From: Escherichia phage vB_EcoP_PAS59
Reading direction: 5' to 3' (one strand)
DNA length: 64,000 nt
Sequence record: OQ921332.1
In this document: positions 1 through 64,000 of the stretch, one piece after another
Position numbering within the stretch: the first letter of the stretch is position 1
Layout of the letters: each line of letters starts with the position of its first letter
Translations under genes and position numbers: made by a program
Notes under the pieces: model-generated
Databases searched by the model: none
What the model was told of the DNA's origin: nothing
Seen by the model: the letters and a program-made list of their open reading frames with translations, nothing else

Positions 1-120
1 ATGTATATCTAACCAGTGAATACATACCCGTATTTCTCTTACTCATGTTGAGAAGGGATGAAAGGCTAGACTCTGATGTACTGTACAGGCATACTGATAG
101 TGACTATAATAACTGACATA

Positions 121-205
121 ATAACCTATGATAACTAATGATAACCTATGTAAACTATATCAATCCTCACACTACCCCAAGTTTAATAGTGATAACCTAT
201 GTTAA
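121..205. repeat. direct repeats of ATAACCTATG (about 121-130, 141-150, 192-201; related copy 437-446)
   Basis: read from sequence; non-coding left end. Confidence 0.5.
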
Positions 206-393
206 TGTTTCATGAGTGGATTATTGATGTATGTATCATTAGACTGGTATTAGTTTCTTTTATCATTCTTTTAGGTCTGTTTCTTTTTCAGCGTGTCTTT
301 ATTCTTTTTCTTTTAGTTGTTTGAGTAAATTATTTGACTGGTAATTTACTACCGCATGGTCTGACCTGTTACCTGTAACTAACTTACATTATA

Positions 394-492
394 CCCTACC
401 CGTTTCCCCTTCCCCGTTAGGCTTCTTACCCATTGGCTAACCTATGCGGCACGTCTTACCCATCTATCTATCCCGTTGGTCTGCTACCCGTT
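394..492. repeat. iterated short motifs CCCGTT (x4) and TCTTACCCAT (x2)
   Basis: read from sequence; no ORF of 60 aa or more in bp 1-700. Confidence 0.4.
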
Positions 493-608
493 CTGTAAGT
501 GTTATAAAATTGTAAGCTGTATCTCTGAACAAGAAAGTTTAGTAAATTAAATTCTCTTTATATTCAGTGAGTTAGGATTATAAATCTAGATAGTTTGAAA
601 ATAAGTGG

Positions 609-636
609 TTGACATGTTTTTCCTTTAATGTATAGT
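609..636 (+). promoter_or_regulatory. sigma70-type promoter TTGACA-N16-TATAGT, overlapping a TAATGTATAG motif (626-635)
   Basis: consensus -35 at 609-614, -10 at 631-636. Confidence 0.45.
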
Positions 637-770
637 TGCAATCGTAGTTTGAATTATCGTTAATGAAGCAGTGATGTAAAGTAGTTAGCGGTGATAGTGA
701 GCAGTGAAGGTTGATCAGCCTAAGTAACTACACACGACAAACAATCTTTCATTTATCAGGAGTAGTAATA

Positions 771-1271
771 ATGGCTATCAAAGCAATGCAGGCTATCAAT
801 CTAGCGTCCTATGCACTGGTTGCAGCTATCGGTGTTAGTGCTATCGCTACCAATGTTCAGGCTAAAGATGATAAAGTGTTATCCGCTCCTACAGGTCTGC
901 AATCCTTTGTTAGCACGTTTAAGAATGCTCCTGATATGACTTGTCGTGACGTTGGTAGTGATGGTAATGATGCCTTCTGGCGTGTACACTTCAATGAAGT
1001 CACTACCGCTAATGTGCGTGTCACTCTTACCCCATTGGGCGAGAAATCTGGCACTCAGTCAGTCATTAAATTGAAACGTGCTGATAGTGATCATGACATG
1101 GTTACTTATTCTCTATATCAGAAGGTTGAGAAAGAAAAATTACAGTTTGTAACTAATCTCGTTAGTTATGGTGATGTGAGTGAAACCGTACTCGCTACTA
1201 CTGCATATCATGACGGTGTAGCAGTTTATACAACCTTTATTAACTTTGCTAATTGTGATATTGTTCAATGA
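771..1271 (+). CDS. secreted protein of unknown function
   Basis: ORF track 711..1271, start moved to ATG 771 behind AGGAG; N-terminal signal peptide MAIKAMQAINLASYALVAAIGVSAIATNVQA. Confidence 0.55.
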   Translation: MAIKAMQAINLASYALVAAIGVSAIATNVQAKDDKVLSAPTGLQSFVSTFKNAPDMTCRDVGSDGNDAFWRVHFNEVTTANVRVTLTPLGEKSGTQSVIKLKRADSDHDMVTYSLYQKVEKEKLQFVTNLVSYGDVSETVLATTAYHDGVAVYTTFINFANCDIVQ

Positions 1272-1364
1272 ATATGGTTTACCCTTTCTTGTTCTTTCTT
1301 GCAATCTTATTGTATGTTCGTAGTTGTATAGCCCTTGTTTCTCAAGCTATTAAGGATTAAACTA

Positions 1365-1613
1365 ATGAATGAGTCATACGCAACCGTAATAAATGCCTAT
1401 ATGTGCATTCAGCATGGTGATTTGGTTATCAGTGGTAAATATGGCCTTGTACTGATTCCTATCCGTGCTTTGGCTTCCTTGTCTTCAGCACATGCACGCA
1501 TGACTATTGCCCGATTGTCCGGCCTTGATCCGATGACCGCTAGCGAGTATCGCGATTTGCTGGTTAAGTCTGGTTTATCGCTGGAAGAACTGTTAACCGT
1601 CGAGGATAATTAA
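1365..1613 (+). CDS. hypothetical protein
   Basis: ORF track 1335..1613; internal ATG 1365 behind AAGGA. Confidence 0.45.
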   Translation: MNESYATVINAYMCIQHGDLVISGKYGLVLIPIRALASLSSAHARMTIARLSGLDPMTASEYRDLLVKSGLSLEELLTVEDN

Positions 1614-1615
1614 CG

Positions 1616-1888
1616 ATGGAAACTATTGCCATTATTGAAACACATAATTACGGCGTAGGCATTACACTGAATTATGACGCTATGGCTGACGTTGGTAATT
1701 TGTTATTGATCACCCCTAGCGATATGAAAATTATTGCCTTCACTGGTATTATGCTTATTGGTGCGGATTATCTTGAGCTGGCCCAATTCTTTGCCCGTAA
1801 TGGCCTACTATTGGACGTTGACGAGGTGCAAGCCATTTGTGAAACCTTTGATGACTATCTAGATAAGGTTGTAAGTGGTGATTCATAA
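1616..1888 (+). CDS. hypothetical protein
   Basis: ORF track; tightly packed after previous gene. Confidence 0.45.
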   Translation: METIAIIETHNYGVGITLNYDAMADVGNLLLITPSDMKIIAFTGIMLIGADYLELAQFFARNGLLLDVDEVQAICETFDDYLDKVVSGDS

Positions 1889-1980
1889 ATACTTCTTGCA
1901 TTGCCTGTTAGTAATTAGTATCATGTTATTTATCTATGACGTGATTTCTTATGTTGTTCGTTCCTTCTAAGGCTTGAATT

Positions 1981-2307
1981 ATGAAAATTAAATTAGCTGT
2001 ATGTGCTGCCTTGTTCGCTGTTTCTTCCGTGTCACATGCTGCCGTATTCAACGAGGCCAGTTTAGATGGTCTGCAATGCACCTATCTAATGGAAAACTAC
2101 GACACTGGCAAGAAGTCCAGCAAGGCAATATTGATTGACCTGAACGACTACGACAGCAAGATAGTTGATAGTAAGTCTGCAATGCTGGTCAATCAGACAA
2201 CAGGCAAGCAAATCACCATTGATCACATGATGCGATCTAGCATGACGTTGTTCGATGAGTCGATGAATGAAATAGCATCAGGTAACGGCACTTGCACCAA
2301 TCCGTAA
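1981..2307 (+). CDS. secreted protein of unknown function
   Basis: ORF track; signal peptide MKIKLAVCAALFAVSSVSHA. Confidence 0.55.
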   Translation: MKIKLAVCAALFAVSSVSHAAVFNEASLDGLQCTYLMENYDTGKKSSKAILIDLNDYDSKIVDSKSAMLVNQTTGKQITIDHMMRSSMTLFDESMNEIASGNGTCTNP

Positions 2308-2327
2308 CTAATCCGTAAGACTCTCTA

Positions 2328-2352
2328 AGCGCCCTTTTGAGGCGCTTTTTTC
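2328..2352 (+). terminator. rho-independent terminator
   Basis: AGCGCC-loop-GGCGCT stem followed by T-run. Confidence 0.6.
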
Positions 2353-2666
2353 ATTTCTAAGGTGATTGCACATCTTGCCCCTGTTTAGCTCGTTAGGATG
2401 CTTCCTATGTGCCTAGATTTCGATTATAGGGCTTGTTTTCTTCCTCCCTTGATGTTATTCGTGTGTGCGTTCCTTTATGCCTAAAAGAAAGTGAAATTAT
2501 TTTAGAAAAAGACTTGCAACGGTTTTAGGATAGTGTATATTGAATCTTGTCAGGACGTGATGCAGTAAGTTACCTCCTGATAGGCTAGATTCTTAGCCTT
2601 GCTCTTTAATAATTCGATTAGTGTATCTTGATAAACTCCCAACCATGCCATAATGAGGATTTATCA

Positions 2667-2867
2667 ATGAACGTGTATACCTTCTCAAGCAAAGACACGC
2701 AAATCACTTGCACTAGCATTAACGTTACTAACATGATTATGAGAATAGTCGGTAGTACATTACAGCAGGCAAAAGAGATGGTAGCCGATGCCGATAAAGG
2801 CAAAGCTATTGCGGTGTTATCGCTGGTAAGTACGGATAAAGATTTAACCTTTAAACGTATGAACTAA
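2667..2867 (+). CDS. hypothetical small protein
   Basis: ORF track 2628..2867; internal ATG 2667. Confidence 0.35.
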   Translation: MNVYTFSSKDTQITCTSINVTNMIMRIVGSTLQQAKEMVADADKGKAIAVLSLVSTDKDLTFKRMN

Positions 2868-2929
2868 GGTAAGGTTAGCGGCCTTAACGGTCGCTAGTTT
2901 ATCAAGATGCATTAATCGAAAAATAGTTG

Positions 2930-2957
2930 TTGACACATCGAATCATTATGATAAGAT
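2930..2957 (+). promoter_or_regulatory. sigma70-type early promoter (TTGACA ... TAAGAT)
   Basis: perfect -35 at 2930-2935; -10-like 2952-2957; GTTCAC follows as in the next promoter. Confidence 0.45.
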
Positions 2958-3003
2958 GTTCACACGGTCAGCGATGACATAAAACATCCGGCACTTAGTG
3001 CCC

Positions 3004-3023
3004 CGCTCTTTAACAATTTATCG
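3004..3023 (+). promoter_or_regulatory. boxA-like antitermination element CGCTCTTTAACAATTTATCG
   Basis: 18 of 20 nt identical to E. coli rrn boxA TGCTCTTTAACAATTTATCA as I recall it. Confidence 0.55.
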
Positions 3024-3089
3024 TCTTGCCCTTTCGCAAAGATTCACGCGAGATAAGGGAAGAGAATAAAAAGAAGACGATAAAAAGAG

Positions 3090-3117
3090 TTGACAAGGTG
3101 AAACGTTCTGATAGAAT
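3090..3117 (+). promoter_or_regulatory. sigma70-type early promoter TTGACA-N16-TAGAAT
   Basis: -35 at 3090-3095, -10 at 3112-3117. Confidence 0.55.
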
Positions 3118-3140
3118 GTTCACTAAGCAGTAAGAAACAC

Positions 3141-3156
3141 CGCTCTTTAAAAATAT
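3141..3156 (+). promoter_or_regulatory. degenerate boxA-like element CGCTCTTTAAAAATAT
   Basis: shares the GCTCTTTAA core with the 3004 and 3367 copies. Confidence 0.35.
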
Positions 3157-3256
3157 GAATCAGAAAGTTAAGCGCAACCGCTTACAATCTTGTTAATCCA
3201 ATGCGTGATTAACTGGTCATTCGAAAGAATAGACGAGAAAAAGATTAAAAAAGTGG

Positions 3257-3285
3257 TTGACACGCTAAACAGGATGATTCATAAT
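3257..3285 (+). promoter_or_regulatory. sigma70-type early promoter TTGACA-N17-CATAAT
   Basis: -35 at 3257-3262, -10 at 3280-3285. Confidence 0.55.
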
Positions 3286-3366
3286 GAGCACTCACTAGAC
3301 AACTAGTGAAACGCGAAACCACGGCGAACGGTGGCGGGAGGTGAGAAAGCACCTCGATAGATTTAC

Positions 3367-3386
3367 CGCTCTTTAACAATTTAAAC
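3367..3386 (+). promoter_or_regulatory. boxA-like antitermination element CGCTCTTTAACAATTTAAAC
   Basis: 17 of 20 nt identical to rrn boxA as recalled. Confidence 0.5.
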
Positions 3387-4198
3387 TTCTTCCTATATCG
3401 GTTGAACATGGCGAGCAATAATAACCATTGCAAGCTATGCCAGATAAAACGATGTAAGGCGCTCTAAAATATCAGAGGAAACCGCTTTATAATCCCTTAC
3501 TGGAAACGACACCACTGATAAATGAAGTTATTGAGTACATGCAAGGCTTAAGCTAATCGCCTACGGTTAAAGGGTAGCGGCGGCGGTGCTAGTAAAGTGC
3601 TACAATAATAGACGTTTATCGGGGTAGTCAAGTCCGACGAATTAACGCTCAATAGCGAGCGGCGGGAGGGGGTTAAAGAGTAGCAAATTGCTATTTAACA
3701 ATAAGGTTTAAGCGTGAGTATTTACTAAGTGAGTGTTTTGATACACATCAATAGCGATGTGAGTACATAAACATGTAGTGTAGTAAATCGTGAGAGAGAT
3801 AATCAAACGCCAAAGTATCAGGCGGTCAATGACTCTTTACCATATGCTTTCCCTTAGTAGGCGATAAGCAGGTTTAGAGAGTTGATATAAAAGGGTATCA
3901 CGAAGCGAAAGCAAAGTAGATAGTAATGCCATCGGCTAGAAATTTAGCTAATTAGAGATGGACGCGCTTGCCTTATTGTGATGATTGATCATCGCTGGCA
4001 AATCGGCTTTGTTTATAGCGATTAGTTGAATCCACCAGATGAAACATCACGGCAAGTTAGGCGGCAAGGTTAACTCCTGATAAGACCGCCTGATTTACCA
4101 CTGGTTACTAATGGTTAGTGATTAGTGTTAAGTCATAGTGACTTGAATAGCCCATAGAGGGCGGCGCATAGTGCGTTTATAATTGAAAGGTGAATATC

Positions 4199-5101
4199 AT
4201 GGCTAAAGTTTTTAATCTGGTTAACGAATCCGGCTTTAATGCACTGGCAAACAACATTCGTAGCAATAACGCGGCGATCAAACAAGATGTTTCTAACTTC
4301 CTGTTAGGGCATTTGCAGCACTTCCGCACCAACGGTAAGAAACTGGATGTATTGCAGGCGGCGGTTGATTTCTTGTTAACTGAACGTTATCGTGACTTAG
4401 ATGTGATTGCGGTTGCCATCTCTTTCTTAACTCCTATCAAATATAACACTGACGGGGCGAACGGTAAGAAGAAATGGATTAATCTGGAAGGTGAAGCGAA
4501 AGCTAAAGAAGATGCTAAACCGGAACAGGTTAAATCTAAAATGGAACAAAACCGCGCCCGCTGGTCGAATTCCTTTGAACGCTTTGCTAAAGGTGAAGAC
4601 GTGCAGGTTGATAACCCAGCATTCTACAAAGGTTGCAATGACAACGTTCCGGTAGCAAACCAGATCAACCAGAAGGTTAACGAAAACTTTAATCAGGATA
4701 TTTATGCACTGGTTGACCGTCTGGCTGCAATCCGTATTGAAGCGGCATTACTAGCAGATGAACGCAATGGCGCATCTTCTGATAACACTATCGCATTGAG
4801 TGAAGAAGTCGGCAAAGTTAAGAAAACTTTCGATTCACTCCTTAAGAAAGTGACCGCATCAACTGTATCTATCAGCGATGACTACCTGATTAATGCCTCG
4901 ACTAAAGAGCTTGAATCTCTGGACTCATACGCTGATGAAATGGAAAAAGCGATCAACGAAATGACTGAAAAATTGTCTAACCTTCGTGGTCGCATCTCAA
5001 ATGCTTCAACTATCAAAGCGAACGAGAAAGCTGCGCAGGAAGAAGAAGAAGTGTTGCGCAAAGCTGCCGAAATCATGGCAGCACGCCAACAAGCTGCATA
5101 A
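4199..5101 (+). CDS. early protein of unknown function (300 aa, acidic coiled-coil C-terminus)
   Basis: ORF track 4190..5101; ATG 4199; first long gene after the promoter and leader region. Confidence 0.6.
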   Translation: MAKVFNLVNESGFNALANNIRSNNAAIKQDVSNFLLGHLQHFRTNGKKLDVLQAAVDFLLTERYRDLDVIAVAISFLTPIKYNTDGANGKKKWINLEGEAKAKEDAKPEQVKSKMEQNRARWSNSFERFAKGEDVQVDNPAFYKGCNDNVPVANQINQKVNENFNQDIYALVDRLAAIRIEAALLADERNGASSDNTIALSEEVGKVKKTFDSLLKKVTASTVSISDDYLINASTKELESLDSYADEMEKAINEMTEKLSNLRGRISNASTIKANEKAAQEEEEVLRKAAEIMAARQQAA

Positions 5102-5120
5102 CCTATAATAAAACACATGA

Positions 5121-5154
5121 GGCGCTATTCGAAAGGGTAGCGCCTTTTTCTTTT
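5121..5154 (+). terminator. rho-independent terminator
   Basis: GGCGCTA-loop-TAGCGCC followed by TTTTTCTTTT. Confidence 0.6.
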
Positions 5155-5208
5155 ACTAGTGCATTGATTCAGTGTGCTAATCAAAGAAACTAAAAAGAGA
5201 TAAACACC

Positions 5209-5433
5209 ATGCCAAAACTGAAAACAGAAGTTAAGATGTATCGTAACATTCTCAACAACATGACCTATCGTAAAACCGATAAATACGGAATCGAATGCAA
5301 ATGCATTCTTACTGGCAAGTGGTATCCGTCGCCGATTCAAGAACAAGCATTGATTGAAAACTCTGTTACTTACACTATCACGCAGGAAACTAAGCTAGGC
5401 CGATTCCTTCGTAAGCTGGGGTTACGCAAATGA
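5209..5433 (+). CDS. hypothetical small protein
   Basis: ORF track. Confidence 0.45.
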   Translation: MPKLKTEVKMYRNILNNMTYRKTDKYGIECKCILTGKWYPSPIQEQALIENSVTYTITQETKLGRFLRKLGLRK

Positions 5434-5651
5434 TCTTAACTCAATCCCATTTGTGCCCTATCTGTAAGAAAGCACGTGCTAACAATAACCATCGCAAGTG
5501 TAGTAGAATCTTACAGCGTCGTCGTAATGATGCCGAGATGGATAAGATTCGAAAGAATCAGTATGAGCACGAAAGAAAACAAGCGGCGATTAGTGCATCT
5601 TCTGTAATGTATCGTCGTGTAAGAGCACTCCAATATAAAGAGGTTGTTTAA
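5430..5651 (+). CDS. small basic zinc-ribbon-like protein
   Basis: ORF track; CPICKK...HRKC; ATGA overlap with upstream gene. Confidence 0.45.
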   Translation: MILTQSHLCPICKKARANNNHRKCSRILQRRRNDAEMDKIRKNQYEHERKQAAISASSVMYRRVRALQYKEVV

Positions 5652-5861
5652 ATGACTAGTTTAAGCACGTTAGAGAAGAAAGCGACTCGACTGCTAGGAC
5701 GTCGTGTCCGCTACCACTACCTGAATAAAGGTAAGGCATTAACTGGACGTATTACCACGGTATCAAGTCGCTGCGGTAAACTAATCTCCGTAAGTGTTCT
5801 CTTTGATGGCGAACGTGTAGCAATTACACGTAGTTGGAAATCGTTTAGTTTAATTGATTAA
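5652..5861 (+). CDS. hypothetical small protein
   Basis: ORF track; abuts upstream stop. Confidence 0.45.
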   Translation: MTSLSTLEKKATRLLGRRVRYHYLNKGKALTGRITTVSSRCGKLISVSVLFDGERVAITRSWKSFSLID

Positions 5862-5931
5862 GTTATTTGGTTAAGCCTTGCTATGTGGTAAGGCTTGCAC
5901 GATATAATTTATCAGCGAAAGGAATAAAGCA

Positions 5932-6375
5932 ATGGCTAAATCTAAAATCAGCATGAAAGGCGGACGAGTGTTCTCTATGAGTGAGCTGGAAAAAGAAAAG
6001 CCAGCCGCTGTTAGTCATATTAGCAAACGTAGCCTTAAACGAAGAGCTATGAAACAGGCCGCTCAAGCACATAAAGAATCACCTGTACCAAAGGTGCTAG
6101 GTCGTCGTGTTCATCGTGCTGATGCGCTTCTTCTTGCTGATCACAAGCGTTCCTTGTTAACCAACGGGGCAGCAAAAACAGAACAAGAAAAACGTTTAGA
6201 AATCTTTTGTAATGGTCGCACTAAAGGTAAGCAGAAGAATAAAGGTAGCACTAAGCCACCGAAAGCATTTCCTACTACTAGTCAATGTGCACCGGATGTT
6301 TTCTACGCTGACAGTAAACACAAGTGGGGAGTTGAAAAATATATTGACCCAATCAAAACAGCAAGAGTTAAGTAA
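5932..6375 (+). CDS. highly basic (Lys/Arg-rich) protein, possibly nucleic-acid binding
   Basis: ORF track; composition only. Confidence 0.45.
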   Translation: MAKSKISMKGGRVFSMSELEKEKPAAVSHISKRSLKRRAMKQAAQAHKESPVPKVLGRRVHRADALLLADHKRSLLTNGAAKTEQEKRLEIFCNGRTKGKQKNKGSTKPPKAFPTTSQCAPDVFYADSKHKWGVEKYIDPIKTARVK

Positions 6376-6405
6376 GCCCCTTCTGTACCAGTGGTCAACT
6401 ACTAT

Positions 6406-6454
6406 GACGCTCTTCTTGAGCGTCTTTTGTCTGCCGCCTCTGTGCGGCTTTTTG
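6406..6454 (+). terminator. two tandem rho-independent terminators
   Basis: GACGCTC/GAGCGTC stem + T-run, then GCCGC/GCGGC stem + T-run. Confidence 0.55.
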
Positions 6455-6612
6455 CGTAGCTAGTGATGCCTAAAGGGAACTCCCTTTGTGAATCATTGGC
6501 ATGGTTCAATCCCTATTGGATGGTCATTTGACCGGGCCTTTAACGAGGCCGCTTTTTTAAGAGTCTTTGCGAGGATTTTTAAATGAGTGAGGTCATGTTC
6601 ACTTTTCAGGTC

Positions 6613-6639
6613 GCCCCGTCTTCGGATGGGGCTTTTTTA
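6613..6639 (+). terminator. rho-independent terminator
   Basis: GCCCCGTC-ttcg-GATGGGGC followed by TTTTTT. Confidence 0.55.
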
Positions 6640-6690
6640 TGCCCGTAAAACAGGGGGTAGTAAGTTCTGATAACGACAGCACAGCTACTT

Positions 6691-7077
6691 TTGACATTGA
6701 CTATTTATTATGAGGCAGGGAATCAGCCAACCGCTTGCAAAGCATTAGTAGCGGATACCGTAATAAACAGAATGTCACAACGAAAACTGACTGCCGAGCA
6801 GGTTATAAATCAACGAAACCAGTTCGAGTGGATACCCGTCCTATTAAAGAAGGAGAAACCTTTTAAGCGTTATGTAAAGCTGATTCGTGATGATAATCCT
6901 CTGACGAAGAAGTCAATCAGAGAGAGCGAGTGGCTTGCAAGGCGTGCACTGAAGAAAGGTTATGTGCCTTTGTACAGCGGTACATACTTTCAGAGTAAGA
7001 GCGAAGGGGTGCCAAAGTGGTATACCAATCCAATGTATTGTGGTGATTTAGTGTTCAATAATAGTGCCCGTGATTGA
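6691..7077 (+). CDS. possible SleB-like cell-wall hydrolase domain protein
   Basis: ORF track (TTG start, no clear RBS); EAGNQ...VADTVINR resembles the cell-wall hydrolase motif. Confidence 0.3.
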   Translation: MTLTIYYEAGNQPTACKALVADTVINRMSQRKLTAEQVINQRNQFEWIPVLLKKEKPFKRYVKLIRDDNPLTKKSIRESEWLARRALKKGYVPLYSGTYFQSKSEGVPKWYTNPMYCGDLVFNNSARD

Positions 7078-7278
7078 TTCATAGGTGCCAAGATTGACAA
7101 ACTAAATTTCCTTATAAATCACACACTTATGATTTTCTCTGCAAAAAGTGGAAGTGATTTGGGACCAGAGGTAATGACTGTATATAGACCTCTGAAAATT
7201 ATTGATAGAAATTAAGTTTAGAAATAATAAATTCTAAATAACATTTCTTATAATATCTTACTTTAAGAGGATAAAGAT

Positions 7279-7584
7279 ATGACTTTAGAGGTTTATAGAT
7301 TCCTTCTCGTACTCACCGTAACGATTTCTGTTCTAGGATTTATTGCGTTAAGTAATAAGTCAGCAAGCTGGAAGCGTCGTTATGAGTTCCTTCTTAAGCA
7401 AGAGGAAGTCTTTAATGCTGATGTTCGTTCCAAACTGCTCAAGATGCAGGAGCAAATTGAAGCACGTAATGATCGTTTGGCTTCTTTGGGTTGGGAGATT
7501 AAACGTATTCAAGATCTCAACAAGCAACTCGCTGAAGAAATTAAACGCCAGAATGAGGAAACAGAGGATGCGCTCAAAGGTTAA
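7279..7584 (+). CDS. membrane-anchored coiled-coil protein
   Basis: ORF track; N-terminal TM helix then charged helical region. Confidence 0.5.
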   Translation: MTLEVYRFLLVLTVTISVLGFIALSNKSASWKRRYEFLLKQEEVFNADVRSKLLKMQEQIEARNDRLASLGWEIKRIQDLNKQLAEEIKRQNEETEDALKG

Positions 7585-7744
7585 GTTTACCACTGGTAAC
7601 ACTGTTCGCCTTGTTGGCGGTACTCAAACAGGTGTTATTCGTCGGAGAACAACGATTGATGGTGTTCTCTGTTATCTTGTTCAGTGGAATGGTGAGTCTT
7701 CTCCTTCCTTCGAACGTCGTACTGATTTGGTGCTAGTCAAATGA
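7553..7744 (+). CDS. hypothetical small protein
   Basis: C-terminal part of ORF track 7382..7744; internal ATG 7553. Confidence 0.3.
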   Translation: MRKQRMRSKVKFTTGNTVRLVGGTQTGVIRRRTTIDGVLCYLVQWNGESSPSFERRTDLVLVK

Positions 7745-7974
7745 AGATAAACTTCGAAATCATCCCAAAGGTTAAAGAAAAGCAGCTAATCTTCAGTGAT
7801 CTCTCTAACGGGGATATTTTTAAATTTAAGAATGTTGATGCTGATACTTATCTTTGGATGAAAATTGACAAACGGTCTGCCATGAAGTTAAGTGACACTT
7901 CTGACATCACTGATGTATTTATCCATTCTGAAGTCTCTAAGTACAAATACAAAATTATCATTGAGGGTAAGTGA
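7741..7974 (+). CDS. small protein, GDxF paralog family
   Basis: ORF track; SNGDIFKF motif shared with 7974, 8735, 11249, 12306, 13948. Confidence 0.5.
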   Translation: MKINFEIIPKVKEKQLIFSDLSNGDIFKFKNVDADTYLWMKIDKRSAMKLSDTSDITDVFIHSEVSKYKYKIIIEGK

Positions 7975-8204
7975 TGAAAATTAATCTCTTCTCTGTAGTT
8001 GTTACTAAAAAGCTCAGTGAGTTACGTCCGGGCGATGTATTCCGTTTACCGACTAACTCTGAAAATGTCTACCTAAAGACAGACACTAGACTTAACGATA
8101 TGCATCGTGTGGTTGGTCTTAGTCAGGGGACACTGTTCCAATTACAGGAAGACCATGAAGTTATCCCTGTACCTGATGTTCAAGTAACTCATATCAATGG
8201 TTAA
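7974..8204 (+). CDS. small protein, GDxF paralog family
   Basis: ORF track 7971..8204; PGDVFR ... IPVP shared with 13948..14199. Confidence 0.5.
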   Translation: MKINLFSVVVTKKLSELRPGDVFRLPTNSENVYLKTDTRLNDMHRVVGLSQGTLFQLQEDHEVIPVPDVQVTHING

Positions 8205-8206
8205 GT

Positions 8207-8340
8207 AACATCGACTTATAGCCCTTGTGTTTATCAGAGGGCTATGTGAGGGTGTTCCTCAATTAACTATAATCTCAACGCCATATGGCTCACCGCTAGG
8301 GCGAGACTTGTCTCAAACATCCGGTGATAGACTAAAACCT
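8207..8340 (+). repeat. conserved intergenic element, copy 1 (perfect 8-bp hairpin 8218-8245 plus ~90 nt of conserved sequence)
   Basis: near-identical to 14201-14340, including ATAGCCCT-loop-AGGGCTATGTGAG and CTCAAACATCCG. Confidence 0.55.
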
Positions 8341-8510
8341 GTTAATTTTCGAACAGCTTTCCGATATGTAGGGGTATGTATCGGTTTGGGATAGAGAACA
8401 ATCTAGGGGTAGAGAGTTCTCGACAGTTAGTACAAGCGGAAGCCTTAACGTGTAGGGCTTCCCTTTATATTAACTGGCAAACCTGCCTCCACCAACAAAG
8501 AGAGAACGAT

Positions 8511-8651
8511 ATGAAGAAGACAACCAAACGTATGAACCGTCCTGAACGTATGGATGCAGTAGCAAATGGTGCTCTGAAGATTGAGTCTGCCATGCTTCGT
8601 CTGACAACTAACATCCGTAAGCGTCAAGGTGATTGGTTCTACGGTGGATAA
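8511..8651 (+). CDS. hypothetical small basic protein
   Basis: internal ATG of ORF track 8376..8651 behind AGAGAGAA. Confidence 0.3.
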   Translation: MKKTTKRMNRPERMDAVANGALKIESAMLRLTTNIRKRQGDWFYGG

Positions 8652-8734
8652 TTAATAATGGGCTGCCCTTCGGGGTGGCCTTTGTTGTTTTAATTAAGGG
8701 ACAACTCTTAATTAAACTAACAAGAGAGGTTGAT

Positions 8735-8986
8735 ATGTTCAATCGTTTATTTGACCGTAAAGGTCGCACTGACATACTGATACCCTCTATCGGTGTGCCA
8801 GCTAAGTTCGGTGAGATACGTGCTGGTGATTTCTTCATGGAATCAGGTCGTCTTCATCTGAAGATTAATCTTGAACACGCTGTAGAAATCCTCAGTGATG
8901 ATAAGCCAATCATTGGCACTTCGGTGTACAGTGCAAACCATACTGTATTTGTTGTCAACGTCCAGATTGAGATTAAAAAGCCATGA
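8735..8986 (+). CDS. small protein, GDxF paralog family
   Basis: ORF track 8633..8986, start moved to ATG 8735 behind AGAGAGG; AGDFF motif. Confidence 0.45.
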   Translation: MFNRLFDRKGRTDILIPSIGVPAKFGEIRAGDFFMESGRLHLKINLEHAVEILSDDKPIIGTSVYSANHTVFVVNVQIEIKKP

Positions 8987-9291
8987 CAATTTCATCTTCA
9001 ACTCGCTGCAATCCTAATGTAGATATCCGTGCTCAAATGTCTAAGATGCCCGGTGTTACTCATTTAGAGTTCACCTACAGTCACTCGCGGTATGAACCGG
9101 GCTTTACTGTGGTAATAAAATCTCCGTGGTTAACAATGACATTGTTCTCGGATGAAGTTGAGAAGGCGGTGAATGGTATTAAGTCAGGCGGACTTAAACT
9201 TTTATCCACTGAACTGGCTGATGAGTTCATGCCTCTTATCCGTAAAGGTGTGGCTAAAATGAACAAAATGATGGAGGCTGCAAAGCAATGA
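8983..9291 (+). CDS. hypothetical protein
   Basis: ORF track; ATGA overlap. Confidence 0.45.
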   Translation: MTISSSTRCNPNVDIRAQMSKMPGVTHLEFTYSHSRYEPGFTVVIKSPWLTMTLFSDEVEKAVNGIKSGGLKLLSTELADEFMPLIRKGVAKMNKMMEAAKQ

Positions 9292-9542
9292 CAAACTTCC
9301 GAGCAGCAGTTATTACGAAAGTAATAGCAGTTGGTGATGTAATGATGCAAGTTCCTCTGAACACTCGTTACATTGCCATTGACCGAATGGGTTATGTGTG
9401 GGCTTGGAAGTGGAAGCCTACTTACAATGAACTGTTCGACGAATACCAGTGCGCTGGGCCTTACATGCCAACGTTGGTTGGTGTGTATGAAGACGGTCCT
9501 TGTCGTACTCCTCAGTTAATTGAACTACCGGCGTGTGCTTAG
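9288..9542 (+). CDS. hypothetical protein
   Basis: ORF track. Confidence 0.45.
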   Translation: MTNFRAAVITKVIAVGDVMMQVPLNTRYIAIDRMGYVWAWKWKPTYNELFDEYQCAGPYMPTLVGVYEDGPCRTPQLIELPACA

Positions 9543-9543
9543 T

Positions 9544-9708
9544 ATGATTAAATGGTTCAAGCGTCTTGTGCATCTGCATGATTGGGTAATCCTTGAAAAA
9601 TATACGCTGAAGATTACTGACGATCACGGTGGGACAAAGCACAAAGGTCTTCGCTATATTATGCAGTGTAAAGTGTGTGGTCATGTTACCAAGCGTGACA
9701 TGATCTAA
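9544..9708 (+). CDS. small zinc-ribbon-like protein (tandem paralog 1 of 3)
   Basis: MIKWFKRL...CKVCGH; internal ATG of ORF track 9520..9708. Confidence 0.45.
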   Translation: MIKWFKRLVHLHDWVILEKYTLKITDDHGGTKHKGLRYIMQCKVCGHVTKRDMI

Positions 9709-9717
9709 GGGATCATT

Positions 9718-9882
9718 ATGATTAAATGGTTCAAGCGTCTCTTTCATTTCCATGAGTGGGAAGATCTTTCTACTTATGAATTGACGATCACAAATAAACT
9801 TACTGACAGAGAGCGACAAGGGTTGCGTATCTACTCTCGCTGTAAAGTGTGTGGTCTGCACAAGAAAACAGATTTGATCTAA
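9718..9882 (+). CDS. small zinc-ribbon-like protein (tandem paralog 2 of 3)
   Basis: 54-aa ORF below the track cutoff; MIKWFKRL...CKVCGL. Confidence 0.4.
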   Translation: MIKWFKRLFHFHEWEDLSTYELTITNKLTDRERQGLRIYSRCKVCGLHKKTDLI

Positions 9883-9890
9883 GGGGTGTT

Positions 9891-10100
9891 ATGTTCTTTC
9901 GTAAGAAAAAGCCCGAAGATTCTGGATGTAAACATGAATGGGTGGTCACTGAAAACTTACATATCACTCACGCTAAAGACACTCCAGTAGAGAGAAAAGA
10001 ATCTCGTGTATCTCGCATCTGTAAACACTGTTTGAAAATAGAACAGCATAAAGTTCCCGGTCATATCGGTCATGATGTGGCCTTGCGTATTTTCAGTTAA
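9891..10100 (+). CDS. small zinc-ribbon-like protein (tandem paralog 3 of 3)
   Basis: internal ATG of ORF track 9849..10100; H.W ... ICKHC. Confidence 0.4.
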   Translation: MFFRKKKPEDSGCKHEWVVTENLHITHAKDTPVERKESRVSRICKHCLKIEQHKVPGHIGHDVALRIFS

Positions 10101-10109
10101 ACAAATCCA

Positions 10110-10185
10110 GCACCCTTAGCTCAATGGACAGAGCAGCGACCTTCTAAGTCGTTGGTTACAGGTTCGAATCCTGTAGGGTGCACCA
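10110..10185 (+). tRNA. tRNA-Arg (anticodon TCT)
   Basis: hand-folded cloverleaf: acceptor GCACCCT/AGGGTGC, D-arm GCTC..GAGC, anticodon loop CTTCTAA, T-arm ACAGG-TTCGAATC-CTGT, encoded CCA. Confidence 0.85.
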
Positions 10186-10203
10186 ATCAACGTAGGAGGG
10201 TTT

Positions 10204-10344
10204 ATGACCCCTGAGTTTAATGAGTGGTTCGATGATATCTTTACTTCTCCTTTGTTCAGCGAAGAAGAAAGAGAAGAACTTAAAACCTACCTATGGATGG
10301 CTTGGCGAGATAGCCGCCGTAAGGCGCTTCAGGAGGGATCATGA
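10204..10344 (+). CDS. small protein (46 aa), paralog of 11879..12010
   Basis: EWF...EELKTY.W.AWRDSRRK shared; below the track cutoff. Confidence 0.4.
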   Translation: MTPEFNEWFDDIFTSPLFSEEEREELKTYLWMAWRDSRRKALQEGS

Positions 10345-10667
10345 GCTGGGGTGGTGTAATTACCTTAACCTGTATCTTTATCGCCTGTGTAGCTCTTACA
10401 GGCTGTGTACAGCATCGTCCTGATGGGTGGTGTGCATTATCTGTAGAAGGTGTCTGTGTTTCCCGTTGGCATAGTGGGGAGAAGGTTCCTAGCGGTGAAA
10501 TTGATATGCGTTATGCTGGCGCTTCTTGTTCTAATGGCGGTGCTGTTGACGAGAAAGCTTATGCAAAACGTGACATGGAAACACAAGGTGATTGGTCACG
10601 ATACGACTTCATCTCCCGTGGTGTACAGTGTAGTGGCTCTGTGACAACAACAGGTAAGGAGTGGTGA
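10341..10667 (+). CDS. Cys-rich secreted protein or lipoprotein
   Basis: ORF track; signal peptide with LTGC lipobox-like site. Confidence 0.4.
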   Translation: MSWGGVITLTCIFIACVALTGCVQHRPDGWCALSVEGVCVSRWHSGEKVPSGEIDMRYAGASCSNGGAVDEKAYAKRDMETQGDWSRYDFISRGVQCSGSVTTTGKEW

Positions 10668-10668
10668 T

Positions 10669-10923
10669 ATGTCTAGTCATTATTCTGATACGAAAGCTTT
10701 ACTGGAAACAGCGGCTCAGACTTCATGCCAACAGCAAGTAAAAATGTTGTTGGTTGATATTCGTAATCTGCGTTGGCTTATCAAAGAAGGTCATATCGGA
10801 AACGCTGCCTATTACAACGTTAAAGATATCCTTCGCCGCCAGCACTTTCTTATCCACGGAAACGTGGTCACTCGCAACTATCAGTGGAATGGTCAATGGT
10901 TACAGCAGCGTATGTCCTCCTGA
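10669..10923 (+). CDS. hypothetical protein
   Basis: ORF track. Confidence 0.4.
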   Translation: MSSHYSDTKALLETAAQTSCQQQVKMLLVDIRNLRWLIKEGHIGNAAYYNVKDILRRQHFLIHGNVVTRNYQWNGQWLQQRMSS

Positions 10924-11150
10924 TTTATGTTATTGGTTGGTGGTTAGCAGCCATCGTAGTTAAGTGGTGCTTCAAAACCAATACATTCTATAACTTCTTC
11001 CACAACCCGTGGAGTGGTAAGCCTGATGAATATTCTATCTGGATAGTAATATTCTTCTGGCCTATTTTGTTATTATTCCTCTTACTCATCCCTTTCATGC
11101 TCCTGTTAGGGTGGGTGTTGGACAAGATGACAATCTTTATTATACATTGA
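10896..11150 (+). CDS. small membrane protein (paralog of 11622..11870)
   Basis: two hydrophobic helices; shared F.WPI motif; internal ATG of ORF track 10884..11150. Confidence 0.4.
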   Translation: MVTAAYVLLIYVIGWWLAAIVVKWCFKTNTFYNFFHNPWSGKPDEYSIWIVIFFWPILLLFLLLIPFMLLLGWVLDKMTIFIIH

Positions 11151-11248
11151 AAGAAAGGATTAATAAAACCCACTTCATCATGTATGGTCGTACTAGAAGT
11201 TATATCAAGTATGACTTTTGGAACTCTTACTACGGTTAGGATGTTATT

Positions 11249-11470
11249 ATGAAACTGAATTCTAAACAGTGCCTTAAAACTGTTGAACTATCCTCCCTCT
11301 CTAATGGGGATGTTTTTGGGCACGATAAACATTTCTGGATTAAAACAGATTTCTTAAATGACGGGTACATCACCTGCGTCAATCTTTGGAATGGTTCGGT
11401 AGATGGTTATCGCCCTAGTGCACAAGTGGTTCCTCAGCCTGATGCAAAGGTTGTAGGTTTAGTCTACTAA
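11249..11470 (+). CDS. small protein, GDxF paralog family
   Basis: ORF track; SNGDVFGHDKHFWIKTD. Confidence 0.45.
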   Translation: MKLNSKQCLKTVELSSLSNGDVFGHDKHFWIKTDFLNDGYITCVNLWNGSVDGYRPSAQVVPQPDAKVVGLVY

Positions 11471-11479
11471 GGAATTCAT

Positions 11480-11653
11480 ATGGCTTGCTATGGTGGTGGT
11501 GAAGTGTGTGACGATGATGACATGGAATCCAACGGAGAGTGCCCTGACTGTGGGTGTGAGACGTGGAATGGTGTGTCAGTATATCCTGCCTGTAGTTATT
11601 CACCAGTGATTTGTAAAACATGTGGAGATCAACCTTGTGATCAGTCCTGTTAG
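11480..11653 (+). CDS. small Cys-rich protein (57 aa)
   Basis: ATG behind AAGGA; CPDCGC and CKTCGDQPCDQSC clusters; below the track cutoff. Confidence 0.4.
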   Translation: MACYGGGEVCDDDDMESNGECPDCGCETWNGVSVYPACSYSPVICKTCGDQPCDQSC

Positions 11654-11870
11654 TGTGTTAATAGTCTACCTGATAGGTATTGTGTTAACCTCAGCTCTGA
11701 TAAAATTCCTTGATGTAAAAGGTAGTGTCGAGTTCAGAGGATGGGGTAACGAACCAAACCTATCAAAGATAGCAATTATAGTTTTTCTATGGCCCATTGT
11801 TGCTGTGATGTTTATATCCCTTTGCTTGTGGGCAGGGCTGTGGGGTTTCATTCTTCCTAAAAAGGAGTAG
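11622..11870 (+). CDS. small membrane protein (paralog of 10896..11150); start uncertain
   Basis: ORF track; F.WPI motif. Confidence 0.4.
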   Translation: MEINLVISPVSVLIVYLIGIVLTSALIKFLDVKGSVEFRGWGNEPNLSKIAIIVFLWPIVAVMFISLCLWAGLWGFILPKKE

Positions 11871-11878
11871 GGGTATTT

Positions 11879-12010
11879 ATGACTAAAGAATTTTTAGAGT
11901 GGTTTGGAAATACCTTCAAAGAATATCTATTCTCTCCAGAAGACTTTGAAGAGCTGAAAACCTACACTTGGTTGGCTTGGAGAGATAGCCGACGAAAAAT
12001 GAATAAGTAA
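11879..12010 (+). CDS. small protein (43 aa), paralog of 10204..10344
   Basis: ATG behind AAAGGAG; EWF...EELKTYTWLAWRDSRRK. Confidence 0.4.
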   Translation: MTKEFLEWFGNTFKEYLFSPEDFEELKTYTWLAWRDSRRKMNK

Positions 12011-12305
12011 TATCGTGAAGGACTCTTACGAGAGTCCTTTGAGATAGGACTTCAGATCTTCTATCAAACTAACTTTCACGTAACTAGCCCATAAGGGCGT
12101 TACCCTTCAATAACCCAGCCCACTAAGGGGGCGGGAGTTTAGTGCTGGAAAAGCATAACGCTTATCCTACAAAGGCAACCGATTGTTAGATCTTACATGC
12201 AATATTAATTAATAGGATATGGGAGGATTCGTCCCCTCCCCCTATTTATGAAAGCATTCTCCCGAGAGTTCTCTCATAAATTGGTCCATAACTAAAGGTG
12301 GTAAA

Positions 12306-12560
12306 ATGAAAGTTAACAAACCAGCCAGTAAGAACGCAATACCACTCAGCGCTCTGCGTCTTGGGGATTGCTTCATGTACCCTAACAGTGAAGATGGTGA
12401 TTTGTATATCTTACTGTCTACAGAGTTCTCCACTCGTTTGTGCATTAAGGGTGCGGACGAGCACAGACTTGTAGCCTGTCTTAACACAGGCCGAGCGACA
12501 GCTCCTCGTAAAGATGTTGCTGTTATTCCTATTAAAGCTGAAGCAACTATTAAGGAGTAA
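12306..12560 (+). CDS. small protein, GDxF paralog family
   Basis: ORF track; LRLGDCFMYP. Confidence 0.45.
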   Translation: MKVNKPASKNAIPLSALRLGDCFMYPNSEDGDLYILLSTEFSTRLCIKGADEHRLVACLNTGRATAPRKDVAVIPIKAEATIKE

Positions 12561-12563
12561 GCA

Positions 12564-12827
12564 ATGGCTCTGACCATTAACAAAACTCGTATTGCGGATA
12601 TTCCTCTAATGGTGGCAGGTGTTTCTATCGGTTCTTTCTTTACTTTGAAAGAAGATAAAGAACAAACCATTTACATGAAAGTGAACAAAAGCTCTAATGG
12701 TTGTGAATACCACCGAGCTGTGTCTGTGCAGAGTGGATACGTTCGTAATATGGCATCCAATATGCCAGTTGGTGTTGTGTTTGAATCAGCAACTCTGGAT
12801 TTAGTGGAGAAGATCAGTGAAACATAA
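12564..12827 (+). CDS. small protein (divergent GDxF-family member?)
   Basis: ORF track. Confidence 0.4.
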   Translation: MALTINKTRIADIPLMVAGVSIGSFFTLKEDKEQTIYMKVNKSSNGCEYHRAVSVQSGYVRNMASNMPVGVVFESATLDLVEKISET

Positions 12828-13074
12828 AGACCATCCAAAGTATGTATCGCTATTGGATGCAGCCCTTCTCTGCACGTACTGGCTCCTTATTGTTATTGGG
12901 GTTGTGCTAATGATATGTGGTGTCGTACAGTTCTTTATGTATCTGCAAAGCGTGTTAGATACCACATTAGCTAACACTATAATCCTTGCAATTCTCGGTG
13001 TTATTGCTTTCTGTGTGATTGTCTTCTTCGTTTGGTTATCTATGAACGACGACTCTACACACACCTTCTATTGA
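12817..13074 (+). CDS. small membrane protein
   Basis: ORF track; two hydrophobic helices. Confidence 0.35.
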   Translation: MKHKDHPKYVSLLDAALLCTYWLLIVIGVVLMICGVVQFFMYLQSVLDTTLANTIILAILGVIAFCVIVFFVWLSMNDDSTHTFY

Positions 13075-13273
13075 CAGGAGAAAATCAGTGAGAAAACGTG
13101 CCTACTCTGAAGAAGAAATGGTTAACTTGAAAGGCTTCGGTCAACGACAGCCTGACGGTTCAGTTATCTGGTACATTAACGGACAGAAAAAGGCAAGTAA
13201 ATAAGCCCTCTTCTCTCCTCCTTTTAACTACTATGACGCCTCTCTTTTCGGCGCTGTTTTGGAGCTTCAAAAA

Positions 13274-13687
13274 ATGGCTGGGAAATTCCCCAACGTAAGC
13301 AAGAAATTGGCTTACCTCACGTATAAAGAAAACATTGATCTTCTGGTCAAGCTTTATCCGGCTTCATTCAACAAGCAATTCCCTCTTCCTTTGGAGCTTA
13401 ACATCCATAAGGAAATAGCCCGTAAGACCGGTTGGTCAGCGGAGAAAACAAGCATGGTGCTCAACATCTGGACTACTCGTATGGAGTATGTGATGATGGC
13501 CTGTAGCACTGGTAAACGCTTCAAGCTGCACTCTGTAGCTATGAAGATTCGTAGCCCTATCGACCCTGAGCCGATGGCTGGGTTCAGTAGCCGTTTGAAA
13601 TCTTTCCGTGATCGTGGTCGTGTAGTGAAATTCAAGCATGACTTCTCTTACAAGTTTGGATACGAAGCGTTCCAATTTGTTGTTTAA
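13274..13687 (+). CDS. ProQ/FinO-domain RNA-binding protein (putative)
   Basis: internal ATG of ORF track 13259..13687; pattern YPASFNKQFPLPLELNIHKEIARKTGWSAEKTSMVLNIWTTRMEYV aligns with the E. coli ProQ N-terminal domain as recalled. Confidence 0.45.
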   Translation: MAGKFPNVSKKLAYLTYKENIDLLVKLYPASFNKQFPLPLELNIHKEIARKTGWSAEKTSMVLNIWTTRMEYVMMACSTGKRFKLHSVAMKIRSPIDPEPMAGFSSRLKSFRDRGRVVKFKHDFSYKFGYEAFQFVV

Positions 13688-13714
13688 TCTCTCTTTAAAA
13701 TAAGGTAATAAAAC

Positions 13715-13948
13715 ATGTCTAAAGTTAGCGCAATTGATGCCATCCGTCAGCCGTTCCAGTTCCAGTCTAAATCAACTCAGACCCACAGCGAACCTAAACA
13801 GATTCGTCTGGGCGGTACAGAGAAGACTGTATTTGATATTGCGAAAAACAAAAGCGTAACCATCGTCGAAGGCGGCGAACTGGTTAATGTTTCCCACCGT
13901 ATTCGCACTGGCAAGACTGCCAAAGATCGTGCTAAGAAAGGTTTGTAA
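13715..13948 (+). CDS. hypothetical small protein
   Basis: ORF track; translation-initiation region AAGGTAATAAAnATGTCTAAAGT repeated at 34410. Confidence 0.45.
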   Translation: MSKVSAIDAIRQPFQFQSKSTQTHSEPKQIRLGGTEKTVFDIAKNKSVTIVEGGELVNVSHRIRTGKTAKDRAKKGL

Positions 13949-14199
13949 TGCAAATTTCCAATAAAACACCTCCTGAGCCTACTGTTCAAGTAAAAGATAT
14001 GACACCGGGAGATGTGTTTCGTTCGGTTGAATATCCGGGGGAATTCTTTATCCGAACCCCTTCTGCCTCTGTTGATGGTGTCACTAAGCCGGTAACAGCA
14101 GTTCAGTTGAGCACAGGTCATCTCTTCCGTTTAGAGCTTGACATGGCAGCTATTCCTGTTCCGACAGCAATCCTCCGCTTCGACGGAGACACAGAGTAA
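13948..14199 (+). CDS. small protein, GDxF paralog family
   Basis: ORF track; PGDVFR ... IPVP. Confidence 0.5.
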   Translation: MQISNKTPPEPTVQVKDMTPGDVFRSVEYPGEFFIRTPSASVDGVTKPVTAVQLSTGHLFRLELDMAAIPVPTAILRFDGDTE

Positions 14200-14200
14200 C

Positions 14201-14340
14201 ATCTATAGCCCTCGTGAGTATCAGAGGGCTATGTGAGCTATTCTGGCTCAACTAACCTAATCTTAATTTAATCTTACCCGTATGGGGCCGATGCTAGGGA
14301 GAGGAACAATCCTCAAACATCCGTCGGATAGAATATTTTA
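14201..14340 (+). repeat. conserved intergenic element, copy 2 (hairpin 14206-14231)
   Basis: near-identical to 8207-8340. Confidence 0.55.
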
Positions 14341-14604
14341 AGAGCAGGTTATCCACAGATATTGGGTGATATCTATTTAATTGGCCTTAAAGCTTGGCTC
14401 TCTTAGGAGAGTCCTTTTTTAAGTTCAAAGAAGAGGTTGTATGGATAATAAGTTGAAAGCTAAATTCTTATTGGCAGCAATCTTTATTTGCTTAGCCACT
14501 GTAGGGTTTGTCAGGATGTACTCTTTTGCATCTTGTGAATTAAGCAAGAATGATAGAGGGTCTTACAACTGGCTAACCAATCAATGTGACAAACAGGAGA
14601 AGTT

Positions 14605-14967
14605 ATGAACCTACGCCCCATTAAAGGCCATGTGAACCTGTCTACGCTTCATAAAGTAGCAAATGATTTAGGTGGTATGGATGAGAATGATTTGGAGCAG
14701 AATTTGCTCTGGATTGCTAATGGCATCAAGGCGGCAAAGGCCAAAATGGCTCGTGCACAAGGTAAACTAAAAGCGAATAAATATCTTATTCGTCGTCGTA
14801 ATGTCTTGCCTCAGGATGTGGTGAGTTTAGCTTTATCGGGATATAAAGCGGCAGAGTTAGAACTTCAGGAAGCTGAATTTGAAAAGATGCGCTTCCAAGA
14901 GAACTATCGAAACTTCCGTAGTATTGACTACATTCGCAAATCTCTGGGCCTTCTGGTATCAGAGTAA
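14605..14967 (+). CDS. hypothetical protein
   Basis: ORF track. Confidence 0.5.
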   Translation: MNLRPIKGHVNLSTLHKVANDLGGMDENDLEQNLLWIANGIKAAKAKMARAQGKLKANKYLIRRRNVLPQDVVSLALSGYKAAELELQEAEFEKMRFQENYRNFRSIDYIRKSLGLLVSE

Positions 14968-14977
14968 AGAGGTAAAA

Positions 14978-16195
14978 ATGTTCCCTGTAACACTTCAAAG
15001 CTGGAAAGAATCAGAAGACGTTGTAACTGTTTGGCCTCCTTGTTATGGTTTCCTGAAAGCAGGTTACTATCAGGGTGGTGATTATGATGAAGATGAAGAT
15101 GGTTATCCTGACTACTACAACGCATATGACAGCAATTTTGGCTGGAATATCCGTATTAAGGTGTGGAGTGAGGGTATGATGGTTCGTCAAGGCACTGCTG
15201 AAGAGAATGTTCTCGAAAACATGATGCCTATGTCCGAAATCAAGTACATCTGGAACTCTGGTACACACCTTCCCGCTTATGGTGTAAAACGTTATGGCGA
15301 TAAAGAGCCTATTACCACTCAGTATTTCCGCGAAGGGTTGGAGAATGGAGACCCTCGTCCTCCGTCTCATGTAGAAACATGGGCAGAAGAAAACAACCGT
15401 CCTGATATTACTGATCGCGCTGTAATGGAAACCTTTGAAGCATTCATGGATAAAGACCTCGATTCATGTCTGGTGTGGCATGAAGCAGGATTCATGGGTG
15501 TTTGTACTGATGGTTGTCCTGCTGATCGCGCTCTGTTCTATCTGATGCTGAATCGCACATTCTATACAGATGATGAAAAATCTGCTGTGTATGAAATGTT
15601 GAACAAGATGTATAAGAAGGGCTGGTCTCCTTTAGCCTCTCTTGCATTCAGCCGACTGATCAACTCTTCAGTGGATGTGTTCGGTAACGAACGTGTTGCT
15701 TTAACAGGGAATGATTACGATTCCTGTATCTTCCAAGCATCTCTGTATACAGTGGGTGTTGGCAGTACAATGGTTGAACCTCGCCAGACCAAGTGGCGAC
15801 AGTGTGAATACACCGAAGGTGAAGGGCATCTTCGTGATGAAGACTTCCCCAGTCTGCTCTACCGTAGTGAAGGTGTGCGAGACTGTCGAGTGAATAACTC
15901 AATGTTCTTACCAATCCTTCTTCCTCAGTATTGCAATCTGCCGAATGGTGAACGTCCGGTCATCACAGAGAAGTCACTCTTGGTTGAATTTATCCGAGAA
16001 GTAGCTGAATCTGAAACATCTTTTGATAAAATTGTGTTCGGTTATAACTGGAACAATGAAACAGCTTCAGCTCGAAGCTACAACACGTATAACATTATCA
16101 GTAGTATGTCCAATGGACTGACAGGTAGTAATTATACAGTACGTCCCTCAGAAGAGTGGGAAAACATTTTGGAAAAATTATTCTTCAATAAATAG
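14978..16195 (+). CDS. large acidic Trp/Tyr-rich protein of unknown function (first gene of the amide-ligase block)
   Basis: ORF track 14879..16195; ATG 14978 behind AAGAGG. Confidence 0.55.
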   Translation: MFPVTLQSWKESEDVVTVWPPCYGFLKAGYYQGGDYDEDEDGYPDYYNAYDSNFGWNIRIKVWSEGMMVRQGTAEENVLENMMPMSEIKYIWNSGTHLPAYGVKRYGDKEPITTQYFREGLENGDPRPPSHVETWAEENNRPDITDRAVMETFEAFMDKDLDSCLVWHEAGFMGVCTDGCPADRALFYLMLNRTFYTDDEKSAVYEMLNKMYKKGWSPLASLAFSRLINSSVDVFGNERVALTGNDYDSCIFQASLYTVGVGSTMVEPRQTKWRQCEYTEGEGHLRDEDFPSLLYRSEGVRDCRVNNSMFLPILLPQYCNLPNGERPVITEKSLLVEFIREVAESETSFDKIVFGYNWNNETASARSYNTYNIISSMSNGLTGSNYTVRPSEEWENILEKLFFNK

Positions 16196-16203
16196 AGGCG
16201 AAT

Positions 16204-17154
16204 ATGTCAATCTCCGCATCGATTGCTCCGGTAACACCGGCAGAGGATTTCGGTGAGTCAGTGTTTAAAGGAAGGGCTTGCTTTGGTACTTTTAACTGTA
16301 TGCACATGTACTCTGTTACAGACATTAATGGCGACAGTCTTAGACAAACAAACCTTCGTGATAGAACTTCAGAAATTGAAGTTATTAACTTCTGGCCTCA
16401 CAATTTTTATGGCGTACCGTCTAAAGATATCGAAAGAGCTTTAGTTGAAGCAACAGACATTTTTAACTCAATGTCTTGCTATAAAGATATGTTCTCTGTC
16501 ACTTCGGTGAACTCTATTGCCGTGAACCTTCGAAACCATCCAGCAGACAAGGTGTTTACTGGACTAATGACCATCCGTAGCTATTTGGATGGTGATTTTA
16601 ATGGAATGGAGTTCCTTCAGGAAGGCGTACAAGACAAGGAAGAGTTGCTTAAGCGACAACGAATCGGTTTAGCTCTACGCCTAGCTGGTTTAAGTCGTAA
16701 CTTCTTTGGTCGCTGGTGTTATAGTAATGACGTAGACTCAACTGATGAGTCAGCAGCGACTTATTTTGATGGTGACATGAGTGCAATTGCATTTCTGCCA
16801 CTAATTTGCACCACTGATGAATTTTCTGAAAACGTATGGGTTCAGAATGTGTTCGGTGTTGATGATAACCGAGATGGTTATGTACGAAACCATAATGATG
16901 GAGTTCTCCGTCGTATGGCACGTCGTCGTGACCAAGACCCTGACCATTATGAGAGTATGAGTGAGTGGTTGCGTCTCTGGTCAACTTGTGCAGGTCACAA
17001 GCGAGAAGTATTAGATCAGCGTATGGACAGAATTACTGTTCGCAGTTTTATTGAACGTCTGATGCAAGCAGTACCTTCCTCAATGACACCAGAAGAAGCT
17101 GGTGCCCGTGTTGTTTCCCTTTTTGATGAACTCGTGGAGTATTACAATGACTAA
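16204..17154 (+). CDS. protein of unknown function
   Basis: ORF track; stop overlaps next start. Confidence 0.55.
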   Translation: MSISASIAPVTPAEDFGESVFKGRACFGTFNCMHMYSVTDINGDSLRQTNLRDRTSEIEVINFWPHNFYGVPSKDIERALVEATDIFNSMSCYKDMFSVTSVNSIAVNLRNHPADKVFTGLMTIRSYLDGDFNGMEFLQEGVQDKEELLKRQRIGLALRLAGLSRNFFGRWCYSNDVDSTDESAATYFDGDMSAIAFLPLICTTDEFSENVWVQNVFGVDDNRDGYVRNHNDGVLRRMARRRDQDPDHYESMSEWLRLWSTCAGHKREVLDQRMDRITVRSFIERLMQAVPSSMTPEEAGARVVSLFDELVEYYND

Positions 17155-17953
17155 GCGCGCTTTCCTTATTGGCTCTGACCCTGAAATGTTTGTTCGTACT
17201 GCTTCCGGTATTATCACCTCTGTGGCTGGTAAGCTGGGCTGTTCTAAAGATAATAAAATTGATCTGGCTCCTGATGTTCGTCTTCAAGAAGACAACGTTC
17301 TGGCTGAATTCGATATTAACCCACAGAAAGGGTTTGAAGCGTTTGATGATAATATTCAGCGTGGTATTGATCTGACTAACAAAGTTCTCAATGAACGTGG
17401 CATGGAGGCAGCACTTGGGATTAGCTCTCATGTGTTCACTTCAGAAGAACTTGAATCATTCCACCCGTCAGCTTTTGTATTTGGCTGTACTCCTGATTTC
17501 AATGCCTTCACTGGACAAAAGAACCCTTCACCAGTCGCAACCGATAAGGGTTTGCGTACTGCTGGGGGTCATGTGCACCTTGGTGTCTCCGGGACTTTAG
17601 AGATTACTCGACAAACTCAAATGATGTTGGGTGTGTTATGTGATTACTTCCTGTCCTTGCCAGCTGTGATCATGGATAAAGACACTCGTCGTAAAGAGTT
17701 GTACGGAAAGGCTTCTGCCATTCGCTACAAAGATTACGGTATTGAATATCGTTCTCTTTCTAACTTCTGGATTGGTGATAAGTCCACTCGCAAGTTTGTT
17801 TACGAGCAAGTGGATAAGGTTGTTCAGGGTTGTGATATGGAAGTGTTGATGTCACTTCACTCTCGCCTTCCAATTGAAAAGCTTCATAACATCATCAACA
17901 GCAACGATGTTAAAGAAGCGGATAAATTCTCCTCTAAACTCCAGATTGTATAA
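17147..17953 (+). CDS. glutamine-synthetase/GCS-like carboxylate-amine ligase (amidoligase), putative
   Basis: internal ATG of ORF track 17102..17953; motifs GSDPEMF, GGHVHLG, GIEYRSL in the order of the E..E / H.H / E.R motifs of YbdK-type ligases. Confidence 0.4.
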   Translation: MTKRAFLIGSDPEMFVRTASGIITSVAGKLGCSKDNKIDLAPDVRLQEDNVLAEFDINPQKGFEAFDDNIQRGIDLTNKVLNERGMEAALGISSHVFTSEELESFHPSAFVFGCTPDFNAFTGQKNPSPVATDKGLRTAGGHVHLGVSGTLEITRQTQMMLGVLCDYFLSLPAVIMDKDTRRKELYGKASAIRYKDYGIEYRSLSNFWIGDKSTRKFVYEQVDKVVQGCDMEVLMSLHSRLPIEKLHNIINSNDVKEADKFSSKLQIV

Positions 17954-17962
17954 GGTGATATT

Positions 17963-18589
17963 GTGAGCTTGTTAAGAGATTTTCAACACTATTATTGTGG
18001 AACATGGATTGCTCAGCGATCACCTGATGGTAAAAACCTCCCTCTATATGTGCTTGATGTTCGTCAGCAAGGTAACTTTGATATCGACGACTACTCACAC
18101 GACGCTGAAAGGTCTTTAGTGTTTGAGGCGGAACGCTGGACTAAAAACTCTGAAGGTCAGTTTGAACGTCAGATTGTTAGTAATATCCCAGTGTTTGATC
18201 ACAGCCTCATTCTAGAGTCTCCAGATGTAGGATACCTTCAGCATGGTAATAACATGGTGAGCTGGACCCATATCAACCCTGTTCGTCAGCGAGCTAAAGG
18301 CTTGATGGGGAATAAACTTCGTGGTGCTGCACCTTCTCTCGGACGTTCGATTCCGGGTGATTTGGTGTACAACTTGTTTAATCCAGAGTTTGAAGGGTTG
18401 GTTACTCGTTTCATCTATATCAACCCTGTCGATGGAAAAGTGTATTACAAAGGGGCTTACGTTGGAAACGTGCTTCTTGAAGCTGGCTATGGCGACAACG
18501 GTCGCCAATCTTTAAACCTTCTGGAGAAGTTCAAGCACATTTCTTCAGACCTGTCATCATATAATGTAGAGTTGGTGGAATCACTATGA
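17963..18589 (+). CDS. protein of unknown function
   Basis: ORF track; RBS AAGGTGA. Confidence 0.5.
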   Translation: MSLLRDFQHYYCGTWIAQRSPDGKNLPLYVLDVRQQGNFDIDDYSHDAERSLVFEAERWTKNSEGQFERQIVSNIPVFDHSLILESPDVGYLQHGNNMVSWTHINPVRQRAKGLMGNKLRGAAPSLGRSIPGDLVYNLFNPEFEGLVTRFIYINPVDGKVYYKGAYVGNVLLEAGYGDNGRQSLNLLEKFKHISSDLSSYNVELVESL

Positions 18590-19686
18590 CAACCGTAGCA
18601 CAAGTTTTTGGATACCGTAACCCTCGCTTATCTGAACCGCATCCAAGCATTGCTTTTCAGTGTGGTGTTGGTATTGAGTTAGAAGTCGAAGGTACTACTG
18701 ACATTGACGTTGATATGTGGGTTTGTACTGAAGACGGCTCTCTTCGTGATGGTTGTGAGTTAGTGTGTTCACGACCTTACAACGGTGAAGAATTACTTCG
18801 TGCTATTAACAATCTGAGTGAAGCAGTACAGGATTCTGGAGCCGAGGGGACTTGGCGCTGCTCCACTCACGTTCATATGGATATGCGGGACGCTGATAGT
18901 AATATCCTTAAGAAAGTTATTCTTGGGTGGACGTTCTATGAAAAGATGATGTTCAAATGTTCTGGATATCATCGTTACCGTAGTAACTTCTGCCCAGCTT
19001 TTGCTGTTGTTCAAGCTCAAGTTATGAATGCTTCATCAGCGTTCAACCGAGATGGGGAAGATTTCTTCCGTACTCTTGTTAATAGCTGGGACAAGTATAC
19101 CTCCCTTAACCTGTTGCCTCTATCTCAGTTTGGTTCTGTTGAGTTTCGTATTTCAGAGCCGAAGTGGAAAAAGAGTCAGCTGCTAAATCTGGTCAATCGC
19201 TTCTTGGTTCTCAAGAAACTGGCTGTTGAATATGCAGATTTAGATAATGAAGCTTATGTTGAGAAGTTGAATGAGCTGCGCTTCGCTCCTATGATTCAAC
19301 ATCTACCTCTAGACTATACTCCAAGAGATAGCGATCTCACTGAAGGGTATCGTCTTGCCCGTGATATTCTGTTCTGTCGTGAGCAATCTGTAACTTTGGT
19401 TGGTCGTGTTCGTGTGCAACAGACTGGCCCTGATGGTGAAGTCCTTATCAACTTACGTGACATGAATGACTTCTATGGTTTCTTGGGATATGTGCGCGGT
19501 AATGCCAACACTGTCTATGAAGAGATCATGACCTACTACACCCCTCAGATTGAAAGCACTCGAATCGCAACGGTTCGTGAAATTCGTCACATGTTTGCAT
19601 TGATGCGTGAATCAGGTAGCAGTGATAATAACATCACTGATTACATTCCAGACCATCTGGAAATGCAATTAGAACGACTGCTGTAA
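18586..19686 (+). CDS. glutamine-synthetase/GCS-like carboxylate-amine ligase (amidoligase), putative
   Basis: ORF track; motifs GIELEVEG, CSTHVHMD, SVEFRISE. Confidence 0.45.
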   Translation: MTTVAQVFGYRNPRLSEPHPSIAFQCGVGIELEVEGTTDIDVDMWVCTEDGSLRDGCELVCSRPYNGEELLRAINNLSEAVQDSGAEGTWRCSTHVHMDMRDADSNILKKVILGWTFYEKMMFKCSGYHRYRSNFCPAFAVVQAQVMNASSAFNRDGEDFFRTLVNSWDKYTSLNLLPLSQFGSVEFRISEPKWKKSQLLNLVNRFLVLKKLAVEYADLDNEAYVEKLNELRFAPMIQHLPLDYTPRDSDLTEGYRLARDILFCREQSVTLVGRVRVQQTGPDGEVLINLRDMNDFYGFLGYVRGNANTVYEEIMTYYTPQIESTRIATVREIRHMFALMRESGSSDNNITDYIPDHLEMQLERLL

Positions 19687-19763
19687 CACAATGGGCGCTC
19701 TGATAAAGGGCGCATTTAAAGGTTAATTAGATGAAAGGGTTTACCCTTCAGGTGGATTAGAAA

Positions 19764-21797
19764 ATTTGTGGTATCGTATTAGCTGGCGGCAACATGACCT
19801 CAACAGATTTGGATATTTTCAACCAACTTCTGTATGCTGGTGTTTTCCGTGGACAGCACTCAACTGGTGTGTTTGGTCAGCGTAAAGGTGAAAAGCAAGT
19901 CTTCTCTTATAAAGAAGCTCTTCCTTCTTATGCTTTTATGCTCCAGACAGAATATACAAATATTACCAAAGGGCTTACGAACTACGTAGTTCCTCCTTCG
20001 TGGATTGTTGGTCACAGCCGACATGCCACTCGTGGGGCTGTCAATGCTCGAAATGCTCACCCATTTACTCACGGGGATATTACTCTGGTTCATAATGGAA
20101 CCCTGTTAGATCAAGATCTCCTTCCTGACAGTAAGCGTTTCGAAGTTGATAGTGAAAACATCTGCCACTCAATTAATACCATTGGAGCAGCAGAGACTAT
20201 CCAAAAACTGGATGGTGCATTCACTTTGATTTGGCATGATGCTAAAGACAACACGCTTCACATTATCCGTAATGATGAGCGTCCTTTCCACCTAGCCCGT
20301 TGTGGTTTAGATTGGTTTGGGGCTTCTGAAGAAGCTATGCTTATGTGGATTTTAGAGCGTTCTAAATCCCACAAGAACCGTATCAATGACCACTTCGAAT
20401 GTAAAGTGGGAACTGAGTATATCTTTGATGTGTCTAACAGTCGTATGACTCTGGTTCAAGAGGTGGAGCACAAGCTTCCGGTTTTTACGATAACGAGTCG
20501 CTGGGGCGGCTATTACTCGAACTCCTCTCTATATCAGAACCGACAGACAAACAAATCAAGCAGCAGCACAAGCGACATTTACGGAAACAAAGACGACAAG
20601 CCCGGCGTGACAAGCGGAGACATTCGTCGTCGTAAAGCGATTGAAGACCAGAACAAACTGGCTGCCGATCGTGGTCTTCCTTATCGTCGTGATGGTCGTG
20701 TGGATATTATTCCTCACGAGTTCCATGCTTATAACAACACAGATCGTGGTAAGATGGTTGGTTACATCTACGACGATAAAGCCCAAGAGTATGTCGAAGG
20801 GGATGTTCACAACGTAGCCAAAGATGAATATCTTAAGGCTCTTGAAAACCCAAAGGTAGTATATCGCGGGACGATTGCTTGTATCTCCGAAGTGGACAGT
20901 ATGATTCGCCTCGTACTAACTTCAGGGCTGTTTGTTGATGCTACAGATAAGGAGCCTCAAAGCACTACTGCTGATTTTGATGATGATATCCCTTTTGATG
21001 CAGAGGACTCCTTCATCACTAAAAATGGTGTAGAAGTCACTCGTAAGTTCTGGGAATCTCACTCTCATGGAGATTGTGGTGGCTGTGATAAGCACATTGA
21101 CTGGAAAGATGCTCGTAAGGCTGTGTTTGCTTACCAAGCGTACTGGCATCCAGAATGCTTCGAAGCGTTGTCTAAAACCTCTGAAGAGGAAGAAGACGTA
21201 CCTTTGGGTGTATGTGCTGTCTGTGGTGAAGTCAAGACTGATTTCGAGTTTGACAACGAAATGAGTAAACTTCGTGGTGAAGATATTTGTTATATCTGCT
21301 CCAAAGAAATCAAAGATAAAGTAAAAAATGTTACTCTGTCTGAAGGTTATATTTGGACTAAAGCAGTAGACACAACTAATCCGCGTCGTCCTGAAGTGGC
21401 TGTTCGTGTTGATGAACGTATGCTTAGCCGTATGATTGTAATGGTCAGCTCAGCAAAACGTTCAGGGGATATTACACTCGCAGATGTTCCTAACTCATAT
21501 TTGGAAAAACGTGGTGGCGATACTTATGCCATTTCCGTTTACGGTCCAAAGAATGCCCCAAAGGAGGTACCCGCTGAGAAAGCGGAGACATTTCCAGAAA
21601 AATCAACCTCTCTCCGAAAAACAGTTGTCAGTTATGACGGACAACGAACAGCTGAGTTCACAAAAGCCCTCTGGACTTCAATTGGGTTTTGTGCAGTCTG
21701 TTATAAACAAATTCCGTGGCGTGATGCAGAAACTTGCTCACTAAACAAAGAAAATAGAGTGATCTGTAATTCAGATTACTGTAAAGGTAAACACTAA
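19764..21797 (+). CDS. class-II (Ntn) glutamine amidotransferase with Cys-rich C-terminal extension; start proposed at ATT 19764
   Basis: ORF track gives 19794..21797, but the in-frame codons just upstream encode (I)CGIVLAGGN, the canonical N-terminal Cys of PurF/GlmS-type amidotransferases; RGQ motif; C-terminal CxxC clusters. Confidence 0.5.
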   Translation: MCGIVLAGGNMTSTDLDIFNQLLYAGVFRGQHSTGVFGQRKGEKQVFSYKEALPSYAFMLQTEYTNITKGLTNYVVPPSWIVGHSRHATRGAVNARNAHPFTHGDITLVHNGTLLDQDLLPDSKRFEVDSENICHSINTIGAAETIQKLDGAFTLIWHDAKDNTLHIIRNDERPFHLARCGLDWFGASEEAMLMWILERSKSHKNRINDHFECKVGTEYIFDVSNSRMTLVQEVEHKLPVFTITSRWGGYYSNSSLYQNRQTNKSSSSTSDIYGNKDDKPGVTSGDIRRRKAIEDQNKLAADRGLPYRRDGRVDIIPHEFHAYNNTDRGKMVGYIYDDKAQEYVEGDVHNVAKDEYLKALENPKVVYRGTIACISEVDSMIRLVLTSGLFVDATDKEPQSTTADFDDDIPFDAEDSFITKNGVEVTRKFWESHSHGDCGGCDKHIDWKDARKAVFAYQAYWHPECFEALSKTSEEEEDVPLGVCAVCGEVKTDFEFDNEMSKLRGEDICYICSKEIKDKVKNVTLSEGYIWTKAVDTTNPRRPEVAVRVDERMLSRMIVMVSSAKRSGDITLADVPNSYLEKRGGDTYAISVYGPKNAPKEVPAEKAETFPEKSTSLRKTVVSYDGQRTAEFTKALWTSIGFCAVCYKQIPWRDAETCSLNKENRVICNSDYCKGKH

Positions 21798-21808
21798 GAG
21801 GTATAGTT

Positions 21809-22042
21809 ATGGAAGTTCGTAAACTGATGTTGGATAACGTGGTAACTACCCGTCGTATTCCGATGACAAGCACAGGATGTGATAACCTCCGAGCAATTCA
21901 GAAGTGGATGCAAGAAGGTATTGGGAAGCTGGTTGACTCTCCAGTAGAAATCCCTTTTCCAACCGTTATCAATAACGTGTTGGCTGACTATGTTAAAATG
22001 AAGGGGATTAAAGTTGAGCCTCATGTCAAGCAAGGGAGCTAA
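21809..22042 (+). CDS. hypothetical small protein
   Basis: ORF track. Confidence 0.35.
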   Translation: MEVRKLMLDNVVTTRRIPMTSTGCDNLRAIQKWMQEGIGKLVDSPVEIPFPTVINNVLADYVKMKGIKVEPHVKQGS

Positions 22043-22244
22043 GCCTCACCTGACAATGCTGGAGTATCAACAACTCCGACTTCAACAACTGGTAACGGAG
22101 CAGCGAAAGCTGTATCCGTTTGCTTTTAACTTAATCGACTCTCCAAGTGATGCCCAAGAAGACGAAATGTTCGCCGAGTATTGGGCAATCGAAGCTAAAA
22201 TTCAATCCTGTCGTAACGAAATTCTTAAACTAAAAGGTATCTAA
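22014..22244 (+). CDS. hypothetical small protein
   Basis: ORF track. Confidence 0.3.
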   Translation: MSLMSSKGAKPHLTMLEYQQLRLQQLVTEQRKLYPFAFNLIDSPSDAQEDEMFAEYWAIEAKIQSCRNEILKLKGI

Positions 22245-22246
22245 AA

Positions 22247-23494
22247 ATGACTACTCGTATCCGTGTTCTTCCGTATGGCCCGTCTGATTCTGTTAACGCT
22301 CTGGTATCTGCTATCAGTGATACTATCCGTGATGAACGTATCAACGCTAACATAATGGGTCTTCTTTCAGAGAACAGTCGCTGGCGTTCTCGTGAGGATG
22401 ATGTGGTTGTGAACTACGGGAACCGTCGCTATCCTGAATCCTTCTTTGGTTCTGCAACTGTCCTTAACCGTACCGCAGCCTTACATATGGCAGCGAACAA
22501 ACGTCGTGCTTTCAGCGTGATGGACCAAGCAGGTGTTAAAACTGTTGAGTATACAGATGTTCAAGAGATTGCTCAGGAGTGGTCAAACTCTGGCAACATT
22601 GTGTATGAACGTCATGAACTGACTGGTCACTCTGGTTCGGGTATCGTTGTTGTTGAGCCTCGTGATTCAATTGGTCAAGCTGAACTGTACACCAAAGGTA
22701 TTCAAGGTCCACGTCGTGAATGGCGTGTCCATGTGTTCAAAGGTGTTATCACCTATGTTCAGAAGAAGATTCGTCGTAACGGCTATCGTGAAGACCCTAA
22801 CTATCGTGAAGATGTTCGTAACCATCACACTGGTTGGGTTTACTCAAGTTCCTTCACAGACGCTCCAAATGATGCATCTCTGATCAACGCAGTGAAGGCC
22901 GTTGAATCGATGGGTCTGGATTTTGGTGCAGTTGATATCATTACCAAAGGCCGAGAAGCATGGGTACTGGAAGTTAACACAGCACCGGGCCTGACTGGTA
23001 CAACTCTGGATATCTACCGTCACAACATCCTTGAGTTTGTTAAAGCTCAAAATCCTCTCTATACTCCTCAGTATAAAGTGGGTTACCAGACTCCTGTTGA
23101 AGCTCCAATCGAAGACGGAGATGGAGAGTTGGTAGATGACAGCGAAAGCGCTAATGATGAAAACTTTGCACTGGAAGGTCAGGTAGCACAGCCGGTTGAG
23201 TTGGTAGATGTAGTTCCTGAAGAGATGCAACTGGAAGGTCAGATGAATACTCAAACTATTCGTAATGCACCTACTGGTTACACTTTATCTCGTGGTTATT
23301 GGATTGCAGATATCCGTCATGTCCATAACAACCTGCAACCGAATGCAATGTCTTCCAATGTCATTTTGTTCTGTGATGGTCGTAACTTCTACCGTAGTGG
23401 CTGGAACGTTCCGGTCAATCCAGTCCAGATTCATAACCCTCGCAAGTTAGAATCTGTCAATGTTGAAGGTAGCGAAGTAGCAGTAACTCTGTAA
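22247..23494 (+). CDS. ATP-grasp ligase (RimK-like) with acidic C-terminal extension
   Basis: ORF track; ERHELTGHSGSGIVVVEP, EWRVHVFKG, DFGAVDII...WVLEVNTAPG. Confidence 0.55.
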   Translation: MTTRIRVLPYGPSDSVNALVSAISDTIRDERINANIMGLLSENSRWRSREDDVVVNYGNRRYPESFFGSATVLNRTAALHMAANKRRAFSVMDQAGVKTVEYTDVQEIAQEWSNSGNIVYERHELTGHSGSGIVVVEPRDSIGQAELYTKGIQGPRREWRVHVFKGVITYVQKKIRRNGYREDPNYREDVRNHHTGWVYSSSFTDAPNDASLINAVKAVESMGLDFGAVDIITKGREAWVLEVNTAPGLTGTTLDIYRHNILEFVKAQNPLYTPQYKVGYQTPVEAPIEDGDGELVDDSESANDENFALEGQVAQPVELVDVVPEEMQLEGQMNTQTIRNAPTGYTLSRGYWIADIRHVHNNLQPNAMSSNVILFCDGRNFYRSGWNVPVNPVQIHNPRKLESVNVEGSEVAVTL

Positions 23495-23520
23495 TTAAAT
23501 TAAACAAAAAGGAATTTGTA

Positions 23521-23763
23521 ATGTTGTCTATCGAAGATTTGATCAGCCGTGGAATGACCGAAGAAAAAGAGCCTCTGATTGTAGGCTCTCGTAAAGCTAT
23601 CAACCAACTCTGTGAAGAGTTCGGTATCACAAATAAGAGAATGATTGGTAATCAGTTCTCTGCAATCATCACCTTCCTCAAACGAGGTGATAAATATTCA
23701 ATGGAAAGTGCTGAGCGTATCATCGCAATTGCACAAGCAGATAAGGGAGTAACAAGTCTGTGA
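23521..23763 (+). CDS. hypothetical small protein
   Basis: ORF track. Confidence 0.4.
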   Translation: MLSIEDLISRGMTEEKEPLIVGSRKAINQLCEEFGITNKRMIGNQFSAIITFLKRGDKYSMESAERIIAIAQADKGVTSL

Positions 23764-23945
23764 ATAAATATACAATCATGTTTCGTACAGTAACATCAGA
23801 AGGGAATATTCAATCTCTGGATATTCAAGCAGACCGCTTTGAATCACTTGGAACAAATGTCAATTTCTTCCGAGGCGCAGAGCTAGTAGGTACGTTCCAA
23901 TCTGATGTATTAACTGGTGTGATCAAACACTTCGAAGTAGAATAA
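23760..23945 (+). CDS. hypothetical small protein
   Basis: ORF track; followed by hairpin AGCCTC...GAGGCT. Confidence 0.4.
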   Translation: MNKYTIMFRTVTSEGNIQSLDIQADRFESLGTNVNFFRGAELVGTFQSDVLTGVIKHFEVE

Positions 23946-24011
23946 TTTGCTTTAGCCTCTTCGAAAGAGGAGGCTAGTTCGAATTTAACTGAAACACTAA
24001 AAGGTAATATA

Positions 24012-24443
24012 ATGTCTGATAAAGTACTAGTTGCAACTTACGGAAGCTTGAGAAAAGGTCAACACAACCACGCTATCAATGCTCGTGCAGGTGGTGTGTC
24101 TATTGGTGAAGGGTGGACAGTAAACAACTGTAACCTGTATCAGTATTGCACAGCATACTTCCCAAGTGTATCTTTGGAGCATGACAGCAATGGTAAGCCT
24201 GTTCGTGTAGAAGTCTTTGAAACAACCCAAGCTGGTCTGGAAGGTCCGTATGACGGTCTGGAAGGTCATCGTGGTAATGATAACCCATACACCTTTTATA
24301 AGCGTACACTGATTCCAGTATTATTGGACAGCGGTGAAACTGTGGAAGCGTGGATTTATCACATCGACGAAGAACAAGATGTTCTGGTTGAATCGGGTGA
24401 CTGGACAGCATATCTGGCAGGTGAGAAGGATGACAGTAACTGA
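24012..24443 (+). CDS. gamma-glutamyl cyclotransferase-like (GGCT/AIG2 fold) protein
   Basis: ORF track; N-terminal YGSLRKG motif. Confidence 0.5.
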   Translation: MSDKVLVATYGSLRKGQHNHAINARAGGVSIGEGWTVNNCNLYQYCTAYFPSVSLEHDSNGKPVRVEVFETTQAGLEGPYDGLEGHRGNDNPYTFYKRTLIPVLLDSGETVEAWIYHIDEEQDVLVESGDWTAYLAGEKDDSN

Positions 24444-24636
24444 CAGGCAGAAGTTAAGAAAGCTTGAATCTGACTACTTAAAGATGCGGTGGAAGATTAA
24501 TCGCTATGAAAAGTTTGTCAGTATGCTCACACCTGATAAGCACTCTGAAGAGTTTATTCACAGAACAAAGCAAACCTTGCAGGGTTTTCGAAACTTGCAA
24601 GATGACGTGTGGGAAGAAATACGATCGTTTTATTAA
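24430..24636 (+). CDS. hypothetical small protein
   Basis: internal ATG of ORF track 24334..24636. Confidence 0.35.
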   Translation: MTVTDRQKLRKLESDYLKMRWKINRYEKFVSMLTPDKHSEEFIHRTKQTLQGFRNLQDDVWEEIRSFY

Positions 24637-24671
24637 GAAGATTGCTCAAGGAATTCCAAGGAGGATAGAGC

Positions 24672-26462
24672 ATGTCAAAGATCATTTTGGGAGACACAGG
24701 CTGTAAAGAGTGCATCTCTCATGGTCGTGATAAGACCCATAATCACATGATTCTCTTCCGAAATGAAGAGTCCGGTGAGGAGTGGGGTTCATGTAACAGA
24801 TGTGGTGCGTATGAAATCTTCGAGAAAGGAACGACGCCCACTCCTAATGAAAAGAAAGAGCTGTCCCCTGAAGAACTTCGAGAAGTCTTAGACGATTGCT
24901 TAGAGCTTCCTCAGGGAGAGTTGACTCGTCGCTTAATCCCTAAAGCTGTGTCTGAACGCTATGGATGCCGTATTGGTTTAAGTCAAACAGACGGTCAAAC
25001 TCCTGACAGCTACTTCTTCCCTCGTGAACGTGATGGGAATATTGTTGGATATGAAGTAAAACTTCTAGACAGCAAGAAATTCTATTATGTAGGTAATGTG
25101 AAAGAAGCCGACTTATTTGGTATGGCTCAAGCACAACGTGGTGACGTATACAACAAGAAACTCTTCATCTTTGAAGATCCTCTCTCTTGTATGTCTGGGT
25201 TCCACGTACTTACCGCGTTTACAAACGCAACTAACATCAAACCTGCTTGCGTCTCTCTTCCGTTCGGTGCAGGTTCAATCTCTTCTGTCTTATCAAGAAA
25301 CCGTGATTTTATTAATGGTTTCGAGGAGATTGTACTCTGCATGGACAATGATGATGCAGGTGAGATTGCTTTAACTAAGGGTCGTTCTCTGTACCCGCAT
25401 GTTAAGTTTTCAAGGATTCCAAAAGGTACGTTCACTTATAACGGACAAGAAAAGGAAATCAAAGATGCAAACGACATGTTACTGGCAGGGAGAGGTCAAG
25501 AGCTTTTCAATAATCTTAAGTATTCAGCTAAGCGGGAATCTCCTGCTGGAGCTGTTACAGTTTTTGATTGCCTCGAAGATGCTCTGAAGAAAGCGGAATG
25601 GGGTATTCCTTATCCGTGGAAAACTCTTAACGACATGACCTTTGGTATTCGTTGGGGAGAGATGGTTGCAATCGGCGGTGGTGTTGGTTCAGGTAAAACC
25701 TTAATCGCACACGAACTGGTAGCATGGCTTTGCCTTGAGCATGGTTTTAATGGTGGTGGCTTCTTCTTGGAAGAGAAGGTAGGCATGTCTGTTAAGAACA
25801 TTGCTGGTAAGTCTGCATCTGTTCCATTTCACCGACCAGATGTTGAGTATGAAGAAAGCCAGCTACGAGATGAAGCACTTCGATACGCTGATAAGTTTTT
25901 CTTATACGACAACTTTGGACAGAATGAGTGGGAAGACATTAAGCAGTGTATTCGCTTTTGGGTAGTTGAGAATCAATGTAAGTTTATCATCCTTGATAAC
26001 ATCACTGCATTGGTATCTCACTTAACTCCATCCGAAGTGAATACAGAAATCAGTAAGATTGCTTCAGAGCTTGCTGGTATGTGTAAGGAATTAGACTTCA
26101 CTGCTTTTGTGTTATCTCACTTGAATGCTCCGGCGGGCGGTGCCCCTCACGAAGAAGGTGGTCAGGTTAAAGAAGTACAGTTTACTGGCTCACGTTCATT
26201 AATGCGCTGGTGTCAATGTATTATCGGTTTCGAACGTAATAAACAAGCGGATGGGTTAGGTAAAAACTTGTCAATCATACGTCTGCTCAAAGAGCGTAAC
26301 TATGGACAGACGGGGGTTTGCTATACCAAATATATTAACGAAACAGGTCGTCTTGTAGAACGAGAAGATCATGAAGTTGATGAAGATAATCCGTTTACAG
26401 TCACCAACGGAGAAGATGCAGCTTCCTTACTCTCACAAGAAGGGGAGGCGCGTCCGTGGTAA
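24672..26462 (+). CDS. T7 gp4-like primase-helicase
   Basis: ORF track; RBS AGGAGG; zinc ribbon CKEC...CNRC; Walker [10 protein letters not shown]. Confidence 0.85.
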
Positions 26463-27004
26463 AGAAACTGTATGCGTTTGATATTGAAGGTGATAACCTC
26501 TATGACGGTATTCAGAATGTCTGGTGTATATGGATATTTGATGTACTGTCTGGAGAACGGTGGGGGTATCGCCCTCACCAAATTGAAGAAGCACTACACA
26601 AACTGAAAGAAGCTGATGTAGTAATAGGTCACAATATTATTGATTTTGACCTTCCTGCTTTGTTTAAATTCTATTCTCATGTGATACCTTTTCGTTTTAA
26701 TGTCTTTGATACTCTGTGCCTGAGTCGATACCTCAAGCCTGACCGTATTGGTGACAGTCCAGAATACCCCAAAGGCGACCCTAGACATGGCCCTCGCGGT
26801 CATGGCCTCAAGCAATGGGGTGAATTTCTGGGAGAGCTGAAGGGTGATTATGGTGAACAGGAAGAAGCATGGGACGCATTCACTGAAGACATGTTCACAT
26901 ATTGTGAGCAAGACGTTAACTTGACAGTTAAGGTTTACATGTGTCTTTGCCAAATGGCAGGATTTGATTATAAGAATCCCCCATCTCTCAACTGGAAAAT
27001 GTAG
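26456..27004 (+). CDS. family-A DNA polymerase, N-terminal 3'-5' exonuclease domain (separate ORF)
   Basis: ORF track; Exo I motif FDIEG; [38 protein letters not shown] align with T7 gp5 residues ~1-190 as recalled; ends at a stop. Confidence 0.8.
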
Positions 27005-27006
27005 AA

Positions 27007-28479
27007 ATGATTAAGATTCCATTATCTGAATTGAACCTTCAAGAAGGAGAAGCCCTCAGTGTAGGGCTTGACCTGATTCGTAATTTGATCAGAGATAACG
27101 TAGTCCCTGATGGCATCTATCCTGTTATTGCAGGTGGTGCTATCCGTGATACGTTCTTTCAAAATAGAACTCCGAATGATGTTGATATCTTCCTAGTTCA
27201 AGGAGGATTACGTTGGAACGCTCGTCAGGAAAATAGCCCTGCTAACGTAGGTAATGCTGCACTTTTCCTTGACAACTTCTTATCTTGGACAGAAAGTAAA
27301 GGGCTTCAGGTTACATCTCGACTAATTCAGCCTGTTAACGGGACAACCTATGCTGAAGCGCTTTTCACTTTCCAAGAGATTCTGGAAATCGAGATTGATC
27401 AAGTTAAAATCCAGATGATGATTAATCTACCTTTGGATATGGATACTTTAAGCCGTCGCTTCCCTATGATCTGTCAAGGGTTTATGACTCTTGGTAATCT
27501 GTATGTGTCAAACGAAGGTTTGTTTGCAATGTCATACACTCGTGACATTCCTGTGGTGTCCAGTCGTGAAATGAAGTATGTTCACAAGAAGTGGCCTGAA
27601 GCAACTGTTGCAGTTTATAGCAGTTCTACCGAATATATGCACCTTGCAATGGGAGCTTTCGGTGAGCCAGAAGTTCACCTGATTAGTGATTTAGTTGGAC
27701 CTATGGCTGGTGTAAATTTATATCAGAATCAGCGTCGTCATTATACCCTGAAGATGATGGAAACTACATTAAACATTCCTCAGGAAAGGGGTCGTAGTTA
27801 TCTGGACGAGGAAGTTAACCTACAGACAGAATGGTCTAGTGGATTAACCACTATAGGTGCTGAAGCAATTACACGACCTTGGACTCCGGGAACTAACAGA
27901 CGAGATCTTCAAGCTTTTAATGAAGAAACTTCTCGAACTGTTCGAGGAGGTGTTGTAGGGTATAACGTACAACCTCATGAAAGACCTCGTGATACTTTCA
28001 CTGGTAGTTTTGGTAGTGCACACTCTTCTGGAATGGATACTCGTACATGGCATGTCCAAGGAGGAACTGCTCGTCCTATTCCCTCTCCGTCAATGGATGA
28101 TTTGCAGCGTTCTCGTCGTTCATGGGAAACAGTAAGCTCTGTTGTTCAGGGTCTACGTGCTAGTGATATTGAACGTGTAGAAGTTGGTGATTTGCCAACC
28201 TCTACAGAAGATCGAGTATCAGCTATAGCGGCTCGTGAAGCTGCTCATATTGGTTTTGCATCATTAGCTAATGACGCTAACGAAGCTCCTCGACCTGTTG
28301 GTCGTCGTAATGGTCTAGCTCACTCTGACACTGCACTTGGTGCAGAACTACGAGCAGCAGCTCGTGAGCTATCTGGTGAGCTTCACAACAACCTGGCAGG
28401 TGTTACACTATCTCGTGAAACAGCTCGTAATATGATTAATAATTTGGCATCATCTGTACAAGGAAACAGAAACTCATGA
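27007..28479 (+). CDS. Pol-beta superfamily nucleotidyltransferase (CCA-adding/poly(A) polymerase-like head) with low-complexity C-terminal half
   Basis: ORF track; GGAIRDTFFQNRTPNDVDIF matches the GGxVRD...DxD signature. Confidence 0.5.
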   Translation: MIKIPLSELNLQEGEALSVGLDLIRNLIRDNVVPDGIYPVIAGGAIRDTFFQNRTPNDVDIFLVQGGLRWNARQENSPANVGNAALFLDNFLSWTESKGLQVTSRLIQPVNGTTYAEALFTFQEILEIEIDQVKIQMMINLPLDMDTLSRRFPMICQGFMTLGNLYVSNEGLFAMSYTRDIPVVSSREMKYVHKKWPEATVAVYSSSTEYMHLAMGAFGEPEVHLISDLVGPMAGVNLYQNQRRHYTLKMMETTLNIPQERGRSYLDEEVNLQTEWSSGLTTIGAEAITRPWTPGTNRRDLQAFNEETSRTVRGGVVGYNVQPHERPRDTFTGSFGSAHSSGMDTRTWHVQGGTARPIPSPSMDDLQRSRRSWETVSSVVQGLRASDIERVEVGDLPTSTEDRVSAIAAREAAHIGFASLANDANEAPRPVGRRNGLAHSDTALGAELRAAARELSGELHNNLAGVTLSRETARNMINNLASSVQGNRNS

Positions 28480-29009
28480 GTCTTTTAGGTTCTCAAGAAT
28501 TACACAGCGTTATTGATAATGGCTTTTTAGATGCGGAGCATAAATATGTTAACGCTGCTAGTGTGGATATCCGTATTGGTGATACTATCCTTGTTGAAGA
28601 GCAGGCTGATGGTATTGTTGACATTGATGCTAAAGAAAACCTCAAGTGGAAAGAAGTAAAAATCCCTGAAGATGGTATCGTTATCACTCCGGGACAGTTC
28701 TTCTTAGCTCACTCAATGGAAGAGTTTAACCTTCCAGACAATATTTCAAGTCTGTTTGTACTCCGCTCCTCAATGGCTCGTTGTGGTTTAAACCATCTCC
28801 ATGCTGGTTGGGCTGATGCAGGGTTTAATAACAGTAAGCTGACCTTTGAGTTCCATAACGTTACTCACAATCACAGCTTACGAGTTCGTGCTGGGATGCG
28901 TGTCGGTCAAATGGTTATGTTTGAACACTCTCACGCTGGTGATGATTCCTATGCAGTGAAGGGTCGTTATAACAACTCCGATGGGGTTGTTGCTTCTAAA
29001 GGTGTATAA
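28476..29009 (+). CDS. dcd: dCTP deaminase / dUTPase-superfamily protein
   Basis: ORF track; AASVDIRIGD and RSSMARCGL resemble Dcd motifs. Confidence 0.6.
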   Translation: MSLLGSQELHSVIDNGFLDAEHKYVNAASVDIRIGDTILVEEQADGIVDIDAKENLKWKEVKIPEDGIVITPGQFFLAHSMEEFNLPDNISSLFVLRSSMARCGLNHLHAGWADAGFNNSKLTFEFHNVTHNHSLRVRAGMRVGQMVMFEHSHAGDDSYAVKGRYNNSDGVVASKGV

Positions 29010-29027
29010 CTGATGGAGTTTGGAACA

Positions 29028-29225
29028 ATGAAAAGACGTTGGGTTGTTCGTGTTCACTGGAGCAGTGGTACAGAATCAATGGGTATCAGAAACACTCGTC
29101 AAGAAGCTCGCGCTCATAAGAAGTTCCTATTAAGCTGCGAAAGTACTATTGACAAGATCACTATCCACAAAGCTCAGGACTTTAAATCAGGTCGTTTCTA
29201 TATCAGCGGAAAGGTACATTACTAA
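29028..29225 (+). CDS. small protein (tandem paralog 1, ends KVHY)
   Basis: internal ATG of ORF track 29013..29225; W.VRV.W...TRQEAR shared with next gene. Confidence 0.4.
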   Translation: MKRRWVVRVHWSSGTESMGIRNTRQEARAHKKFLLSCESTIDKITIHKAQDFKSGRFYISGKVHY

Positions 29226-29431
29226 TGGCTAAATTATGGGCAGTTCGTGTTAAATGGGCTAACAAAGATCTCGGTGGTGACTGTCTTAAATTATTCGACA
29301 CACGACAAGAAGCTCGTCTTGCTAAGAAAGCTACAAAAGCTTTAGGACTCGCTGAAAAAGTGGATATTCATCGCTGGTTTCAAAATGATAATAACAGTGC
29401 TGGGTCCTTGACTAGCAAGGTCCACTACTAG
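29225..29431 (+). CDS. small protein (tandem paralog 2, ends KVHY)
   Basis: ORF track. Confidence 0.4.
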   Translation: MAKLWAVRVKWANKDLGGDCLKLFDTRQEARLAKKATKALGLAEKVDIHRWFQNDNNSAGSLTSKVHY

Positions 29432-29501
29432 TTGGTAGTAGATATGATAACTCTCAAATGTATATACAGTATAAGAATATTGTATGAAACAGGAGAGAGT
29501 T

Positions 29502-29831
29502 ATGTTAGATTTGAGTAAAGTGGCCCCGCCATCTGAAGAGATTAGCAAAGCTAAAGTTATGCAGCAGTTCTATCATCGTGACATGCTTGGTCGTTATATC
29601 AAGAATCGTGATGTTGTTGCATGGTCTATTGGAAACCAAGGCTATCTTCTCAAAGTGTTGCAAGTTACTGGCTCAACAGCCAAGCGAGTCAAAGTCTATG
29701 ACCCTGAGATGGGGCGTTCTAAATCGGTAGACCCACAGAATTGCATTGTTATTACACAGCAGGTCATGGATAACATTGCTCGTAATGTAGCTAATTCAAC
29801 TAACTTAGAAGGGGATGCACCTAATGCATAA
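29502..29831 (+). CDS. hypothetical protein
   Basis: internal ATG of ORF track 29484..29831 behind AGGAGAGAG. Confidence 0.4.
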   Translation: MLDLSKVAPPSEEISKAKVMQQFYHRDMLGRYIKNRDVVAWSIGNQGYLLKVLQVTGSTAKRVKVYDPEMGRSKSVDPQNCIVITQQVMDNIARNVANSTNLEGDAPNA

Positions 29832-29919
29832 TAATGTCTTCGACTTACCAGAACTAACAAGAGTGGGTTCTAGTAATCCATTCTCTACTACTGATTCTTC
29901 TATCTCTCGTCTTGAGGGA

Positions 29920-30390
29920 ATGAATAAACTGATTAGCAGTAACAGCCTAGAGCACATTCTTTGTGGTGTGCAGGCTAACCTTGAACTTCTACACATCAAA
30001 GCAAAGAACTACCACTGGAACGTCTCTGGAGCTGGTTTCCAAGGTGTTCATGGGATGTTCGATGAGTTAGAAGATTATGCTCGTGAGGCAGGCGACCGAA
30101 TAGCAGAGCGTATGCGCTTCCATTGTGTTAAGGTGGATGCCACTGCTAGTAACTATTTAGGTCACGCTTGGTTCCGAGAAGGTAACGCTGATCTCGACAT
30201 GGACGGTATGCTTTCCGACATGTGCATGACTCTTATGTGTATCATTGAGAAGATGGACGAGTTTGATTCAGACTTGTGCACCTATCCAGTTGATCAGAGT
30301 ATGCTTCAAGAAATTAATGAAGGTCTTGGCAAGTTCTGTTACTTTGTCAAGAGCAACATGTCCCACTCTGGTGGTGATGTGTCTTACTAA
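29920..30390 (+). CDS. Dps-like ferritin-fold protein (start could be as early as 29815)
   Basis: ORF track 29815..30390; HIKAKNYHWNVSGAGFQGVHGMFDE...DRIAERMRF aligns with the Dps ferroxidase region. Confidence 0.5.
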   Translation: MNKLISSNSLEHILCGVQANLELLHIKAKNYHWNVSGAGFQGVHGMFDELEDYAREAGDRIAERMRFHCVKVDATASNYLGHAWFREGNADLDMDGMLSDMCMTLMCIIEKMDEFDSDLCTYPVDQSMLQEINEGLGKFCYFVKSNMSHSGGDVSY

Positions 30391-30453
30391 TCAAACCTCC
30401 GCCCTGTCTCGTTTGTTCAAGAGGTGGGGCGAACTTTTTATAAGGATGTGAAT

Positions 30454-30633
30454 ATGTTTTCAGCAATCGTATGGTCTGTGTGGGCAATTCTTGTTGGCGG
30501 TATCGTTTATCTGGCTCAGAAGCAGATGCTTAAAGAGAATCCGAATGATGCCAAACCTATTAAACATGGTAGCATTGCTCTGGTAGTTTTCTCTGTTGTC
30601 ATTCCTTTCCTTCTCCACCTGTTGACTGCATAA
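30454..30633 (+). CDS. small membrane protein (tandem paralog 1)
   Basis: internal ATG of ORF track 30424..30633; IVW.VW.I.VG.VIY...KENP. Confidence 0.4.
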   Translation: MFSAIVWSVWAILVGGIVYLAQKQMLKENPNDAKPIKHGSIALVVFSVVIPFLLHLLTA

Positions 30634-30642
30634 GGGTTTGAT

Positions 30643-30828
30643 ATGATTTCACTGATTGTGTGGGCCGTGTGGTCGTTAATAGTTGGTACTGTTATATATA
30701 AAGCTCGAAATTTAGCAATTAAAGAAAACCCAGCAGAAGAGGATGTTAAAGCTATCAAGCTAGGTAGTGTTGTTCTGGTACATTTTGCTATAACACTACC
30801 TCTTGTTATTATTCTTTGTATGCTATAA
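30643..30828 (+). CDS. small membrane protein (tandem paralog 2)
   Basis: ORF track. Confidence 0.4.
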   Translation: MISLIVWAVWSLIVGTVIYKARNLAIKENPAEEDVKAIKLGSVVLVHFAITLPLVIILCML

Positions 30829-31018
30829 GGAACCCAAAGAGTGAAACTAAACCTACCTGAAGAATTACAAGCACATGCCATTATCGTTAGTGGCTGTGTG
30901 ATGGGTCTTGGTCAGACAAAGAAGATTGCTCATGACTTAGCAAAAGGTCAGTATAAATCTTTTATTGTTGTTCCTGCTACCCAGCGTCATATCAATCTGT
31001 TTATTAACAAGGAATAGA

Positions 31019-31294
31019 ATGAGTAAAGTAATTAAGTTTTATAGTGATCAGTGTGCTCCATGTAAAGCAATGGCTCCTACCTTTGAGAAGGTTGTTAAGG
31101 AGTTTGATGTAGAAGTGGAAGAGATTAACATCCTTGAAGGTGATGGTCGTGAACAAGCTGTTAAGTATGGTGTACGAAGTATCCCTGCTTTCGTTGTGCC
31201 TGACCGTAACAGTGGTGCACACTACAGCCTCTCCGGTATGCAGACTGAAGCAAACCTGAAAGCATTTTTGGATACAGCTCTAGGCAATAAATAA
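31019..31294 (+). CDS. thioredoxin
   Basis: internal ATG of ORF track 30965..31294 behind AAGGA; CAPCK active site; YGVRSIPAFVV and LKAFLDTALG align with E. coli TrxA. Confidence 0.75.
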   Translation: MSKVIKFYSDQCAPCKAMAPTFEKVVKEFDVEVEEINILEGDGREQAVKYGVRSIPAFVVPDRNSGAHYSLSGMQTEANLKAFLDTALGNK

Positions 31295-31309
31295 TAAGGG
31301 TATTCACGG

Positions 31310-31801
31310 ATGAATAATATTGACCCGTCAATAAAAGAAGCTCTTGATTACGACCCTTTGACTGGAGATTTCCGATGGGTTAAAACTTATGGAAAAGGAC
31401 ACAAAGGGTCTATAGCTGGTTCTGTAAATACCAATGGGTATTTGAGAATCGTTTATAAAGGTGCTAGATACTACGCTCATCGACTTGCTTACTGGTGGGA
31501 CACTGGATTGCTTCCTGAAGAAGTAGATCACATAGACCGCAACAGGATAAACAACAAAAGAGAGAATCTTAGGGGGACTACTAGATCAGGAAATGGCCTA
31601 AACAAAGTAGCTCAGAGTAATAATTTATCAACCGGAGTGATTGGAGTGACTGTCCATAGAAGGAAAAGTGGCTCTATTGCTTACCGGGCGGTATTTAAAT
31701 CTAAGCACATAGGACTCTTCTCAACCATAGAAGAAGCCTCTAGGGAATATAATAAAGTCAAGGAGACTTACATAAATGACAATCAAAGCTTCATTAATTG
31801 A
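31310..31801 (+). CDS. HNH homing endonuclease (HNH + AP2-like)
   Basis: ORF track; AHRLAYWWDTGLLPEEVDHIDRNRINNKRENLR; paralogous to 42242, 45226, 46618; overlaps ThyX start. Confidence 0.7.
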   Translation: MNNIDPSIKEALDYDPLTGDFRWVKTYGKGHKGSIAGSVNTNGYLRIVYKGARYYAHRLAYWWDTGLLPEEVDHIDRNRINNKRENLRGTTRSGNGLNKVAQSNNLSTGVIGVTVHRRKSGSIAYRAVFKSKHIGLFSTIEEASREYNKVKETYINDNQSFIN

Positions 31802-32423
31802 TAACTTCGGTTCAGATCTTACAGTAGTCAATGCTGCTCGTGTAACTATGGGGGTAGAAAGGGAAGAATTAAAAGAAAGTGACACTCGTCTAATAAATTT
31901 TCTAGCTCGGGAACGGCACGTAAGTCCTTTTCGTCACCCACAAGCGAGCTTCAGATGCGAAGCTCCTATAGCAATTGCACGACAGTTACAGAAGCATCAA
32001 GTTGGTTTTTCTTGGAACGAGATGAGTCGTAGATATAAAGATGGAGCAGTGGATATTTTCATACCTAAAGAAATCTTCTCCCGTCCAGATGATCTACATT
32101 CTGGTTCTGGAATACTTCTTGAAGGGGAGGAAGAGGCAAAAGCTTTAGCTTTGTTTAACTCTGCGTACGAGGCATCTCTTGCTAGTTATGACGAATTGAT
32201 TAAGTTCGTAGCTCCTGAACAAGCTAGATTTGTTTTACCTCAAGGTATGGTAACTACTTGGTACTGGACTGGTAGCTTGTATGGCTGGTTTGAATTGTGT
32301 CGTCAACGACTATCATCCCATGCTCAATATGAAGTTCGACTATTTGCTCAGTCATTAGATGAAGAGATGGCTAAACTCTATCCAATCTCATGGGCAGCTT
32401 TGAAGAAAACTTTGGAGAGTTAA
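31776..32423 (+). CDS. thyX: flavin-dependent thymidylate synthase (ThyX-like)
   Basis: ORF track; RBS AAGGAGA; RHPQASFR and RLSSHAQYEVR motifs. Confidence 0.6.
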   Translation: MTIKASLIDNFGSDLTVVNAARVTMGVEREELKESDTRLINFLARERHVSPFRHPQASFRCEAPIAIARQLQKHQVGFSWNEMSRRYKDGAVDIFIPKEIFSRPDDLHSGSGILLEGEEEAKALALFNSAYEASLASYDELIKFVAPEQARFVLPQGMVTTWYWTGSLYGWFELCRQRLSSHAQYEVRLFAQSLDEEMAKLYPISWAALKKTLES

Positions 32424-32568
32424 TTTTGGAAGAAAACGATGATGATGTTTTCTGTACACGGTGCGGTATGACAGTTGATGATGCTTACGACCCTACAGTA
32501 GAGATTTGTCCTTGCTGCGGAGTTTGTGAGTATTGTTGTAGTCACAATTCAGATGAATAGGTAAAACT

Positions 32569-32754
32569 GTGGACTTATACAAAACATGTAGCTTCTGTCA
32601 AAAGCAGAAGCTTCTTATCAACTTCAAGCTGAACGAGGAAACAGGTTTGGGTCATGCTTTTTGTCATGATTGCAGACACTACCTTGAACAGAAACAATAT
32701 ATAAACTGGTTGCATTATTTCAACCCCAGCATCTACGAGCACAAGGTTATCTAA
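32569..32754 (+). CDS. small Cys/His zinc-finger-like protein
   Basis: ORF track. Confidence 0.35.
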   Translation: MDLYKTCSFCQKQKLLINFKLNEETGLGHAFCHDCRHYLEQKQYINWLHYFNPSIYEHKVI

Positions 32755-33075
32755 ATGATCAACGATAGTACATTTAGGACTGGTAACGGAAATGAAATCA
32801 GTCCTGCTGAAGTGATTAAACGACACAGAACACAGATGCTTATCCACTCCTATTTGTATTATTGGTTGGATGACCCAATCTGGTCTGACGATAAGTGGCA
32901 ACAAGTGGCTGATGACTTAACCACCTTGCAAGAGATGTATCCTGAGCCTATTGGATTCTTCGATTCAGAGTTCAATGGATGGAATGGCTCCACTGGTATG
33001 CATCTTCCTCATGACGAGCGTATAGCTTGTATGGCTACTGAAGTATACCGTTTACATAAGGACAAATCAATCTGA
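32755..33075 (+). CDS. hypothetical protein
   Basis: ORF track. Confidence 0.45.
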   Translation: MINDSTFRTGNGNEISPAEVIKRHRTQMLIHSYLYYWLDDPIWSDDKWQQVADDLTTLQEMYPEPIGFFDSEFNGWNGSTGMHLPHDERIACMATEVYRLHKDKSI

Positions 33076-33257
33076 AATGTTTTAAATGTGAATCAACTCT
33101 TCTCCATTTGGACTCGAAAGTAATACGGGAGCTTGCCAAAGGCTCCCCGACTAAAGGGAAGAATAAGAAGTTTGTCGAAATTAAGGTTATAGGTATCCAT
33201 TGCTCAGAGTGTAAATCCTGTAGCTTCTTATATGAAGAACACGGAGGTAGGAAATGA
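33072..33257 (+). CDS. candidate zinc-ribbon protein with no canonical start codon (CTG 33072 or ATC 33066 proposed)
   Basis: open frame 33060-33257 encodes CFKC...CSECKSC; stop overlaps the PhoH ATG; AAGGA 9 nt upstream of CTG. Confidence 0.3.
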   Translation: MKCFKCESTLLHLDSKVIRELAKGSPTKGKNKKFVEIKVIGIHCSECKSCSFLYEEHGGRK

Positions 33258-33991
33258 GTCGTAGAGAATCTCGGAAAGCATCACGGAGAGAATTACGTCG
33301 TGAAGCTCTCGTCACCAAGAAAGGAAAGCGGGAATTTGAAGAAGTAGTTCTTGCTAAGCCGGTAGTACCTCAGAACCAATTCCAGAGTGAGCTGCTTGAT
33401 GCAATTAAAACCAAACAGGTTGTATTCACAGATGCTCCTGCTGGCTGTGGTAAGACATTCGTAATCACTTCTACAGTGATCGATGCTCTGAAGAGTGGGA
33501 AGATTGAGAAGATTATCCTAAGCCGACCTGCTGTTGGTATGGGTAACAGTCTAGGATTACTTCCCGGTGGGCTTCGTGAGAAATTTGAACCATACCTGAT
33601 GCCAATTGTTGATGTTATCACTCAGCGTTATGGTAAAGGCTTCTATGAGTGTCAAATTGGTAATGGTAACATTGAGTTTGTACCTCTGGAATACCTCCGT
33701 GGCCGTTCATTCAACGATGCTATTGTGATTGTTGATGAGTTCCAGAATACCACTCCTGATGAAGCATATTCAATTATGACTCGTCTTGGTGAAACCTCTC
33801 AGATGTTCTGTATGGGGGACACCAATCAGCACGATATGCGTGGTGAGAGTGGTCTAGATTGGGCTACTGATTTCATATACCGTCACAAATTGTTTGAATT
33901 TGCCGCTCTAGTAGATGGTGAATCGGATGATATTGTTCGTTCAGGTTTCTGTAAAGCTATTGTCAAAGCAATGGAATCTGAAAAATCATAA
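33254..33991 (+). CDS. phoH: PhoH-like ATPase
   Basis: ORF track; Walker A AGCGKTF; Walker B VIVDEFQN. Confidence 0.8.
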   Translation: MSRRESRKASRRELRREALVTKKGKREFEEVVLAKPVVPQNQFQSELLDAIKTKQVVFTDAPAGCGKTFVITSTVIDALKSGKIEKIILSRPAVGMGNSLGLLPGGLREKFEPYLMPIVDVITQRYGKGFYECQIGNGNIEFVPLEYLRGRSFNDAIVIVDEFQNTTPDEAYSIMTRLGETSQMFCMGDTNQHDMRGESGLDWATDFIYRHKLFEFAALVDGESDDIVRSGFCKAIVKAMESEKS

Positions 33992-33993
33992 AC

Positions 33994-34004
33994 ATAATGT
34001 ATAC
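33994..34004 (+). promoter_or_regulatory. candidate phage-sigma promoter motif ATAATGTATAC
   Basis: member of the recurring TAATGTATA motif set; ~32 nt upstream of ATG 34036. Confidence 0.4.
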
Positions 34005-34035
34005 TCCTTAGTGTACACTGATATATTAAGGAGTT

Positions 34036-34353
34036 ATGATGACCGATAAGGCGAAAAGAGATTATGCACAAGAACGAAGAACTGCAATCAAACGTGGGGA
34101 GACAGGTGTTGGTAGCAAGAGCGGAGATGCTCAGCGCCACCGTGCACGTCGCATCGTTGAAAAACGCGATGGAAAAGCTGCTGTCCGAGGTAAAGATGTT
34201 GGACACAAACGATCAATCAAGTCGGGAGGTTCTAATGCGTCAAGTAACTTACGTGTTGAATCAGTCTCTCGAAATCGCTCGAACGGCGGCAAAAGTGGAG
34301 ATCGTGCTGGAAAATCAGCAGGCGGTCGCAAAGGAGCTTTAAGCTCAAGCTAA
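34036..34353 (+). CDS. highly basic Lys/Arg/Gly/Ser-rich protein (an alternative helical ORF exists in another frame, 34064..34342)
   Basis: ORF track; RBS AAGGAG before ATG 34036. Confidence 0.4.
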   Translation: MMTDKAKRDYAQERRTAIKRGETGVGSKSGDAQRHRARRIVEKRDGKAAVRGKDVGHKRSIKSGGSNASSNLRVESVSRNRSNGGKSGDRAGKSAGGRKGALSSS

Positions 34354-34357
34354 TATA

Positions 34358-34388
34358 AGGCTACCCATTTCGGGTGGCCTTTTCTTTT
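34358..34388 (+). terminator. rho-independent terminator
   Basis: AGGCTACCC-loop-GGGTGGCCT followed by TTTTCTTTT. Confidence 0.6.
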
Positions 34389-34409
34389 ATGTAACCTAAG
34401 GTAATAAAT

Positions 34410-34661
34410 ATGTCTAAAGTAACTTATATCACTGTAACTGATTTCCTTCCTTCTCTGAACACAACTGAGAGTTATACTTTTCCTGTAGAAAATGTTACAA
34501 GCTCTGTTGAGATGATTCAGTTTAACAAAACAACAGCTCGTACTAATGTAACCCTTCGTGGCCCTGATGGCAAGTTCATCTCCTTCCGTGATAAGGGTGT
34601 TCCTAAGCGTATTGCTAAATCTATTGAAAATCTGAAACCTTTCCCCAACTTTGGTGCATAA
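34410..34661 (+). CDS. small protein (tandem paralog 1; KTARTNV...NLKPFP family)
   Basis: ORF track. Confidence 0.45.
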   Translation: MSKVTYITVTDFLPSLNTTESYTFPVENVTSSVEMIQFNKTTARTNVTLRGPDGKFISFRDKGVPKRIAKSIENLKPFPNFGA

Positions 34662-34662
34662 T

Positions 34663-34920
34663 ATGAAGATTAGCTTAATCCAAATTCGTGATCATCTCTT
34701 TAATGGTGACGCTCAGACTCATGACTACAAGGTTAATCAAGGACAACACCCTACCAATCACCTGATTGGAGGGATTTCTTTATTGCCTAATAAAACAGCA
34801 CGGACTAATGTAATGATTCGTGGTAAGGATGGTAAATTCCTCTCTTATCGTGACCCTGAAATCTGTGCTATTGTTCGTACAGCCATGAACAACCTAAAAC
34901 CATTCCCGACAGTGGAGTAA
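34663..34920 (+). CDS. small protein (tandem paralog 2)
   Basis: internal ATG of ORF track 34651..34920. Confidence 0.45.
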   Translation: MKISLIQIRDHLFNGDAQTHDYKVNQGQHPTNHLIGGISLLPNKTARTNVMIRGKDGKFLSYRDPEICAIVRTAMNNLKPFPTVE

Positions 34921-34923
34921 GTT

Positions 34924-35274
34924 ATGCCAGTACCTCAACGCCTAGAACGTCACTGCGTTCTCAAATGGGACAATATTCATGACAACCTCTCTAGTCAAGA
35001 GTTTCGTCAGTTTATTGAATTGACAGCGAAGATTAACCGAAACCGACCAGCTCGAAATTATGTGGTGGTTAGTGACAAGTATCCAGAGCTGTATGAGCAG
35101 GTGTGGGGTATGAAACTTGCACAAGTTCAGAGGAACAGTAACGAACGGAGAGAAGCTCGTAGACAGAGAGCAGAAGATATTCCAGCAGTCTTTTATGTGG
35201 ATGAAGCGGAATCCTACGAACAGTTAGATATTGTTGAGGATAACCAAGCGTTCACTGATTTAATATACCGATAA
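34924..35274 (+). CDS. hypothetical protein
   Basis: ORF track. Confidence 0.45.
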   Translation: MPVPQRLERHCVLKWDNIHDNLSSQEFRQFIELTAKINRNRPARNYVVVSDKYPELYEQVWGMKLAQVQRNSNERREARRQRAEDIPAVFYVDEAESYEQLDIVEDNQAFTDLIYR

Positions 35275-35290
35275 CTATAAGGAGTGGGTG

Positions 35291-37012
35291 ATGGATAACC
35301 CTGATAAGTTACCTTTCATAACGGAGATGACAGTCGCTGATATAATCTCAAAACAGGCGAAGCATGGAGTCAACTTCAACAGAAGAAACGCTCGGTGGTT
35401 TGTTCATCTTCTCAAAGAGATTATTGTCAATATTGATAAAGAACTGATTCCTCTCCTCCCCAAAATGCGGGTGGATGGTTCAACTTATTCTAAACCTTTT
35501 AAGAAATCAGGTGCTTTACAGAAGTGGCCTCAGCTCTATTGCGATAGGGTTGGTCTTAAAAGAGAAGATATCGGTGGGGCGTTTACTTGCGTTGAGTATG
35601 TAGATTTTGACCCATCAAAAGATGCACGTATTAAAGAAGCCTTGATGGATGAAGGTTTTATACCTCCAGAGTGGAATTATTCTAAGAAACCTTGGAATAC
35701 TTTTGAAATTCGTAAAGCTATGAAGAAGTATGGTACATACTCTGCATGGTATTCTGCTTGGATTCGAGGTAACGCTAAAGAGAAACAGACAGCAGAGATG
35801 ATAGATGCTGATATCCGAAGGTTTTTGGATAAGCACTTCCGTTATCACACTGTCAATTATATGAAAGCCTATGTCAGCGGTTTAGGTCTTAACCCTAACA
35901 GGAAGAAGCCTGTAACCTTTGATGAAATCAAAAAAGCTTTGGCTACATCAAACAAGTGGCCTACAGCCCCTACAAACCTTGAGGAGACTCTTGAAGAGGG
36001 GCTTGGGGGTGAACTAGGGGGTGTAGGAAGTTTGCTTAAGAGACGCGTTGTAGCGGCTCACAGGCTAGGTTTGATTAGCGGGCTTATCGACAAGGAACGT
36101 AAAGATGGTAAACTGTCCGCCGAAGCTAATAGCTGCGCTACTCCGACATTTCGTTTTAAACATCGCATTGTTGTTAATATTCCTTCTCGCGGTTTGTTTG
36201 GTCACGAGTGCCGCAGTCTTTTTCAATCTGACTATTCCTCAGACGATAGTCATAACCATCCTTTCATCATTACCAACCATATCCCTGATGGGTGTTACGT
36301 ACGAAAGGGTACTAACATTATCTACGAAATGGGAAAACCGGGCAAGAAAGACAAACCAATAGGTGCTTATAAATTTTATGTACCTGCTGGTCGTGAAGTC
36401 TTCTTAGGTTATGATGGCTCTGGTCTTGAGCTGAGGATGCTTGCTCATTACCTTATCAAAGAGTGTCGTGAGATGCTCGCTGAAGCAGAGCGGGAAAACA
36501 ACCCAGCTAAGAAACGGGAAGCTGAACGCGGTCTAGCTTCTGCTGTTATGTACAGAGATATTCTTTTAGAAGGGGATATTCACTCACATAACCAAAAACT
36601 TGCTGGCCTTCCTACTCGTGATAATGCTAAAACGTTTATCTACGCATTCAACTACGGAGCTGGTGACGCTAAGTTAGGAAGCATCGTAGGTGGTGGCTCT
36701 GATGAAGGGGCTGTCATGAGGGCAAGATTCTTAGCAGAGAATCCTTGTATTGCAATTCTTATTGAACGTATGACAGAGAAAGCACAAAGTGGATACATCT
36801 ACGGTGTGGATGGACGTCGTATTACAATGAGGAGGGATGCAACTGGAAAGGTTATGGTTCATAAAGCCTTAAACACCCTCTTACAGAGCGCTGGGGCGAT
36901 TGTTATGAAGTATGCAATGCTATTCCTTAATAAATGGATTGAGCGTGATGGTGTTCGTTGTGCGAAGGTTATTGACATGCATAAACTTCATTGTGCATGT
37001 AAAAGTTGGTGA
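35291..37012 (+). CDS. family-A DNA polymerase, polymerase domain (separate ORF, ~8.3 kb downstream of the exonuclease ORF)
   Basis: ORF track 35288..37012; motif A GYDGSGLELRMLAHY; motif B RDNAKTFIYAFNYGAG; NTLLQSAGA; collinear with T7 gp5 from about residue 200. Confidence 0.85.
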   Translation: MDNPDKLPFITEMTVADIISKQAKHGVNFNRRNARWFVHLLKEIIVNIDKELIPLLPKMRVDGSTYSKPFKKSGALQKWPQLYCDRVGLKREDIGGAFTCVEYVDFDPSKDARIKEALMDEGFIPPEWNYSKKPWNTFEIRKAMKKYGTYSAWYSAWIRGNAKEKQTAEMIDADIRRFLDKHFRYHTVNYMKAYVSGLGLNPNRKKPVTFDEIKKALATSNKWPTAPTNLEETLEEGLGGELGGVGSLLKRRVVAAHRLGLISGLIDKERKDGKLSAEANSCATPTFRFKHRIVVNIPSRGLFGHECRSLFQSDYSSDDSHNHPFIITNHIPDGCYVRKGTNIIYEMGKPGKKDKPIGAYKFYVPAGREVFLGYDGSGLELRMLAHYLIKECREMLAEAERENNPAKKREAERGLASAVMYRDILLEGDIHSHNQKLAGLPTRDNAKTFIYAFNYGAGDAKLGSIVGGGSDEGAVMRARFLAENPCIAILIERMTEKAQSGYIYGVDGRRITMRRDATGKVMVHKALNTLLQSAGAIVMKYAMLFLNKWIERDGVRCAKVIDMHKLHCACKSW

Positions 37013-37073
37013 ACTCGGTGAAACCCGACCATTAAGTTGAGGGCAATACCGAGCTAAGCTATTAGGAGGTGAT

Positions 37074-37469
37074 ATGGCTAAGAAAGATCTAGTGTTAGAA
37101 ACTACTGACACAGGATGTATCATCCCTATCTCACACAAACTTAATAAAGATGGTTACTTCAGAAAGGTAATAGATGGCAAATGGGTCATGTATCACCGAT
37201 ACGTCATGGAAGAAAAGTTTGGAAAGATTCCTGATGGGTTTGAAGTAAACCATAAATGCAAGAACAGAGCTTGCTGTAACACAGACCACCTAGAGATTCT
37301 ATGGGGGAGTGCTCATGCAATAGAATCCAATACAGGTAGAAACAGAGAAAGACAGGAAGCTGCTAAAGAATTCTGGCTTAATAATGAATGTACCGGTGTT
37401 GCTCTTGCGGAAAGATTTGGTGTGAGCTTTGGAATCGCTTGTAGATGGATTCGAAAGTGGAAAGTGTAG
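37074..37469 (+). CDS. HNH homing endonuclease inserted in the DNA polymerase gene
   Basis: ORF track; RBS AGGAGG; EVNHKCKNRACCNTDHLEILWGSAHAIESNTG. Confidence 0.75.
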   Translation: MAKKDLVLETTDTGCIIPISHKLNKDGYFRKVIDGKWVMYHRYVMEEKFGKIPDGFEVNHKCKNRACCNTDHLEILWGSAHAIESNTGRNRERQEAAKEFWLNNECTGVALAERFGVSFGIACRWIRKWKV

Positions 37470-37586
37470 AGACTATCCTTTGGGAGTAGGGGGTTAACAG
37501 GGAAACCCTCGAAGCGCCAACAACAGCAAATTAGCTATGCTGTTATGATATAGTCCGATACCCGAAGTAATTTGGGAATAACATAA

Positions 37587-37742
37587 ATGGATGAAGGTCA
37601 GTTCACTGTACATCGTGATGATGTTAACAAACTTCGTACCCTCACTGAAGAGTGTGTTCGTAAAGCAGGAGAGTACCTCAAGATGGAATGTCCTCTGGCA
37701 TCTGATTGCAAAATTGGATTAAACTGGAATCACACCCACTAA
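37587..37742 (+). CDS. DNA polymerase C-terminal segment (51 codons), separate mini-ORF or 3' exon
   Basis: translation MDEGQFTVHRDDVNKLRTLTEE...CKIGLNWNHTH aligns with the T7 gp5 C-terminus (...GKMGPNWAICH); in-frame TAA immediately precedes the ATG. Confidence 0.5.
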   Translation: MDEGQFTVHRDDVNKLRTLTEECVRKAGEYLKMECPLASDCKIGLNWNHTH

Positions 37743-37759
37743 TTTGTAGTGGAGGAATA

Positions 37760-37951
37760 ATGACTAGACATGTACATGAAACATGGGCCATTACGGGAGC
37801 AAAAGATGCAATTGTTTGCTGTAATGGACATTTCTGCATCTATAACACAGAAAGAAAAGCTATTCAAGAAGCGGCTGAGTTAATGGAAGAGTTTCCTGAT
37901 AAAGATTTCTCCATTAAGAATTTAACCATCAATCTCCCGTGGAAGAGCTGA
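37760..37951 (+). CDS. hypothetical small protein
   Basis: internal ATG of ORF track 37706..37951 behind GGAGG. Confidence 0.35.
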   Translation: MTRHVHETWAITGAKDAIVCCNGHFCIYNTERKAIQEAAELMEEFPDKDFSIKNLTINLPWKS

Positions 37952-38306
37952 ATCGTATTACGAAATGAACTAGTCTTATTGATTAGTTCTTTTTAAGGAG
38001 ACAAGGAAGTGGAAGAAGTAAAAAGTTCTGAATGGTGCTTGAAGCAACAAAAACTCGCACAGGAAGAAGGACGTTTTGATGATGCCAAAGTGTATGGGGA
38101 GCTTTTCCGTACATGGGTTGAACGAGAGGAGAAAGATCAATGATGGATTTGATTCGTAAACCTGCTCCAAAATGGAATGTATATTTCCAAGATGCTACAG
38201 GAAAATTTCACAACCAACTGGTTTATTCTGACGAAGAACGCGATGAAGTCGCTGCTCAGATTAAAGCAGGCGGTGGTACAGTTCTCAAAATTTATGAAAG
38301 GGAGTA

Positions 38307-38552
38307 ATGATGACTTTAACATCTAAAGAATTAAAAGAGACTTTGGAAACAACTGAAGGTAAGCAATTCTTTGTTGCACAGATTCATTCTATGGGCAAAG
38401 ATTCACTACGTCAGGCTTTGTATGAACTAACTACTGCGGTTCTTCAAACAGAAGCTGACGCTGAAGAAGCTCTAATTAAGCTAGAAGCCGCTCAGGCTGA
38501 AATTAATGGTTTGAAAGTTCGTATCAGTGAACTGGAAACACAGAATAAATAA
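38307..38552 (+). CDS. hypothetical helical protein
   Basis: ORF track. Confidence 0.4.
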   Translation: MMTLTSKELKETLETTEGKQFFVAQIHSMGKDSLRQALYELTTAVLQTEADAEEALIKLEAAQAEINGLKVRISELETQNK

Positions 38553-38576
38553 GCTACCTTCGGGTGGCTTTTCTTG
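38552..38576 (+). terminator. rho-independent terminator
   Basis: AGCTACC-ttcg-GGTGGCT followed by TTTTCTT. Confidence 0.55.
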
Positions 38577-38590
38577 TCTAAGAGGCTAGT

Positions 38591-38983
38591 ATGAATATTG
38601 GTTTAGATTATGATGATACTTTTACAGTGGACAAGGAGATGTGGACCCACATTGTAGGTCTTATGAAATCTCGTGGACATGATGTTCGTATCGTCACTTA
38701 TCGTTTTGCTCAGCCCAATGGGTATTCAAATGAAGAGCTTCTAGCAGATGCAGCAAGTCTAGATATTCCTGTTATCTTTTGCAACGGTGTTCAGAAGGAT
38801 TCTGTCACTCAGAGCTTGGGTTTCTTTGTGGATGTTTGGATTGATGACTTCCCTGTCGGTATCCCTAAAATGGACCACCTAGATGGAATGCTAAAGGGTG
38901 TAAGACTTAATGACCTTAAAGCAGCACCTCCGGTAGAAATAGCCTCTCCTGTGTACTCTGAAGAGCCTCTGGTGATACGATGA
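38591..38983 (+). CDS. HAD-superfamily hydrolase-like protein (possible nucleotidase)
   Basis: ORF track; motif I GLDYDDT; later VWIDDF. Confidence 0.4.
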   Translation: MNIGLDYDDTFTVDKEMWTHIVGLMKSRGHDVRIVTYRFAQPNGYSNEELLADAASLDIPVIFCNGVQKDSVTQSLGFFVDVWIDDFPVGIPKMDHLDGMLKGVRLNDLKAAPPVEIASPVYSEEPLVIR

Positions 38984-39155
38984 AGAAGTTTCTAATCTGG
39001 TCTATTGTAATTGCTCTGTTTCTTTGGGTGATGGATGCTCTTGGAGATTATAGCAAAGAAGACTGTGAGACTCGAATCTCTCAAGAGTTTAAATCAGAGA
39101 CCAAGTGGGTTGATGGTCGCTGTTACATCAAGGATTGGGGAAGGGTCTTATCAAG

Positions 39156-39335
39156 ATGAAGAAATACAGCGTGTGGTTCAATGAGGTAGAAGAGGGTTTT
39201 GATGAAGTTGGTGGTTGGGTTAATATCCTAAACACAGACGACATAGAAGAGGCCGAGAAATGCGCCCTAAACTACAACTCTGGATATTATGAAAGAAATT
39301 GGGAGCACGATGAAATACTACAAAGTAGTTTATAA
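39156..39335 (+). CDS. small acidic protein (paralog of 39903..40070)
   Basis: internal ATG of ORF track 39135..39335; Y.VW..E...GW..IL.TDD.EEAE. Confidence 0.4.
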   Translation: MKKYSVWFNEVEEGFDEVGGWVNILNTDDIEEAEKCALNYNSGYYERNWEHDEILQSSL

Positions 39336-39495
39336 GTTAAATTTATACCTTCGTGGAACAGGCAGTCTTGAAGTGTCAGGGTGTAAAGTTGTAGAAGAAG
39401 AAAACCCTATTAAAGCTGTTGAGAAGGTTAAAGAGACTATTAAGCTTGAAGAAATAGGAAGTTTTGAATTAGTTGATATTGAGGAAGTTAAATGA
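39310..39495 (+). CDS. hypothetical small protein
   Basis: internal ATG of ORF track 39289..39495. Confidence 0.35.
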   Translation: MKYYKVVYKLNLYLRGTGSLEVSGCKVVEEENPIKAVEKVKETIKLEEIGSFELVDIEEVK

Positions 39496-39716
39496 TTTGG
39501 GTTCATACTTATAAGATTGGAAAGAAAATAGTTGACCGAATTCACTATGATGAAGCAGAAGCTCAGGCTTCTCTGGCAGTTCTTGGTGGTAAGGTGAGGA
39601 ATTATGTAGAGGCTGGTAAGCCAGTTAACAATCCACCTGTTCTAGAGTATCTCGGAACAAACAATCCAATCACAGCAATGTCAATCATCAACAATAAACA
39701 AAGGGAGTTGTTATAA
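39492..39716 (+). CDS. hypothetical small protein
   Basis: ORF track. Confidence 0.4.
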   Translation: MIWVHTYKIGKKIVDRIHYDEAEAQASLAVLGGKVRNYVEAGKPVNNPPVLEYLGTNNPITAMSIINNKQRELL

Positions 39717-39919
39717 TGACTAATGAATATATTATTAAAAATGATGCGACAGGTTTGTTTCAATTCATCACAGATGCGACAGACTATGGACAACTTATCA
39801 ATTTCGTAGAACTTGCAAAGCTCAAGGAAGAAATTGATGCTCTATATGCCGACGAGCAATCTAAACTCCTACAAGAGTCTCTAAGTGGAGATTACATCTG
39901 TGATGGTTGCACAATCTAA
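39716..39919 (+). CDS. hypothetical small protein
   Basis: ORF track. Confidence 0.4.
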   Translation: MTNEYIIKNDATGLFQFITDATDYGQLINFVELAKLKEEIDALYADEQSKLLQESLSGDYICDGCTI

Positions 39920-40070
39920 ACGATATAAAGTCTGGCTAGATGAAGGAGCTGAGTATCCTGAAGGTTTTGGCTGGAAAGTTATTCTGGAAACAGATGATAT
40001 GGAGGAGGCTGAAACGAAAGCTGAATCTTTCAACTACTCATATTATGAGGACACATACGAGAATGGCTGA
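39903..40070 (+). CDS. small acidic protein (paralog of 39156..39335)
   Basis: internal ATG of ORF track 39885..40070. Confidence 0.4.
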   Translation: MVAQSKRYKVWLDEGAEYPEGFGWKVILETDDMEEAETKAESFNYSYYEDTYENG

Positions 40071-40569
40071 AGTTTATTTTGCAGGTGATGGTCACCTAGG
40101 CCATCGTAATATTTGTAACTTTAGAAAGAAGTTTAGTAGTATTGAAGAGCATGACAAAGCTATCTTAGCAGCGTTTGATCATGTTACTAAACGTGATAAA
40201 ACTTTCTTTACAGGTGACTGGGTGTTTGAGAAGTATGCACTTGATATTATCGCTGAAGTAAAAGGAGAGAAGCATCTTGTCTTAGGGAACCATGACAGAT
40301 TAGAACTTCTCCCTGATATGATGAAAGTCTTTAGACACATCAGTGGTGATTATAAGTACAAAGAGTTTTGGGTAACTCATATTCCTATTCACTCTGATGA
40401 AATGAGAGGAAAGTATAATATCTATGCTCATACTCATAATCATGTGATTGATGATTGGAGATACTTCTGTACTTCGATGGAACAAATCAACTTTAAAGCT
40501 GTATCTCTGCAAGAGATTAGGAAGACCTTTGATGAAAGAAGAAAAGAACAAAGTATCATCACTATTTAA
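40063..40569 (+). CDS. calcineurin-like metallophosphatase
   Basis: internal ATG of ORF track 39940..40569; motifs GDGHLGH, LGNHD, AHTHNH. Confidence 0.6.
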   Translation: MAEVYFAGDGHLGHRNICNFRKKFSSIEEHDKAILAAFDHVTKRDKTFFTGDWVFEKYALDIIAEVKGEKHLVLGNHDRLELLPDMMKVFRHISGDYKYKEFWVTHIPIHSDEMRGKYNIYAHTHNHVIDDWRYFCTSMEQINFKAVSLQEIRKTFDERRKEQSIITI

Positions 40570-41045
40570 ACCACCTGTTGTTTATAAAGATAGTCTCAGA
40601 GATCAATACAGTAAGATGTTAAAAGATCAAGCTGAATCTAACTTACTTTATCAGCGAATAGTAGAAGAATCTAGATTAAAAGGAATGATGGAGTGGTAAC
40701 TTATGTTCTTTACTTCTTAGCTTTCTTAGGAATAATCTTTTTATCTATTATTATTGAATTTGGTTTAAGTAAGTTAGTTAACTATTTAGGTAGTAAGTAA
40801 TTAATATTCTTTTAAATAGAGAATCAAAGTCCCTAGGAGTCCCCACAACCTAAATCAAGGATTCCTTAATTCTCTATTTTTATCTCGCAGGTGTCTCCTG
40901 CCCTTCGGTACTTGCAAGGGTTACAATGATTGCCCAATATACAAGCCTGCAATAGCTTTACTAGCTATACCATATATACATTACTACTTGTCATTATCTA
41001 CTACCAAAAAGGTTATAGTATAATAGAACCTTATCTGTATAGGTG

Positions 41046-41057
41046 TAATGTATATAG
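41046..41057 (+). promoter_or_regulatory. candidate phage-sigma promoter motif TAATGTATATAG
   Basis: ~57 nt upstream of the SSB-like gene; same motif on the minus strand upstream of the 1481-aa gene. Confidence 0.45.
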
Positions 41058-41113
41058 TATACAAACCGCTCAAAGAGAGCAACAATCTTAAATCTATATA
41101 AGGAAATATTAAT

Positions 41114-41854
41114 ATGTCTATGATCCCTGAACTGTCTGTATCCCGTAAATCCAACTACGATGTAATCCCTGATGGTGAGTACGAAGCACGTATTGTTCGT
41201 GTTGTAGGTTTGGGTGTTCACAATCGTGACCCTTGGATTGACCCTAAGACCAAAGCAGTTACCCCTAAGAACCCAGCTTTCCGTATGGACTTAGCTTTTG
41301 AGCTGATTGGCGTAGATGCAACAGGGACTGATAATGAAGGCAAACCTCTGGACCCTCGTCCTGCTTGCCAGTTTAAATCTTTCGATGTAAACCCACGAGC
41401 TAAGAACTCTGGTATTCTAAATCTGATTAAAATGATCGACCCAAGTGTTCAAGCACTGAAAGGTGATTTGGGTTGGTTTAAAGATATGCTGTTAGGTCAG
41501 CCTGTTAACATTCTGGTTAACTCTTACACCAATAAAGCTGGTGAGAAGAAAAACTCCATTAAAAGCATCACTCCAATCCCGACTAAATATCGTGACGCGG
41601 TAGGTGCTCCTCGTAGTGAGTTGATCTTCTTCGAACCGTATGCTGAGACTGACGCTAACTTAGCTGCTTATCAAGCAATCTTCCCATTCCAACGTAACCT
41701 CTTGACTCAAGCTAACGATGCTAAGAATATCCCTCTGGCTGGTCGTGAAGTTACTAAAGCTTCTGATACTGAACAGAAAGATGCTACTCCAAGCATCCCT
41801 ACCATTAATGAAGAGCCGCAATCAACCTTTGAAGAGGATGATTCGCCTTTCTAA
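41114..41854 (+). CDS. single-stranded DNA-binding protein (T7 gp2.5-like), putative
   Basis: ORF track; acidic C-terminal tail ending FEEDDSPF; position in the replication module. Confidence 0.45.
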   Translation: MSMIPELSVSRKSNYDVIPDGEYEARIVRVVGLGVHNRDPWIDPKTKAVTPKNPAFRMDLAFELIGVDATGTDNEGKPLDPRPACQFKSFDVNPRAKNSGILNLIKMIDPSVQALKGDLGWFKDMLLGQPVNILVNSYTNKAGEKKNSIKSITPIPTKYRDAVGAPRSELIFFEPYAETDANLAAYQAIFPFQRNLLTQANDAKNIPLAGREVTKASDTEQKDATPSIPTINEEPQSTFEEDDSPF

Positions 41855-41876
41855 GAATCTCTCCTTGTAACAGCTT

Positions 41877-41900
41877 AGCCACCTTCGGGTGGCTTTTTTC
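41877..41900 (+). terminator. rho-independent terminator (overlaps the GTG/ATG region of the next gene)
   Basis: AGCCACC-ttcg-GGTGGCT followed by TTTTTTC. Confidence 0.5.
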
Positions 41901-41912
41901 GTTGGAGTTAAA

Positions 41913-42254
41913 ATGGAAAAGCTTCAAAACAATATAGGTTTTTTAATCTTCACAGCTCTGGTTTTCTTTGGTGGTGTCAAGTTTGAGCAATACAGAAGTG
42001 ATAGTAATGCTCTTGACCATGAGAAGAAACAGCAAGAGATTGAGGTTGAGAGAGCTAAGGCTGCTGATGAAGTGGCTCAGAAAGTTCTGACTGGTTTATC
42101 TAACTGGAAGAAGAACACGGAAACTATTTACAAAGAGATGCATTATGAAAAGACTAAGCCAGTTTTTTACAATGTGTGTGCTAGTGATGAGTATGTAGGA
42201 CTTTTCAATGAACGACAGCAACAAGCAGCGGAGGCACTGAAATTAAAGAATTAG
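41913..42254 (+). CDS. i-spanin-like protein (N-terminal TM helix plus periplasmic coiled coil), putative
   Basis: internal ATG of ORF track 41889..42254; its C-terminal GLFNERQQQAA is repeated at protein level at 42743-42775. Confidence 0.4.
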   Translation: MEKLQNNIGFLIFTALVFFGGVKFEQYRSDSNALDHEKKQQEIEVERAKAADEVAQKVLTGLSNWKKNTETIYKEMHYEKTKPVFYNVCASDEYVGLFNERQQQAAEALKLKN

Positions 42255-42736
42255 TTAAATATCTATCTTACAATGAGGTTTCTGGTCTTCTCTGCTGGAA
42301 ACAGTCTGAGGATAAGAGCGCTCAGTGGAATTCAAGATTCGCTGGAAAGGTGGCAGGTTGTAAAGCCACAGATGGCTATACAGTGATTACCTATCAATAT
42401 AAACAGTACAAAGCTCATAGAATTGCTTGGTATATCAAAACTGGAGAGATTCCTGATTTTCAAATAGACCATAAAGATTTAGACAAATCTAATAATTCTT
42501 GGAGCAATCTAAGAAGAGCAACACCTGTCCTTAATAATGCCAACAAAATAGTTCAAAAGAACTCTTTAACTGGAATAAAAGGTGTAGGGTACAGGTCGGA
42601 TATTAACAAATGGAGTGCTCGCATCGGATATCAAAACAAAGTAATTTGGCTTGGTTATCACAGCACTCAAGATGGTGCAGAAAATGCTTACAAAGAAAAA
42701 GCAAAAGAGTTGTTTGGTGATTTTTCTCGCTTCTAG
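42242..42736 (+). CDS. HNH homing endonuclease; start proposed at ATT 42242
   Basis: ORF track gives 42350..42736, but the conserved N-terminal region (KELVKYLSYNEVSGLLCWK, aligning with LKRLLKYDPNSGQFTWK of 45226) lies upstream in frame with no ATG/GTG/TTG; GGAGG 7 nt before the ATT. Confidence 0.55.
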   Translation: MKELVKYLSYNEVSGLLCWKQSEDKSAQWNSRFAGKVAGCKATDGYTVITYQYKQYKAHRIAWYIKTGEIPDFQIDHKDLDKSNNSWSNLRRATPVLNNANKIVQKNSLTGIKGVGYRSDINKWSARIGYQNKVIWLGYHSTQDGAENAYKEKAKELFGDFSRF

Positions 42737-42950
42737 TTTGATGGCTTGTTCAACGAGCGACAACAGCAGGCAGCTAATGCCCTTACCAACAAACCTAAAA
42801 GCTGAATGTGATGTAGACCTCCCTTTACTTCAGAGTGGACAGGGAGTAGCACTTGCAACAACACTCGAGTGGTATCAGGACAATTATACAACCTGTGCCG
42901 CTAACCACAACGGTTTGCTTAAAGCTCTCAAGGAGAGAGGAATACAATGA
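42672..42950 (+). CDS. o-spanin-like lipoprotein, putative
   Basis: internal ATG of ORF track 42651..42950; KKKQK n-region, hydrophobic core, LMAC lipobox-like site; overlaps the remnant i-spanin 3' end in another frame. Confidence 0.4.
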   Translation: MVQKMLTKKKQKSCLVIFLASSLMACSTSDNSRQLMPLPTNLKAECDVDLPLLQSGQGVALATTLEWYQDNYTTCAANHNGLLKALKERGIQ

Positions 42951-43171
42951 TCAGAGCGGAACTTACAATACCAGAAGGTGTTACTCAGTTTCATGCAGTA
43001 TGGGAACACAATAACCAAATCTTTGGTTGTACCTTCAAGTTCTTTATTAATGAAAATGGGTCTTATTGGGCTTATTATGTCCCTGAAGATGATATATGGT
43101 CTCGGATTGGGCATCCAAGTCAACACATTCCTTGCCCTGAAACAGCAATGTATTTATTCTGCGTAGTTTAA
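42947..43171 (+). CDS. hypothetical protein
   Basis: ORF track. Confidence 0.4.
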   Translation: MIRAELTIPEGVTQFHAVWEHNNQIFGCTFKFFINENGSYWAYYVPEDDIWSRIGHPSQHIPCPETAMYLFCVV

Positions 43172-43195
43172 TATAAAGTAAGTTAAGGATGACTT

Positions 43196-43846
43196 ATGAA
43201 GAAAAAGACAACACCCACACGCTATCGTATTCATGGCATACCTATTAAATACTACCCAACCTTCGATGAATTCTATCGAGAGAATTGGAAAGTTGTGCAT
43301 AAGTATTTTATGTACGACATTAAAGATTATCACGAAGCAGAGGATGTTGCTCAGGAAGTGTTACTGAACTCTTGGCGTTTTGTATTTGCAAAGCAAGAAG
43401 AACTGCTGCTTACCGATGAAAAAGATATTGAACACATGACTTATCGTGTGAAGAATATCATCTGGTCGATTCGTTCTAATCGACAGACAGTTGGAGACAG
43501 ACGTATCTATTCTATTCCAGAGGCTGATATGTTTAGACCTCCCGAGATGAATTCATGGGAAAGTCCTTTAGAGATTGCTATGGATAAGCATGATTCTACT
43601 GGAGACCCATTCTTGGAATCTAGAATCTTTTTCTTCTTCCAAGACCTAAGTGATATTATGGAAAACCGCAAGATGGCAAGTATGTTCTCAATGCTCTTCC
43701 TCGGTATTCCTCATGATCACATCCAACAAGAGCTGGGAATTTCACACGGAACCTTCTATCGCCGTTATTCGGAGAATCGTGATCTGTATGAAGCGGTAGT
43801 AGAGAAGCACTTTGATAAAGAAGATCTTCAAGGGATGATTCAATAA
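43196..43846 (+). CDS. ECF-like sigma factor (phage-encoded), putative
   Basis: ORF track; region-2-like [15 protein letters not shown]; C-terminal HTH-like [19 protein letters not shown]. Confidence 0.5.
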
Positions 43847-44442
43847 TGAGTAAACCTTTAGTAGTAATCCTAAATGGACCTCCGGGTTGTGGTAAAGATA
43901 CAATCGCTAATGCTTGGTTAGAGAAGACAGCTGGTAACACTGAGTTTAGACCGCATGTAAAGGCTTTTAAGGAGCCTATGTATCGGGTGGCTGCTGCTGC
44001 ATTAGGTCTCCCTCTTTATGAGTTCATGGAGCTGTACAACGACCGTGAGTGGAAAGAACTTGTCCGTCCTGAATGGGGAGGTAAGTCAGTTCGAGATTTG
44101 ATGATTGCAACTAGCGAGAATTATCTGAAGCCTATGTTTGGTGAGACCTGCATGGGTAAACTTGCTGTTAGCAGTATCCAACAACATATCCCATCACAGA
44201 ATGATGTTATCGTCTTCTCTGATGGTGGTTTTAGAGCAGAAGTTGAAGAACTAGAGAGACACTTCCATGTTCGAGTAGTTCAGGTTCTCCGCGATGGCTG
44301 CTCCTTTGAAGGAGACTCCCGTTCTTATATTGAAGGAACAAACCTACCAACCTACCTCCTCTTTAATGACCGTTCTGTAGAAGAGGCAGTTGAGGATTTA
44401 GAGTGGATTATTGAAGGGACACGGAGAGATCTCTATGTCTGA
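43846..44442 (+). CDS. P-loop nucleotide kinase (dNMP kinase-like)
   Basis: ORF track; Walker A ILNGPPGCGKDT. Confidence 0.55.
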   Translation: MSKPLVVILNGPPGCGKDTIANAWLEKTAGNTEFRPHVKAFKEPMYRVAAAALGLPLYEFMELYNDREWKELVRPEWGGKSVRDLMIATSENYLKPMFGETCMGKLAVSSIQQHIPSQNDVIVFSDGGFRAEVEELERHFHVRVVQVLRDGCSFEGDSRSYIEGTNLPTYLLFNDRSVEEAVEDLEWIIEGTRRDLYV

Positions 44443-45253
44443 TGTAATCTATCCTGAAGTGGCAATTGTGGATGCAGATGTTCTACGATATGAAGTCGGT
44501 GCTCTTACACAAGAGCATCCTTTTCTAGACACAGGTCGTGTTCCAGTTGATTATGGATTCTTGATTGAACGACTTCAACATAAAATAGATGTAATCATTG
44601 CAAGGTCTGGTTGCGAGAAAACAATCTTTTACTTCAGCGAAGGTGGTAATTTTCGGTTTGATATTGCTAAGCAGCAAGGCTATAAAGCTAATCGACCACC
44701 GGGAGAAAGACCTCACCACTGGCAAAATGTCAGTGATTACATTAAAGAGAATTACGAATACGTAGAAGTTTTTGGGAGAGAGGCGGATGATGCCCTAGCT
44801 GAAAGACAGAGACGTGATAAGAACACTATCATTTGCACCCGTGATAAAGATTTGTTAATCACTCCCGGATGGCATTACCGTTGGGCTTGCGGGGAGAGAC
44901 AGAAAGAAGTACCTCCTCACTATGTATCAGAGGAAGTAGCATGGCAGAACTTCTTCTACCAGATGCTGATCGGGGATAGCACAGATAACATTCCCGGATG
45001 CGGTGAGAAGGTTGAAATGATGTGGGGTGGCAATCTAGTAATGCGTCGTAAAGGCATTGGTAGTAAGGCTGCAATCAAACTTATTGAGAAGGTATTCGAT
45101 AAGTGGACTCTTTATCATATTATACGAATGGAATACTATAAAAGGTTCGAGGAAGAAGCAGAAGCTAAGATGTTAGAAAATGCTCGATTGCTCTTCGTTG
45201 GACAAGCTGAAGGTGACCTCTTTGATTGGTCATGGTTAAACAAGGAATGGTGA
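44435..45253 (+). CDS. 5'-3' exonuclease (T7 gp6-like)
   Basis: internal ATG of ORF track 44411..45253; GYKANRP, CTRDKDLL, IGDSTDNIPG align with T7 gp6 motifs as recalled. Confidence 0.65.
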   Translation: MSDVIYPEVAIVDADVLRYEVGALTQEHPFLDTGRVPVDYGFLIERLQHKIDVIIARSGCEKTIFYFSEGGNFRFDIAKQQGYKANRPPGERPHHWQNVSDYIKENYEYVEVFGREADDALAERQRRDKNTIICTRDKDLLITPGWHYRWACGERQKEVPPHYVSEEVAWQNFFYQMLIGDSTDNIPGCGEKVEMMWGGNLVMRRKGIGSKAAIKLIEKVFDKWTLYHIIRMEYYKRFEEEAEAKMLENARLLFVGQAEGDLFDWSWLNKEW

Positions 45254-45741
45254 TCTTGGATAGAGAAGAGTTAAAAAGGCTTCTCAAGTATGATCCAAAT
45301 AGTGGTCAGTTTACTTGGAAAGTTAAGAAAGGTAGGAAGAATGTTGGAGATGCGGCTGGATGCTTTTATGGAAAACATAGATACCGCTGCATCAAGTTAA
45401 ATCAAATATTGTATCAATCTCATAGACTTGCATACCTTTACATGGAAGGTTACATTCCTGATTGTGTAGACCACATAGACGGAGACCCTTCTAATAACAA
45501 GTGGTGCAATCTAAGAGAAGCAACTTTAAGTCAGAATCAGTGGAACAGAAAGATCTCTATAAACTGCACTTCCGGAATCAAGGGAGTCTCTTTCCATAAA
45601 AGAGCTAATAAGTGGAGAGCTATTATTGGAGTGTCTGGGAAATCTATCCATCTAGGGTATTATGCAACTAAAGAAGAGGCTGAAGAAGCCCTGAGACTGA
45701 AAAGAGAAGACCTACACTTAGGCTTTCATCGTCACAAATAA
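45226..45741 (+). CDS. HNH homing endonuclease (HNH + AP2-like)
   Basis: ORF track; SHRLAYLYMEGYIPDCVDHIDGDPSNNKWCNLR. Confidence 0.7.
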   Translation: MVMVKQGMVILDREELKRLLKYDPNSGQFTWKVKKGRKNVGDAAGCFYGKHRYRCIKLNQILYQSHRLAYLYMEGYIPDCVDHIDGDPSNNKWCNLREATLSQNQWNRKISINCTSGIKGVSFHKRANKWRAIIGVSGKSIHLGYYATKEEAEEALRLKREDLHLGFHRHK

Positions 45742-45764
45742 AACTTGGGAATAAGGATATTATA

Positions 45765-45956
45765 ATGGGTAAATTTGACTATCGTTCGTATGATGAAAAC
45801 TTCTCTACTCGCGAATCTCGTAAAGATCAAAAGATTAAGCACCAAGCATTTGATCGTCGCACAGGTCGTATCCCTCGTGCTGATAAAGAATCACACCGAG
45901 TCAATAAACGCATTTGGGAAGACGCTGATATGGATGTAGGTTATGGCGAAAGCTGA
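45765..45956 (+). CDS. hypothetical small protein
   Basis: ORF track. Confidence 0.4.
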   Translation: MGKFDYRSYDENFSTRESRKDQKIKHQAFDRRTGRIPRADKESHRVNKRIWEDADMDVGYGES

Positions 45957-46347
45957 GAAGACAAGATGCTCTGGTCAGTGGACTGAAGCACGTTATAACT
46001 CCTTCATTAAGTCAGGGATTCGTTCTCTGACTAGGAAATGGAAACCTATGTTTGATTCTCTCAAAGAGGCTCAGACAGAACGTAAAATCAACCCTAAAAC
46101 TGGCAAACTGGCAATGCACTATAAGTGTGCTATGTGTGGTAATGATTCTCCTCTTAAAGACGTAGCAGTAGACCATATAGAGCCTATTGTTCCAGTGGAC
46201 CATGAAGCTACTTGGGATGAAATCATCGAGAGGGCTTTAGTTGAGAAAGATGGTTTTCAAGTCTTATGCAAAGAGCCTTGCCATAAGATAAAAACTAAGG
46301 AAGAGAATGATGCAAGACGTGAATTTAAAAAATCTAGAGACTCCTGA
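45943..46347 (+). CDS. HNH-family nuclease, putative
   Basis: ORF track; CAMCGNDSPLKDVAVDHIEPIV ... LCKEPCH. Confidence 0.5.
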   Translation: MAKAEKTRCSGQWTEARYNSFIKSGIRSLTRKWKPMFDSLKEAQTERKINPKTGKLAMHYKCAMCGNDSPLKDVAVDHIEPIVPVDHEATWDEIIERALVEKDGFQVLCKEPCHKIKTKEENDARREFKKSRDS

Positions 46348-46609
46348 AGAAAAGGAAGTCTTTGAATCCATGAACAAGGAAAGCACAAATGATCAAGTAT
46401 CTACGAAACAAGTTCTTCGCTTTAGCTATCGTAATTGGAGAGGCGAGATTGCAGACCGCTCCGTTATTCCTATACGAACCTCAGTTGCTTCTTCCCGTTA
46501 TCATAATGGGGGCAAACCTTGTTGGATAATGACCGCTTGGGACAATGACAAGAATGACATTCGAGAGTTTAAGCTCTCTGATATTATTAAGTATTATGAT
46601 TTAATCTAG
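46307..46609 (+). CDS. hypothetical protein (start uncertain)
   Basis: ORF track. Confidence 0.35.
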   Translation: MMQDVNLKNLETPEEKEVFESMNKESTNDQVSTKQVLRFSYRNWRGEIADRSVIPIRTSVASSRYHNGGKPCWIMTAWDNDKNDIREFKLSDIIKYYDLI

Positions 46610-46617
46610 GAGGTCTT

Positions 46618-47121
46618 ATGAATGAAGAGAAGTGGACCCATTTTCTATACTCCTCTGAATCTCCTTCTGGATTTCTCTGGAGGAGTAAACCAGCCCCTTT
46701 TGTAAAAATAGGAAGCGTGGTAGGTACGAAAAACAAGAAAGGTTATTGGGAAATCAACACCAAAAACTCTGGAAGAATTAAAGCTCATCGGTTGGTTTGG
46801 GAGTACCATAATGGACCTATCCCAGAAGGGTTTTTGGTAGACCACATAGATAATAACCTAGACAACAATACAATAGAAAATCTTAGACTTTGTAATGCGA
46901 AGGAAAGTGCTAGGAATACTAGAGGTTGGAGCAGTAAAAGAGATTCTTTACCTAAAGGTATTCATGACAACTCTCATGGAGGAAAGAATCCGGGATACTA
47001 CCAAGCTCGAATTTACATATCAGGTAAATCTTACACGAAATCTTCATACGATATCTTATATTTACACAGATGGCTTAAGAGTAAAAGAGAGGAACATCAT
47101 GGAGAGTTTAAAAAAGATTGA
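46618..47121 (+). CDS. HNH homing endonuclease
   Basis: ORF track; AHRLVWEYHNGPIPEGFLVDHIDNNLDNNTIENLR. Confidence 0.65.
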   Translation: MNEEKWTHFLYSSESPSGFLWRSKPAPFVKIGSVVGTKNKKGYWEINTKNSGRIKAHRLVWEYHNGPIPEGFLVDHIDNNLDNNTIENLRLCNAKESARNTRGWSSKRDSLPKGIHDNSHGGKNPGYYQARIYISGKSYTKSSYDILYLHRWLKSKREEHHGEFKKD

Positions 47122-47155
47122 TGAATTCGATGGATTCTAACATCTAGAAATAAAG

Positions 47156-47190
47156 AAGCCCCCTTCCTTTTCAGGTTGGGGGCTTTTCTC
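47156..47190. terminator. bidirectional rho-independent terminator between convergent transcription units
   Basis: AAGCCCCC-loop-GGGGGCTT with T-rich tracts on both strands. Confidence 0.6.
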
Positions 47191-47193
47191 GTT

Positions 47194-50100
47194 TTACTCC
47201 TTAGCTCGAACTCTAACACGGAGTTTAGCTTGACGCTTACTTCTCTCCAACTTGTCAGACAGAGAACCACGTTTGACTTTCAACTCTCCCTCGTCATTAT
47301 ACTTCTCCAAGAACTGTAAATACTCTTGTCGAGTAGTTGTCTTGTAAGAAGGAATCTTAGCATTAGGATTCGCTTCAATCACACGTCTAATCTTAGCTAC
47401 ATCATCCCTCCCTAAAAGTTTCCCTTTAGCTTGTTCTGCTGTAGAACCAAAGATCTTCTCAAGTGCTCGAGATTTGTTACCACCTGCCGAAGCAGCACCA
47501 AGTTTCGCAATAGCAGAATAATCATCAGCACTAAACCAAGCCACTGGATTATCTCCATAACGTTTCTTGTTCTCAGCAGCAGTCTGTAGAGCACGCACAA
47601 ATCGACGGTTGTTACCAGCCTTATCTGCACCATGAACCCTATCTAGAACCTCTGCAACACTCGCCAACTCCTGCAAGTCTTTCCCTTCAATAAAAGCTTT
47701 CTCTGCTTTGTTAGCAAAGTCGTCTTCCTGCTTCTTAATACTTTCAAGAATATCAGAGTTAGCCTGAGATCTTTCATCCTCAGGTAGAGCCGAACGAATC
47801 TTCTCCATTTCTTTCTCTTCATCTAAAAGTTTCTTAAAGTCAGAATCAACTTTACGAGCATCTTCGATAGCTTTTGATGTTTCTGCATCAAGGTCAGAAG
47901 TTTTCCCATCTGCATCACCAGTTGCCTTAGCAATCTCTCTTTCGATTGGAGTAGCTGTTTCATACTTCTTAACAAACTTCTCTACGTCAGATTCGATACG
48001 AGCACGAGCATTCTGATGTTCCACTGGAGTCATAGGTTTCTCTAACAAAGCATACCGATTGTCCATATAAGAACCAGCATACGCTTCAGCATCCTCCCTA
48101 GAAACCCCCTTCTCTTCCAAAGTGTTGACTAAACGCTTATGAATGTCGTCACGTTGACGTTGAACTGCCATTAGGTCATTCTCTCGTTCCTGAGCTTCTT
48201 TCAGAGCCTTATCTCTCTTCACTCTAGAATCAATATCAAACCTACGGTTCATTTCCTCAGCCTGTTCATACATCCTATTCCACTTAGCCTCACGAGCATC
48301 TTCCTCTGCTTCGGTCAAACGACGTTTGCGATCGAGGTAATCACTCTCAGCGTTGTGAATACGTTCAATAATACTACGGAAACGCTCTGGTGGTACTGGA
48401 GAGTTTTTATCATGGTGAGCAGCAAGCTGCTTCAAAGTACGACCTTCCTGAGCTTCTCTGACACTTTCAGGCAATTCTTTGAACATCTTCTCCATCTCGG
48501 ACTTCTGAGCCGCTATAGCTTCCAAGGACTGCTTTTCAGCTTCCATAGCTGCCTTGGCATCATTACGAGCCTTAGCTCTGTTACGGAGCGTCTCAAGACG
48601 TTCTTGACGTGCTTGCAAGTGTTTAGCCGCTGCTTCGTATTGAGAGTTCTTGTTAGCCTTGTTGAACATGTTAACTTCTCGGTTATATGTATTGATAAAC
48701 CCATCCCACACATCCTTCATTTGACCAACTTCCAAAGCCTCAACCCTTCCAGCTTTCTCTGAAGATTTAAACTTACTCTCCACGAAGTCTTCCATAATCC
48801 TACGCATAGCATCTTTCTGAGCAGGACGTAACGGTTCTGCATCAAGCAGTGTACCAATTTCATCCTGAAGCTCTTTCTTCTGATCTACCAGTTTAGGAGC
48901 ATCTTTCTTGTCAAAAGCTTTATTCTCTTCCAGAGCCTCTCGATAGAGACGGTCAAATTCATCATCTCTCTGTTTCTGATATAAACGCTCAGCTCTTCGT
49001 TTCAGTGAGTCTAGACTTGTGACGTTTCCACCCAAACCCTTCTCTTCAGCACGTAAAGCCTTAGTAGCAATATCAGAAGGCAACCCACGCTCTTTTACCC
49101 AATCAGCAAAAGAAGAACGAACATGTTGAGACTTAGCAGAAGCAATACCTTGCTGTGAAGCTAGCTGGTTTCTAGCCATCTCTTCATGACGCTGTGTGTT
49201 GTTTGCTTGGTCTTCCTGACGGATACGACGCATAAGCTCTTTAGGGTCTCCTTTATAAGAAAGGAAGTTTTCCGCAGTAGCTTTGGCTTTAGCAGCAGCC
49301 GAATACAAAGAACGAGCAAATCGGTCAGCACGATCTTTTGTTGCCTGACGGGCAGCAGTTGACATAGAAGCCAGACGCTCTACACCGAGTGATGGTTTAA
49401 CAGGCTCAGGAGCCTTCTCAGGAGCTTTGGGCGCACGAGCAGGTAATGGCTCAGGTTTCTCTTGAGGTTCCTCTACGGTCTTCTCAGGAGCTTCTTTAGC
49501 ACGTTCTGCTTCCTCTGCTTCTTGACGTTTCTTCGCTTCTGCTACAGCTCTGCGCTGAGCTACTAGTTCTCTTGCTGTCAGTGCTTCTTGCTGTGGTTCA
49601 GGTTCTGGAGTAGTGCTTTCTTGAGCCTGAGCAGCTTCCGCTTCTTGACGTCTAAGTTCTGCTTGTTGTAGAGCACGTCTTTGAGCAACTAAATCTCTTG
49701 CCGTAAGAGGTGTTTCAGTAGGAGCTGGAGAGGAAGGAATTTCTTCCGTCACAGTAGTAGCAGAAGGCTCCTCACGAACCGGTTCGGAAGGGGCATCATT
49801 TTGGGTACGGAATTTGATGTCTTCTGTGGTTGGTTCTTCTTCCATTTTTGCTCTTGCTTCTTCGGCTTGAGTTCTAGCTCGTTGTACTTCTAAATCCGCT
49901 CTAGCCAAAGAACGAATAGCTTCACTATTAGCTGACTGTTGTTTCTCTCGTTGAGCACGAGCACGATCAGAAGTGAAACGATTAAGTACATACTTAGCCG
50001 CACCAAGAGGATTCTTAACCAAGACAGGAGCTGGAGCTTCACGGAAACCATCATCAGTCAGAGAGGTCCAACCGCGATCTTGGTTGCTCATGAACTTAGC

Positions 50101-51639
50101 CGTGTTATTTAAAGTGAAAGCATCTTGAATAGGATTAAACCCTTCAGGCATACCTTTCAGTTTCTTCAACCCACCAATAGCCTTCTTCATCTCTGGAGAA
50201 ACATTATCAGAGAGCTTCTGCAACTGAGTAGCTTTCTCAATGAAGTTATTTAGATCTTCGCCATCACGAGCTTTGAAACGATTTGCTTCGCTGTAGAAGG
50301 TCTTGTAGGCATCAATAAAGTCACGGTCAGCTTGTGTACGGTTCTTAATGTCAATAGCACTACCAGTAAAGTCACCACTCGCTCGGAGAGCTACTAACTC
50401 TCGGTCTAGGTTGTCTAGAACATCAGTAAGAGCCTTGGTGTTGTCTTTAGTGTAGTCAGCCATCGCATCTTTCATTGCTACAGCTTGTTTCTGGTTATAC
50501 TCATTGTCAGCAAAAGCTTTACCTTGAGTCTTCTTAGGAGAAGCTAAAGGATTGAGACCGGGAACGTTAGAACTGTCTTTCTGAACAGTAGCAGCCTTCT
50601 CTGCACGACTTTGGTCTGTATTTAAGATGCGCTGAACAGCAGGAGAATCCATAGCAACTGCATCAGTGATACGGAAACCATTTTCATCTAGAAGATTTAA
50701 AGCAGAAGCAGCATTAGCATTCTCAGCTTTAGAGTAGGCTTCACGAAGTTCATCAGCATTAGCAGCTTTACGAATAGCTTCATCTTCAGCAGCAATATCA
50801 GTTTTAACATGCTCAGGAGTACGGTCAAATACTTGAGGGCTAGAACGACTTATCAATCCATGAACCCCACCAATTGCCCCACCATAAGCAGCACCAAGTG
50901 CACCCTCTTCAATAGCCCCTTCTAAGACATTAGCGAGAGTAGTATCATCCCCATATTTGTTCTGAGCTTCAGCAGCACCTACAATAGCACCACCCTTAGC
51001 ACCCGCAACTGCGTTGGAAGCTACGCTCTGTCCTACACGACCAAGAGTCGTAGAAGCTGTACCAGTCATACCCGGAAGGATTTTCTGAGCAGCGTAGTTA
51101 GCACCACCAACAAGAGCAGCATCCAGAACTGACTTGTCTTCGTCTTCTTTTGGAGTTTGGTCAGCATATGCACGACCTGTTTCACGAGCCGCAATAACAG
51201 CAGCAGCAACAGCAGGGTTTGCAACTGTCAAACCAATATCAGCAGCAACTCCAGCATACTGACCAGCTGTTTTACCAAAACCATCTTCTATTTTAGATAA
51301 GCGCTCTTCTAACAATTGCTTGGAGTTCTCTTGAATACGCTTACCGTAGCTTGTTTCTGAACCAGTTAAGTTTTCACCAATCTCTACCAGCCCACCTATA
51401 CCCCTAGCAGCACTAGCTGCAATGTTAGCACCACCAGATTGAAGAGCGTTAGACACACCTTGAGCAAACTCCCCAATAGCACCTCGTTCTTCTTGTTGTG
51501 GTTGCTCTTGTGGTTGAGTCTCAGGAATAGTGCCCCCTGCTGCCTTGTATTGTTCTCTCATTTGAGCCTGTTGCTCTGGAGAGGCATTCAGATACGCAGG
51601 AGCTTTGGAAGCTTCTTCCCACGATTTTAAATTAGCCAT
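47194..51639 (-). CDS. large virion protein (1481 aa; Ala/Glu/Lys/Gln-rich, long helical regions)
   Basis: ORF track; RBS AAGGAG on the minus strand; function inferred from size, composition and position. Confidence 0.55.
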   Translation of the reverse strand: MANLKSWEEASKAPAYLNASPEQQAQMREQYKAAGGTIPETQPQEQPQQEERGAIGEFAQGVSNALQSGGANIAASAARGIGGLVEIGENLTGSETSYGKRIQENSKQLLEERLSKIEDGFGKTAGQYAGVAADIGLTVANPAVAAAVIAARETGRAYADQTPKEDEDKSVLDAALVGGANYAAQKILPGMTGTASTTLGRVGQSVASNAVAGAKGGAIVGAAEAQNKYGDDTTLANVLEGAIEEGALGAAYGGAIGGVHGLISRSSPQVFDRTPEHVKTDIAAEDEAIRKAANADELREAYSKAENANAASALNLLDENGFRITDAVAMDSPAVQRILNTDQSRAEKAATVQKDSSNVPGLNPLASPKKTQGKAFADNEYNQKQAVAMKDAMADYTKDNTKALTDVLDNLDRELVALRASGDFTGSAIDIKNRTQADRDFIDAYKTFYSEANRFKARDGEDLNNFIEKATQLQKLSDNVSPEMKKAIGGLKKLKGMPEGFNPIQDAFTLNNTAKFMSNQDRGWTSLTDDGFREAPAPVLVKNPLGAAKYVLNRFTSDRARAQREKQQSANSEAIRSLARADLEVQRARTQAEEARAKMEEEPTTEDIKFRTQNDAPSEPVREEPSATTVTEEIPSSPAPTETPLTARDLVAQRRALQQAELRRQEAEAAQAQESTTPEPEPQQEALTARELVAQRRAVAEAKKRQEAEEAERAKEAPEKTVEEPQEKPEPLPARAPKAPEKAPEPVKPSLGVERLASMSTAARQATKDRADRFARSLYSAAAKAKATAENFLSYKGDPKELMRRIRQEDQANNTQRHEEMARNQLASQQGIASAKSQHVRSSFADWVKERGLPSDIATKALRAEEKGLGGNVTSLDSLKRRAERLYQKQRDDEFDRLYREALEENKAFDKKDAPKLVDQKKELQDEIGTLLDAEPLRPAQKDAMRRIMEDFVESKFKSSEKAGRVEALEVGQMKDVWDGFINTYNREVNMFNKANKNSQYEAAAKHLQARQERLETLRNRAKARNDAKAAMEAEKQSLEAIAAQKSEMEKMFKELPESVREAQEGRTLKQLAAHHDKNSPVPPERFRSIIERIHNAESDYLDRKRRLTEAEEDAREAKWNRMYEQAEEMNRRFDIDSRVKRDKALKEAQERENDLMAVQRQRDDIHKRLVNTLEEKGVSREDAEAYAGSYMDNRYALLEKPMTPVEHQNARARIESDVEKFVKKYETATPIEREIAKATGDADGKTSDLDAETSKAIEDARKVDSDFKKLLDEEKEMEKIRSALPEDERSQANSDILESIKKQEDDFANKAEKAFIEGKDLQELASVAEVLDRVHGADKAGNNRRFVRALQTAAENKKRYGDNPVAWFSADDYSAIAKLGAASAGGNKSRALEKIFGSTAEQAKGKLLGRDDVAKIRRVIEANPNAKIPSYKTTTRQEYLQFLEKYNDEGELKVKRGSLSDKLERSKRQAKLRVRVRAKE

Positions 51640-51672
51640 AACGTCTCCTTATAAATAAAAATGTCCTACCTC

Positions 51673-51684
51673 CTATATACATTA
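51673..51684 (-). promoter_or_regulatory. candidate phage-sigma promoter motif TAATGTATATAG (minus strand)
   Basis: reverse complement of plus-strand CTATATACATTA, ~35 nt upstream of ATG 51639. Confidence 0.45.
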
Positions 51685-51709
51685 TAAGAGATAGGACTTA
51701 GGTCTTAGA

Positions 51710-53377
51710 TTACTGTAACATCCAACTTGTGTCCGCTGGAGCAGAAGAAAGAGCACCTGTTAATCGAGGATTTGTAGCATCCCCACCAACAGCTGCTTCA
51801 GCTTCACTCTCAAACGTACCGAATGGGTCATAGAAACCAGCAGAAGGAATAGCACGGTTGACAAGAGCTGTCGCTCGTTTCTTATCCATACCAGAGCCAA
51901 TATACGCTTCGATCGTTGCTTTCTTAGCATCCTTAACACCCTTCTCAGCGGAAGTAGCACCAACAGTTGCCTGCTTACGAGCATATGACAGAGCAGCATC
52001 AGAGGGACGATAACCTGCTTTAAGTGACCATGTATTACCCAACTTAACAAAGATGGACGGGTCTTCTGCAAAGTGGGCTAAGTCATCAGCTTGGAGAGAA
52101 CGGTTAGCACCGATTTCTGCCCTTGCGGAGTTCATAATAGCCTGCATGTAAGCAGAACGAGCAGTTTGGTAATCCTTATCCTTAACAGCTTTGTCTGCCA
52201 AATCCAAGTCCTTATGAGACTGGTTGAACAGACCTGCTTTCTCTGCCCACTGCTTAGCAACTGTACCTTCTGCTGTGTTCTGAGCCAGACGAACTTCTTT
52301 CGGATTGAAAGTAAAGCTCTGAGCAGCTTTCTCTGCACGATCTGCTTTAACTTGATCACGATATCCAATAAGTTCTTTCTGTTTCTCAAACTGAGCATTA
52401 GCACGTTCTTCAGCAGCACGGCGAGTTTCAGCAGCACGCTCCCGCATAGAGTTCTCTTGAATCTGCTGACGTCTATCCCATTCACGGTTAGCACGTTCTT
52501 CATCTTGAGCAGCAAGAGCCATTTTCTCCTGAGGACTAATTTGACGCATTTTAAGAAGAGAAGGATCTCCTGAAGCAATTGCAGCAGCAACCGAGTCTTG
52601 AGAGTAGCCTTGCTCTAACAGAGCGTCACGATTAGCTTCTAACTGTTGTTTAGTTTCATCCTGAGCAGCCAAACCAGAGCCAATCTGGAAAGCTTCAATA
52701 GGGGACTTACCAGACATAATAGAAAGACCAACACCCATCAACCCTGTATAGAAACTAGACTTCTGATAGAAAGGTTGTTTTTGAAGTTCATTCCAAGCTT
52801 GAGCTGGGTCTTTGGCTTTAGCAACTTCCATAATATCATTATTGATACGCTCTTGATCTTTAGCACGGGTAGCACCAGCCATACCTTCAGGAGCAGGATT
52901 ACTATTAGCTAGAGTATTAATAACGTTCTGAGCCTGTTCCACCTGAACTGGAGAAAACTCTTTATCTGTTTCTTCCAGAGGTTTACGAGGGGGGGTAACA
53001 GGAAGAGGATCACTAGGCATTAATCCAGCAGCCTGTAAACCTTCATCAGAGGAAAGATCTGGATTAGCCACAGCAGGAGCTGGTTCACCGATATCAATAC
53101 CCTGAAGGCTCGTAGGGGTTCCTTGATTCTCTGATTCCAGAAGTCTCTGTCTGAATCCTGGGTTTAACATAGCCTCTTGATCTTCCTGAGCAGTAGCAAC
53201 AAGAGAAGATAAACCTACAGGAGAGGCAGGAGGTCTCTGACTATACATTGAAACATCAGCAGCTGGGTAAGCAGGTCTTGCCATGTATGGAGAGGCCGAA
53301 GCGGCCCCTTGTTTAACACCATAAATCTGATTTCTTGGGTCTTGACTGCGAAGATACGCATAAGAAGTTTGTTGCAT
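51710..53377 (-). CDS. virion-associated protein of unknown function (555 aa)
   Basis: ORF track; position in the structural operon. Confidence 0.55.
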   Translation of the reverse strand: MQQTSYAYLRSQDPRNQIYGVKQGAASASPYMARPAYPAADVSMYSQRPPASPVGLSSLVATAQEDQEAMLNPGFRQRLLESENQGTPTSLQGIDIGEPAPAVANPDLSSDEGLQAAGLMPSDPLPVTPPRKPLEETDKEFSPVQVEQAQNVINTLANSNPAPEGMAGATRAKDQERINNDIMEVAKAKDPAQAWNELQKQPFYQKSSFYTGLMGVGLSIMSGKSPIEAFQIGSGLAAQDETKQQLEANRDALLEQGYSQDSVAAAIASGDPSLLKMRQISPQEKMALAAQDEERANREWDRRQQIQENSMRERAAETRRAAEERANAQFEKQKELIGYRDQVKADRAEKAAQSFTFNPKEVRLAQNTAEGTVAKQWAEKAGLFNQSHKDLDLADKAVKDKDYQTARSAYMQAIMNSARAEIGANRSLQADDLAHFAEDPSIFVKLGNTWSLKAGYRPSDAALSYARKQATVGATSAEKGVKDAKKATIEAYIGSGMDKKRATALVNRAIPSAGFYDPFGTFESEAEAAVGGDATNPRLTGALSSAPADTSWMLQ

Positions 53378-53391
53378 AATTATTCTCCTAA

Positions 53392-54363
53392 TTAAGAGCT
53401 AGCTAAGCCACCGATAACACCGCCAGCTAAAGCACCCCAAGGGCCAAAAGCTGAACCAGCAGCAGCACCACTCGCAGCACCGCCTAGGAAGCCTCCACTA
53501 CCACCAGATGTTTTAGTAGTTGTGGTTGTTCCCAAAGCCCCGTTAAGAACCCCGGCAGCACCTAGTTGATTGTTAATATCCTGCCAACCCCAATTAGCAG
53601 CATTCTGAGCATTCTCATAAGCATTGTTCAAATCAGACTGCTGTTGTTGCTGCTGTTGCAGTCCTGCATTCCACTGATTCATCATTTGCTGTTGTGATAG
53701 CTGACCAGCTTGGTTTCCTAGATTAGCAAGGTTGGAGCCAATGTTAGATAAACCACCTAAAGCAGATGCTTGTGTTTGTCTATTACCAGAAAGAATGTTC
53801 TGTGCTTGAGTTAGAGCAGAGTCATAGGCACTATTAGTAATATTAGTTGCTGTGTTCTGCATCTGGTTCAGAGCATCACCCTGAGCAAAAGATTTAGCCA
53901 TACGTGCACCAGAACCTTGCTGACCAGCAAACTGCTGAGAGATTTGAGGAAGTGCATTCCTAGCCAAACTCTGTTGGGTTTGTTCATTATTCGCTGCAAT
54001 AGCTGCTTGCACAGCCTCGTCGTCATAGAGCTGGCCTGCAAGAGCCCCAATCTGTTCTCCAGTGATTTGACCAGAGTTTGCAAGGTTGTTATATCCAGAG
54101 TATGTGTTATCTAGATACCCTAAACCAGATTGAGCAGCATCCATGTATTGAGAAGAAAGTGCACCTAATGCACCAGATTGTGATAGGTTGTTCAGAGCCT
54201 CTTGCTGGTTTTGATTAAGTCCAACATTTTCTCGATACACATAATCGCCTGAACTAGTGTTATTAACCTGATTGACCAGCTGATCAATATAGGATTGAAT
54301 GTAGTCAGGTCTTGTCATTTTAGAAGTAGTCTTGCTACTCCCACCACCAAATAAACCTGCCAT
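53392..54363 (-). CDS. Gln/Asn/Gly-rich structural protein (paralog of 54822..55874)
   Basis: ORF track; shared LFG..S.KTT N-terminus and Q/N-rich repeats. Confidence 0.5.
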   Translation of the reverse strand: MAGLFGGGSSKTTSKMTRPDYIQSYIDQLVNQVNNTSSGDYVYRENVGLNQNQQEALNNLSQSGALGALSSQYMDAAQSGLGYLDNTYSGYNNLANSGQITGEQIGALAGQLYDDEAVQAAIAANNEQTQQSLARNALPQISQQFAGQQGSGARMAKSFAQGDALNQMQNTATNITNSAYDSALTQAQNILSGNRQTQASALGGLSNIGSNLANLGNQAGQLSQQQMMNQWNAGLQQQQQQQSDLNNAYENAQNAANWGWQDINNQLGAAGVLNGALGTTTTTKTSGGSGGFLGGAASGAAAGSAFGPWGALAGGVIGGLASS

Positions 54364-54812
54364 TATTTACCTCCTCGCAGATATTTAATTGCATTTTCTA
54401 GGTTTTCTGGTGAATCTTTAAAAAGACCTAAACCAGTGTTACAACTAGAACACAGCAAACCTCTAATGTGAAGACCTTCATGACAATGATCGACAGCAAG
54501 TCTCTTAACAACCCCTTTCAGGGTTGCTGTCTCTGGTTGACCACAGATTGCACAAAGTCCTTCTTGCTTTTCAAACAGTGCATCATATTCTGCAAGAGTT
54601 ATTCCATAAAGTCTTCTCAGGTTTCGGTCTGTTATATTCTCAACAGGTTCACCATAGAGTTTTTTATAGTATGACGGACTGGTTGTTTCTAAACCAGAGC
54701 TTTTGAGTTTTCTTTTTTCTTTCTCTCTCTGGCGGCTAGCCAGATATTTAGATACATCCCTATAACCTTTCTTACGAGCAGCAGCTATAGTGGATTCTGA
54801 GTATTCTTCCAT
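54363..54812 (-). CDS. HNH endonuclease (endonuclease VII-like) between two paralogous structural genes
   Basis: ORF track; CAICGQPE...LAVDHCHEGLHIRGLLCSSCNTGLGLF. Confidence 0.7.
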   Translation of the reverse strand: MEEYSESTIAAARKKGYRDVSKYLASRQREKEKRKLKSSGLETTSPSYYKKLYGEPVENITDRNLRRLYGITLAEYDALFEKQEGLCAICGQPETATLKGVVKRLAVDHCHEGLHIRGLLCSSCNTGLGLFKDSPENLENAIKYLRGGK

Positions 54813-54821
54813 AGCTCCTCC

Positions 54822-55874
54822 TTAATTTGCTCCAAAGGCTCCTAGAACACCACCTAAGATATTACTCCCTGCGGTAGATAGCCAGTTGCTCTGACCGTTC
54901 TGTTGAGACAGGTTTGAGCCACCAATCATAGGACCAGCCATCCCAGCTTGACCTCCAGAAGCATTGTACGAATTCCAAGCATTAGTAGTTTGCTGGTTAG
55001 GGGTAAAAGCACCTAGACGACCAGCAATACCAAGACCAGTAATCCCAGCACCAAGGATTTGTTGTGAAGCATTAGGGGCAGCACCTCTATTAGTAATAGT
55101 GTACCCAGCCATTGGACTTACTGAGTTTAATACATTAAGCTGATTGTTAAGCTGATTCCAACCATACTGCTGACTACCAATAGCATTCTCCCAATTGTTG
55201 TTAGCTTGGAGTTGATCTTGCTGCTGTTGAAGGTTTCCAGCAATGAGCTGATTCTGTATTGCCTGTTGACCAGCTTGTACTCCAGCAGCACCTAGATTCA
55301 AGTTCTGACCTGCTAAACCAGATTGAGCATTTAGCAAACCTTGCTGATAAGAGTTGTTATTCAGAAGATTACTAACACCCATATTTTTACCCTGAATAGA
55401 GCGAGAGAGGTTAGTATTCGCTGAAGAAAGAGCAGCACCTTGGGCAGCAGCACGTCTCAGAGAACCTGAGTCAGATCCATTGCCAAGGGATACATTAGCA
55501 GCAGCTTTACCTGTAGACTTAGCTAGTGCAGAATTATTCAATCCAGAACTAAAGTTATTAACATCCTGAGCAGAGATACCACCTTTATTAACTAGGTTTT
55601 GGTATTTCTGAGCCAACTCATTCATCTGGTCTAGCCCTTGTTGAGTTCGAGGAGTATACATCTGACTAAGTTGGTTAAGTGTATTAGAGTTTGCTAAATT
55701 AGAAAGAGCTGCCGTTTGGCCTTCATTAAAGCCCGCTATATTACGACTGATGAACCCTTGGTCATTTTGATTCATAGCTTGGGCATTGGCTACAATCTGT
55801 TTCAGAAGAGCATCAACCTGAGAAGACGGAGCTACCGTAGTCTTAGATTTAGGAGCAGAACCGAAAAGAGACAT
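54822..55874 (-). CDS. Gln/Asn/Gly-rich structural protein (paralog of 53392..54363)
   Basis: ORF track. Confidence 0.5.
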   Translation of the reverse strand: MSLFGSAPKSKTTVAPSSQVDALLKQIVANAQAMNQNDQGFISRNIAGFNEGQTAALSNLANSNTLNQLSQMYTPRTQQGLDQMNELAQKYQNLVNKGGISAQDVNNFSSGLNNSALAKSTGKAAANVSLGNGSDSGSLRRAAAQGAALSSANTNLSRSIQGKNMGVSNLLNNNSYQQGLLNAQSGLAGQNLNLGAAGVQAGQQAIQNQLIAGNLQQQQDQLQANNNWENAIGSQQYGWNQLNNQLNVLNSVSPMAGYTITNRGAAPNASQQILGAGITGLGIAGRLGAFTPNQQTTNAWNSYNASGGQAGMAGPMIGGSNLSQQNGQSNWLSTAGSNILGGVLGAFGAN

Positions 55875-55883
55875 ATGTCCTCC

Positions 55884-56681
55884 TTATCTGTAAATGTCAG
55901 TGCCTATGCTAGACAGACGTCTAAGCACGGCTTGTGTTTGTGGACTATATCGAGAACCTGCCTGAGTGGGAGCATGTGCTCTTTGCACAGTTTGAGAGTT
56001 AGGTTGCTTTCCTGCAAGCATAGAGGCAGCTGCCAATACAGCATTACCAAAATTCTGTTGAGGTTTTTGATCCTCTCCGGAAGATTGTTCGTCAGAGTAA
56101 AACTCTACAGGACTACCACCTAAAGCTCCAGCCTTACTTGCAGCTATCTCTGCCTGAGTTGGAGCATTAGCAGCTCCTTCTTTAGTAAGTGTGTTAGAGC
56201 CGAATTGGTCTACAGGTTGTGCTGCTTTCAAAGCACCGACAGGGTTAGCCACTTGAGATGCTGCTGTATTCTTATCAAAGAATGGTAGGAACAGTTTGTT
56301 ATTCATCGAATCCAAAGCCTGAGGCGTAAACCCCTTCTTACCAGAGAACATCTGTTTAGCACCGCCAGTCCCTTCTGAATATCCCACCAAAGCCTTCCTC
56401 ACATCGCCATCAAAAGCTTTTAGATTATCTCTTAAATATCTAGCACCCATGTCAATATTCTTTGCAGGGTCTAGCCTATCTTCAAGTTTGTACCCATAAT
56501 CTTTAGCCAACCCCTTACTAATTTGCATTAAACCTACTGGCCCTGTACCTGATGCAACAGAGGGTCTACCACTAGACTCCCTCTGGATAACTGCATGGAT
56601 AAGAGCAGCAGGAATGCCGTACTTCTTAGAAGCTTGCTGGACCATAGGATCTAGCTCAGACACTCCCATTCTTATTGTCAT
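55884..56681 (-). CDS. lytic transglycosylase (SLT-domain) virion protein
   Basis: ORF track; QRESSGRP...GLMQI motif. Confidence 0.7.
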   Translation of the reverse strand: MTIRMGVSELDPMVQQASKKYGIPAALIHAVIQRESSGRPSVASGTGPVGLMQISKGLAKDYGYKLEDRLDPAKNIDMGARYLRDNLKAFDGDVRKALVGYSEGTGGAKQMFSGKKGFTPQALDSMNNKLFLPFFDKNTAASQVANPVGALKAAQPVDQFGSNTLTKEGAANAPTQAEIAASKAGALGGSPVEFYSDEQSSGEDQKPQQNFGNAVLAAASMLAGKQPNSQTVQRAHAPTQAGSRYSPQTQAVLRRLSSIGTDIYR

Positions 56682-56693
56682 ACGTCCTCCTTG

Positions 56694-57728
56694 TTATATA
56701 CTTGCAAAAACTTTAGTTGCATCTAATACAGGAACGGAGATCCCTATAGTTGAGTTAGAGCCTAGGTCGTAGGAGTTATCCCACTGGAACATATACCTCC
56801 CATACCCTGTACCAAAAGAAGAACCATTCATAGTGTGTGACCTAGCATGTTGGAAATACCAACCACTACCACTACCTCGGATAGCACCTACACCAGAAGA
56901 TAAAGGTATCATTGGGTATGAGATTCCTGTATTCCCACCACTATAAGGCATGAAATTGTGAATCATCATTGGTGTTCTGTAAGTAGAGAATACACACTGA
57001 GAGCCGTTAGGAGAATAAATGTTTAGTCCTCCATTGTGAGTAGGGACACTACCACCATCACAGAATACTGCAACCCTAACTGTTCCAATGTTACCACCTG
57101 CGTTGTTGTTTCCGTTATTGTAAGATCTGTTCTGATACACACGGATAGTTCTATCACCAGCTGTGTAGAGAAGACCTGCACCACTATTTGACCAGTTAGC
57201 AAATACCATGTATCTATTTGAGTCAAACCCGCTAATTGCTGGTATTTGCATAGAGCCGTTGATTGTTCCCTCCCAAGCATAGATACACTGACCAACTGTA
57301 CCACTATCAGAGATGGAGAAATAGTCAGCTGTGTTTGAAAAAGTAATACCGTAATTTCTATTAGCTCTAGGCCAAATCTGATATACGTTAAACCCACAAT
57401 CAAACAAAGGGTTGCTTCCGGGGTTTTGATTGATACTGACCCTAAAGGTAGAATTGTTAACCACAGATATTCCGGTGACACAATAAACATCAGGAACCAA
57501 GTTAGGAGGGACTTCCCATTGCCAACACAAACTACCAATCGGAGCAATAACAATCTGACCTGAACCATCCCAGCCAGATATAGGAAAATCTCTACTCCCA
57601 CCATTGAAGTTGTAATTACCACTTACTCTGTTCTTAAACTGAGGGAATGTTGAATCGCTATCAATATATAAGTCAGCTGGAGAAGCTGGTCCCGGACCTA
57701 CCGGAGTTGTCCAAATCCCATATGCCAT
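56694..57728 (-). CDS. tail fibre distal / receptor-binding protein, putative
   Basis: ORF track; Gly/Asn/Ser-rich; start 1 nt after the stop of 57730..58743. Confidence 0.45.
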   Translation of the reverse strand: MAYGIWTTPVGPGPASPADLYIDSDSTFPQFKNRVSGNYNFNGGSRDFPISGWDGSGQIVIAPIGSLCWQWEVPPNLVPDVYCVTGISVVNNSTFRVSINQNPGSNPLFDCGFNVYQIWPRANRNYGITFSNTADYFSISDSGTVGQCIYAWEGTINGSMQIPAISGFDSNRYMVFANWSNSGAGLLYTAGDRTIRVYQNRSYNNGNNNAGGNIGTVRVAVFCDGGSVPTHNGGLNIYSPNGSQCVFSTYRTPMMIHNFMPYSGGNTGISYPMIPLSSGVGAIRGSGSGWYFQHARSHTMNGSSFGTGYGRYMFQWDNSYDLGSNSTIGISVPVLDATKVFASI

Positions 57729-57729
57729 A

Positions 57730-58743
57730 TTACCATGTCCCTATTCTGATTCTCAAAACACCATTACCGTCATAGAAATCTATACGGCTTCCATTCATCC
57801 ACAGCCTGTTACCACCAGAGCTTGGACCTAGTTGGAAATCTCCACCAACTGTAAGTCTCCAGTTAGTTCCGCTCATTGCACCAGCAGTGATTTTATTAGC
57901 TGCCAAGTTTTGAATCTGAGCATTACTAACAGACACATTATCAATTTGTGCCCATTGGATTCTAGCATTTGCTATCATTGCTGTCGTTATATTGACATTC
58001 TTGATGTCCGCAAATTCCATCCTAGCTCGACCGTTCTCAAAAACAAAAGGAGTGTTACCTGTTGTTCCGTTACCAACTATAAACTTGTTAGCAGTAACTT
58101 GAAATTGGCTATTAGTTCCGTTGTTGGTCAGCTTAACACCAGCATACTGACCGTTGACAGAAGAGTTGACACCCCAAGTAGCCTCATATGAAGAAAGTTT
58201 CATATATTGAGATAAAGAGTTCTGAACTGTAGTAACTTTACCATCTACCGTTGCTATCTGTTGACCTTGAGCGGTAAGCTCTGTTTGAACTAAAGCAATC
58301 TCTTGACCTTGGTCATTTACAATACCTTCTACCGTTTGAATCTTAAGATTAGCCCCTTCAATAGAGGTCTTGAAGCCTGCTACCGTCCCATCTAGTTTGG
58401 TAGGAGGAACAGTTGAGTTATCCCAAATATCTTCAGTGGACAGATTACCCATTTGTGTCTGGATATCAGCAATAGCTGTTTCAATCTCTGTAGTAATTCT
58501 ATTCTCAAGTTCGTCAAATTGAAGATTCATTGCATTAAGAGCTTTGATTCGAACATCAATCTCATCATGTATCTCATCAATTGCTTGGAACATTTGGTTT
58601 GTAGCGGTGCTGACTTTCTGGAGTTCATCATAAACCGCAACGTTGTATTTATCCGTATCCTCTACATTGTTGAGAAAGCCAACGTTGTAGGGAAGCGTGG
58701 TGTTGTTTCTTCCAGTATTCTTACGAAAACCTCCAGCACCCAT
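57730..58743 (-). CDS. tail fibre protein (N-terminal coiled coil)
   Basis: ORF track; helical N-terminus then beta-rich C-terminus. Confidence 0.5.
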   Translation of the reverse strand: MGAGGFRKNTGRNNTTLPYNVGFLNNVEDTDKYNVAVYDELQKVSTATNQMFQAIDEIHDEIDVRIKALNAMNLQFDELENRITTEIETAIADIQTQMGNLSTEDIWDNSTVPPTKLDGTVAGFKTSIEGANLKIQTVEGIVNDQGQEIALVQTELTAQGQQIATVDGKVTTVQNSLSQYMKLSSYEATWGVNSSVNGQYAGVKLTNNGTNSQFQVTANKFIVGNGTTGNTPFVFENGRARMEFADIKNVNITTAMIANARIQWAQIDNVSVSNAQIQNLAANKITAGAMSGTNWRLTVGGDFQLGPSSGGNRLWMNGSRIDFYDGNGVLRIRIGTW

Positions 58744-58790
58744 AAGTACCTCCCATTATAAACAATAAAAGGGGCCGAAGCCCCTTGTCG

Positions 58791-61790
58791 TTACCTTCGA
58801 CCGCCAACAGCAAACTCTATAGTGAGTCCATTCATAGAGGCATTACTATTAACATCATTATCTATAACATTATAGAATAGGTATGGATGGTTCAATCTGA
58901 CCGATACGTGACGATCTACACCAACCCTAAACTCTTTAGTTGAGTGATTATGTCCATACTCATTAGAGAATTGACTTCCACCTGCTTCGAACACATAAGT
59001 ACCTGTTCCAGTTACTTGTGGTCTAAACTTGTTGATGTGTTTTTGATTCCATTCATTAGTGACATTATCAAAGTCAATACCAGTCCTCTCTAGCCTCATT
59101 TCTAAAGGCCTTTCTATAACTGTATCATTTGATCTGTCATAAAAATAATCTAAAGCACCAACATCTACTTGATAGAACCCTCTCAAGAAAGAACCTACTA
59201 TTGTAACCCTCTGACGGAAGTTTGTTGCATCCTTTCTCCAGACAAGTTTGTCAATAGATGGATCATCCCAAGTGACTTCTTGAAAGTCTGCCCAAATAGG
59301 ACCACGCTCAAGAACAGGAGGATCAACCAAACCAATACAGTAAGAGTATGGAATAGTACGGAAAGACCAAGTATCAAATTCGTAGTTCCAAACAGCAGCT
59401 TTGGTACAAGCGAAACTCTCTTTTGGCTCTCCCGGTCCTACATATAGAATCCAAACTTCTTTCTTATCTTGATGTAGATGGACTTTGGTAGCTATAGGAT
59501 TTACTAGGCATATTTCATTGATTAGCATATTCTTAACACGGTTAGAAGCAATAGACTTCTTAGATGCCCCATTATGAAGAATAACATCGTTCTGAGTAAC
59601 TACAAAATGACCACCCTCTACTTCCACAACACATTCGGGAGCAAGAATTCCTGAATCGTTAAACAACTTCTTAAACATCAGAGGTTGATATGTGTTATTA
59701 GTGGGTGACCCAATGTATGTCTCAAATTCAGTGTAAACAAACAAATAGTCCTTCAGAGGTAACACTTCTATAAGACTACCGTTCGAATCTGCAAGATCAA
59801 TATACCCTGCATACCCATTCTCAAGAGCTTCAGTCTGTCCGACAATATTAGCAGCAAGATCAGAGCTGACAGCCCTATCATATGCATAATCATCCCACAG
59901 CTCTGGAGCCTTGTTCTCTTCTGCAAAATTAGACCAACGAAGACGCAACGGGTAATGTGTTGTAACGCCAGAAGCATTAGATTCTCTCATATTCAGAGCA
60001 AACAATCTGTTGTTAAATGCACGAATGCGCTCACACTTCCAGTTATACTTCTTAACAGAAGGGTTCCCTGATGCATCTACTACTGTCTGTTCACCCCATC
60101 CCGGCAAGTCAACAAAGTATTCAGAATCAAACTCTTTAACTTGAGGAGTTTCATAATGGGTGGTTGCAACTGCACAGTTAGAGATGATAGTATGATACCA
60201 CGGGTAATCTTCAAAAGCATCGTAGTCTTTTTGAACCATCTGACTTACAGTGCAGGTAACTTTCACTTCACCCTTACGGAGAGCTGTGAGCTTGAGAGTA
60301 GGACTACTGGTGTTGGTAGTAGACACATAACCACTCTTATCTACGGTCCATTTATAGGAATAGTTACCAGTCGGAGAAGCTGTTGCTGTCAATACAATCT
60401 CTTCACCAACATCCAGAGAGGCATCTATAATATCCAAAGTCACGCCACTTAAAGGAGGATCATTAGCTAGAAGAGCAGCTCTGCCAAAACCTTCAAGGTC
60501 CATTACGTTAGAGTAGTCATAGAAATTGTTACCTTCTGCCATACCTGTTGTATCAATTCCAGTGTTCTCTGATGCAAAATATACCACATCTTCTTTCTCA
60601 ATCACAGGCTCTTCTACCGGAGCTTCAGGAGTAATAGAGTAAGACAAAGAACGAGCCATTCTAGAAGCCAAACCAACTTGAACTTCACAAGTAGCGGTAC
60701 GATTACCTTCTACAGTTGTTGCTGTAATTTGAGTATACCCCGCTACTAAACCAGTAATAGTTGCTTCTGTACTAGAACCACTAACAGTAGCAATGTTGGG
60801 GTTAGAACTTGTCCAAGTGATTGCTTTGTTAGGGGCATTGGCTGGATTAACCGTAGCTGTTAGTATGTACTGAGTCCCTCTATTCATTGTTACATTCTCT
60901 TGACTTAGAGAGATGCTATCAATCTGAGGAATTGCAGAAACTACACAAGATGCAGTTTTTGTCCCATTATCAGCTGTAATGGTTACGTTACCTTCTCCTG
61001 AAGCCCTCAATACTGCGGTTAAAGAGTTTGAGTTAGGTGTGACTGACACAATACTTGGGTTAGAGCTTGTCCAAGTGACGCTTGGTTTTCCTGTAATAGC
61101 AGTAAGTGTTGAAGTTCCTCCTTTTCTCACTGTCAATGTATCCTGACTTAAGAAGATTCCAGAATCTCCATCAATAATGTTAACAGCAATCTGAGTGGAC
61201 ACAGATTCATCTGCTGTTCGAACTGTAACTACTAGATTTCCTTCAACAGCTTTAGAAGTAAGTGTTGCTTTTTTGGAATCTGTAGGGTCAACAACAATGC
61301 TACCATATGCTGAATTACTTACTGACCAAACTAGATTAGTATTCTGTGCATCTTCCGGGGTTATACTGACTTCTAAAACCTTTGTCTTGTTGAAAGTCAT
61401 TGAGACAGAAGACTCTTTAGGGGTAATAGAAGATACAACCGGATAGATCTTGAGTGTCGCTGTTGCTTTCTTAGTTGCCGTAGCAACCTTGCGGCTGATA
61501 TCAGTAAGCCCTTCATCAGTTAATTTGTACAACTTCTTGTCTGTACCAACTACAAGGAAACTATTGCCAGCACTGTAATAATCAAAAGGCATAGAGATAA
61601 AAGAAAGAGGGGTTAGGTCTTTATCTTCATCAACGTAAGAAAGAGGGGCATTGCCCCCCGTCTTAAATACCCTCTGCTCTACAAAGCGAGCATTAATAGC
61701 GTTAGTGAAAGCATTTGGTGCTAAGTCAGTAGGTGCTTGGTCAGCGATAACCCCAACTGCCCCTAATGATTTTATTGGATATAAAGCCAT
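58791..61790 (-). CDS. large structural protein with tandem bacterial Ig-like (Big_2) domains
   Basis: ORF track; three or four ~80-aa repeats of the type ...TSSNP.IATVS... between residues ~130 and 370. Confidence 0.55.
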   Translation of the reverse strand: MALYPIKSLGAVGVIADQAPTDLAPNAFTNAINARFVEQRVFKTGGNAPLSYVDEDKDLTPLSFISMPFDYYSAGNSFLVVGTDKKLYKLTDEGLTDISRKVATATKKATATLKIYPVVSSITPKESSVSMTFNKTKVLEVSITPEDAQNTNLVWSVSNSAYGSIVVDPTDSKKATLTSKAVEGNLVVTVRTADESVSTQIAVNIIDGDSGIFLSQDTLTVRKGGTSTLTAITGKPSVTWTSSNPSIVSVTPNSNSLTAVLRASGEGNVTITADNGTKTASCVVSAIPQIDSISLSQENVTMNRGTQYILTATVNPANAPNKAITWTSSNPNIATVSGSSTEATITGLVAGYTQITATTVEGNRTATCEVQVGLASRMARSLSYSITPEAPVEEPVIEKEDVVYFASENTGIDTTGMAEGNNFYDYSNVMDLEGFGRAALLANDPPLSGVTLDIIDASLDVGEEIVLTATASPTGNYSYKWTVDKSGYVSTTNTSSPTLKLTALRKGEVKVTCTVSQMVQKDYDAFEDYPWYHTIISNCAVATTHYETPQVKEFDSEYFVDLPGWGEQTVVDASGNPSVKKYNWKCERIRAFNNRLFALNMRESNASGVTTHYPLRLRWSNFAEENKAPELWDDYAYDRAVSSDLAANIVGQTEALENGYAGYIDLADSNGSLIEVLPLKDYLFVYTEFETYIGSPTNNTYQPLMFKKLFNDSGILAPECVVEVEGGHFVVTQNDVILHNGASKKSIASNRVKNMLINEICLVNPIATKVHLHQDKKEVWILYVGPGEPKESFACTKAAVWNYEFDTWSFRTIPYSYCIGLVDPPVLERGPIWADFQEVTWDDPSIDKLVWRKDATNFRQRVTIVGSFLRGFYQVDVGALDYFYDRSNDTVIERPLEMRLERTGIDFDNVTNEWNQKHINKFRPQVTGTGTYVFEAGGSQFSNEYGHNHSTKEFRVGVDRHVSVRLNHPYLFYNVIDNDVNSNASMNGLTIEFAVGGRR

Positions 61791-61801
61791 TATAGCCCTC
61801 C

Positions 61802-62605
61802 TTAGCTAATACGTCTCCAAATGTGTGCTGCTCGGAACGGCGGCAATGTGTTAATAGGTTGGCGAGATGTATCATCACGACCAAAACTAACAGAACCTGT
61901 GATTGTGTGTGAGTGAGTATTAGTGTCAGTCACCTGAGTGTAACCACTACCCGGACTATACCAGTTAGGGCTGCTGTTATGACCACTTGCATCACCTCGT
62001 CCCATTCTGATATTGTGTGAGTGGGAATAAGAACTAACTTGGAAGCTAGAGCCATTGATTGTGGTTAGAGGTATGTTATCAGCACGAATCGTATTGAATA
62101 CGCGACCACCTGTACCACCTGCTTGAAATTCTACACGTTGGGCGTTAGGAACAGACCCATCAGGGTTAACAACACCAGTACCCATAATAACACCTGTTAC
62201 TTTAGCCCAAGAGCCAAAACCAAGAGATGCAGAATCACCGGGGTTAATATCTTCTTCAGTGATGTAATAAGAACCAATACGGTACAACTTATTCTGCATC
62301 CAGTTCAACATGAAAGCTTCCATCTGACCTTTTGTTACAGCATCCCTATCCCCGGTTCCCGGAGTAAGGTTCTTAATCATGAGATTACCAACATCCATAG
62401 CATCACCAGTAAAAGTGATCTTCTCTGATAGAGCTTTAAAAGATTCAGAAGAAAGGTTTACTGGTTCTGTAATATTTGGGAATGTGTTAATCAAAACCTG
62501 CTTAATAAGGCGGAGTTGAGCCGCCCCTTCATAAATGTAATCTCTGTCTCTAGGGTACAGAGGGTTTAAATCGGTAGTCACTACCGCAGTTGTTTCGATA
62601 GCCAA
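61802..62605 (-). CDS. tail/virion protein of unknown function
   Basis: ORF track; position between the Big_2 protein and the endolysin. Confidence 0.45.
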   Translation of the reverse strand: MAIETTAVVTTDLNPLYPRDRDYIYEGAAQLRLIKQVLINTFPNITEPVNLSSESFKALSEKITFTGDAMDVGNLMIKNLTPGTGDRDAVTKGQMEAFMLNWMQNKLYRIGSYYITEEDINPGDSASLGFGSWAKVTGVIMGTGVVNPDGSVPNAQRVEFQAGGTGGRVFNTIRADNIPLTTINGSSFQVSSYSHSHNIRMGRGDASGHNSSPNWYSPGSGYTQVTDTNTHSHTITGSVSFGRDDTSRQPINTLPPFRAAHIWRRIS

Positions 62606-62617
62606 AAGGCACCTCCA

Positions 62618-63142
62618 TTAATATTTTCCTGTGGTGTATAGGTCTGCTTCTGCAACCCTACGATTGTGAAGTCCCGGACTCTGTTGTTTTACACCCTTAA
62701 CAGTTATCTTATCCCAACGCAAGAATTCTGAATAAACATCACCCTTTACGTCCCCGTTAATCACTTTCCTAAGTTTTGAGGTTGATAGAGCACCACCACC
62801 AACATTAAAGTTGAACGAGGTGACAGCATCAAACTCATGAGCTAACATAGGAACTCTTATGTTTTTCTGAGTAGCACGAACAGAGTCTTGTGTGTCTCTA
62901 TCTAGCAGAGCTAGACAATCCTCTATAGAATACGTTAATCCTTGTCTTACTGGATACCCATTCATATCGCGCGTAGCCCCTACACATATTGTCCAGATTC
63001 CAGCGGAGTCTTTATAGGCTTTAGTTCTCATGCCTTCATGTTTCATGATAAACTCCATACCGTCCGGACTCAGGCTCATTTGTACAGGTGGCAATGCGAT
63101 AGCGTCCATCTTGACCTCCTTTTTGTTATTATGATAGGTCAA
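62618..63142 (-). CDS. endolysin, GH24 (T4-lysozyme-like) muramidase
   Basis: ORF track; catalytic-region pattern HEG...YKDSAGIWTICVG. Confidence 0.75.
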   Translation of the reverse strand: MTYHNNKKEVKMDAIALPPVQMSLSPDGMEFIMKHEGMRTKAYKDSAGIWTICVGATRDMNGYPVRQGLTYSIEDCLALLDRDTQDSVRATQKNIRVPMLAHEFDAVTSFNFNVGGGALSTSKLRKVINGDVKGDVYSEFLRWDKITVKGVKQQSPGLHNRRVAEADLYTTGKY

Positions 63143-63361
63143 TTAAGGAAGAATTTTTCTCAGAGCTGAAGATTGAGCATCTGGGCAAATAACAACCAAA
63201 TTATTTTGAATGGTCCTTTGTTTACATTGAGAACTAAGCTTCTCTACGGGAGCTTCTATAACAGAATGAGAGCTTACCGCATTTACAGGCACTGCCGTAG
63301 AAATCACAAAACCAGTCCCTAAGCAAGCAAGACCATAAGTTACTTGTTTCATCATTTTCAT
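63143..63361 (-). CDS. small secreted or membrane protein next to the endolysin (possible lysis accessory)
   Basis: ORF track; N-terminal signal or anchor MKMMKQVTYGLACLGTGFVISTAVPVNA. Confidence 0.35.
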   Translation of the reverse strand: MKMMKQVTYGLACLGTGFVISTAVPVNAVSSHSVIEAPVEKLSSQCKQRTIQNNLVVICPDAQSSALRKILP

Positions 63362-63452
63362 TTTCTTCTCCTTTTCGTTTTCCTTTTGGATATAATAGTT
63401 TCATTACTTATTCATCAGTTTCACTCCTAAAAGCCCCCGAAGGGGCTGTTAA

Positions 63453-64000
63453 TCATTTAGCAGCTTTCAGCGTAGCAACCTCCTTCTTCAACTCATCAAC
63501 CTGCTTCATCAACTCTAAAATAGCTTCATGATGAAGTGCCGCAGCAACACCATAAGTGTCTACAGACTTTGTATCTTTAACAATCGAACCATCTTGAAGC
63601 TCTGTATCCCCGGTAACTTTGACAGCATCAGGGAAGATTTTTTCCACATCTTGTGCAATAAACCCATAACCCACTTTATCACCGGATGTTTTAAGTTTCC
63701 AAGAAACACCTTTTATCTCTTTCATCTTGTCCAAAGGTTTTTCTATTCTAGAAATATCATCTTTTATTCTTTCATCAGAATCAGTGCTCCAACCACCCGG
63801 GCAAACAGCTCTTCCATCCTTGAGAAATTGAAAATGTTTTAGATTAGTTCCGGCTGTAGATGTTGATATGGTAACGTCACCATCACGCTCTGTGTAAAGT
63901 CTTCCATATATAGCAGTGTTAGCGCTGTTTTTAAATTCAATGAAAGATTGATTATTGTTGTTACCTACAAAAGTTGCTTTACCTTCACGAGAAATTAACT
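63453..64000 (-). CDS. tail fibre/spike C-terminal part with intramolecular-chaperone (peptidase S74-like) domain; 5' end lies beyond the window
   Basis: minus-strand frame open from 64000 to the stop at 63453; ...GWSTDSDERIKDDISRIE... and GFIAQDVEKIFPDAV match the autoproteolytic chaperone motif. Confidence 0.55.
   Translation of the reverse strand, partial: LISREGKATFVGNNNNQSFIEFKNSANTAIYGRLYTERDGDVTISTSTAGTNLKHFQFLKDGRAVCPGGWSTDSDERIKDDISRIEKPLDKMKEIKGVSWKLKTSGDKVGYGFIAQDVEKIFPDAVKVTGDTELQDGSIVKDTKSVDTYGVAAALHHEAILELMKQVDELKKEVATLKAAK

Follow-up and report, generated by a model that had tools for sequence, protein, structure and literature searches.

An early transcription unit of a phiEco32-like coliphage resembles ribosomal RNA operons and carries a large structured RNA

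Escherichia phage vB_EcoP_PAS59 (sequence record OQ921332.1), a Gordonclarkvirinae (phiEco32-like) podovirus that infects E. coli, probably carries the promoter and leader part of an early transcription unit that is built like a ribosomal RNA (rrn) operon and is served by an N-independent, Nus-modified polymerase. Because a boxA element lies behind each strong early promoter of this unit, and because a protein-free, highly folded RNA of ~0.9 kb lies downstream, the unit gives the impression of an rRNA operon imitated by a virus. The window that we analyzed is a stretch of 64 kb of this phage genome, which was compared with 17 relatives to give a set of 18 genomes.

A promoter scan identified three consensus-grade sigma70 promoters, at 2930, 3090, and 3257. 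This agrees with the original prediction, which had placed three TTGACA promoters with spacings of 16 to 17 at these positions, and the scan scores them at 10/12, 11/12, and 11/12. A weaker promoter was found upstream of the three:

2514 to 2541, + strand: P0, weaker sigma70-like promoter, TTGCAA-16-TATATT, 9/12
2930 to 2957, + strand: P1, TTGACA-16-TAAGAT, 10/12, TG-extended
3090 to 3117, + strand: P2, TTGACA-16-TAGAAT, 11/12, TG-extended, with an A-rich tract upstream
3257 to 3285, + strand: P3, TTGACA-17-CATAAT, 11/12, with an A-rich tract upstream

The P3 sequence is kept in all relatives examined, and the module that runs from the P0 promoter to its boxA is also present in SU7, NC-B, UKE3, and Bas86. 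The tandem promoters of phiEco32 and SU10 have already been described as sigma70 early promoters (PMC4281155). A further strong early promoter, at 609, drives a short translated operon and has no boxA.

The gamma-proteobacterial boxA consensus is GYTCTTTAANA (PMC5725501). Exactly four perfect matches to this consensus exist in the 64-kb window (2601, 3005, 3142, and 3368), all of them on the + strand and within 2601 to 3378 (<780 bp). The expected number is 0.58, and none of 100 shuffled sequences reaches four. Similarly, the sequence CGCTCTTTAA occurs exactly at 3004, 3141, and 3367, which compares with 0.12 occurrences expected and with 0 of 100 shuffles that reach three. The claim that a boxA follows each of the three promoters is thus borne out by perfect consensus matches at 3005, 3142, and 3368. 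The copy at 2600 to 2613 had been overlooked. The boxA copies and one related element are as follows:

2600 to 2613, + strand: boxA0, TGCTCTTTAATAAT, perfect consensus match, behind P0
3004 to 3017, + strand: boxA1, CGCTCTTTAACAAT, ~+40 from the predicted P1 start
3141 to 3154, + strand: boxA2, CGCTCTTTAAAAAT, about +8 to +17 from the predicted P2 start
3367 to 3380, + strand: boxA3, CGCTCTTTAACAAT, abutting the 5′ strand of the domain I closing helix
3689 to 3702, + strand: invariant boxA-like TGCTATTTAACAAT, which breaks the consensus at C4

The TGCTATTTAACAAT element forms the 3′ strand of a hairpin (3678 to 3696) and runs into the closing helix of domain II. Its assignment as a fifth boxA is doubtful, given that position 4 is off consensus and that the element is paired in the hairpin; it is strictly invariant nonetheless.

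In the E. coli rrnB leader, the boxB hairpin is followed by two bases and then by TGCTCTTTAACAATTTATCA. boxA1 agrees with the rrnB boxA region at 18 of 20 positions, precisely as had been claimed, and boxA3 agrees at 16 of 20 rather than at the 17 given for it previously. A motif search in relatives had been proposed as a check, and all 17 were found to carry four to five perfect copies in the same orientation. Among the 75 copies in the 18 genomes, the GCTCTTTAA-N-AA positions are essentially invariant, and many of the upstream flanks vary or are unrelated. Most copies are located downstream of a TTGACA-type promoter match, and boxA2 is kept even in lineages without a P2 consensus match in the scan. 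The copies are in sense orientation, 17 to 75 nt after the predicted starts of consensus-grade promoters. In local folds the boxA core is mostly unpaired, and the full-length consensus pairs the first five bases of boxA3 (3367 to 3371).

Judged by consensus, orientation, and conservation, the phage elements are boxA-type sequences. Given the perfect consensus, the sense orientation, and the invariance in 75 copies, the most economical reading is that they would recruit NusB/NusE. One might propose instead that a repeated, invariant 11-mer near promoters acts in the DNA, for example as a protein-binding site, and that its likeness to boxA is coincidental. This is extremely improbable, because all specified positions of a host RNA consensus that was derived independently are matched in 75 of 75 copies. 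Moreover, the motif is not palindromic and is found in one orientation, always downstream of promoter matches and at a variable distance from them (about +8 to +137).

Hairpins are present beside several of the boxA copies:

2582 to 2599, + strand: hairpin directly upstream of boxA0, giving the rrn order of boxB then boxA
2990 to 3002, + strand: hairpin GGCAC-UUA-GUGCC, one base upstream of boxA1
3024 to 3063, + strand: hairpin after boxA1 with a 10-nt loop and an interrupted stem, unlike lambda boxB
3338 to 3355, + strand: covarying hairpin upstream of boxA3, with compensatory changes in three of its six pairs

An upstream hairpin therefore precedes boxA0, boxA1, and boxA3; none precedes boxA2 or many of the Kuravirus copies. 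The hairpin at 3024 to 3063 is kept in 15 of 17 relatives and is missing from SGF2 and KBNP1711. No lambda-type boxB with a short N-binding loop was seen after boxA, and inspection of the sequence after the phage copies revealed no GU-rich boxC. The arrangement at these sites is not that of a lambda-type nut site. The original prediction had invoked host Nus antitermination of the kind known from both lambda nut sites and rrn operons. The rrn-type boxA is upheld by the consensus, the sense orientation, and the invariance of the 75 copies, whereas the likeness to lambda fails for want of a boxB.

The promoters feed a large structured RNA on the + strand (3292 to 4190, ~0.9 kb) in which no conserved ORF is found, a feature that had been overlooked. 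The RNAalifold consensus comprises 242 pairs, 69 of them with compensatory changes. The alignment cells at these pairs are paired in 99.1% of cases, and values as high as those observed were seen in 0 of 500 shuffles. Controls with slid alignments yield 3 to 7 compensatory pairs versus the 69 observed. The consensus energy is −253.6 kcal/mol for the + strand versus −164.1 for the − strand, and the single-sequence fold has z = −6.7. The RNA has the following parts:

3380 to 3677, + strand: domain I, ~300 nt, closed by the long-range helix of 3380 to 3393 with 3664 to 3677; helices 4 to 17
3454 to 3490, + strand: covarying hairpin, strands 3454 to 3465 with 3474 to 3490; helices 9 and 10
3698 to 3979, + strand: domain II, ~280 nt, closed by helices of 3698 to 3716 with 3963 to 3979; helices 19 to 29
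3980 to 4177, + strand: row of 3′ hairpins, helices 30 to 38, several with compensatory changes

The closing helix of domain I begins where boxA3 ends. The two sites near 3460 and 3482 that had been taken for degenerate boxA copies are not conserved as boxA in relatives and instead form the strands of the covarying hairpin in this domain. The RNA is poor in C, with a C/G ratio of 0.72 that falls to 0.59 in domain II.

Variable columns in the RNA region are distributed 14:11:14 and thus show no codon periodicity. Two frames are stop-free in most genomes. The first, on the + strand (40 codons), was rejected as a gene for lack of this periodicity; the second, on the − strand (~60 codons), was rejected for the same reason and because it contains internal stops in some genomes. 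On sequence grounds, the RNA is untranslated. At the gathering threshold of Rfam 15, only a tRNA at 10110 passes, and at a permissive threshold the best matches within 2400 to 4300 score ≤17 bits with E values >1 and indicate no family. A search of the region for tRNA and tmRNA also found none.

The structured RNA is present in 97 of the 97 related phage records that were found and is absent elsewhere. Complete E. coli genomes have zero similarity to positions 2925 to 4198. Sequence collections were scanned with an invariant 19-20-mer of the RNA as the query. Five contigs were recovered from IMG/VR, all five of which are homologues by blastn, and 8 of 18 metagenome matches are homologous phage contigs with ~75 to 80% identity. 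The six matches in bacterial genomes all proved to be chance occurrences and not homologues. The scans of these three collections yielded no more distant homologue of the RNA, whose known occurrence is limited to a single coliphage subfamily. In the distant relative 7-11, a comparable, strongly folding leader of ~1 kb is also free of ORFs, and boxA was looked for there and is absent. In the literature outside the primary phiEco32 papers (Savalia 2008; Pavlova 2012), we found neither the boxA elements nor the RNA reported.

The surroundings of the RNA include two coding regions, a Shine-Dalgarno region, and a strong terminator-like hairpin:

2667 to 2867, + strand: ORF of 66 aa between boxA0 and P1; unannotated in the counterpart gap of phiEco32, which is ORF-free
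4185 to 4195, + strand: Shine-Dalgarno region of the next gene, predicted to pair with 3361 to 3371 (helix 3)
4199 to 5101, + strand: first gene after the RNA, 300 aa, phrog_13018
5119 to 5146, + strand: strong intrinsic-terminator-like hairpin, 12 pairs and a T tract, after gene 4199-5101

Gene 4199-5101 occurs in the 97 phage records that have the RNA and in no others, and homology between its product and gp151 of 7-11 was looked for without success. For six flanking proteins, Pfam gave no match, and PHROGs gave only families of unknown function and one “terminase” label that we consider doubtful. GC skew was evaluated as a hint of a replication origin and was rejected, as it merely tracks the direction of transcription.

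The nucleotides at 3361 to 3371, which comprise the 5′ flank and the start of boxA3, pair with the Shine-Dalgarno region in both the consensus and the single-sequence folds. It is therefore conceivable that boxA is repressive here, as at suhB, where occlusion of the Shine-Dalgarno sequence depends on boxA (PMC5725501). A Nus complex might loop the RNA and hide the ribosome-binding site, or promote Rho termination, and in this way throttle gene 4199-5101 as well as ORF 2667-2867, whose start lies ~55 nt downstream of boxA0. The sole variant in the helix keeps the pair, with U-G changed to U-A. However, the helix is almost invariant, so covariation speaks neither for nor against it. In addition, boxA1 to boxA3 are 0.8 to 1.2 kb from the start codon, far past the distances studied for suhB, and four to five copies behind separate promoters would be needless for one occlusion event. 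We consider a repressive function quite unlikely.

Another possibility is that the boxA elements act in a lambda-nut-like manner or as general antiterminators through a long early operon, with the RNA as a mere leader. The scan of 4200 to 24000 revealed no sigma70 promoter scoring at least 11/12. For this reason, P1 to P3 probably feed many early genes, and boxA could have a role in carrying polymerase through such an operon. In SU10, the only early promoters of this block have been placed within this spacer (PMC4281155), and an antitermination mechanism has been postulated in the related phage 7-11 (PMC8948821). Terminator-like hairpins are also over-represented downstream (23 versus 14.9 expected). 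Nevertheless, the documented action of N-independent Nus complexes is against Rho (PMC5725501) and not against strong intrinsic terminators, and neither a lambda-type boxB after boxA nor a Pfam match among the six neighboring proteins was found. This explanation also leaves ~900 nt of conserved, covarying structure between boxA and the first gene unaccounted for, and we judge it unlikely.

In the rrn-operon-like unit that we favor, the sites of transcription initiation, the recruitment of Nus factors, any influence on Rho or folding, and any role of the RNA are inferred. Host sigma70 RNA polymerase would start at the three strong tandem promoters and at the weaker one upstream, and the nascent RNA would expose a perfect boxA roughly 20 to 80 nt after each start. 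Each boxA would then bind host NusB-NusE(S10) without an N protein, as occurs at rrn operons. Together with NusA, NusG, and SuhB, these factors would turn polymerase into a modified elongation complex of the N-independent rrn type, to which the 5′ boxA RNA stays tethered while the RNA at 3292 to 4190 and subsequently the downstream early genes are transcribed. The modification would shield the ribosome-free transcript from Rho and aid the formation of long-range helices, with boxA3 directly 5′ of the strand that closes the 300-nt domain. Because the promoters feed an untranslated, structured RNA, protection from Rho, help in folding, or both would be the expected benefit, rather than general resistance to terminators.

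Several observations run counter to this mechanism. Being poor in C and heavily paired, the RNA may be a weak substrate for Rho in any case, and the rationale of Rho protection is weakened accordingly. The folding leader of 7-11 lacks boxA, and such a leader therefore does not strictly need the element. Furthermore, boxA2 is unusually close to the predicted P2 start, and several intrinsic-terminator-like hairpins are located downstream (5119 and 6406 to 6632). Efficient passage of such terminators is not known for rrn-type complexes.

It is also conceivable that the abundant early transcripts, with three to five boxA copies each, serve as a sponge that titrates NusB/NusE away from host rrn operons and thereby shuts off the host. 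The strongest promoters of the window are followed by several perfect boxA copies, and four to five copies are maintained across the subfamily, both of which would fit such a function. Yet this idea is purely speculative, in its stoichiometry as elsewhere, and it explains neither why boxA3 borders a structured domain nor the structured RNA itself. We regard it as very unlikely.

Returning to the rrn-operon-like unit, we speculate more tentatively that the phage mimics rRNA-operon logic to mass-produce a two-domain structured RNA of ~0.9 kb, belonging to a new class, in the first minutes of infection, and that the RNA acts in its own right, beyond service as a 5′ leader. This extension is possible, though we hold it to be doubtful. 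For example, the RNA might engage host proteins or defence systems as a scaffold or decoy, or serve replication as a structured pre-primer.

Modification of host polymerase through boxA is textbook knowledge for rRNA and, with N, for lambda; CRISPR arrays and suhB have lately joined these examples. If our interpretation is correct, this phage offers a clean natural case of a virus that borrows the rRNA transcription machinery, with four to five full-consensus, N-independent boxA elements. The RNA, which had apparently gone unnoticed and ranks among the larger structured RNAs of coliphages, is noteworthy for its ~900 nt, its 69 covarying pairs, and its presence in all 97 related records. The BASEL collection includes members of Gordonclarkvirinae, which can be grown on engineered E. 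coli K-12 (PMC11990801). The system is tractable, given that nusB, nusE, suhB, and rho tools exist in E. coli K-12. The phage context appears well suited to asking what N-independent Nus complexes do beyond rRNA, and to separating their blocking of Rho from their chaperoning of RNA folding.

Among known systems, the E. coli rrn leader resembles the phage unit in several ways: strong sigma70 promoters are arranged in tandem and preceded by A-rich tracts, boxA is identical over 16 to 18 of 20 positions (rrnB), a hairpin immediately precedes boxA (for the phage, at three copies out of four), and the product is long, untranslated, and highly structured. As in rrn operons, a phage boxA lies just 5′ of a strand of a long-range, domain-closing helix (PMC8632103); boxA and boxC precede the domain-closing strand of 16S rRNA, as boxA3 does here. 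The rrn leader differs in having P1 and P2 followed by a shared boxB-boxA-boxC, whereas the phage has a separate boxA for each promoter, no GU-rich boxC seen after it, and a 0.9-kb RNA followed by protein genes in place of rRNA. In rrn operons, complex formation rests mainly on boxA and boxB is dispensable, and the tethered 5′ RNA has been proposed to promote long-range helices (PMC8632103).

T7, likewise a virulent coliphage, carries three strong promoters for the host polymerase (A1, A2, and A3) in tandem at its early end, after which GACGCTCTTTAACAATCTGG is found. Its leader has a CGCTCTTTAACAA element that matches the consensus, is unannotated in the T7 record, and is boxA-like by sequence. 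In contrast to the one boxA per promoter seen here, T7 has a single copy ~60 nt downstream of A3, the last promoter, and its leader extends for <200 nt before gene 0.3 rather than forming a structured untranslated RNA of ~0.9 to 1.2 kb. As at lambda nutL and nutR, boxA RNA just downstream of early promoters would engage NusB/NusE. The lambda nut boxA departs from the consensus, whereas the phage copies match the full host consensus with no N-type boxB after them. At lambda nut sites, a downstream boxB hairpin and N protein are required (PMC5725501).

The boxA of CRISPR arrays, which protects long untranslated transcripts from premature Rho termination (Stringer et al. 2020; PMC7665894), is similarly N-independent and likewise stands at the head of its transcript. 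Those host transcripts consist of repeats that are processed into small RNAs, whereas the transcript described here comes from a virulent phage and forms one large covarying structure. Finally, GOLLD and ROOL are also phage-borne, covariation-rich RNAs of several hundred nucleotides with no assigned function (bioRxiv 10.1101/2024.12.08.627333). The phage RNA matches no Rfam 15 family, GOLLD and ROOL included, and unlike them it is confined to one coliphage subfamily; its coupling to boxA and to tandem early promoters is unique.

The sequence belongs to a phiEco32-like podovirus (Gordonclarkvirinae) infecting E. coli, and its region 2400-4300 shares 97% identity with Phage NC-B and 88% identity with vB_EcoP_SU7. 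Homologues of this region were found in 97 phage records, every one from an Escherichia or Shigella phage. The promoters and boxA elements described herein occupy an ORF-poor gap that separates a short early operon from a 300-aa gene, and the counterpart gap of phiEco32 comprises ~1.95 kb without an annotated gene. The locus is organized as follows.

609-636: near-consensus sigma70 promoter TTGACA-16-TATAGT, driving the first short early operon, without a boxA
771-2307: short early operon, closed by a terminator at 2327-2347
2930, + strand: promoter P1, TTGACA-16-TAAGAT (promoter scan)
3090, + strand: promoter P2, TTGACA-16-TAGAAT (promoter scan)
3257, + strand: promoter P3, TTGACA-17-CATAAT (promoter scan)
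4199-5101: 300-aa gene, the first gene 3′ of the ORF-poor gap

Several other features of the early region were observed. The decamer ATAACCTATG and its variant ATAACTAATG recur close to the start of the window, ahead of the first early promoter. They are spaced by 10 bp at 121-154 (window 118-205), with further copies at 192 and 438 (438-446), and may serve as protein-binding iterons or be connected with the genome end. The segment 396-492 is C-rich, and the motifs CTACCCGTT and TCTTACCCAT recur there at 396, 424, 454, and 484. A 108-aa early protein (1981-2307) matches phrog_13168, which is labelled “terminase,” as it is in several GenBank records. This label is doubtful because the protein is small and encoded at an early position. 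Four terminator-like hairpins cluster within 230 bp (6406, 6433, 6535, and 6613; 6406-6632), and a tRNA-Arg(TCT) gene resides among the early genes at 10110-10185.

The promoter scan recovered all three TTGACA promoters of the original prediction, with -10 hexamers at 16-17 bp spacing, and these three plus the promoter at 609 are the best sigma70 matches of the first 24 kb. The SU10 genome paper places three sigma70 promoters in the corresponding spacer, as in phiEco32 (PMC4281155), and thus tandem promoters were already known for this group.

To define boxA we used the gamma-proteobacterial consensus GYTCTTTAANA, which Baniulyte et al. established from experimental and phylogenetic data (PMC5725501). 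Exactly four perfect matches are present in the 64 kb (2601, 3005, 3142, and 3368), all on the + strand and spanning less than 780 bp, compared to 0.58 expected; at least four were obtained in 0 of 100 shuffles. The elements originally noted after the promoters, at 3004, 3141, and 3367, are exact copies of CGCTCTTTAA, each containing a perfect consensus match, and this sequence occurs only at these sites within the 64 kb (0.12 expected). The E. coli K-12 rrnB leader reads GCCGCTGAGAAAAAGCGAAGCGGC-AC-TGCTCTTTAACAATTTATCAGAC, and therefore the first copy indeed matches at 18 of 20 positions, whereas the third matches at 16 rather than the 17 proposed. The fourth match (boxA0, 2601), which lies 3′ of a weaker promoter at 2514, had been overlooked. 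Two supposed degenerate copies near 3460 and 3482 instead pair with each other as a hairpin (3454-3465 with 3474-3490), in which 5 of 12 pairs carry compensatory changes. Their sequences change in a coordinated manner among relatives, preserving pairing while boxA likeness is lost (for example, GACTCCCTAAATTATCAGGGTAAACAGTTTT), which rules them out as boxA elements. With these two spurious copies set aside, the boxA series is genuine and occurs far more often than chance would allow.

The homologous gap was compared in 17 phages of the genera Suseptimavirus, Kuravirus, and Nieuwekanaalvirus, and all 17 carry four to five perfect boxA copies in a single orientation. The core GCTCTTTAA-N-AA(T) shows essentially no variation among 75 copies while upstream bases vary, and several Kuravirus modules cannot be aligned to the window at all. 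Most copies lie 3′ of a TTGACA-N16/17 -10 match, with positions of ~+8 to +137 relative to the inferred start. The promoter scan found no P2 match in SGF2, KBNP1711, EcoN5, and IMEP8, yet boxA2 (3141-3154) is retained, suggesting that polymerases from upstream promoters may also use this element.

The stretch between boxA and the 300-aa gene is non-coding. In every relative examined, sequence conservation from the first boxA to this gene is ~73-97%, a level resembling that of the neighbouring protein gene. The only stop-free frames common to most genomes lack codon periodicity (variable columns 14:11:14 and 13:17:15 over the three codon positions). The + frame candidate lacks a start codon at its 5′ end, stops interrupt the - frame candidate in some genomes, and both were rejected as genes.

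An RNAalifold consensus computed from window 3286-4200 and 16 homologues has 242 pairs, with both sides changed in 69, compared to 32 such compensatory pairs in shuffles and 3-7 when partners were slid by 1-3 columns. On this structure 99.1% of cells are paired versus 93.5% in shuffles (observed value reached in 0 of 500), and the covariation score is 0.241 versus 0.03-0.06 in slid controls. Consensus energies (-253.6 kcal/mol for the + strand, -164.1 for the reverse complement) and single-sequence folds (z = -6.7 and -4.4, respectively) assign the modelled structure to the + strand. The result is a ~0.9-kb two-domain structured RNA at 3292-4190 with 69 covarying pairs, whose predicted architecture is listed below.

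3367-3380, + strand: boxA3, whose last base opens the helix at 3380-3393
3380-3393 with 3664-3677, + strand: long-range helix closing domain I (~300 nt)
3678-3696, + strand: hairpin with boxA-like TGCTATTTAACAAT (3689-3702) as its 3′ strand
3698-3716 with 3963-3979, + strand: helices closing domain II (~280 nt)
3980-4177, + strand: 3′ hairpins, then a ribosome-binding site and the start codon at 4199

The boxA-like sequence at 3689-3702 continues straight into the closing helices of domain II and is invariant in all 18 genomes. Because it departs from the consensus at position 4 and its hairpin partner varies through G-U pairs only, we treat it as probably structural rather than as a boxA; position 4 is one of those used for experimental inactivation of boxA (PMC5725501). 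In phage LAMP (~1780-1860), unrelated sequence with an insertion replaces window ~3790-3850, and thus this part of domain II tolerates replacement.

No related genome record annotates the RNA, and in some (e.g., MZ234017) it is covered by numerous tiny “hypothetical protein” annotations instead. Searches found no Rfam family match and nothing similar in complete E. coli genomes. An invariant 19-20-mer was used to scan IMG/VR, metagenomes, and 185,579 species genomes; apart from matches in bacterial genomes, dismissed as chance, it recovered nothing but additional members of this phage group (at least 75% identity). A large catalogue of viral RNA structure candidates does not name this group in its main text (PMC10690425). 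Likewise, no mention of boxA in these phages was found in a literature search of limited reach, with the primary phiEco32 papers outside it. Within the reachable literature, the boxA series and the structured RNA appear to be new.

Judging from sequence and comparison, we almost certainly see host-type boxA here, but in its N-independent form, as in rrn operons, and the evident partner of these elements would be this large, previously unannotated RNA. The proposed Nus antitermination is partly right, in that host-type boxA stands, but its kind and its partner are revised. The most economical explanation is that boxA RNAs recruit host NusB-NusE, plus NusA, NusG, and SuhB, to host polymerase with no N-like protein, just as rrn operons do. 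The complex would prevent Rho termination of untranslated RNA, as shown for CRISPR arrays (PMC7665894), and would keep the nut-like 5′ RNA tethered at the RNA exit, thereby promoting long-range helices. Such tethering has been proposed to aid, for example, the 16S leader-trailer stem, and complex formation in rrn operons (order boxB-boxA-boxC) depends chiefly on boxA, with boxB dispensable (PMC8632103). Both roles would suit a ribosome-free transcript of ~0.9-1.2 kb in which the strand closing the first domain starts at boxA. The absence of boxA after the promoter at 609, which serves a translated short operon, likewise fits a specificity for untranslated RNA.

It was originally suggested that the modification makes early transcripts terminator-resistant, and it may in this way help polymerase cross the long early operon. 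The promoter scan found no other strong sigma70 promoter in 4200-24000, which is rich in terminator-like hairpins, and this role therefore retains some probability; however, the documented action of N-independent complexes is against Rho, not intrinsic terminators (PMC5725501). The structured RNA is C-poor (C/G 0.72) and heavily paired, and by analogy with rRNA it may resist Rho by itself. If so, weight would shift from Rho protection to folding or to downstream genes. A minority alternative is suhB-like repression, given that the suhB boxA is itself repressive (PMC5725501) and that the boxA3 flank (3361-3371) is predicted in both folds to pair with the Shine-Dalgarno region (4185-4195). Because hardly any base of this helix varies, covariation is uninformative about the pairing.

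The proposed boxA-Nus arrangement differs from lambda nut sites, which require a downstream boxB and N protein. The distant relative Salmonella phage 7-11, whose antitermination strategy is described as undefined (PMC8948821), has a comparable ORF-free leader of ~1 kb at its early end (NC_015938, 4865-5917, minus strand, upstream of gp151). A part of this leader of approximately 940 nt (4865-5800) has an unusually strong predicted fold (z = -4.5), but no boxA was found in it, and gp151 is unrelated to the gene following the RNA described here. The nearest phage precedent is T7, whose record shows promoters A1, A2, and A3 and, ~60 nt past A3, GACGCTCTTTAACAATCTGG, a perfect boxA consensus match as in the phage examined herein, although T7 carries a single copy and a short leader.

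What the first reader, a model, noticed from the sequence alone, without database searches (positions are those of the whole stretch)
3290..4198. About 900 bp of non-coding early leader with repeated GGCGGGAGG-type motifs; possible structured RNA
Between the promoter array and the first long gene (ATG 4199) there is no credible ORF. The region contains repeated G-rich motifs (GGTGGCGGGAGG ~3333, GCGGCGGCGG ~3588, GCGGCGGGAGGGGG ~3661), with a further copy GGGGGCGGGAG at ~12129. A leader this long is unusual in a compact phage genome and could encode small RNAs or regulatory structures.
Basis: seen in the sequence. Interest (0 to 1): 0.4.

Follow-up and report, generated by a model that had tools for sequence, protein, structure and literature searches.

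The report
Large structured phage RNA behind rRNA-style promoters
The 900-base "empty" stretch in this phiEco32-like coliphage encodes no protein: it is a large, intricately folded RNA, conserved in every relative examined, transcribed from tandem strong promoters that each carry the boxA signal E. coli uses for its ribosomal RNA operons, and it matches no described RNA family.

Summary
The window is the early end of a phiEco32-like podophage (Gordonclarkvirinae; closest is phage NC-B).

**What holds up.** Positions 3290-4198 are non-coding. The neighbouring gene shows strong codon periodicity (p=1e-62) and the leader shows none (p=0.18).

**What does not.** One 9-mer occurs twice, the motifs are not conserved in relatives, and they are helix strands.

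**What is there.**
1. Four sigma-70 promoters (2514, 2930, 3090, 3257) are each followed, on the transcribed strand, by a perfect match to the gammaproteobacterial boxA consensus GYTCTTTAANA. These are the only 4 hits in 64 kb (0.58 expected). Three have a hairpin just upstream, as in rrn leaders. All 16 relatives examined carry 4-6 such boxAs, all in the same orientation.
2. The ~890 nt from about 3292 to 4180 fold into 38 helices, tested on 24 distinct sequences. 98.5% of cells are paired (35-47% in slid controls). 85 pairs show compensatory change (8-12 in controls). G-U cells outnumber A-C cells 570 to 25, so the fold belongs to the + strand RNA. There is no Rfam match.

**Best reading.** This is an rrn-mimicking, Nus/boxA-protected transcription unit that makes a large structured RNA, which is also the 5' part of the early mRNA. 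What the RNA does is unknown.

The parts
2514..2541 (+). Weaker sigma-70-like promoter (TTGCAA-16-TATATT), first of the boxA-bearing modules
   Evidence: 9 of 12 positions match. Function is inferred only from the hairpin and boxA that follow it.
2582..2612 (+). Hairpin AGGCTAGATTCTTAGCCT followed directly by boxA1 (GCTCTTTAATAA, 2601-2612)
   Evidence: The same module is present in SU7, UKE3, NC-B, MLP3 and Bas88.
2667..2867 (+). Small ORF (66 aa, GAGG 7 nt before the ATG) between boxA1 and the next promoter
   Evidence: Annotated as SU7_114. No Pfam or PHROG family.
2930..2957 (+). Sigma-70 promoter TTGACA-16-TAAGAT with a TG extension
2990..3016 (+). Hairpin GGCACTTAGTGCC followed by boxA2 (GCTCTTTAACAA, 3005-3016). 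The 18 nt GCTCTTTAACAATTTATC are identical to the E. coli rrnB leader.
3090..3117 (+). Sigma-70 promoter TTGACA-16-TAGAAT with a TG extension
3142..3153 (+). boxA3 (GCTCTTTAAAAA), about 18 nt after the inferred start site; no obvious hairpin upstream
3257..3285 (+). Sigma-70 promoter TTGACA-17-CATAAT. Both hexamers are almost invariant in relatives (one has CATAAC). Inferred start site ~3292.
3293..3334 (+). Two 5'-proximal hairpins: CACUAG/CUAGUG (3293-3309) and H2 (3319-3322/3331-3334)
   Evidence: H2 shows C-G to A-U compensation. The first hairpin is longer in most relatives but keeps its complementarity.
3337..3356 (+). boxB-like hairpin H3 with loop AGAAAG (22 of 24 sequences). UGAGAAAGC resembles the rrnB boxB sequence CUGAGAAAAAGC.
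   Evidence: 3 pairs with both-sided change, up to 4 pair types at one position.
3368..3379 (+). boxA4 (GCTCTTTAACAA), inside a ~29-nt stretch (3357-3385) that is unpaired in the consensus fold and almost invariant
3386..3671 (+). RNA domain I, helices H4-H18.
3681..3701 (+). Invariant linker hairpin UAGCAAAUUGCUA overlapping a near-boxA (GCUAUUUAACAA, C4 replaced by A). Its 3' part enters helix H19.
   Evidence: It does not match GYTCTTTAANA.
3700..3977 (+). RNA domain II, helices H19-H30. It includes H24 (3788-3793/3898-3903) with 6 of 6 pairs compensated, and H22 with three different hairpin alleles.
3556..3564 (+). 5' strand of a 9-bp all-Watson-Crick long-range helix with 3857-3865. It links a loop of domain I to a loop of domain II, as a pseudoknot or kissing interaction, and may be within one molecule or between two.
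   Evidence: 24 of 24 sequences paired, with two independent double compensations.
3857..3865 (+). 3' strand of the 9-bp long-range helix with 3556-3564
3978..4050 (+). RNA domain III, helices H31-H32 (18 + 7 pairs)
4058..4177 (+). Array of 3' hairpins H33-H38. H33 has 5 compensated pairs and H35 has 5. H36-H38 are three consecutive short hairpins with AUAG-type loops.
4188..4201 (+). Shine-Dalgarno sequence (AGGUGA) and ATG (4199) of the first long early gene (300 aa, PHROG 13018, function unknown). UUACC at 4095-4099 could pair with GGUGA.
   Evidence: The anti-SD pairing has no compensatory support and is inference only.

Best explanation
Positions ~2514-4198 form an rRNA-operon-like transcription unit of a lytic phage.

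**Proposed mechanism**
1. Host sigma-70 RNA polymerase starts at three to four tandem strong promoters.
2. Within 18-76 nt of each inferred start site the transcript carries an rrn-type boxA, usually preceded by a small hairpin.
3. By analogy with rrn leaders and boxA-equipped CRISPR arrays, NusB-NusE(S10) bind boxA. Together with NusA, NusG and SuhB they convert the polymerase into a Rho-resistant, fast complex that also chaperones RNA folding.
4. This lets the polymerase transcribe ~890 nt of untranslated RNA and continue into the early genes.
5. That RNA (about 3292-4180) folds into a conserved architecture: 5' hairpins, single-stranded boxA, three multi-helix domains, a loop-loop tertiary helix and a 3' hairpin array ending at the ribosome-binding site of the first long early gene.
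6. The fold itself is the selected product. It acts as an RNA early in infection, either in cis on the early mRNA or in trans after processing.

**Shown here**
- The region is non-coding.
- The boxA motifs are present, oriented and conserved.
- The secondary structure is supported by covariation and is strand-specific.

**Inferred**
- Nus factor binding and Rho resistance.
- The transcription start sites.
- What the RNA does.
For: **Non-coding**
- Codon periodicity is present in gene 4199-5101 (p=1e-62) and absent in the leader (p=0.18).
- The small ORFs are either broken in some phages or change only non-synonymously and lack a Shine-Dalgarno sequence.

**Under selection**
- 45% of leader columns vary, against 80% of third codon positions next door.
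- All 97 related phage records keep the region at full length.

**boxA**
- The 4 perfect matches to the published consensus GYTCTTTAANA (PMC5725501) are the only ones in 64 kb on either strand. Expected 0.58; 0 of 100 shuffles reach 4.
- All are on the + strand and downstream of promoters.
- The 16 relatives carry 4-6 each, all on the + strand, although the upstream promoter modules differ.
- boxA2 plus its flank is identical to the E. coli rrnB leader over 18 nt, and the H3 loop resembles rrnB boxB.
- boxA4 lies in an unpaired, almost invariant stretch.

**Structure** (24 distinct sequences, 245 pairs in 38 helices)
- 98.5% of cells are paired, against 35-47% when partners are slid.
- 85 pairs change on both sides, against 8-12 slid and 41.8 in shuffles (0 of 500 reach 85).
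- The covariation score is 0.253, against ~0.05 slid.
- A scan that uses no energy model finds the same helices.

**Strand**
- 570 G-U cells against 25 A-C cells; 98.5% paired on the + strand and 89.2% if read on the - strand.
- Minimum free energy is -286 kcal/mol (z=-6.9) on + and -232 (z=-4.6) on -.

**Logic of boxA ahead of long untranslated RNA**
- Stringer et al. on CRISPR arrays (PMC7665894).
- The rrn complex resists Rho and aids rRNA folding (abstract of PMC6614801).
Against: - There are no expression, end-mapping or Nus/Rho data for this phage. Transcription start sites are inferred from consensus hexamers.
- No boxC-like element (TGTGTGGG, up to 1 mismatch) follows any boxA, and boxA3 has no obvious hairpin upstream.
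- The leader is G-rich and C-poor after ~3500 and heavily paired. It may be a poor Rho substrate even without boxA.
- The consensus structure was derived with RNAalifold from the same alignment on which it was scored, which inflates the pairing percentage. The slid and shuffle controls argue this is not the main effect.
- The 24 sequences come from one phage subfamily, so the number of independent substitution events is smaller than the cell counts suggest.
- Some local helices of the model (H17, H28) compete with the better-supported long-range helix 3556-3564/3857-3865.
- The function of the RNA is not established by anything here.
Confidence: 0.72

Rival explanations
1. The structured RNA works only in cis, as a giant 5' UTR of the early operon. 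It would protect the mRNA 5' end, provide processing sites (for example RNase III in the long H12-H13 or H31 helices), and gate translation of the first long gene through the 3' hairpin array and a possible anti-SD pairing. This differs from the best explanation only in what the fold is for.
For: - No terminator separates the fold from the gene. The last hairpin (H38) ends about 11 nt before the Shine-Dalgarno sequence.
- UUACC (4095-4099) can pair with the SD GGUGA in all sequences.
- There is a 5'-terminal hairpin at the inferred start site.
Against: - About 890 nt, 38 helices and a loop-loop tertiary contact are far more than known stabilising or SD-masking leaders need.
- The anti-SD pairing has no compensatory support.
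- The leader and the gene recombine independently. SU7's gene is 97% identical to the window's and its leader only 76%.
Confidence: 0.35
2. The RNA is a trans-acting non-coding RNA released from the early transcript. It would serve as a scaffold or decoy for a host or phage factor, possibly an anti-defence or host-takeover function, and might multimerise as GOLLD and ROOL RNAs do.
For: - Its size, multi-domain fold, conserved loops and a 9-bp loop-loop helix that could be intermolecular.
- The recurring AUAG-type loops in H36-H38, with related AAUAGC loops in H18 and H22 of the window, look like repeated binding sites.
- It would be made very early from several strong promoters.
- Gordonclarkvirinae are reported as highly resistant to the tested defence systems (PMC11990801). 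This is circumstantial only.
- Large ornate RNAs occur in phages (PMC12286853).
Against: - There is no evidence of processing or of a 3' end before the gene.
- No partner has been identified.
- No complementarity or similarity to E. coli sequences was detected.
- There is no Rfam relationship to GOLLD, ROOL or OLE.
Confidence: 0.3
3. The transcript is a replication primer or R-loop former of the ColE1 RNA II or T7/T4 origin type. Strong promoters would make a G-rich structured RNA whose fold controls hybrid formation with the template and starts phage DNA replication.
For: - The RNA is G-rich and the template C-rich (GC skew +0.18 to +0.27 over 3450-4200; G 24.4%, C 17.6%).
- There are strong promoters immediately upstream.
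- A conserved fold matters for RNA II function (established knowledge, not tested here).
Against: - No origin features were identified: no AT-rich unwinding element, iterons or DnaA boxes were looked for or seen.
- boxA-modified, fast-moving polymerase and a downstream translated gene fit an mRNA or ncRNA better.
- The element sits at the extreme early end of a linear genome.
Confidence: 0.07
4. The region encodes one or more small proteins or peptides that annotation missed, and the apparent structure is incidental.
For: - A 19-codon ORF (3409-3468) is open with an ATG in 23 of 24 sequences.
- One record (UKE3) annotates several 30-49-aa ORFs here.
Against: - No codon periodicity appears anywhere in the leader.
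- The 19-codon ORF has no Shine-Dalgarno sequence, and essentially all its differences between alleles change the amino acid while preserving helices H6/H7.
- The other ORFs are interrupted in the window or in relatives.
- The UKE3 ORFs lie mostly on the opposite strand and are not annotated in the other annotated records fetched.
Confidence: 0.04
5. The conserved complementarity acts at the DNA level, as a cruciform or single-stranded DNA structure for packaging, replication or recombination, or the GCTCTTTAA motifs are protein-binding DNA sites rather than RNA boxA.
For: - The region lies near a genome end.
- The motif is repeated in tandem modules.
Against: - 570 G-U against 25 A-C cells, and 22 pairs that are G-U in most sequences, show the pairing is specific to the + strand.
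- The motifs are strictly on one strand, downstream of promoters, and match the RNA boxA consensus.
- A + strand single-stranded DNA fold is not formally excluded, because G-T pairs are tolerated in DNA.
Confidence: 0.03

Closest known systems
E. coli rrn operon leader (tandem P1/P2 promoters, boxB-boxA-boxC, rrnTAC with NusA/B/E/G, SuhB and S4) followed by a large structured RNA
   Same: - Tandem strong sigma-70 promoters with A-rich upstream regions.
- A hairpin followed by boxA on the transcript.
- The boxA sequence equals the rrn consensus, and boxA2 plus its flank is identical to rrnB over 18 nt.
- A long untranslated, G-rich, highly structured RNA with long-range helices lies downstream.

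   Different: - There is no boxC.
- The RNA has no similarity to rRNA or to any E. coli sequence.
- There are four boxA modules in series.
- The RNA runs directly into protein-coding early genes.
- Nus factor involvement has not been tested.
[quoted passage not shown] 2020, PMC7665894; Baniulyte et al. 2017, PMC5725501)
   Same: A consensus boxA is placed shortly after the promoter of a long untranslated transcript, which is the situation where Rho would otherwise terminate.
   Different: - The element is in a lytic phage.
- The downstream RNA is a single large fold, not a repeat array.
- There are several boxA copies.
Lambda-type nut sites (boxA + boxB + N protein)
   Same: A phage uses boxA and a small hairpin with a purine-rich loop on early transcripts. 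There are many terminator-like hairpins downstream that early transcription has to pass.
   Different: - The order is hairpin then boxA, as in rrn, not boxA then boxB.
- The boxA has the rrn consensus rather than lambda's CGCUCUUA (the lambda sequence is from my own knowledge).
- No N-like protein was found among the 10 early proteins scanned.
Large 'ornate' phage-associated RNAs (GOLLD, ROOL) and OLE
   Same: - Size class of ~600-900 nt.
- A multi-domain fold with pseudoknot or kissing interactions.
- Phage-encoded, with function unknown (PMC12286853).
   Different: - There is no covariance-model match to any Rfam family, even at E<=10.
- It is not next to a tRNA island; the single tRNA-Arg gene is 6 kb away.
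- It is found in enterobacterial lytic podophages.
- It sits as the 5' part of the early operon, behind boxA modules.
Tandem early promoters and leader of T7-like phages (A1/A2/A3 followed by the RNase III site R0.3)
   Same: Several strong host-polymerase promoters lie in tandem at the genome end that enters first, followed by an untranslated leader (my own knowledge of T7; for this phage).
   Different: The T7 leader is short and has a single processing hairpin. Here there are ~890 nt with 38 covarying helices and rrn-type boxA elements.

Membership tests
rrn-type boxA / Nus-factor antitermination site | RNA sequence matching the gammaproteobacterial boxA consensus GYTCTTTAANA | tested here: met
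   4 perfect matches (2601, 3005, 3142, 3368), the only ones in 64 kb; 0.58 expected. The consensus is from PMC5725501.
rrn-type boxA / Nus-factor antitermination site | On the transcribed strand, shortly downstream of a promoter, ahead of untranslated RNA | tested here: met
   All are on the + strand, 18-76 nt after the inferred start sites of the promoters at 2514, 2930, 3090 and 3257. The orientation is kept in all 16 relatives. The start sites themselves are inferred.
rrn-type boxA / Nus-factor antitermination site | boxB-like hairpin upstream of boxA | tested here: met
   Hairpins at 2582-2599, 2990-3002 and 3337-3356; the last has 3 compensated pairs and a loop that is AGAAAG in 22 of 24 sequences. 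None is obvious before boxA3.
rrn-type boxA / Nus-factor antitermination site | boxC (GU-rich, TGTGTGGG in rrnB) downstream of boxA | tested here: not met
   No match with up to 1 mismatch between 2601 and 4200 (rrnB reference).
rrn-type boxA / Nus-factor antitermination site | boxA accessible (single-stranded) in the transcript | tested here: met
   3357-3385 is unpaired in the consensus structure and almost invariant. The upstream boxAs were not modelled.
rrn-type boxA / Nus-factor antitermination site | Binds NusB-NusE, recruits SuhB/NusA/NusG, and confers Rho resistance | not testable with these tools
   Needs ChIP, in vitro binding, nus mutants and bicyclomycin.
Lambda-type N-dependent nut site | boxA upstream of boxB, plus a phage N-like arginine-rich antiterminator | tested here: not met
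   The order is hairpin then boxA. No antiterminator family was found among the 10 early proteins scanned. Most early proteins are of unknown function, so an N analogue is not excluded.
Any described RNA family (Rfam 15, including GOLLD, ROOL, OLE, HEARO, group I/II introns, RNase P, 6S, tmRNA, r-protein leaders) | Covariance-model match at or near the family's gathering score | tested here: not met
   Only the tRNA at 10110 passes the gathering score. For 2400-4300 at E<=10 the best hit is 17 bits against a 75-bit threshold.
Conserved structured RNA (generic) | Base pairs maintained by compensatory substitutions well above controls, and specific to one strand | tested here: met
   85 of 245 pairs change on both sides, against 8-12 in slid controls. 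98.5% of cells are paired. 0 of 500 shuffles reach the observed values. G-U 570 against A-C 25.
Protein-coding gene | Three-base periodicity of substitutions and a conserved ORF with a start codon and ribosome-binding site | tested here: not met
   Leader phases 128/148/129 (p=0.18), against 79/54/242 in the adjacent gene. The small ORFs are broken or change non-synonymously and have no SD.
ColE1 RNA II-like primer / R-loop origin | The transcript forms a persistent hybrid at an origin and is processed to prime DNA synthesis | not testable with these tools
   Only the G-richness of the RNA and the upstream promoters are compatible with it.

The most novel reading that the evidence does not exclude
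Gordonclarkvirinae coliphages encode a previously unrecognised class of large (~0.9 kb) ornate RNA. They produce it by copying the host's rRNA-operon control logic: tandem strong promoters, boxB/boxA, and a Nus-factor antitermination and chaperone complex. In this reading the RNA is a functional molecule in its own right early in infection. It could be a decoy or scaffold for a host factor or defence system, or a self-assembling particle like GOLLD and ROOL, and not merely an mRNA leader.
Probability: 0.3. Interest if true: 0.9.

Novelty: new variant of a known kind. Interest (0 to 1): 0.8.

Why it matters
**A tractable new RNA.** Large structured RNAs with dozens of covarying helices are rare. 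Each new class (OLE, GOLLD, ROOL, raiA) has opened a line of work. This one sits in a common group of E. coli phages that includes BASEL-collection isolates growing on O-antigen-restored K-12 derivatives, so it is directly testable. About 890 nt and ~85 compensated pairs give a ready secondary-structure model.

**A candidate for an open question about these phages.** The paper on the distant relative 7-11 states that an antitermination strategy 'remains to be defined' for that phage. The early region here contains an excess of terminator-like hairpins. For the phiEco32 group, the boxA modules are a concrete candidate for how early transcription is made processive, although 7-11 itself has no boxA.

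**A wider use of the Nus/boxA system.** So far the system is tied to rRNA, lambdoid nut sites, suhB and CRISPR arrays. A virulent phage using it to make a non-ribosomal structured RNA would extend that list.

**Practical point.** In most of the records inspected this region is either left blank or carries doubtful small ORFs.

Tried and rejected
1. **G-rich motifs as a repeat family.** Rejected: not enriched, not conserved, and explained as helix strands.
2. **Rfam.** Nothing at gathering thresholds for the whole window or at E<=10 for 2400-4300.
3. **Similarity or antisense complementarity to E. coli.** Searching 2500-4198 against 5,426 genomes gave one 34-nt chance hit. The database size makes this test insensitive to short matches.
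4. **Distant relatives through the downstream protein.** tblastn and IMG/VR found the 300-aa protein only in the same 97 phages and their metagenomic copies. It has no Pfam domain and falls in a PHROG of unknown function.
5. **Pattern scans for more diversity.** The 18-mer around boxA4 gave 8 usable new homologues. The other hits were mostly chance matches or copies of sequences already held. Four chance hits (L017, L025, L027, L030) entered alignment A1, which I discarded for that reason.
6. **Bacterial genomes and IMG/VR scan with a conserved domain motif.** It returned only chance hits or phages already known.
7. **Phage 7-11.** It has its own ~1-kb unannotated leader but no boxA, and no blastn or nhmmer similarity. 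I did not build covariance models to push this further.
8. **Full-length RNAalifold in one piece.** The result was noisy, so I folded domain by domain after the covariation scan.
9. **Anti-SD pairing 4095-4099/4189-4193.** Compatible with all sequences but without compensatory support.
10. **The two primary phiEco32 papers.** Savalia 2008 and Pavlova 2012 are not held. I cannot exclude that they mention the spacer's boxA-like sequences. No paper in the searchable library links boxA or a structured RNA with these phages.
Full report
**Identity of the window.** The 2.8 kb around the finding match phiEco32-like podophages (Gordonclarkvirinae). Phage NC-B is 96-98% identical, the Suseptimavirus and Kuravirus genera 75-90%. 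The window starts near the genome end that carries the early genes, and these are read on the + strand. All 97 related phage records contain the 909-bp stretch at full length (at least 98% coverage, 73-98% identity). In 53 of the 60 records listed nothing is annotated under it or the record has no annotation. In phiEco32 itself about 1.9 kb between genes 125 and 124 carry no annotation. One auto-annotated record places tiny ORFs there, mostly on the opposite strand.

**Checking the observation.** The absence of a credible ORF is confirmed.
- The longest + strand ORF overlapping the leader is 38 aa (3190-3306), and none on either strand within 3306-4133 exceeds 34 aa.
- In a 17-genome alignment, variable columns of the adjacent gene (4199-5101) fall 79/54/242 on the three codon positions (p=1e-62). 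In the leader they fall 128/148/129 (p=0.18). No 120-nt sub-window is significant.
- Three small ORFs recur at the same place in many relatives, but none looks coding. Two are interrupted in some phages. The third (19 codons, 3409-3468) lacks a Shine-Dalgarno sequence, has ATA in place of ATG in one phage, and differs between alleles almost only by amino-acid-changing substitutions that preserve RNA helices.

The region is nevertheless constrained. 45% of its columns vary, against 80% of third codon positions next door.

They are not a repeat family.
- Only GGCGGGAGG recurs, twice.
- One-mismatch matches are not enriched: 6 against 3.7 expected.
- The strings are not conserved as motifs in relatives.
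- The copy near 12129 is the loop of an unrelated hairpin in another intergenic region.

**The promoter array carries rrn-type boxA elements.** The promoter-like sites at 2514, 2930, 3090 and 3257 are each followed on the + strand by GCTCTTTAA[C/T/A]AA. The SU10 genome paper notes three sigma-70 promoters in this spacer, as in phiEco32.
- The functional consensus derived for gammaproteobacteria is GYTCTTTAANA (PMC5725501). It has exactly four matches in the 64-kb window on both strands, all here. Expected 0.58; no shuffle of 100 reaches four.
- In three modules a small hairpin lies upstream of boxA, directly abutting it in two. This is the rrn order.
- boxA2 with its 3' flank is identical to the E. 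coli rrnB leader over 18 nt (GCTCTTTAACAATTTATC). The hairpin before boxA4 has a loop, UGAGAAAGC, that resembles the rrnB boxB sequence CUGAGAAAAAGC.
- Each of the 16 relatives examined has 4-6 such elements, all on the + strand. The promoter modules in front of them are often unrelated in sequence. Selection therefore acts on the boxA itself.
- A fifth look-alike at 3690 (GCTATTTAACAA) misses the consensus at a critical position and is part of the RNA fold.
- No boxC-like sequence is present.

**The leader is a large structured RNA.** I collected 24 distinct homologous leaders from phage records, IMG/VR and metagenomes. Chance hits were discarded after they showed up in a first alignment.

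A scan for stacked column pairs that stay complementary, using no energy model, returned many helices rich in compensatory changes. Several are long-range: 3788-3793/3898-3903 with 6 of 6 pairs compensated, 3386-3390/3667-3671, 3712-3716/3963-3967 and 3698-3707/3970-3979.

Domain-wise RNAalifold gave a consistent nested model of 245 pairs in 38 helices. Scored on alignment A2, the results are:

| Measure | Model | Partners slid 1-3 columns | Shuffles |
|---|---|---|---|
| Cells forming a standard pair | 98.5% | 35-47% | 92.3% |
| Pairs with change on both sides | 85 | 8-12 | 41.8 (0 of 500 reach 85) |
| Covariation score | 0.253 | ~0.05 | 0.128 |

Sixteen helices have three or more compensated pairs. 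Some positions show four different pair types. Helix H22 exists as three unrelated hairpin alleles.

The structure was derived from the same alignment on which it was scored, which favours it. The gap to the controls and the independent scan make overfitting an unlikely explanation.

The fold belongs to the + strand.
- 570 cells are G-U and only 25 are A-C.
- 22 pairs are G-U in most sequences.
- Pairing would fall from 98.5% to 89.2% on the opposite strand.
- The single-sequence minimum free energy is -286 kcal/mol (z=-6.9) on + and -232 kcal/mol (z=-4.6) on -.

**Anatomy** (window coordinates):
- Two 5' hairpins (3293-3334).
- The boxB-like hairpin H3 (3337-3356).
- An unpaired, almost invariant stretch holding boxA4 (3357-3385).
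- Domain I (3386-3671).
- An invariant linker hairpin (3681-3694).
- Domain II (3700-3977).
- Domain III (3978-4050).
- Six 3' hairpins (4058-4177). The last three carry AUAG-type loops and end about 11 nt before the Shine-Dalgarno sequence of the first long gene.

Beyond the nested model, a 9-bp helix 3556-3564/3857-3865 is Watson-Crick in 24 of 24 sequences with two independent double compensations. It joins a loop of domain I to a loop of domain II. It competes with the weakly supported local helices H17 and H28.

In phage TH34, positions 3699, 3978 and 4050 changed together, so both 3699-3978 and 3978-4050 remain paired. This hints at alternative pairings at the domain II/III border.

About 55% of nucleotides are paired. 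Unpaired positions are as conserved as paired ones, 54% against 50% invariant, as expected if loops make tertiary or protein contacts.

**Comparison with known families.**
- No Rfam family matches, either at gathering thresholds or at E<=10.
- No similarity or complementarity to E. coli genomes was detected, although that search is insensitive to short matches.
- A conserved motif of the RNA occurs in bacterial genomes only as chance hits. In IMG/VR it occurs only in the same phage group plus one chance hit.
- The downstream 300-aa protein is confined to the same phages and has no known function.
- The distantly related Salmonella phage 7-11 has its own unannotated ~1-kb stretch before its first early gene, but without boxA and without detectable similarity.
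- In the searchable literature I found nothing that links boxA, Nus factors or a structured RNA with these phages. The two primary phiEco32 papers could not be read.

**How it most likely works.** The arrangement copies an rRNA operon: tandem strong promoters, a hairpin plus boxA on the nascent RNA, then a long, G-rich, untranslated, highly folded RNA.

In E. coli, boxA recruits NusB-NusE and, with NusA, NusG and SuhB, gives a complex that resists Rho and promotes rRNA folding (abstracts). The same device protects long untranslated CRISPR transcripts.

I therefore infer that the phage boxAs make host polymerase Rho-resistant across the ~890-nt untranslated RNA. They may also help its long-range helices form. 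The modified polymerase would then carry on into the early genes, a region with an excess of terminator-like hairpins (14 against 5.6 expected).

The following steps are inference, not demonstration:
- Nus factor binding.
- Rho resistance.
- The transcription start sites.
- The role of the fold.

The leader's own composition may already make it a poor Rho substrate. G exceeds C almost everywhere after ~3500.

Whether the RNA acts in cis (stability, processing, translational gating of the first gene) or in trans (decoy or scaffold, perhaps multimeric) cannot be decided here. I give the two roughly equal weight. A primer or R-loop role is possible but less likely. Protein-coding and DNA-level explanations are disfavoured by the periodicity and G-U tests.

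**Verdict.** The region is a new, well-supported, large structured RNA family restricted to Gordonclarkvirinae, embedded in an rrn-like boxA transcription unit. The transcription logic is a new variant of a known kind. The RNA itself has no known relative. Its function is the open question, and it is experimentally accessible in E. coli.

Noticed in passing
window 12012-12306: A second intergenic stretch of ~295 nt with several hairpins. A terminator-like hairpin lies at 12221-12240. There is no boxA and no sigma-70-like promoter.
   Followed up: partly
window 1-8000, + strand (2327, 5119, 6406, 6433, 6535, 6613): Terminator-like hairpins are enriched in the early region: 14 found against 5.6 expected. 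Early transcription has to read through several of them, which fits a processive antitermination mechanism.
   Followed up: no
window 3290-5101 compared with L001 (SU7), L002 (UKE3), L006 (EK010), L008 (Bas88), L036, L065: The leader and the adjacent gene have discordant histories. The gene in SU7 and UKE3 is 97% identical to the window's, but their leader only 76%. Several phages share the window's allele only in the 3' part of the leader (all from ~4045, some from ~3985). This points to recombination inside the leader near domain borders.
   Followed up: partly
window 3699, 3978, 4050 (phage TH34, L005): Three positions changed together in TH34, so both alternative pairs 3699-3978 and 3978-4050 stay Watson-Crick. 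This may indicate a conformational switch or base triple at the junction of domains II and III.
   Followed up: partly
L016 (phage LAMP), aligned to window ~3795-3850: LAMP replaces the H25 / 5' H26 part of domain II with a longer, unrelated insert. It behaves like a variable or expansion segment of the RNA.
   Followed up: no
L074 (Salmonella phage 7-11, NC_015938), reverse strand 1-1050 of the locus: The distant relative 7-11 also has ~1 kb of unannotated, G-rich sequence between its genome end and its first early gene, gp151. It has no boxA and no detectable similarity to this RNA, so it may be an independent structured leader.
   Followed up: partly
window 4129-4177, 3646-3661 and 3734-3773: Hairpin loops of the AUAG type recur: AUAGU, AUAGA and AUAGU in three consecutive 3' hairpins, and AAUAGC in H18 and H22 of the window. 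They may be repeated binding sites for an unknown protein.
   Followed up: no
window 1981-2307: A 108-aa early protein matches PHROG 13168, which is labelled 'terminase', and some records copy that label. For a small protein in the early region the label looks doubtful.
   Followed up: no
window 10110-10185: tRNA-Arg (anticodon UCU). It is the only Rfam or ARAGORN hit in the window.
   Followed up: no
window 609-636 and 711-2307: The first early promoter (TTGACA-16-TATAGT at 609) is followed within ~75 nt by translated genes and has no boxA. boxA occurs only in the promoter modules that precede the long untranslated RNA.
   Followed up: partly

Follow-up and report, generated by a model that had tools for sequence, protein, structure and literature searches.

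Uncharacterised host-takeover and anti-defence functions are encoded chiefly in the early regions of phages. In the phiEco32-like phages the early gene class has been described (PMC8948821, PMC4281155, PMC9965538), and the Gordonclarkvirinae are reported to be highly resistant to the defence systems tested (PMC11990801). The same phage group supplies a small host-directed protein of known action: phiEco32 gp79 binds RNA polymerase and shuts off sigma70 transcription, and its structure carries an alpha-helix (alpha1) at the N-terminus (PMC12276001). Nine further phiEco32 genes (gp95, gp96, gp97, gp98, gp104, gp109, gp113, gp114 and gp115) are annotated as hypothetical proteins of the early region, and phage N4, of an unrelated family (Schitoviridae), has an uncharacterised 74-aa protein, gp21. 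We describe here a protein family to which all ten belong and which has seven copies in a phage related to phiEco32.

Results

The window (the whole 64-kb stretch of DNA analysed) comes from a Suseptimavirus related to phiEco32. Its seven members, 73-87 aa long, all start with ATG on the + strand at the coordinates of the original prediction, and family-profile searches of the window found no further member:

Member 1, 7741..7974, + strand: 77 aa; canonical N-terminal half (LIFSDLSNGDIFKF...YLWMKI), diverged C-terminal half
Member 2, 7974..8204, + strand: 76 aa; most canonical copy
Member 3, 8735..8986, + strand: 83 aa; divergent, extended at the N-terminus and with extra residues in the strand 3-4 turn
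Member 4, 11249..11470, + strand: 73 aa; 88% identity to phiEco32 gp104
Member 5, 12306..12560, + strand: 84 aa; long strand 2-3 loop
Member 6, 12564..12827, + strand: 87 aa; GSFF replaces GDxF; counterpart of phiEco32 gp95
Member 7, 13948..14199, + strand: 83 aa; pI 4.8, most acidic copy

Two pairs are adjacent: 7741/7974, in which the ATG of the second gene overlaps the stop codon of the first by one base, and 12306/12564, with 12306 in front. A Shine-Dalgarno-like sequence is recognisable before every member except 7741 (for 8735 it is GAGAGG, 5 nt upstream of the ATG). Terminator-like hairpins lie at 8660-8681, with 8735 starting just downstream, and at 14396-14413, with 13948 as the last gene upstream. 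The same operon region holds a ProQ/FinO-like gene at 13274-13687, and an Rfam scan of the region returned tRNA only. The early placement originally proposed for these genes agrees with their position, in that the block holding them is syntenic with the early genes established by experiment in phiEco32 and SU10; from this synteny we infer early timing in this phage. No exact gp36-type promoter consensus occurs in 7-15 kb, and the promoter scan as a whole did no better than chance.

The family had been proposed from a GDxF motif in six of these ORFs, and the motif is real: the six frames of the window hold 785 stop-to-stop ORFs, in which [LMIV]xxGD[VIFC]F occurs six times, always inside an ORF of the proposed set, whereas shuffling predicts 0.25 +/- 0.55 occurrences (maximum 3 in 200 shuffles). 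The accompanying C-terminal (I/V)PV is found in 7974, 13948, 12306 (as IPI) and 11249 (as VPQP) and is absent from 7741, 8735 and 12564. Homology extends well beyond these short motifs. Leave-one-subfamily-out HMMs recovered six ORFs at E 2.4e-15 to 9e-5 (7741, 9.5e-7; 11249, 2.7e-9; 12306, 9e-5; 12564, 5.7e-6; 13948, 4e-10), with the best non-member at 0.03-0.3. Against a profile of 118 metagenomic relatives built without any window sequence, hhalign gave all seven ORFs a probability of 95.7-99.5%, the alignments being collinear over 56-79 columns for six of them; five (7974, 11249, 13948, 12306 and 12564) reached 97-99.5% over 64-79 columns (11249, 99.1%; 12306, 99.0%, 79 columns; 12564, 97.3%, 64 columns; 13948, 99.1%, 71 columns). 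As a sequence search, the profile of the 118 metagenomic members gave E 9.5e-20 to 2.6e-10. Thus 12564, previously listed as a possible member, is a clear one, though with the variant GSFF.

The two remaining ORFs are joined by longer routes. The 8735 sequence is marginal against the HMMs (E 0.03-0.19), yet it is always the top non-training match; its orthologue profile aligns with the family at 95% (E 4e-8, 60 columns) and with the metagenomic-relative profile at 95.7% over 56 columns, and it is a divergent member, with a 12-residue N-terminal extension and inserted residues in place of the conserved glycine turn. For 7741 the hhalign match (98.7%) covers 36 columns only, the N-terminal half; the C-terminal half is tied to the family only transitively, through phiEco32 gp98 and gp109. 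Together the leave-one-out and profile-profile comparisons show that all seven ORFs are homologous, paralogues of one real multi-copy family of small proteins. Their pairwise identity is low (16-34%), which, with pairwise phmmer E values above 0.1 for some pairs, might suggest a motif arising by chance in unrelated or non-coding ORFs; this is refuted, to the point of a negligible probability, by the profile results, PHROG cross-hits and motif enrichment given here, by the ribosome-binding sites, by orthologues that are conserved at dN/dS values well under 1 and by 1,399 related clusters.

Those clusters came from an exhaustive profile search of metagenomes, in which most hits were stand-alone proteins of 67-90 aa (126 of 144 new hits were <=100 aa), although 16 of the 150 best hits had two or more domains. 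Tandem family pairs occur in unrelated contigs too, a distant member carries a helix-turn-helix fused at its C-terminus, and the family occurs in many unrelated lytic phages. A typical member begins at the domain itself (MKI...) and ends just past the last strand, as do the window ORFs apart from the N-terminal extension of 8735; the consensus reads MKI..(~10)..v.F.dL..GDVF..(6-13)..YMKt..(5-34)..naV.L.tG....f....eVIPV.a.l.i. Searches of Pfam, NCBIfam, PADLOC and PDB sequences with members gave no match, and no study of the family was found in the literature. The PHROGs to which the seven ORFs belong (6570, 7832, 7431, 8365, 12612, 16423, 9955, 10911, 34455 and 22099), are all labelled "unknown function"; phrog_6570 and phrog_7832 matched 114 and 112, respectively, of 124 family sequences. 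A second, word-based homologue search from a broad alignment returned known close relatives only, a subfamily-alignment search of viral contigs yielded no confirmed relative, and a low-sensitivity tblastn of distant members against isolated phages led from P0107 to one Vibrio phage and from P0071 to none. No conserved stretch of 7-10 columns is present in the broad family alignments. Taken as a whole, the searches show that the family is large, that its proteins have about 75 residues, and that lytic phages commonly carry it although curated databases lack it.

The expansion had been thought lineage-specific. Copy number is indeed unusually high in the Gordonclarkvirinae, at 5-9 (six close relatives have 5, 5, 6, 7, 7 and 8 copies, and phiEco32 has nine), against one in N4 (first 30 kb) and two in a Vibrio phage (first 50 kb), but the family itself, with its metagenomic clusters and its occurrence in many unrelated lytic phages, is not confined to the lineage. 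The nine phiEco32 genes match at E 2.8e-18 to 1.6e-7 and share the early block and the tandem layout (runs gp95-98 and gp113-115), with nine copies to the window's seven. Positional counterparts are 7741 and gp98 (39% identity, 76 aa), 11249 and gp104, 12306 and gp97, 12564 and gp95 (35% identity), and 7974 and gp115; 8735 and 13948 have no clear counterpart. These counterparts are only 27-40% identical between genera, gp104 (88%) excepted, and the paralogues are old, predating the Kuravirus/Suseptimavirus split. The exception, 11249, lies on a cassette (11240-12007) that is missing from the five other Suseptimaviruses examined, in which no orthologue was found; it was acquired on a phiEco32-like cassette exchanged between genera, not by local duplication. 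Several types have been gained or lost between close relatives (7741 is missing from SU7, Bas87 and HC-25922), and each of the six Suseptimaviruses examined carries five of the types (7974, 8735, 12306, 12564 and 13948).

Diversifying selection, also part of the original prediction, did not hold up as a gene-wide claim. Orthologue dN/dS was 0.04-0.26 (median 0.18; 7741, 0.13; 8735, 0.14; 12306, 0.04; 12564, 0.22; 13948, 0.26), i.e., purifying, and no gene-wide signal of positive selection was seen; neighbouring early genes are alike (median 0.13; Mann-Whitney p = 0.81). Each copy is a conserved gene in its own right, kept by purifying selection. (The "9544" orthologues in this analysis, at 50-54% identity, are probably paralogue hits and are disregarded.) The dS of the family genes was above that of the flanks (0.49 vs 0.22, p = 0.001).

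Each member is predicted to be a single SH3-like small beta-barrel of five antiparallel strands. An AF2 model of 7741 built with only its nine own orthologues had low confidence (pLDDT 50), and Foldseek against the PDB gave nothing significant (best E 0.04). The closest folds were the uL2 C-terminal domain, the FeoA / DtxR C-terminal SH3-like domain, Tudor, KOW, EF-P domain I, the CarD/Mfd RNAP-interacting domain, VapX and HspQ. Sequence identity to solved SH3-like small barrels is 5-23%, and because the resemblance is at the level of fold, with no sequence match, no function can be transferred from them. Two specific assignments were rejected: the FeoA / DtxR SH3-like domain, as Pfam FeoA gave no match above the gathering score, and a KOW / Tudor-like RNA-polymerase-interacting domain (NusG/Spt5 KOW, CarD_TRCF), for which neither the Pfam models nor the KOW glycine-lysine signature was matched.

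G20, F23, M34, K/R35, V47, L49, G52, V63 and P65 are invariant, as is an aromatic residue at position 33; conservation is limited to hydrophobic, glycine and proline columns and one acidic/basic pair (D/E21, K/R35). Spacings are tight apart from the strand 2-3 loop, which ranges over 5-34 residues (20 in 12306). Acidic members predominate in the family (median pI 5.2; 64% below 6, 10% above 8), and the window copies have net charges of -4.4 to +1.6.

Discussion

A host-takeover or anti-defence function, as first proposed, is plausible for these proteins. Our tentative reading, which we hold to be quite possible though short of probable, is that a conserved barrel scaffold presents variable loops that bind different host proteins. 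The invariant residues would form the barrel core and tight turns (burial being judged from the sequence pattern), and the loops, variable in sequence and, between strands 2 and 3, also in length, would provide paralogue-specific binding surfaces. Early in infection every copy would engage its own cytoplasmic target protein in stoichiometric amounts, most likely one that serves housekeeping or defence in the host, so that the phage would carry a small repertoire of binders on one scaffold. The scaffold with variable loops is suggested because conservation is restricted to structural positions while the strand 2-3 loop varies so widely; distinct, maintained functions because orthogroup dN/dS stays at 0.04-0.26 despite paralogue identity of ~17-35%; and accessory behaviour because copy number varies, the 11249 cassette has been exchanged and dS exceeds that of the flanks. 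Adjacent gene pairs here, and fused two-domain proteins elsewhere, suggest that some copies may act as dimers. The context includes the reported defence resistance of the phage group and a Gad2 homologue beside one distant tandem pair. Counted against such a role are the absence of a gene-wide signal of positive selection and the generic fold, since RNA, DNA and small ligands are bound by SH3-like barrels as well.

The proteins might instead serve the phage itself, as adaptor or chaperone subunits for replication, transcription or nucleotide-metabolism proteins, with each paralogue specialised for one phage partner. Five of the seven types are in all six Suseptimaviruses and all types are under purifying selection, so a housekeeping role fits these data as well as host targeting does; the single N4 copy lies among middle-region DNA-metabolism genes, and in the Vibrio phage the copies have rIIB and genes of nucleotide metabolism close by. 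Nevertheless, few genes differ more between genera than the members do (27-40% identity vs 41-93% for most neighbours), and several types come and go in close relatives, which is unusual for partners of conserved machinery; we consider this explanation unlikely. Small nucleic-acid-binding barrels (in the style of Sm, KOW, Tudor or cold-shock proteins) that alter early transcription, RNA stability or translation would account for the top structural matches being RNA- or DNA-associated (uL2 C-domain, EF-P/eIF5A domain I, Spt5 KOW, PWWP, HspQ), for the helix-turn-helix fusion and for the ProQ/FinO-like neighbour. The mostly acidic character of the family argues against nucleic-acid binding, however, as do the low net charges of the window copies; K/R35 aside, no basic or aromatic patch on the surface is conserved, and KOW, S1, CSD and Sm all fell short of E 0.01 in Pfam scans of members. 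We think this somewhat more doubtful still.

Least convincing among the functional alternatives are sponges or sensors of small molecules (immune signalling nucleotides, metabolites) in the style of Tad or Acb2. In favour, these are small proteins, abundant, early and perhaps oligomeric, that also occur in tandem and as fusions, one distant tandem pair adjoins a Gad2 homologue (a single case), and the phage group is reported to be broadly defence-resistant; but no conserved polar pocket is apparent, the only conserved charges being D/E21 and K/R35, there is no similarity to solved sponges by sequence or fold, and a few conserved ligands would not need such paralogue diversity. We regard this as improbable. 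To return to the barrel with variable loops, it could in its broadest form be a general phage "binder scaffold", its loops diversified and its cassettes shuffled to neutralise many host proteins, including those of defence, with 5-9 binders per Gordonclarkvirinae phage perhaps aiding the reported broad defence resistance and with tandem or fused forms acting bivalently; this wider proposal is speculative, and we think it unlikely.

Ten or more PHROG clusters that lacked annotation, and some 1,400 metagenomic clusters, are thus brought together as a single family that has one predicted fold and is multi-copy in an abundant coliphage group that bacteria find hard to resist. Phages of the group, Bas86-88 among them, can now be studied on E. 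coli K-12 whose O-antigen has been restored (PMC11990801), so the paralogues can be directly deleted and tagged. If they are target-specific binders, they would supply several new phage-host interaction pairs together and perhaps a compact natural scaffold from which to engineer binders; if they serve phage machinery, this is an ordinary paralogous family.

Set against known systems, the PHROGs treat as separate unannotated families what cross-hits and profile-profile comparison make one superfamily. N4 gp21 is a full-length member (HMM E 3.3e-18; BFVD structural match, E 1.5e-4, TM 0.78), the sole copy in the first 30 kb, placed after the RNAPII genes in the middle region. As for gp79, we reject a link by sequence similarity: its homologue in the window (within ORF 23473-23760) is unmatched by the family profile even at E up to 50, and a PDB profile search with the family gave no hit. 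It differs also in being a middle gene, but in binding a host protein gp79 is an example of the type of mechanism that we propose for this family.

Seven Small Genes Form One Family

The seven small ORFs under study, named here by their start coordinates and 73-87 aa in length, were confirmed on the + strand; all begin with ATG, and a clear Shine-Dalgarno sequence precedes six of them. For 8735, a longer, TTG-initiated ORF from 8633 was discarded, both because it would cross a terminator-like hairpin (8660-8681) and because the sequence GAGAGG stands five bases upstream of the 8735 ATG. Among the 785 stop-to-stop ORFs of the window, the motif [LMIV]xxGD[VIFC]F is found at six places, each in one of the proposed ORFs (shuffles expect 0.25); a chance motif was excluded.

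Since pairwise similarity among the seven is weak (16-34% identity; phmmer E from 1e-5 to >1), homology was assessed with profiles. PHROG profiles cross-match between the seven ORFs over their full length. In a leave-one-out test, orthologues were added by homologue search and each subfamily was omitted in turn; the top “unrelated” ORF in these runs (E 0.03-0.3) was nearly always 8735.

The seven family genes, with the E-value at which each was regained when its subfamily was omitted (for 8735, a profile-profile match)
7741, + strand: 9.5e-7
7974, + strand: 2.4e-15
8735, + strand: 4e-8, orthologue profile against the broad family profile (95% probability, 60 columns across the whole domain)
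11249, + strand: 2.7e-9
12306, + strand: 9e-5
12564, + strand: 5.7e-6
13948, + strand: 4e-10

All seven orthogroups also matched a profile of 118 metagenomic relatives, with window sequences excluded, at 95.7-99.5% probability. Together, the leave-one-out and profile-profile matches bear out the original prediction of a family of at least six ORFs (and possibly 12564), extending it slightly to seven members; a profile search found no eighth member within the 64-kb window. One reservation concerns 7741, whose profile alignment covers the N-terminal 36-40 residues only: its C-terminal half is tied to the family only transitively, through two proteins of the related phage phiEco32, gp98 (39% identical to 7741 over its full length) and gp109, which resembles gp98 (E 6e-9) and matches the profile end to end. 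An AlphaFold prediction for 7741 from its own orthologues only was too uncertain (pLDDT 50).

Distribution and Conserved Pattern

When 1.84 billion representative proteins were searched exhaustively by HMMER with a 25-sequence profile, 1,399 clusters matched at E <= 0.001. Among the matches listed, the great majority are stand-alone proteins 67-90 residues long that share one pattern: MKI at the extreme N-terminus, a hydrophobic v.F.dL and an invariant G with D/E, V and F after it, then an aromatic-M-K/R triplet, V.L..G, and a final V-I-P-V with an alternating hydrophobic tail. Nearly all conserved columns are glycine, proline or hydrophobic, and from this sequence pattern we read them as the core and turns of the predicted SH3-like barrel; the charged conserved positions, D/E21 (84%) and K/R35 (96%), are on neighboring strands. 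The conserved elements keep a tight spacing everywhere but in the loop that joins strands 2 and 3, whose length runs from 5 to 34 residues. Acidic proteins prevail in the family (median pI 5.2); the copies in the window, seven in all, range from pI 4.8 to 8.8.

At least two domain copies are present in 16 of the 150 best matches, two of these being long repeat proteins made mainly of the N-terminal half. On metagenomic contig ERZ1749587 NODE_474 (locus L002), a protein of 834 aa (237-2741) has at least six N-terminal-half repeats (profile positions ~5-45), and its neighbors (3441-4001 and 4015-4608) have two half-repeats each; since only this half is repeated there, the N-terminal hairpin may be a repeat unit in its own right.

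Neither Pfam, NCBIfam nor PADLOC has a model for the family, no relative was found by sequence in the PDB, and our literature search found no study of any member; PHROGs divide the family among at least ten clusters, all of “unknown function.” Profile searches found nine copies in phiEco32 (gp95-98, gp104, gp109 and gp113-115), one in N4 (gp21; first 30 kb searched) and two in Vibrio phage 1.101.O (first 50 kb). Among predicted viral structures, Foldseek picked out proteins, themselves uncharacterised, in phages that infect Escherichia, Serratia, Proteus, Morganella, Vibrio, Klebsiella, Erwinia, Dickeya, Yersinia, Pseudomonas and Xanthomonas.

Genomic Setting

The 7-15 kb stretch of the window has 90-95% DNA identity to Escherichia coli podophages of the Gordonclarkvirinae, genus Suseptimavirus (SU7, ECBP2, EK010 and Bas86-88). 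These phages are relatives of phiEco32, and the stretch is colinear with the phiEco32 right-hand gene block. Two of the proteins under study match proteins of phage vB_EcoP_PAS59 at 100% identity. In phiEco32 the right-hand block has been placed by experiment in an early, host-sigma70-dependent class and is described as varying more than any other part of the genome (PMC8948821, PMC4281155, PMC9965538); this synteny suggests that the seven genes of the window are likewise expressed early. Surrounding genes mostly encode unknowns, the exceptions being a phage lipoprotein family, DUF7247 and a borderline ProQ/FinO match.

Features near the family genes
10110-10185: tRNA-Arg (anticodon TCT), within the early region, as in related phages
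13274-13687: 137-aa early protein, Pfam ProQ/FinO match of 27.2 bits (gathering score 27)

A phage RNA-chaperone-like protein may be encoded at 13274-13687; its sequence is 96-99% conserved in related phages, with a dN/dS of 0.08. Immediately upstream of 7741, a 58-aa protein (7568-7744; VKFTTGNTVRLVGG...YLVQWNG...) has a weak, sub-threshold match to Pfam Mtf2_C (E 0.004); neither PHROG profiles nor the family profile match it, and to judge from its sequence pattern it may form a further small beta-rich domain.

Copy Number, Cassette Exchange and Selection

In six closely related phages, the syntenic region carries five copies of the family in SU7 and Bas87, six in HC-25922, seven in ECBP2 and the window, and eight in TH34; five types are constant, and at least four others come and go. 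ECBP2, TH34 and HC-25922 have an extra member where the window has the first of two non-coding gaps, neither of which matches Rfam.

Non-coding gaps of ~300 nt
8205-8510: stable hairpin 8438-8462
12011-12305: stable hairpins 12020-12037 and 12221-12240

A four-gene cassette (11240-12007) carrying 11249 has 67-93% protein identity to phiEco32 gp101-104, with no orthologues in SU7, Bas87, ECBP2, TH34 or HC-25922, which points to acquisition of 11249 through recombination between genera rather than local duplication. For the remaining members, identity to the phiEco32 gene in the matching position is just 27-40%, as against 41-93% for most neighboring genes.

The orthogroups have a dN/dS within the genus of 0.04-0.26 (median 0.18), purifying selection in every case, which cannot be told apart from that of 17 neighboring early genes (median 0.13; p = 0.81); the family shows no gene-wide signature of positive selection. 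At synonymous sites the family genes have diverged about twice as far as their flanks (0.49 vs. 0.22, p = 0.001), suggesting that alleles have been swapped in from more distant phages. Taken together, the identity, dN/dS and exchange data describe paralogues that are old, individually maintained, mobile and fast-diverging in the long term. The interpretation first proposed thus holds in part only: there is a genuine expansion, but an ancient one and not a lineage-specific one, the family itself is widespread, and the diversifying selection proposed with it has no gene-wide signal.

Other small paralogues share the region. Three adjacent genes (9544-9708, 9718-9882 and 9849-10100) have a zinc-ribbon look (H/CxH-W ... 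CxxC), the first two 50% identical (E 9e-17) and the third weaker (E 3e-3). A pair of 43-46 aa (10204-10344 and 11879-12010; EWF..F..LFS.E..EELKTY.W.AWRDSRRK) shares 67% identity (E 8e-17); of the two, the second sits in the phiEco32-like cassette. Two small hydrophobic proteins, probably membrane proteins (10896-11150 and 11622-11870; 26% identity, E 8e-6), show the same split, one gene belonging to the resident block and the other to the cassette.

Possible Functions

We tentatively favor a role as paralogue-specific binders: a rigid barrel would present variable loops as surfaces that differ between paralogues, and each copy would bind cytoplasmic proteins, chiefly of the host, early in infection. 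This reading draws support from the combination of a conserved core and variable loops, from the acidic composition, from the separate purifying selection on each paralogue, from the presence/absence variation and cassette exchange, and from the probable early-gene setting. Weak contextual hints come from the reported broad resistance of Gordonclarkvirinae to defense systems (PMC11990801) and from one distant tandem pair (122-kb JGI contig of sample 3300059473; L013, 158-1017) directly upstream of a Gad2-domain gene (PF26128, anti-Gabija). Also in its favor, adjacent pairs recur (7741/7974 and 12306/12564 in the window, gp95-98 and gp113-115 in phiEco32, and others in unrelated contigs), which, with the fused tandem forms, hints that some copies act as dimers.

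The stable five-member core and the location of N4 gp21 among DNA-metabolism genes would also suit adaptors for the phage's own machinery, a role we consider unlikely. Somewhat more doubtful is nucleic-acid binding: the closest structural analogues and a helix-turn-helix fusion in one member speak for it, the mostly acidic charge of the family against it. That the barrels serve as small-molecule sponges seems improbable.

Comparison With Known Systems

The small RNA-polymerase-binding protein of this group, phiEco32 gp79, is unrelated to the family, and its homologue lies elsewhere in the window.

23473-23760: gp79 homologue, 75% identical to phiEco32 gp79 (sigma70-RNAP inhibitor and gp36-holoenzyme activator)

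The promoter consensus of gp36, TAATGTATA, is matched exactly at 626, 33995 and 41046 (+ strand) and at 40975 and 51676 (- strand).

The seven ORFs join existing, unannotated PHROG clusters, as kin of N4 gp21 and of nine phiEco32 early genes. Their predicted fold places them in the same class as FeoA, DtxR-SH3, Tudor and KOW domains, although by sequence they match none of these. As a sequence family they are undescribed; the fold class is a very familiar one and the genomic setting highly typical. The family is real and useful to know, if only moderately surprising.
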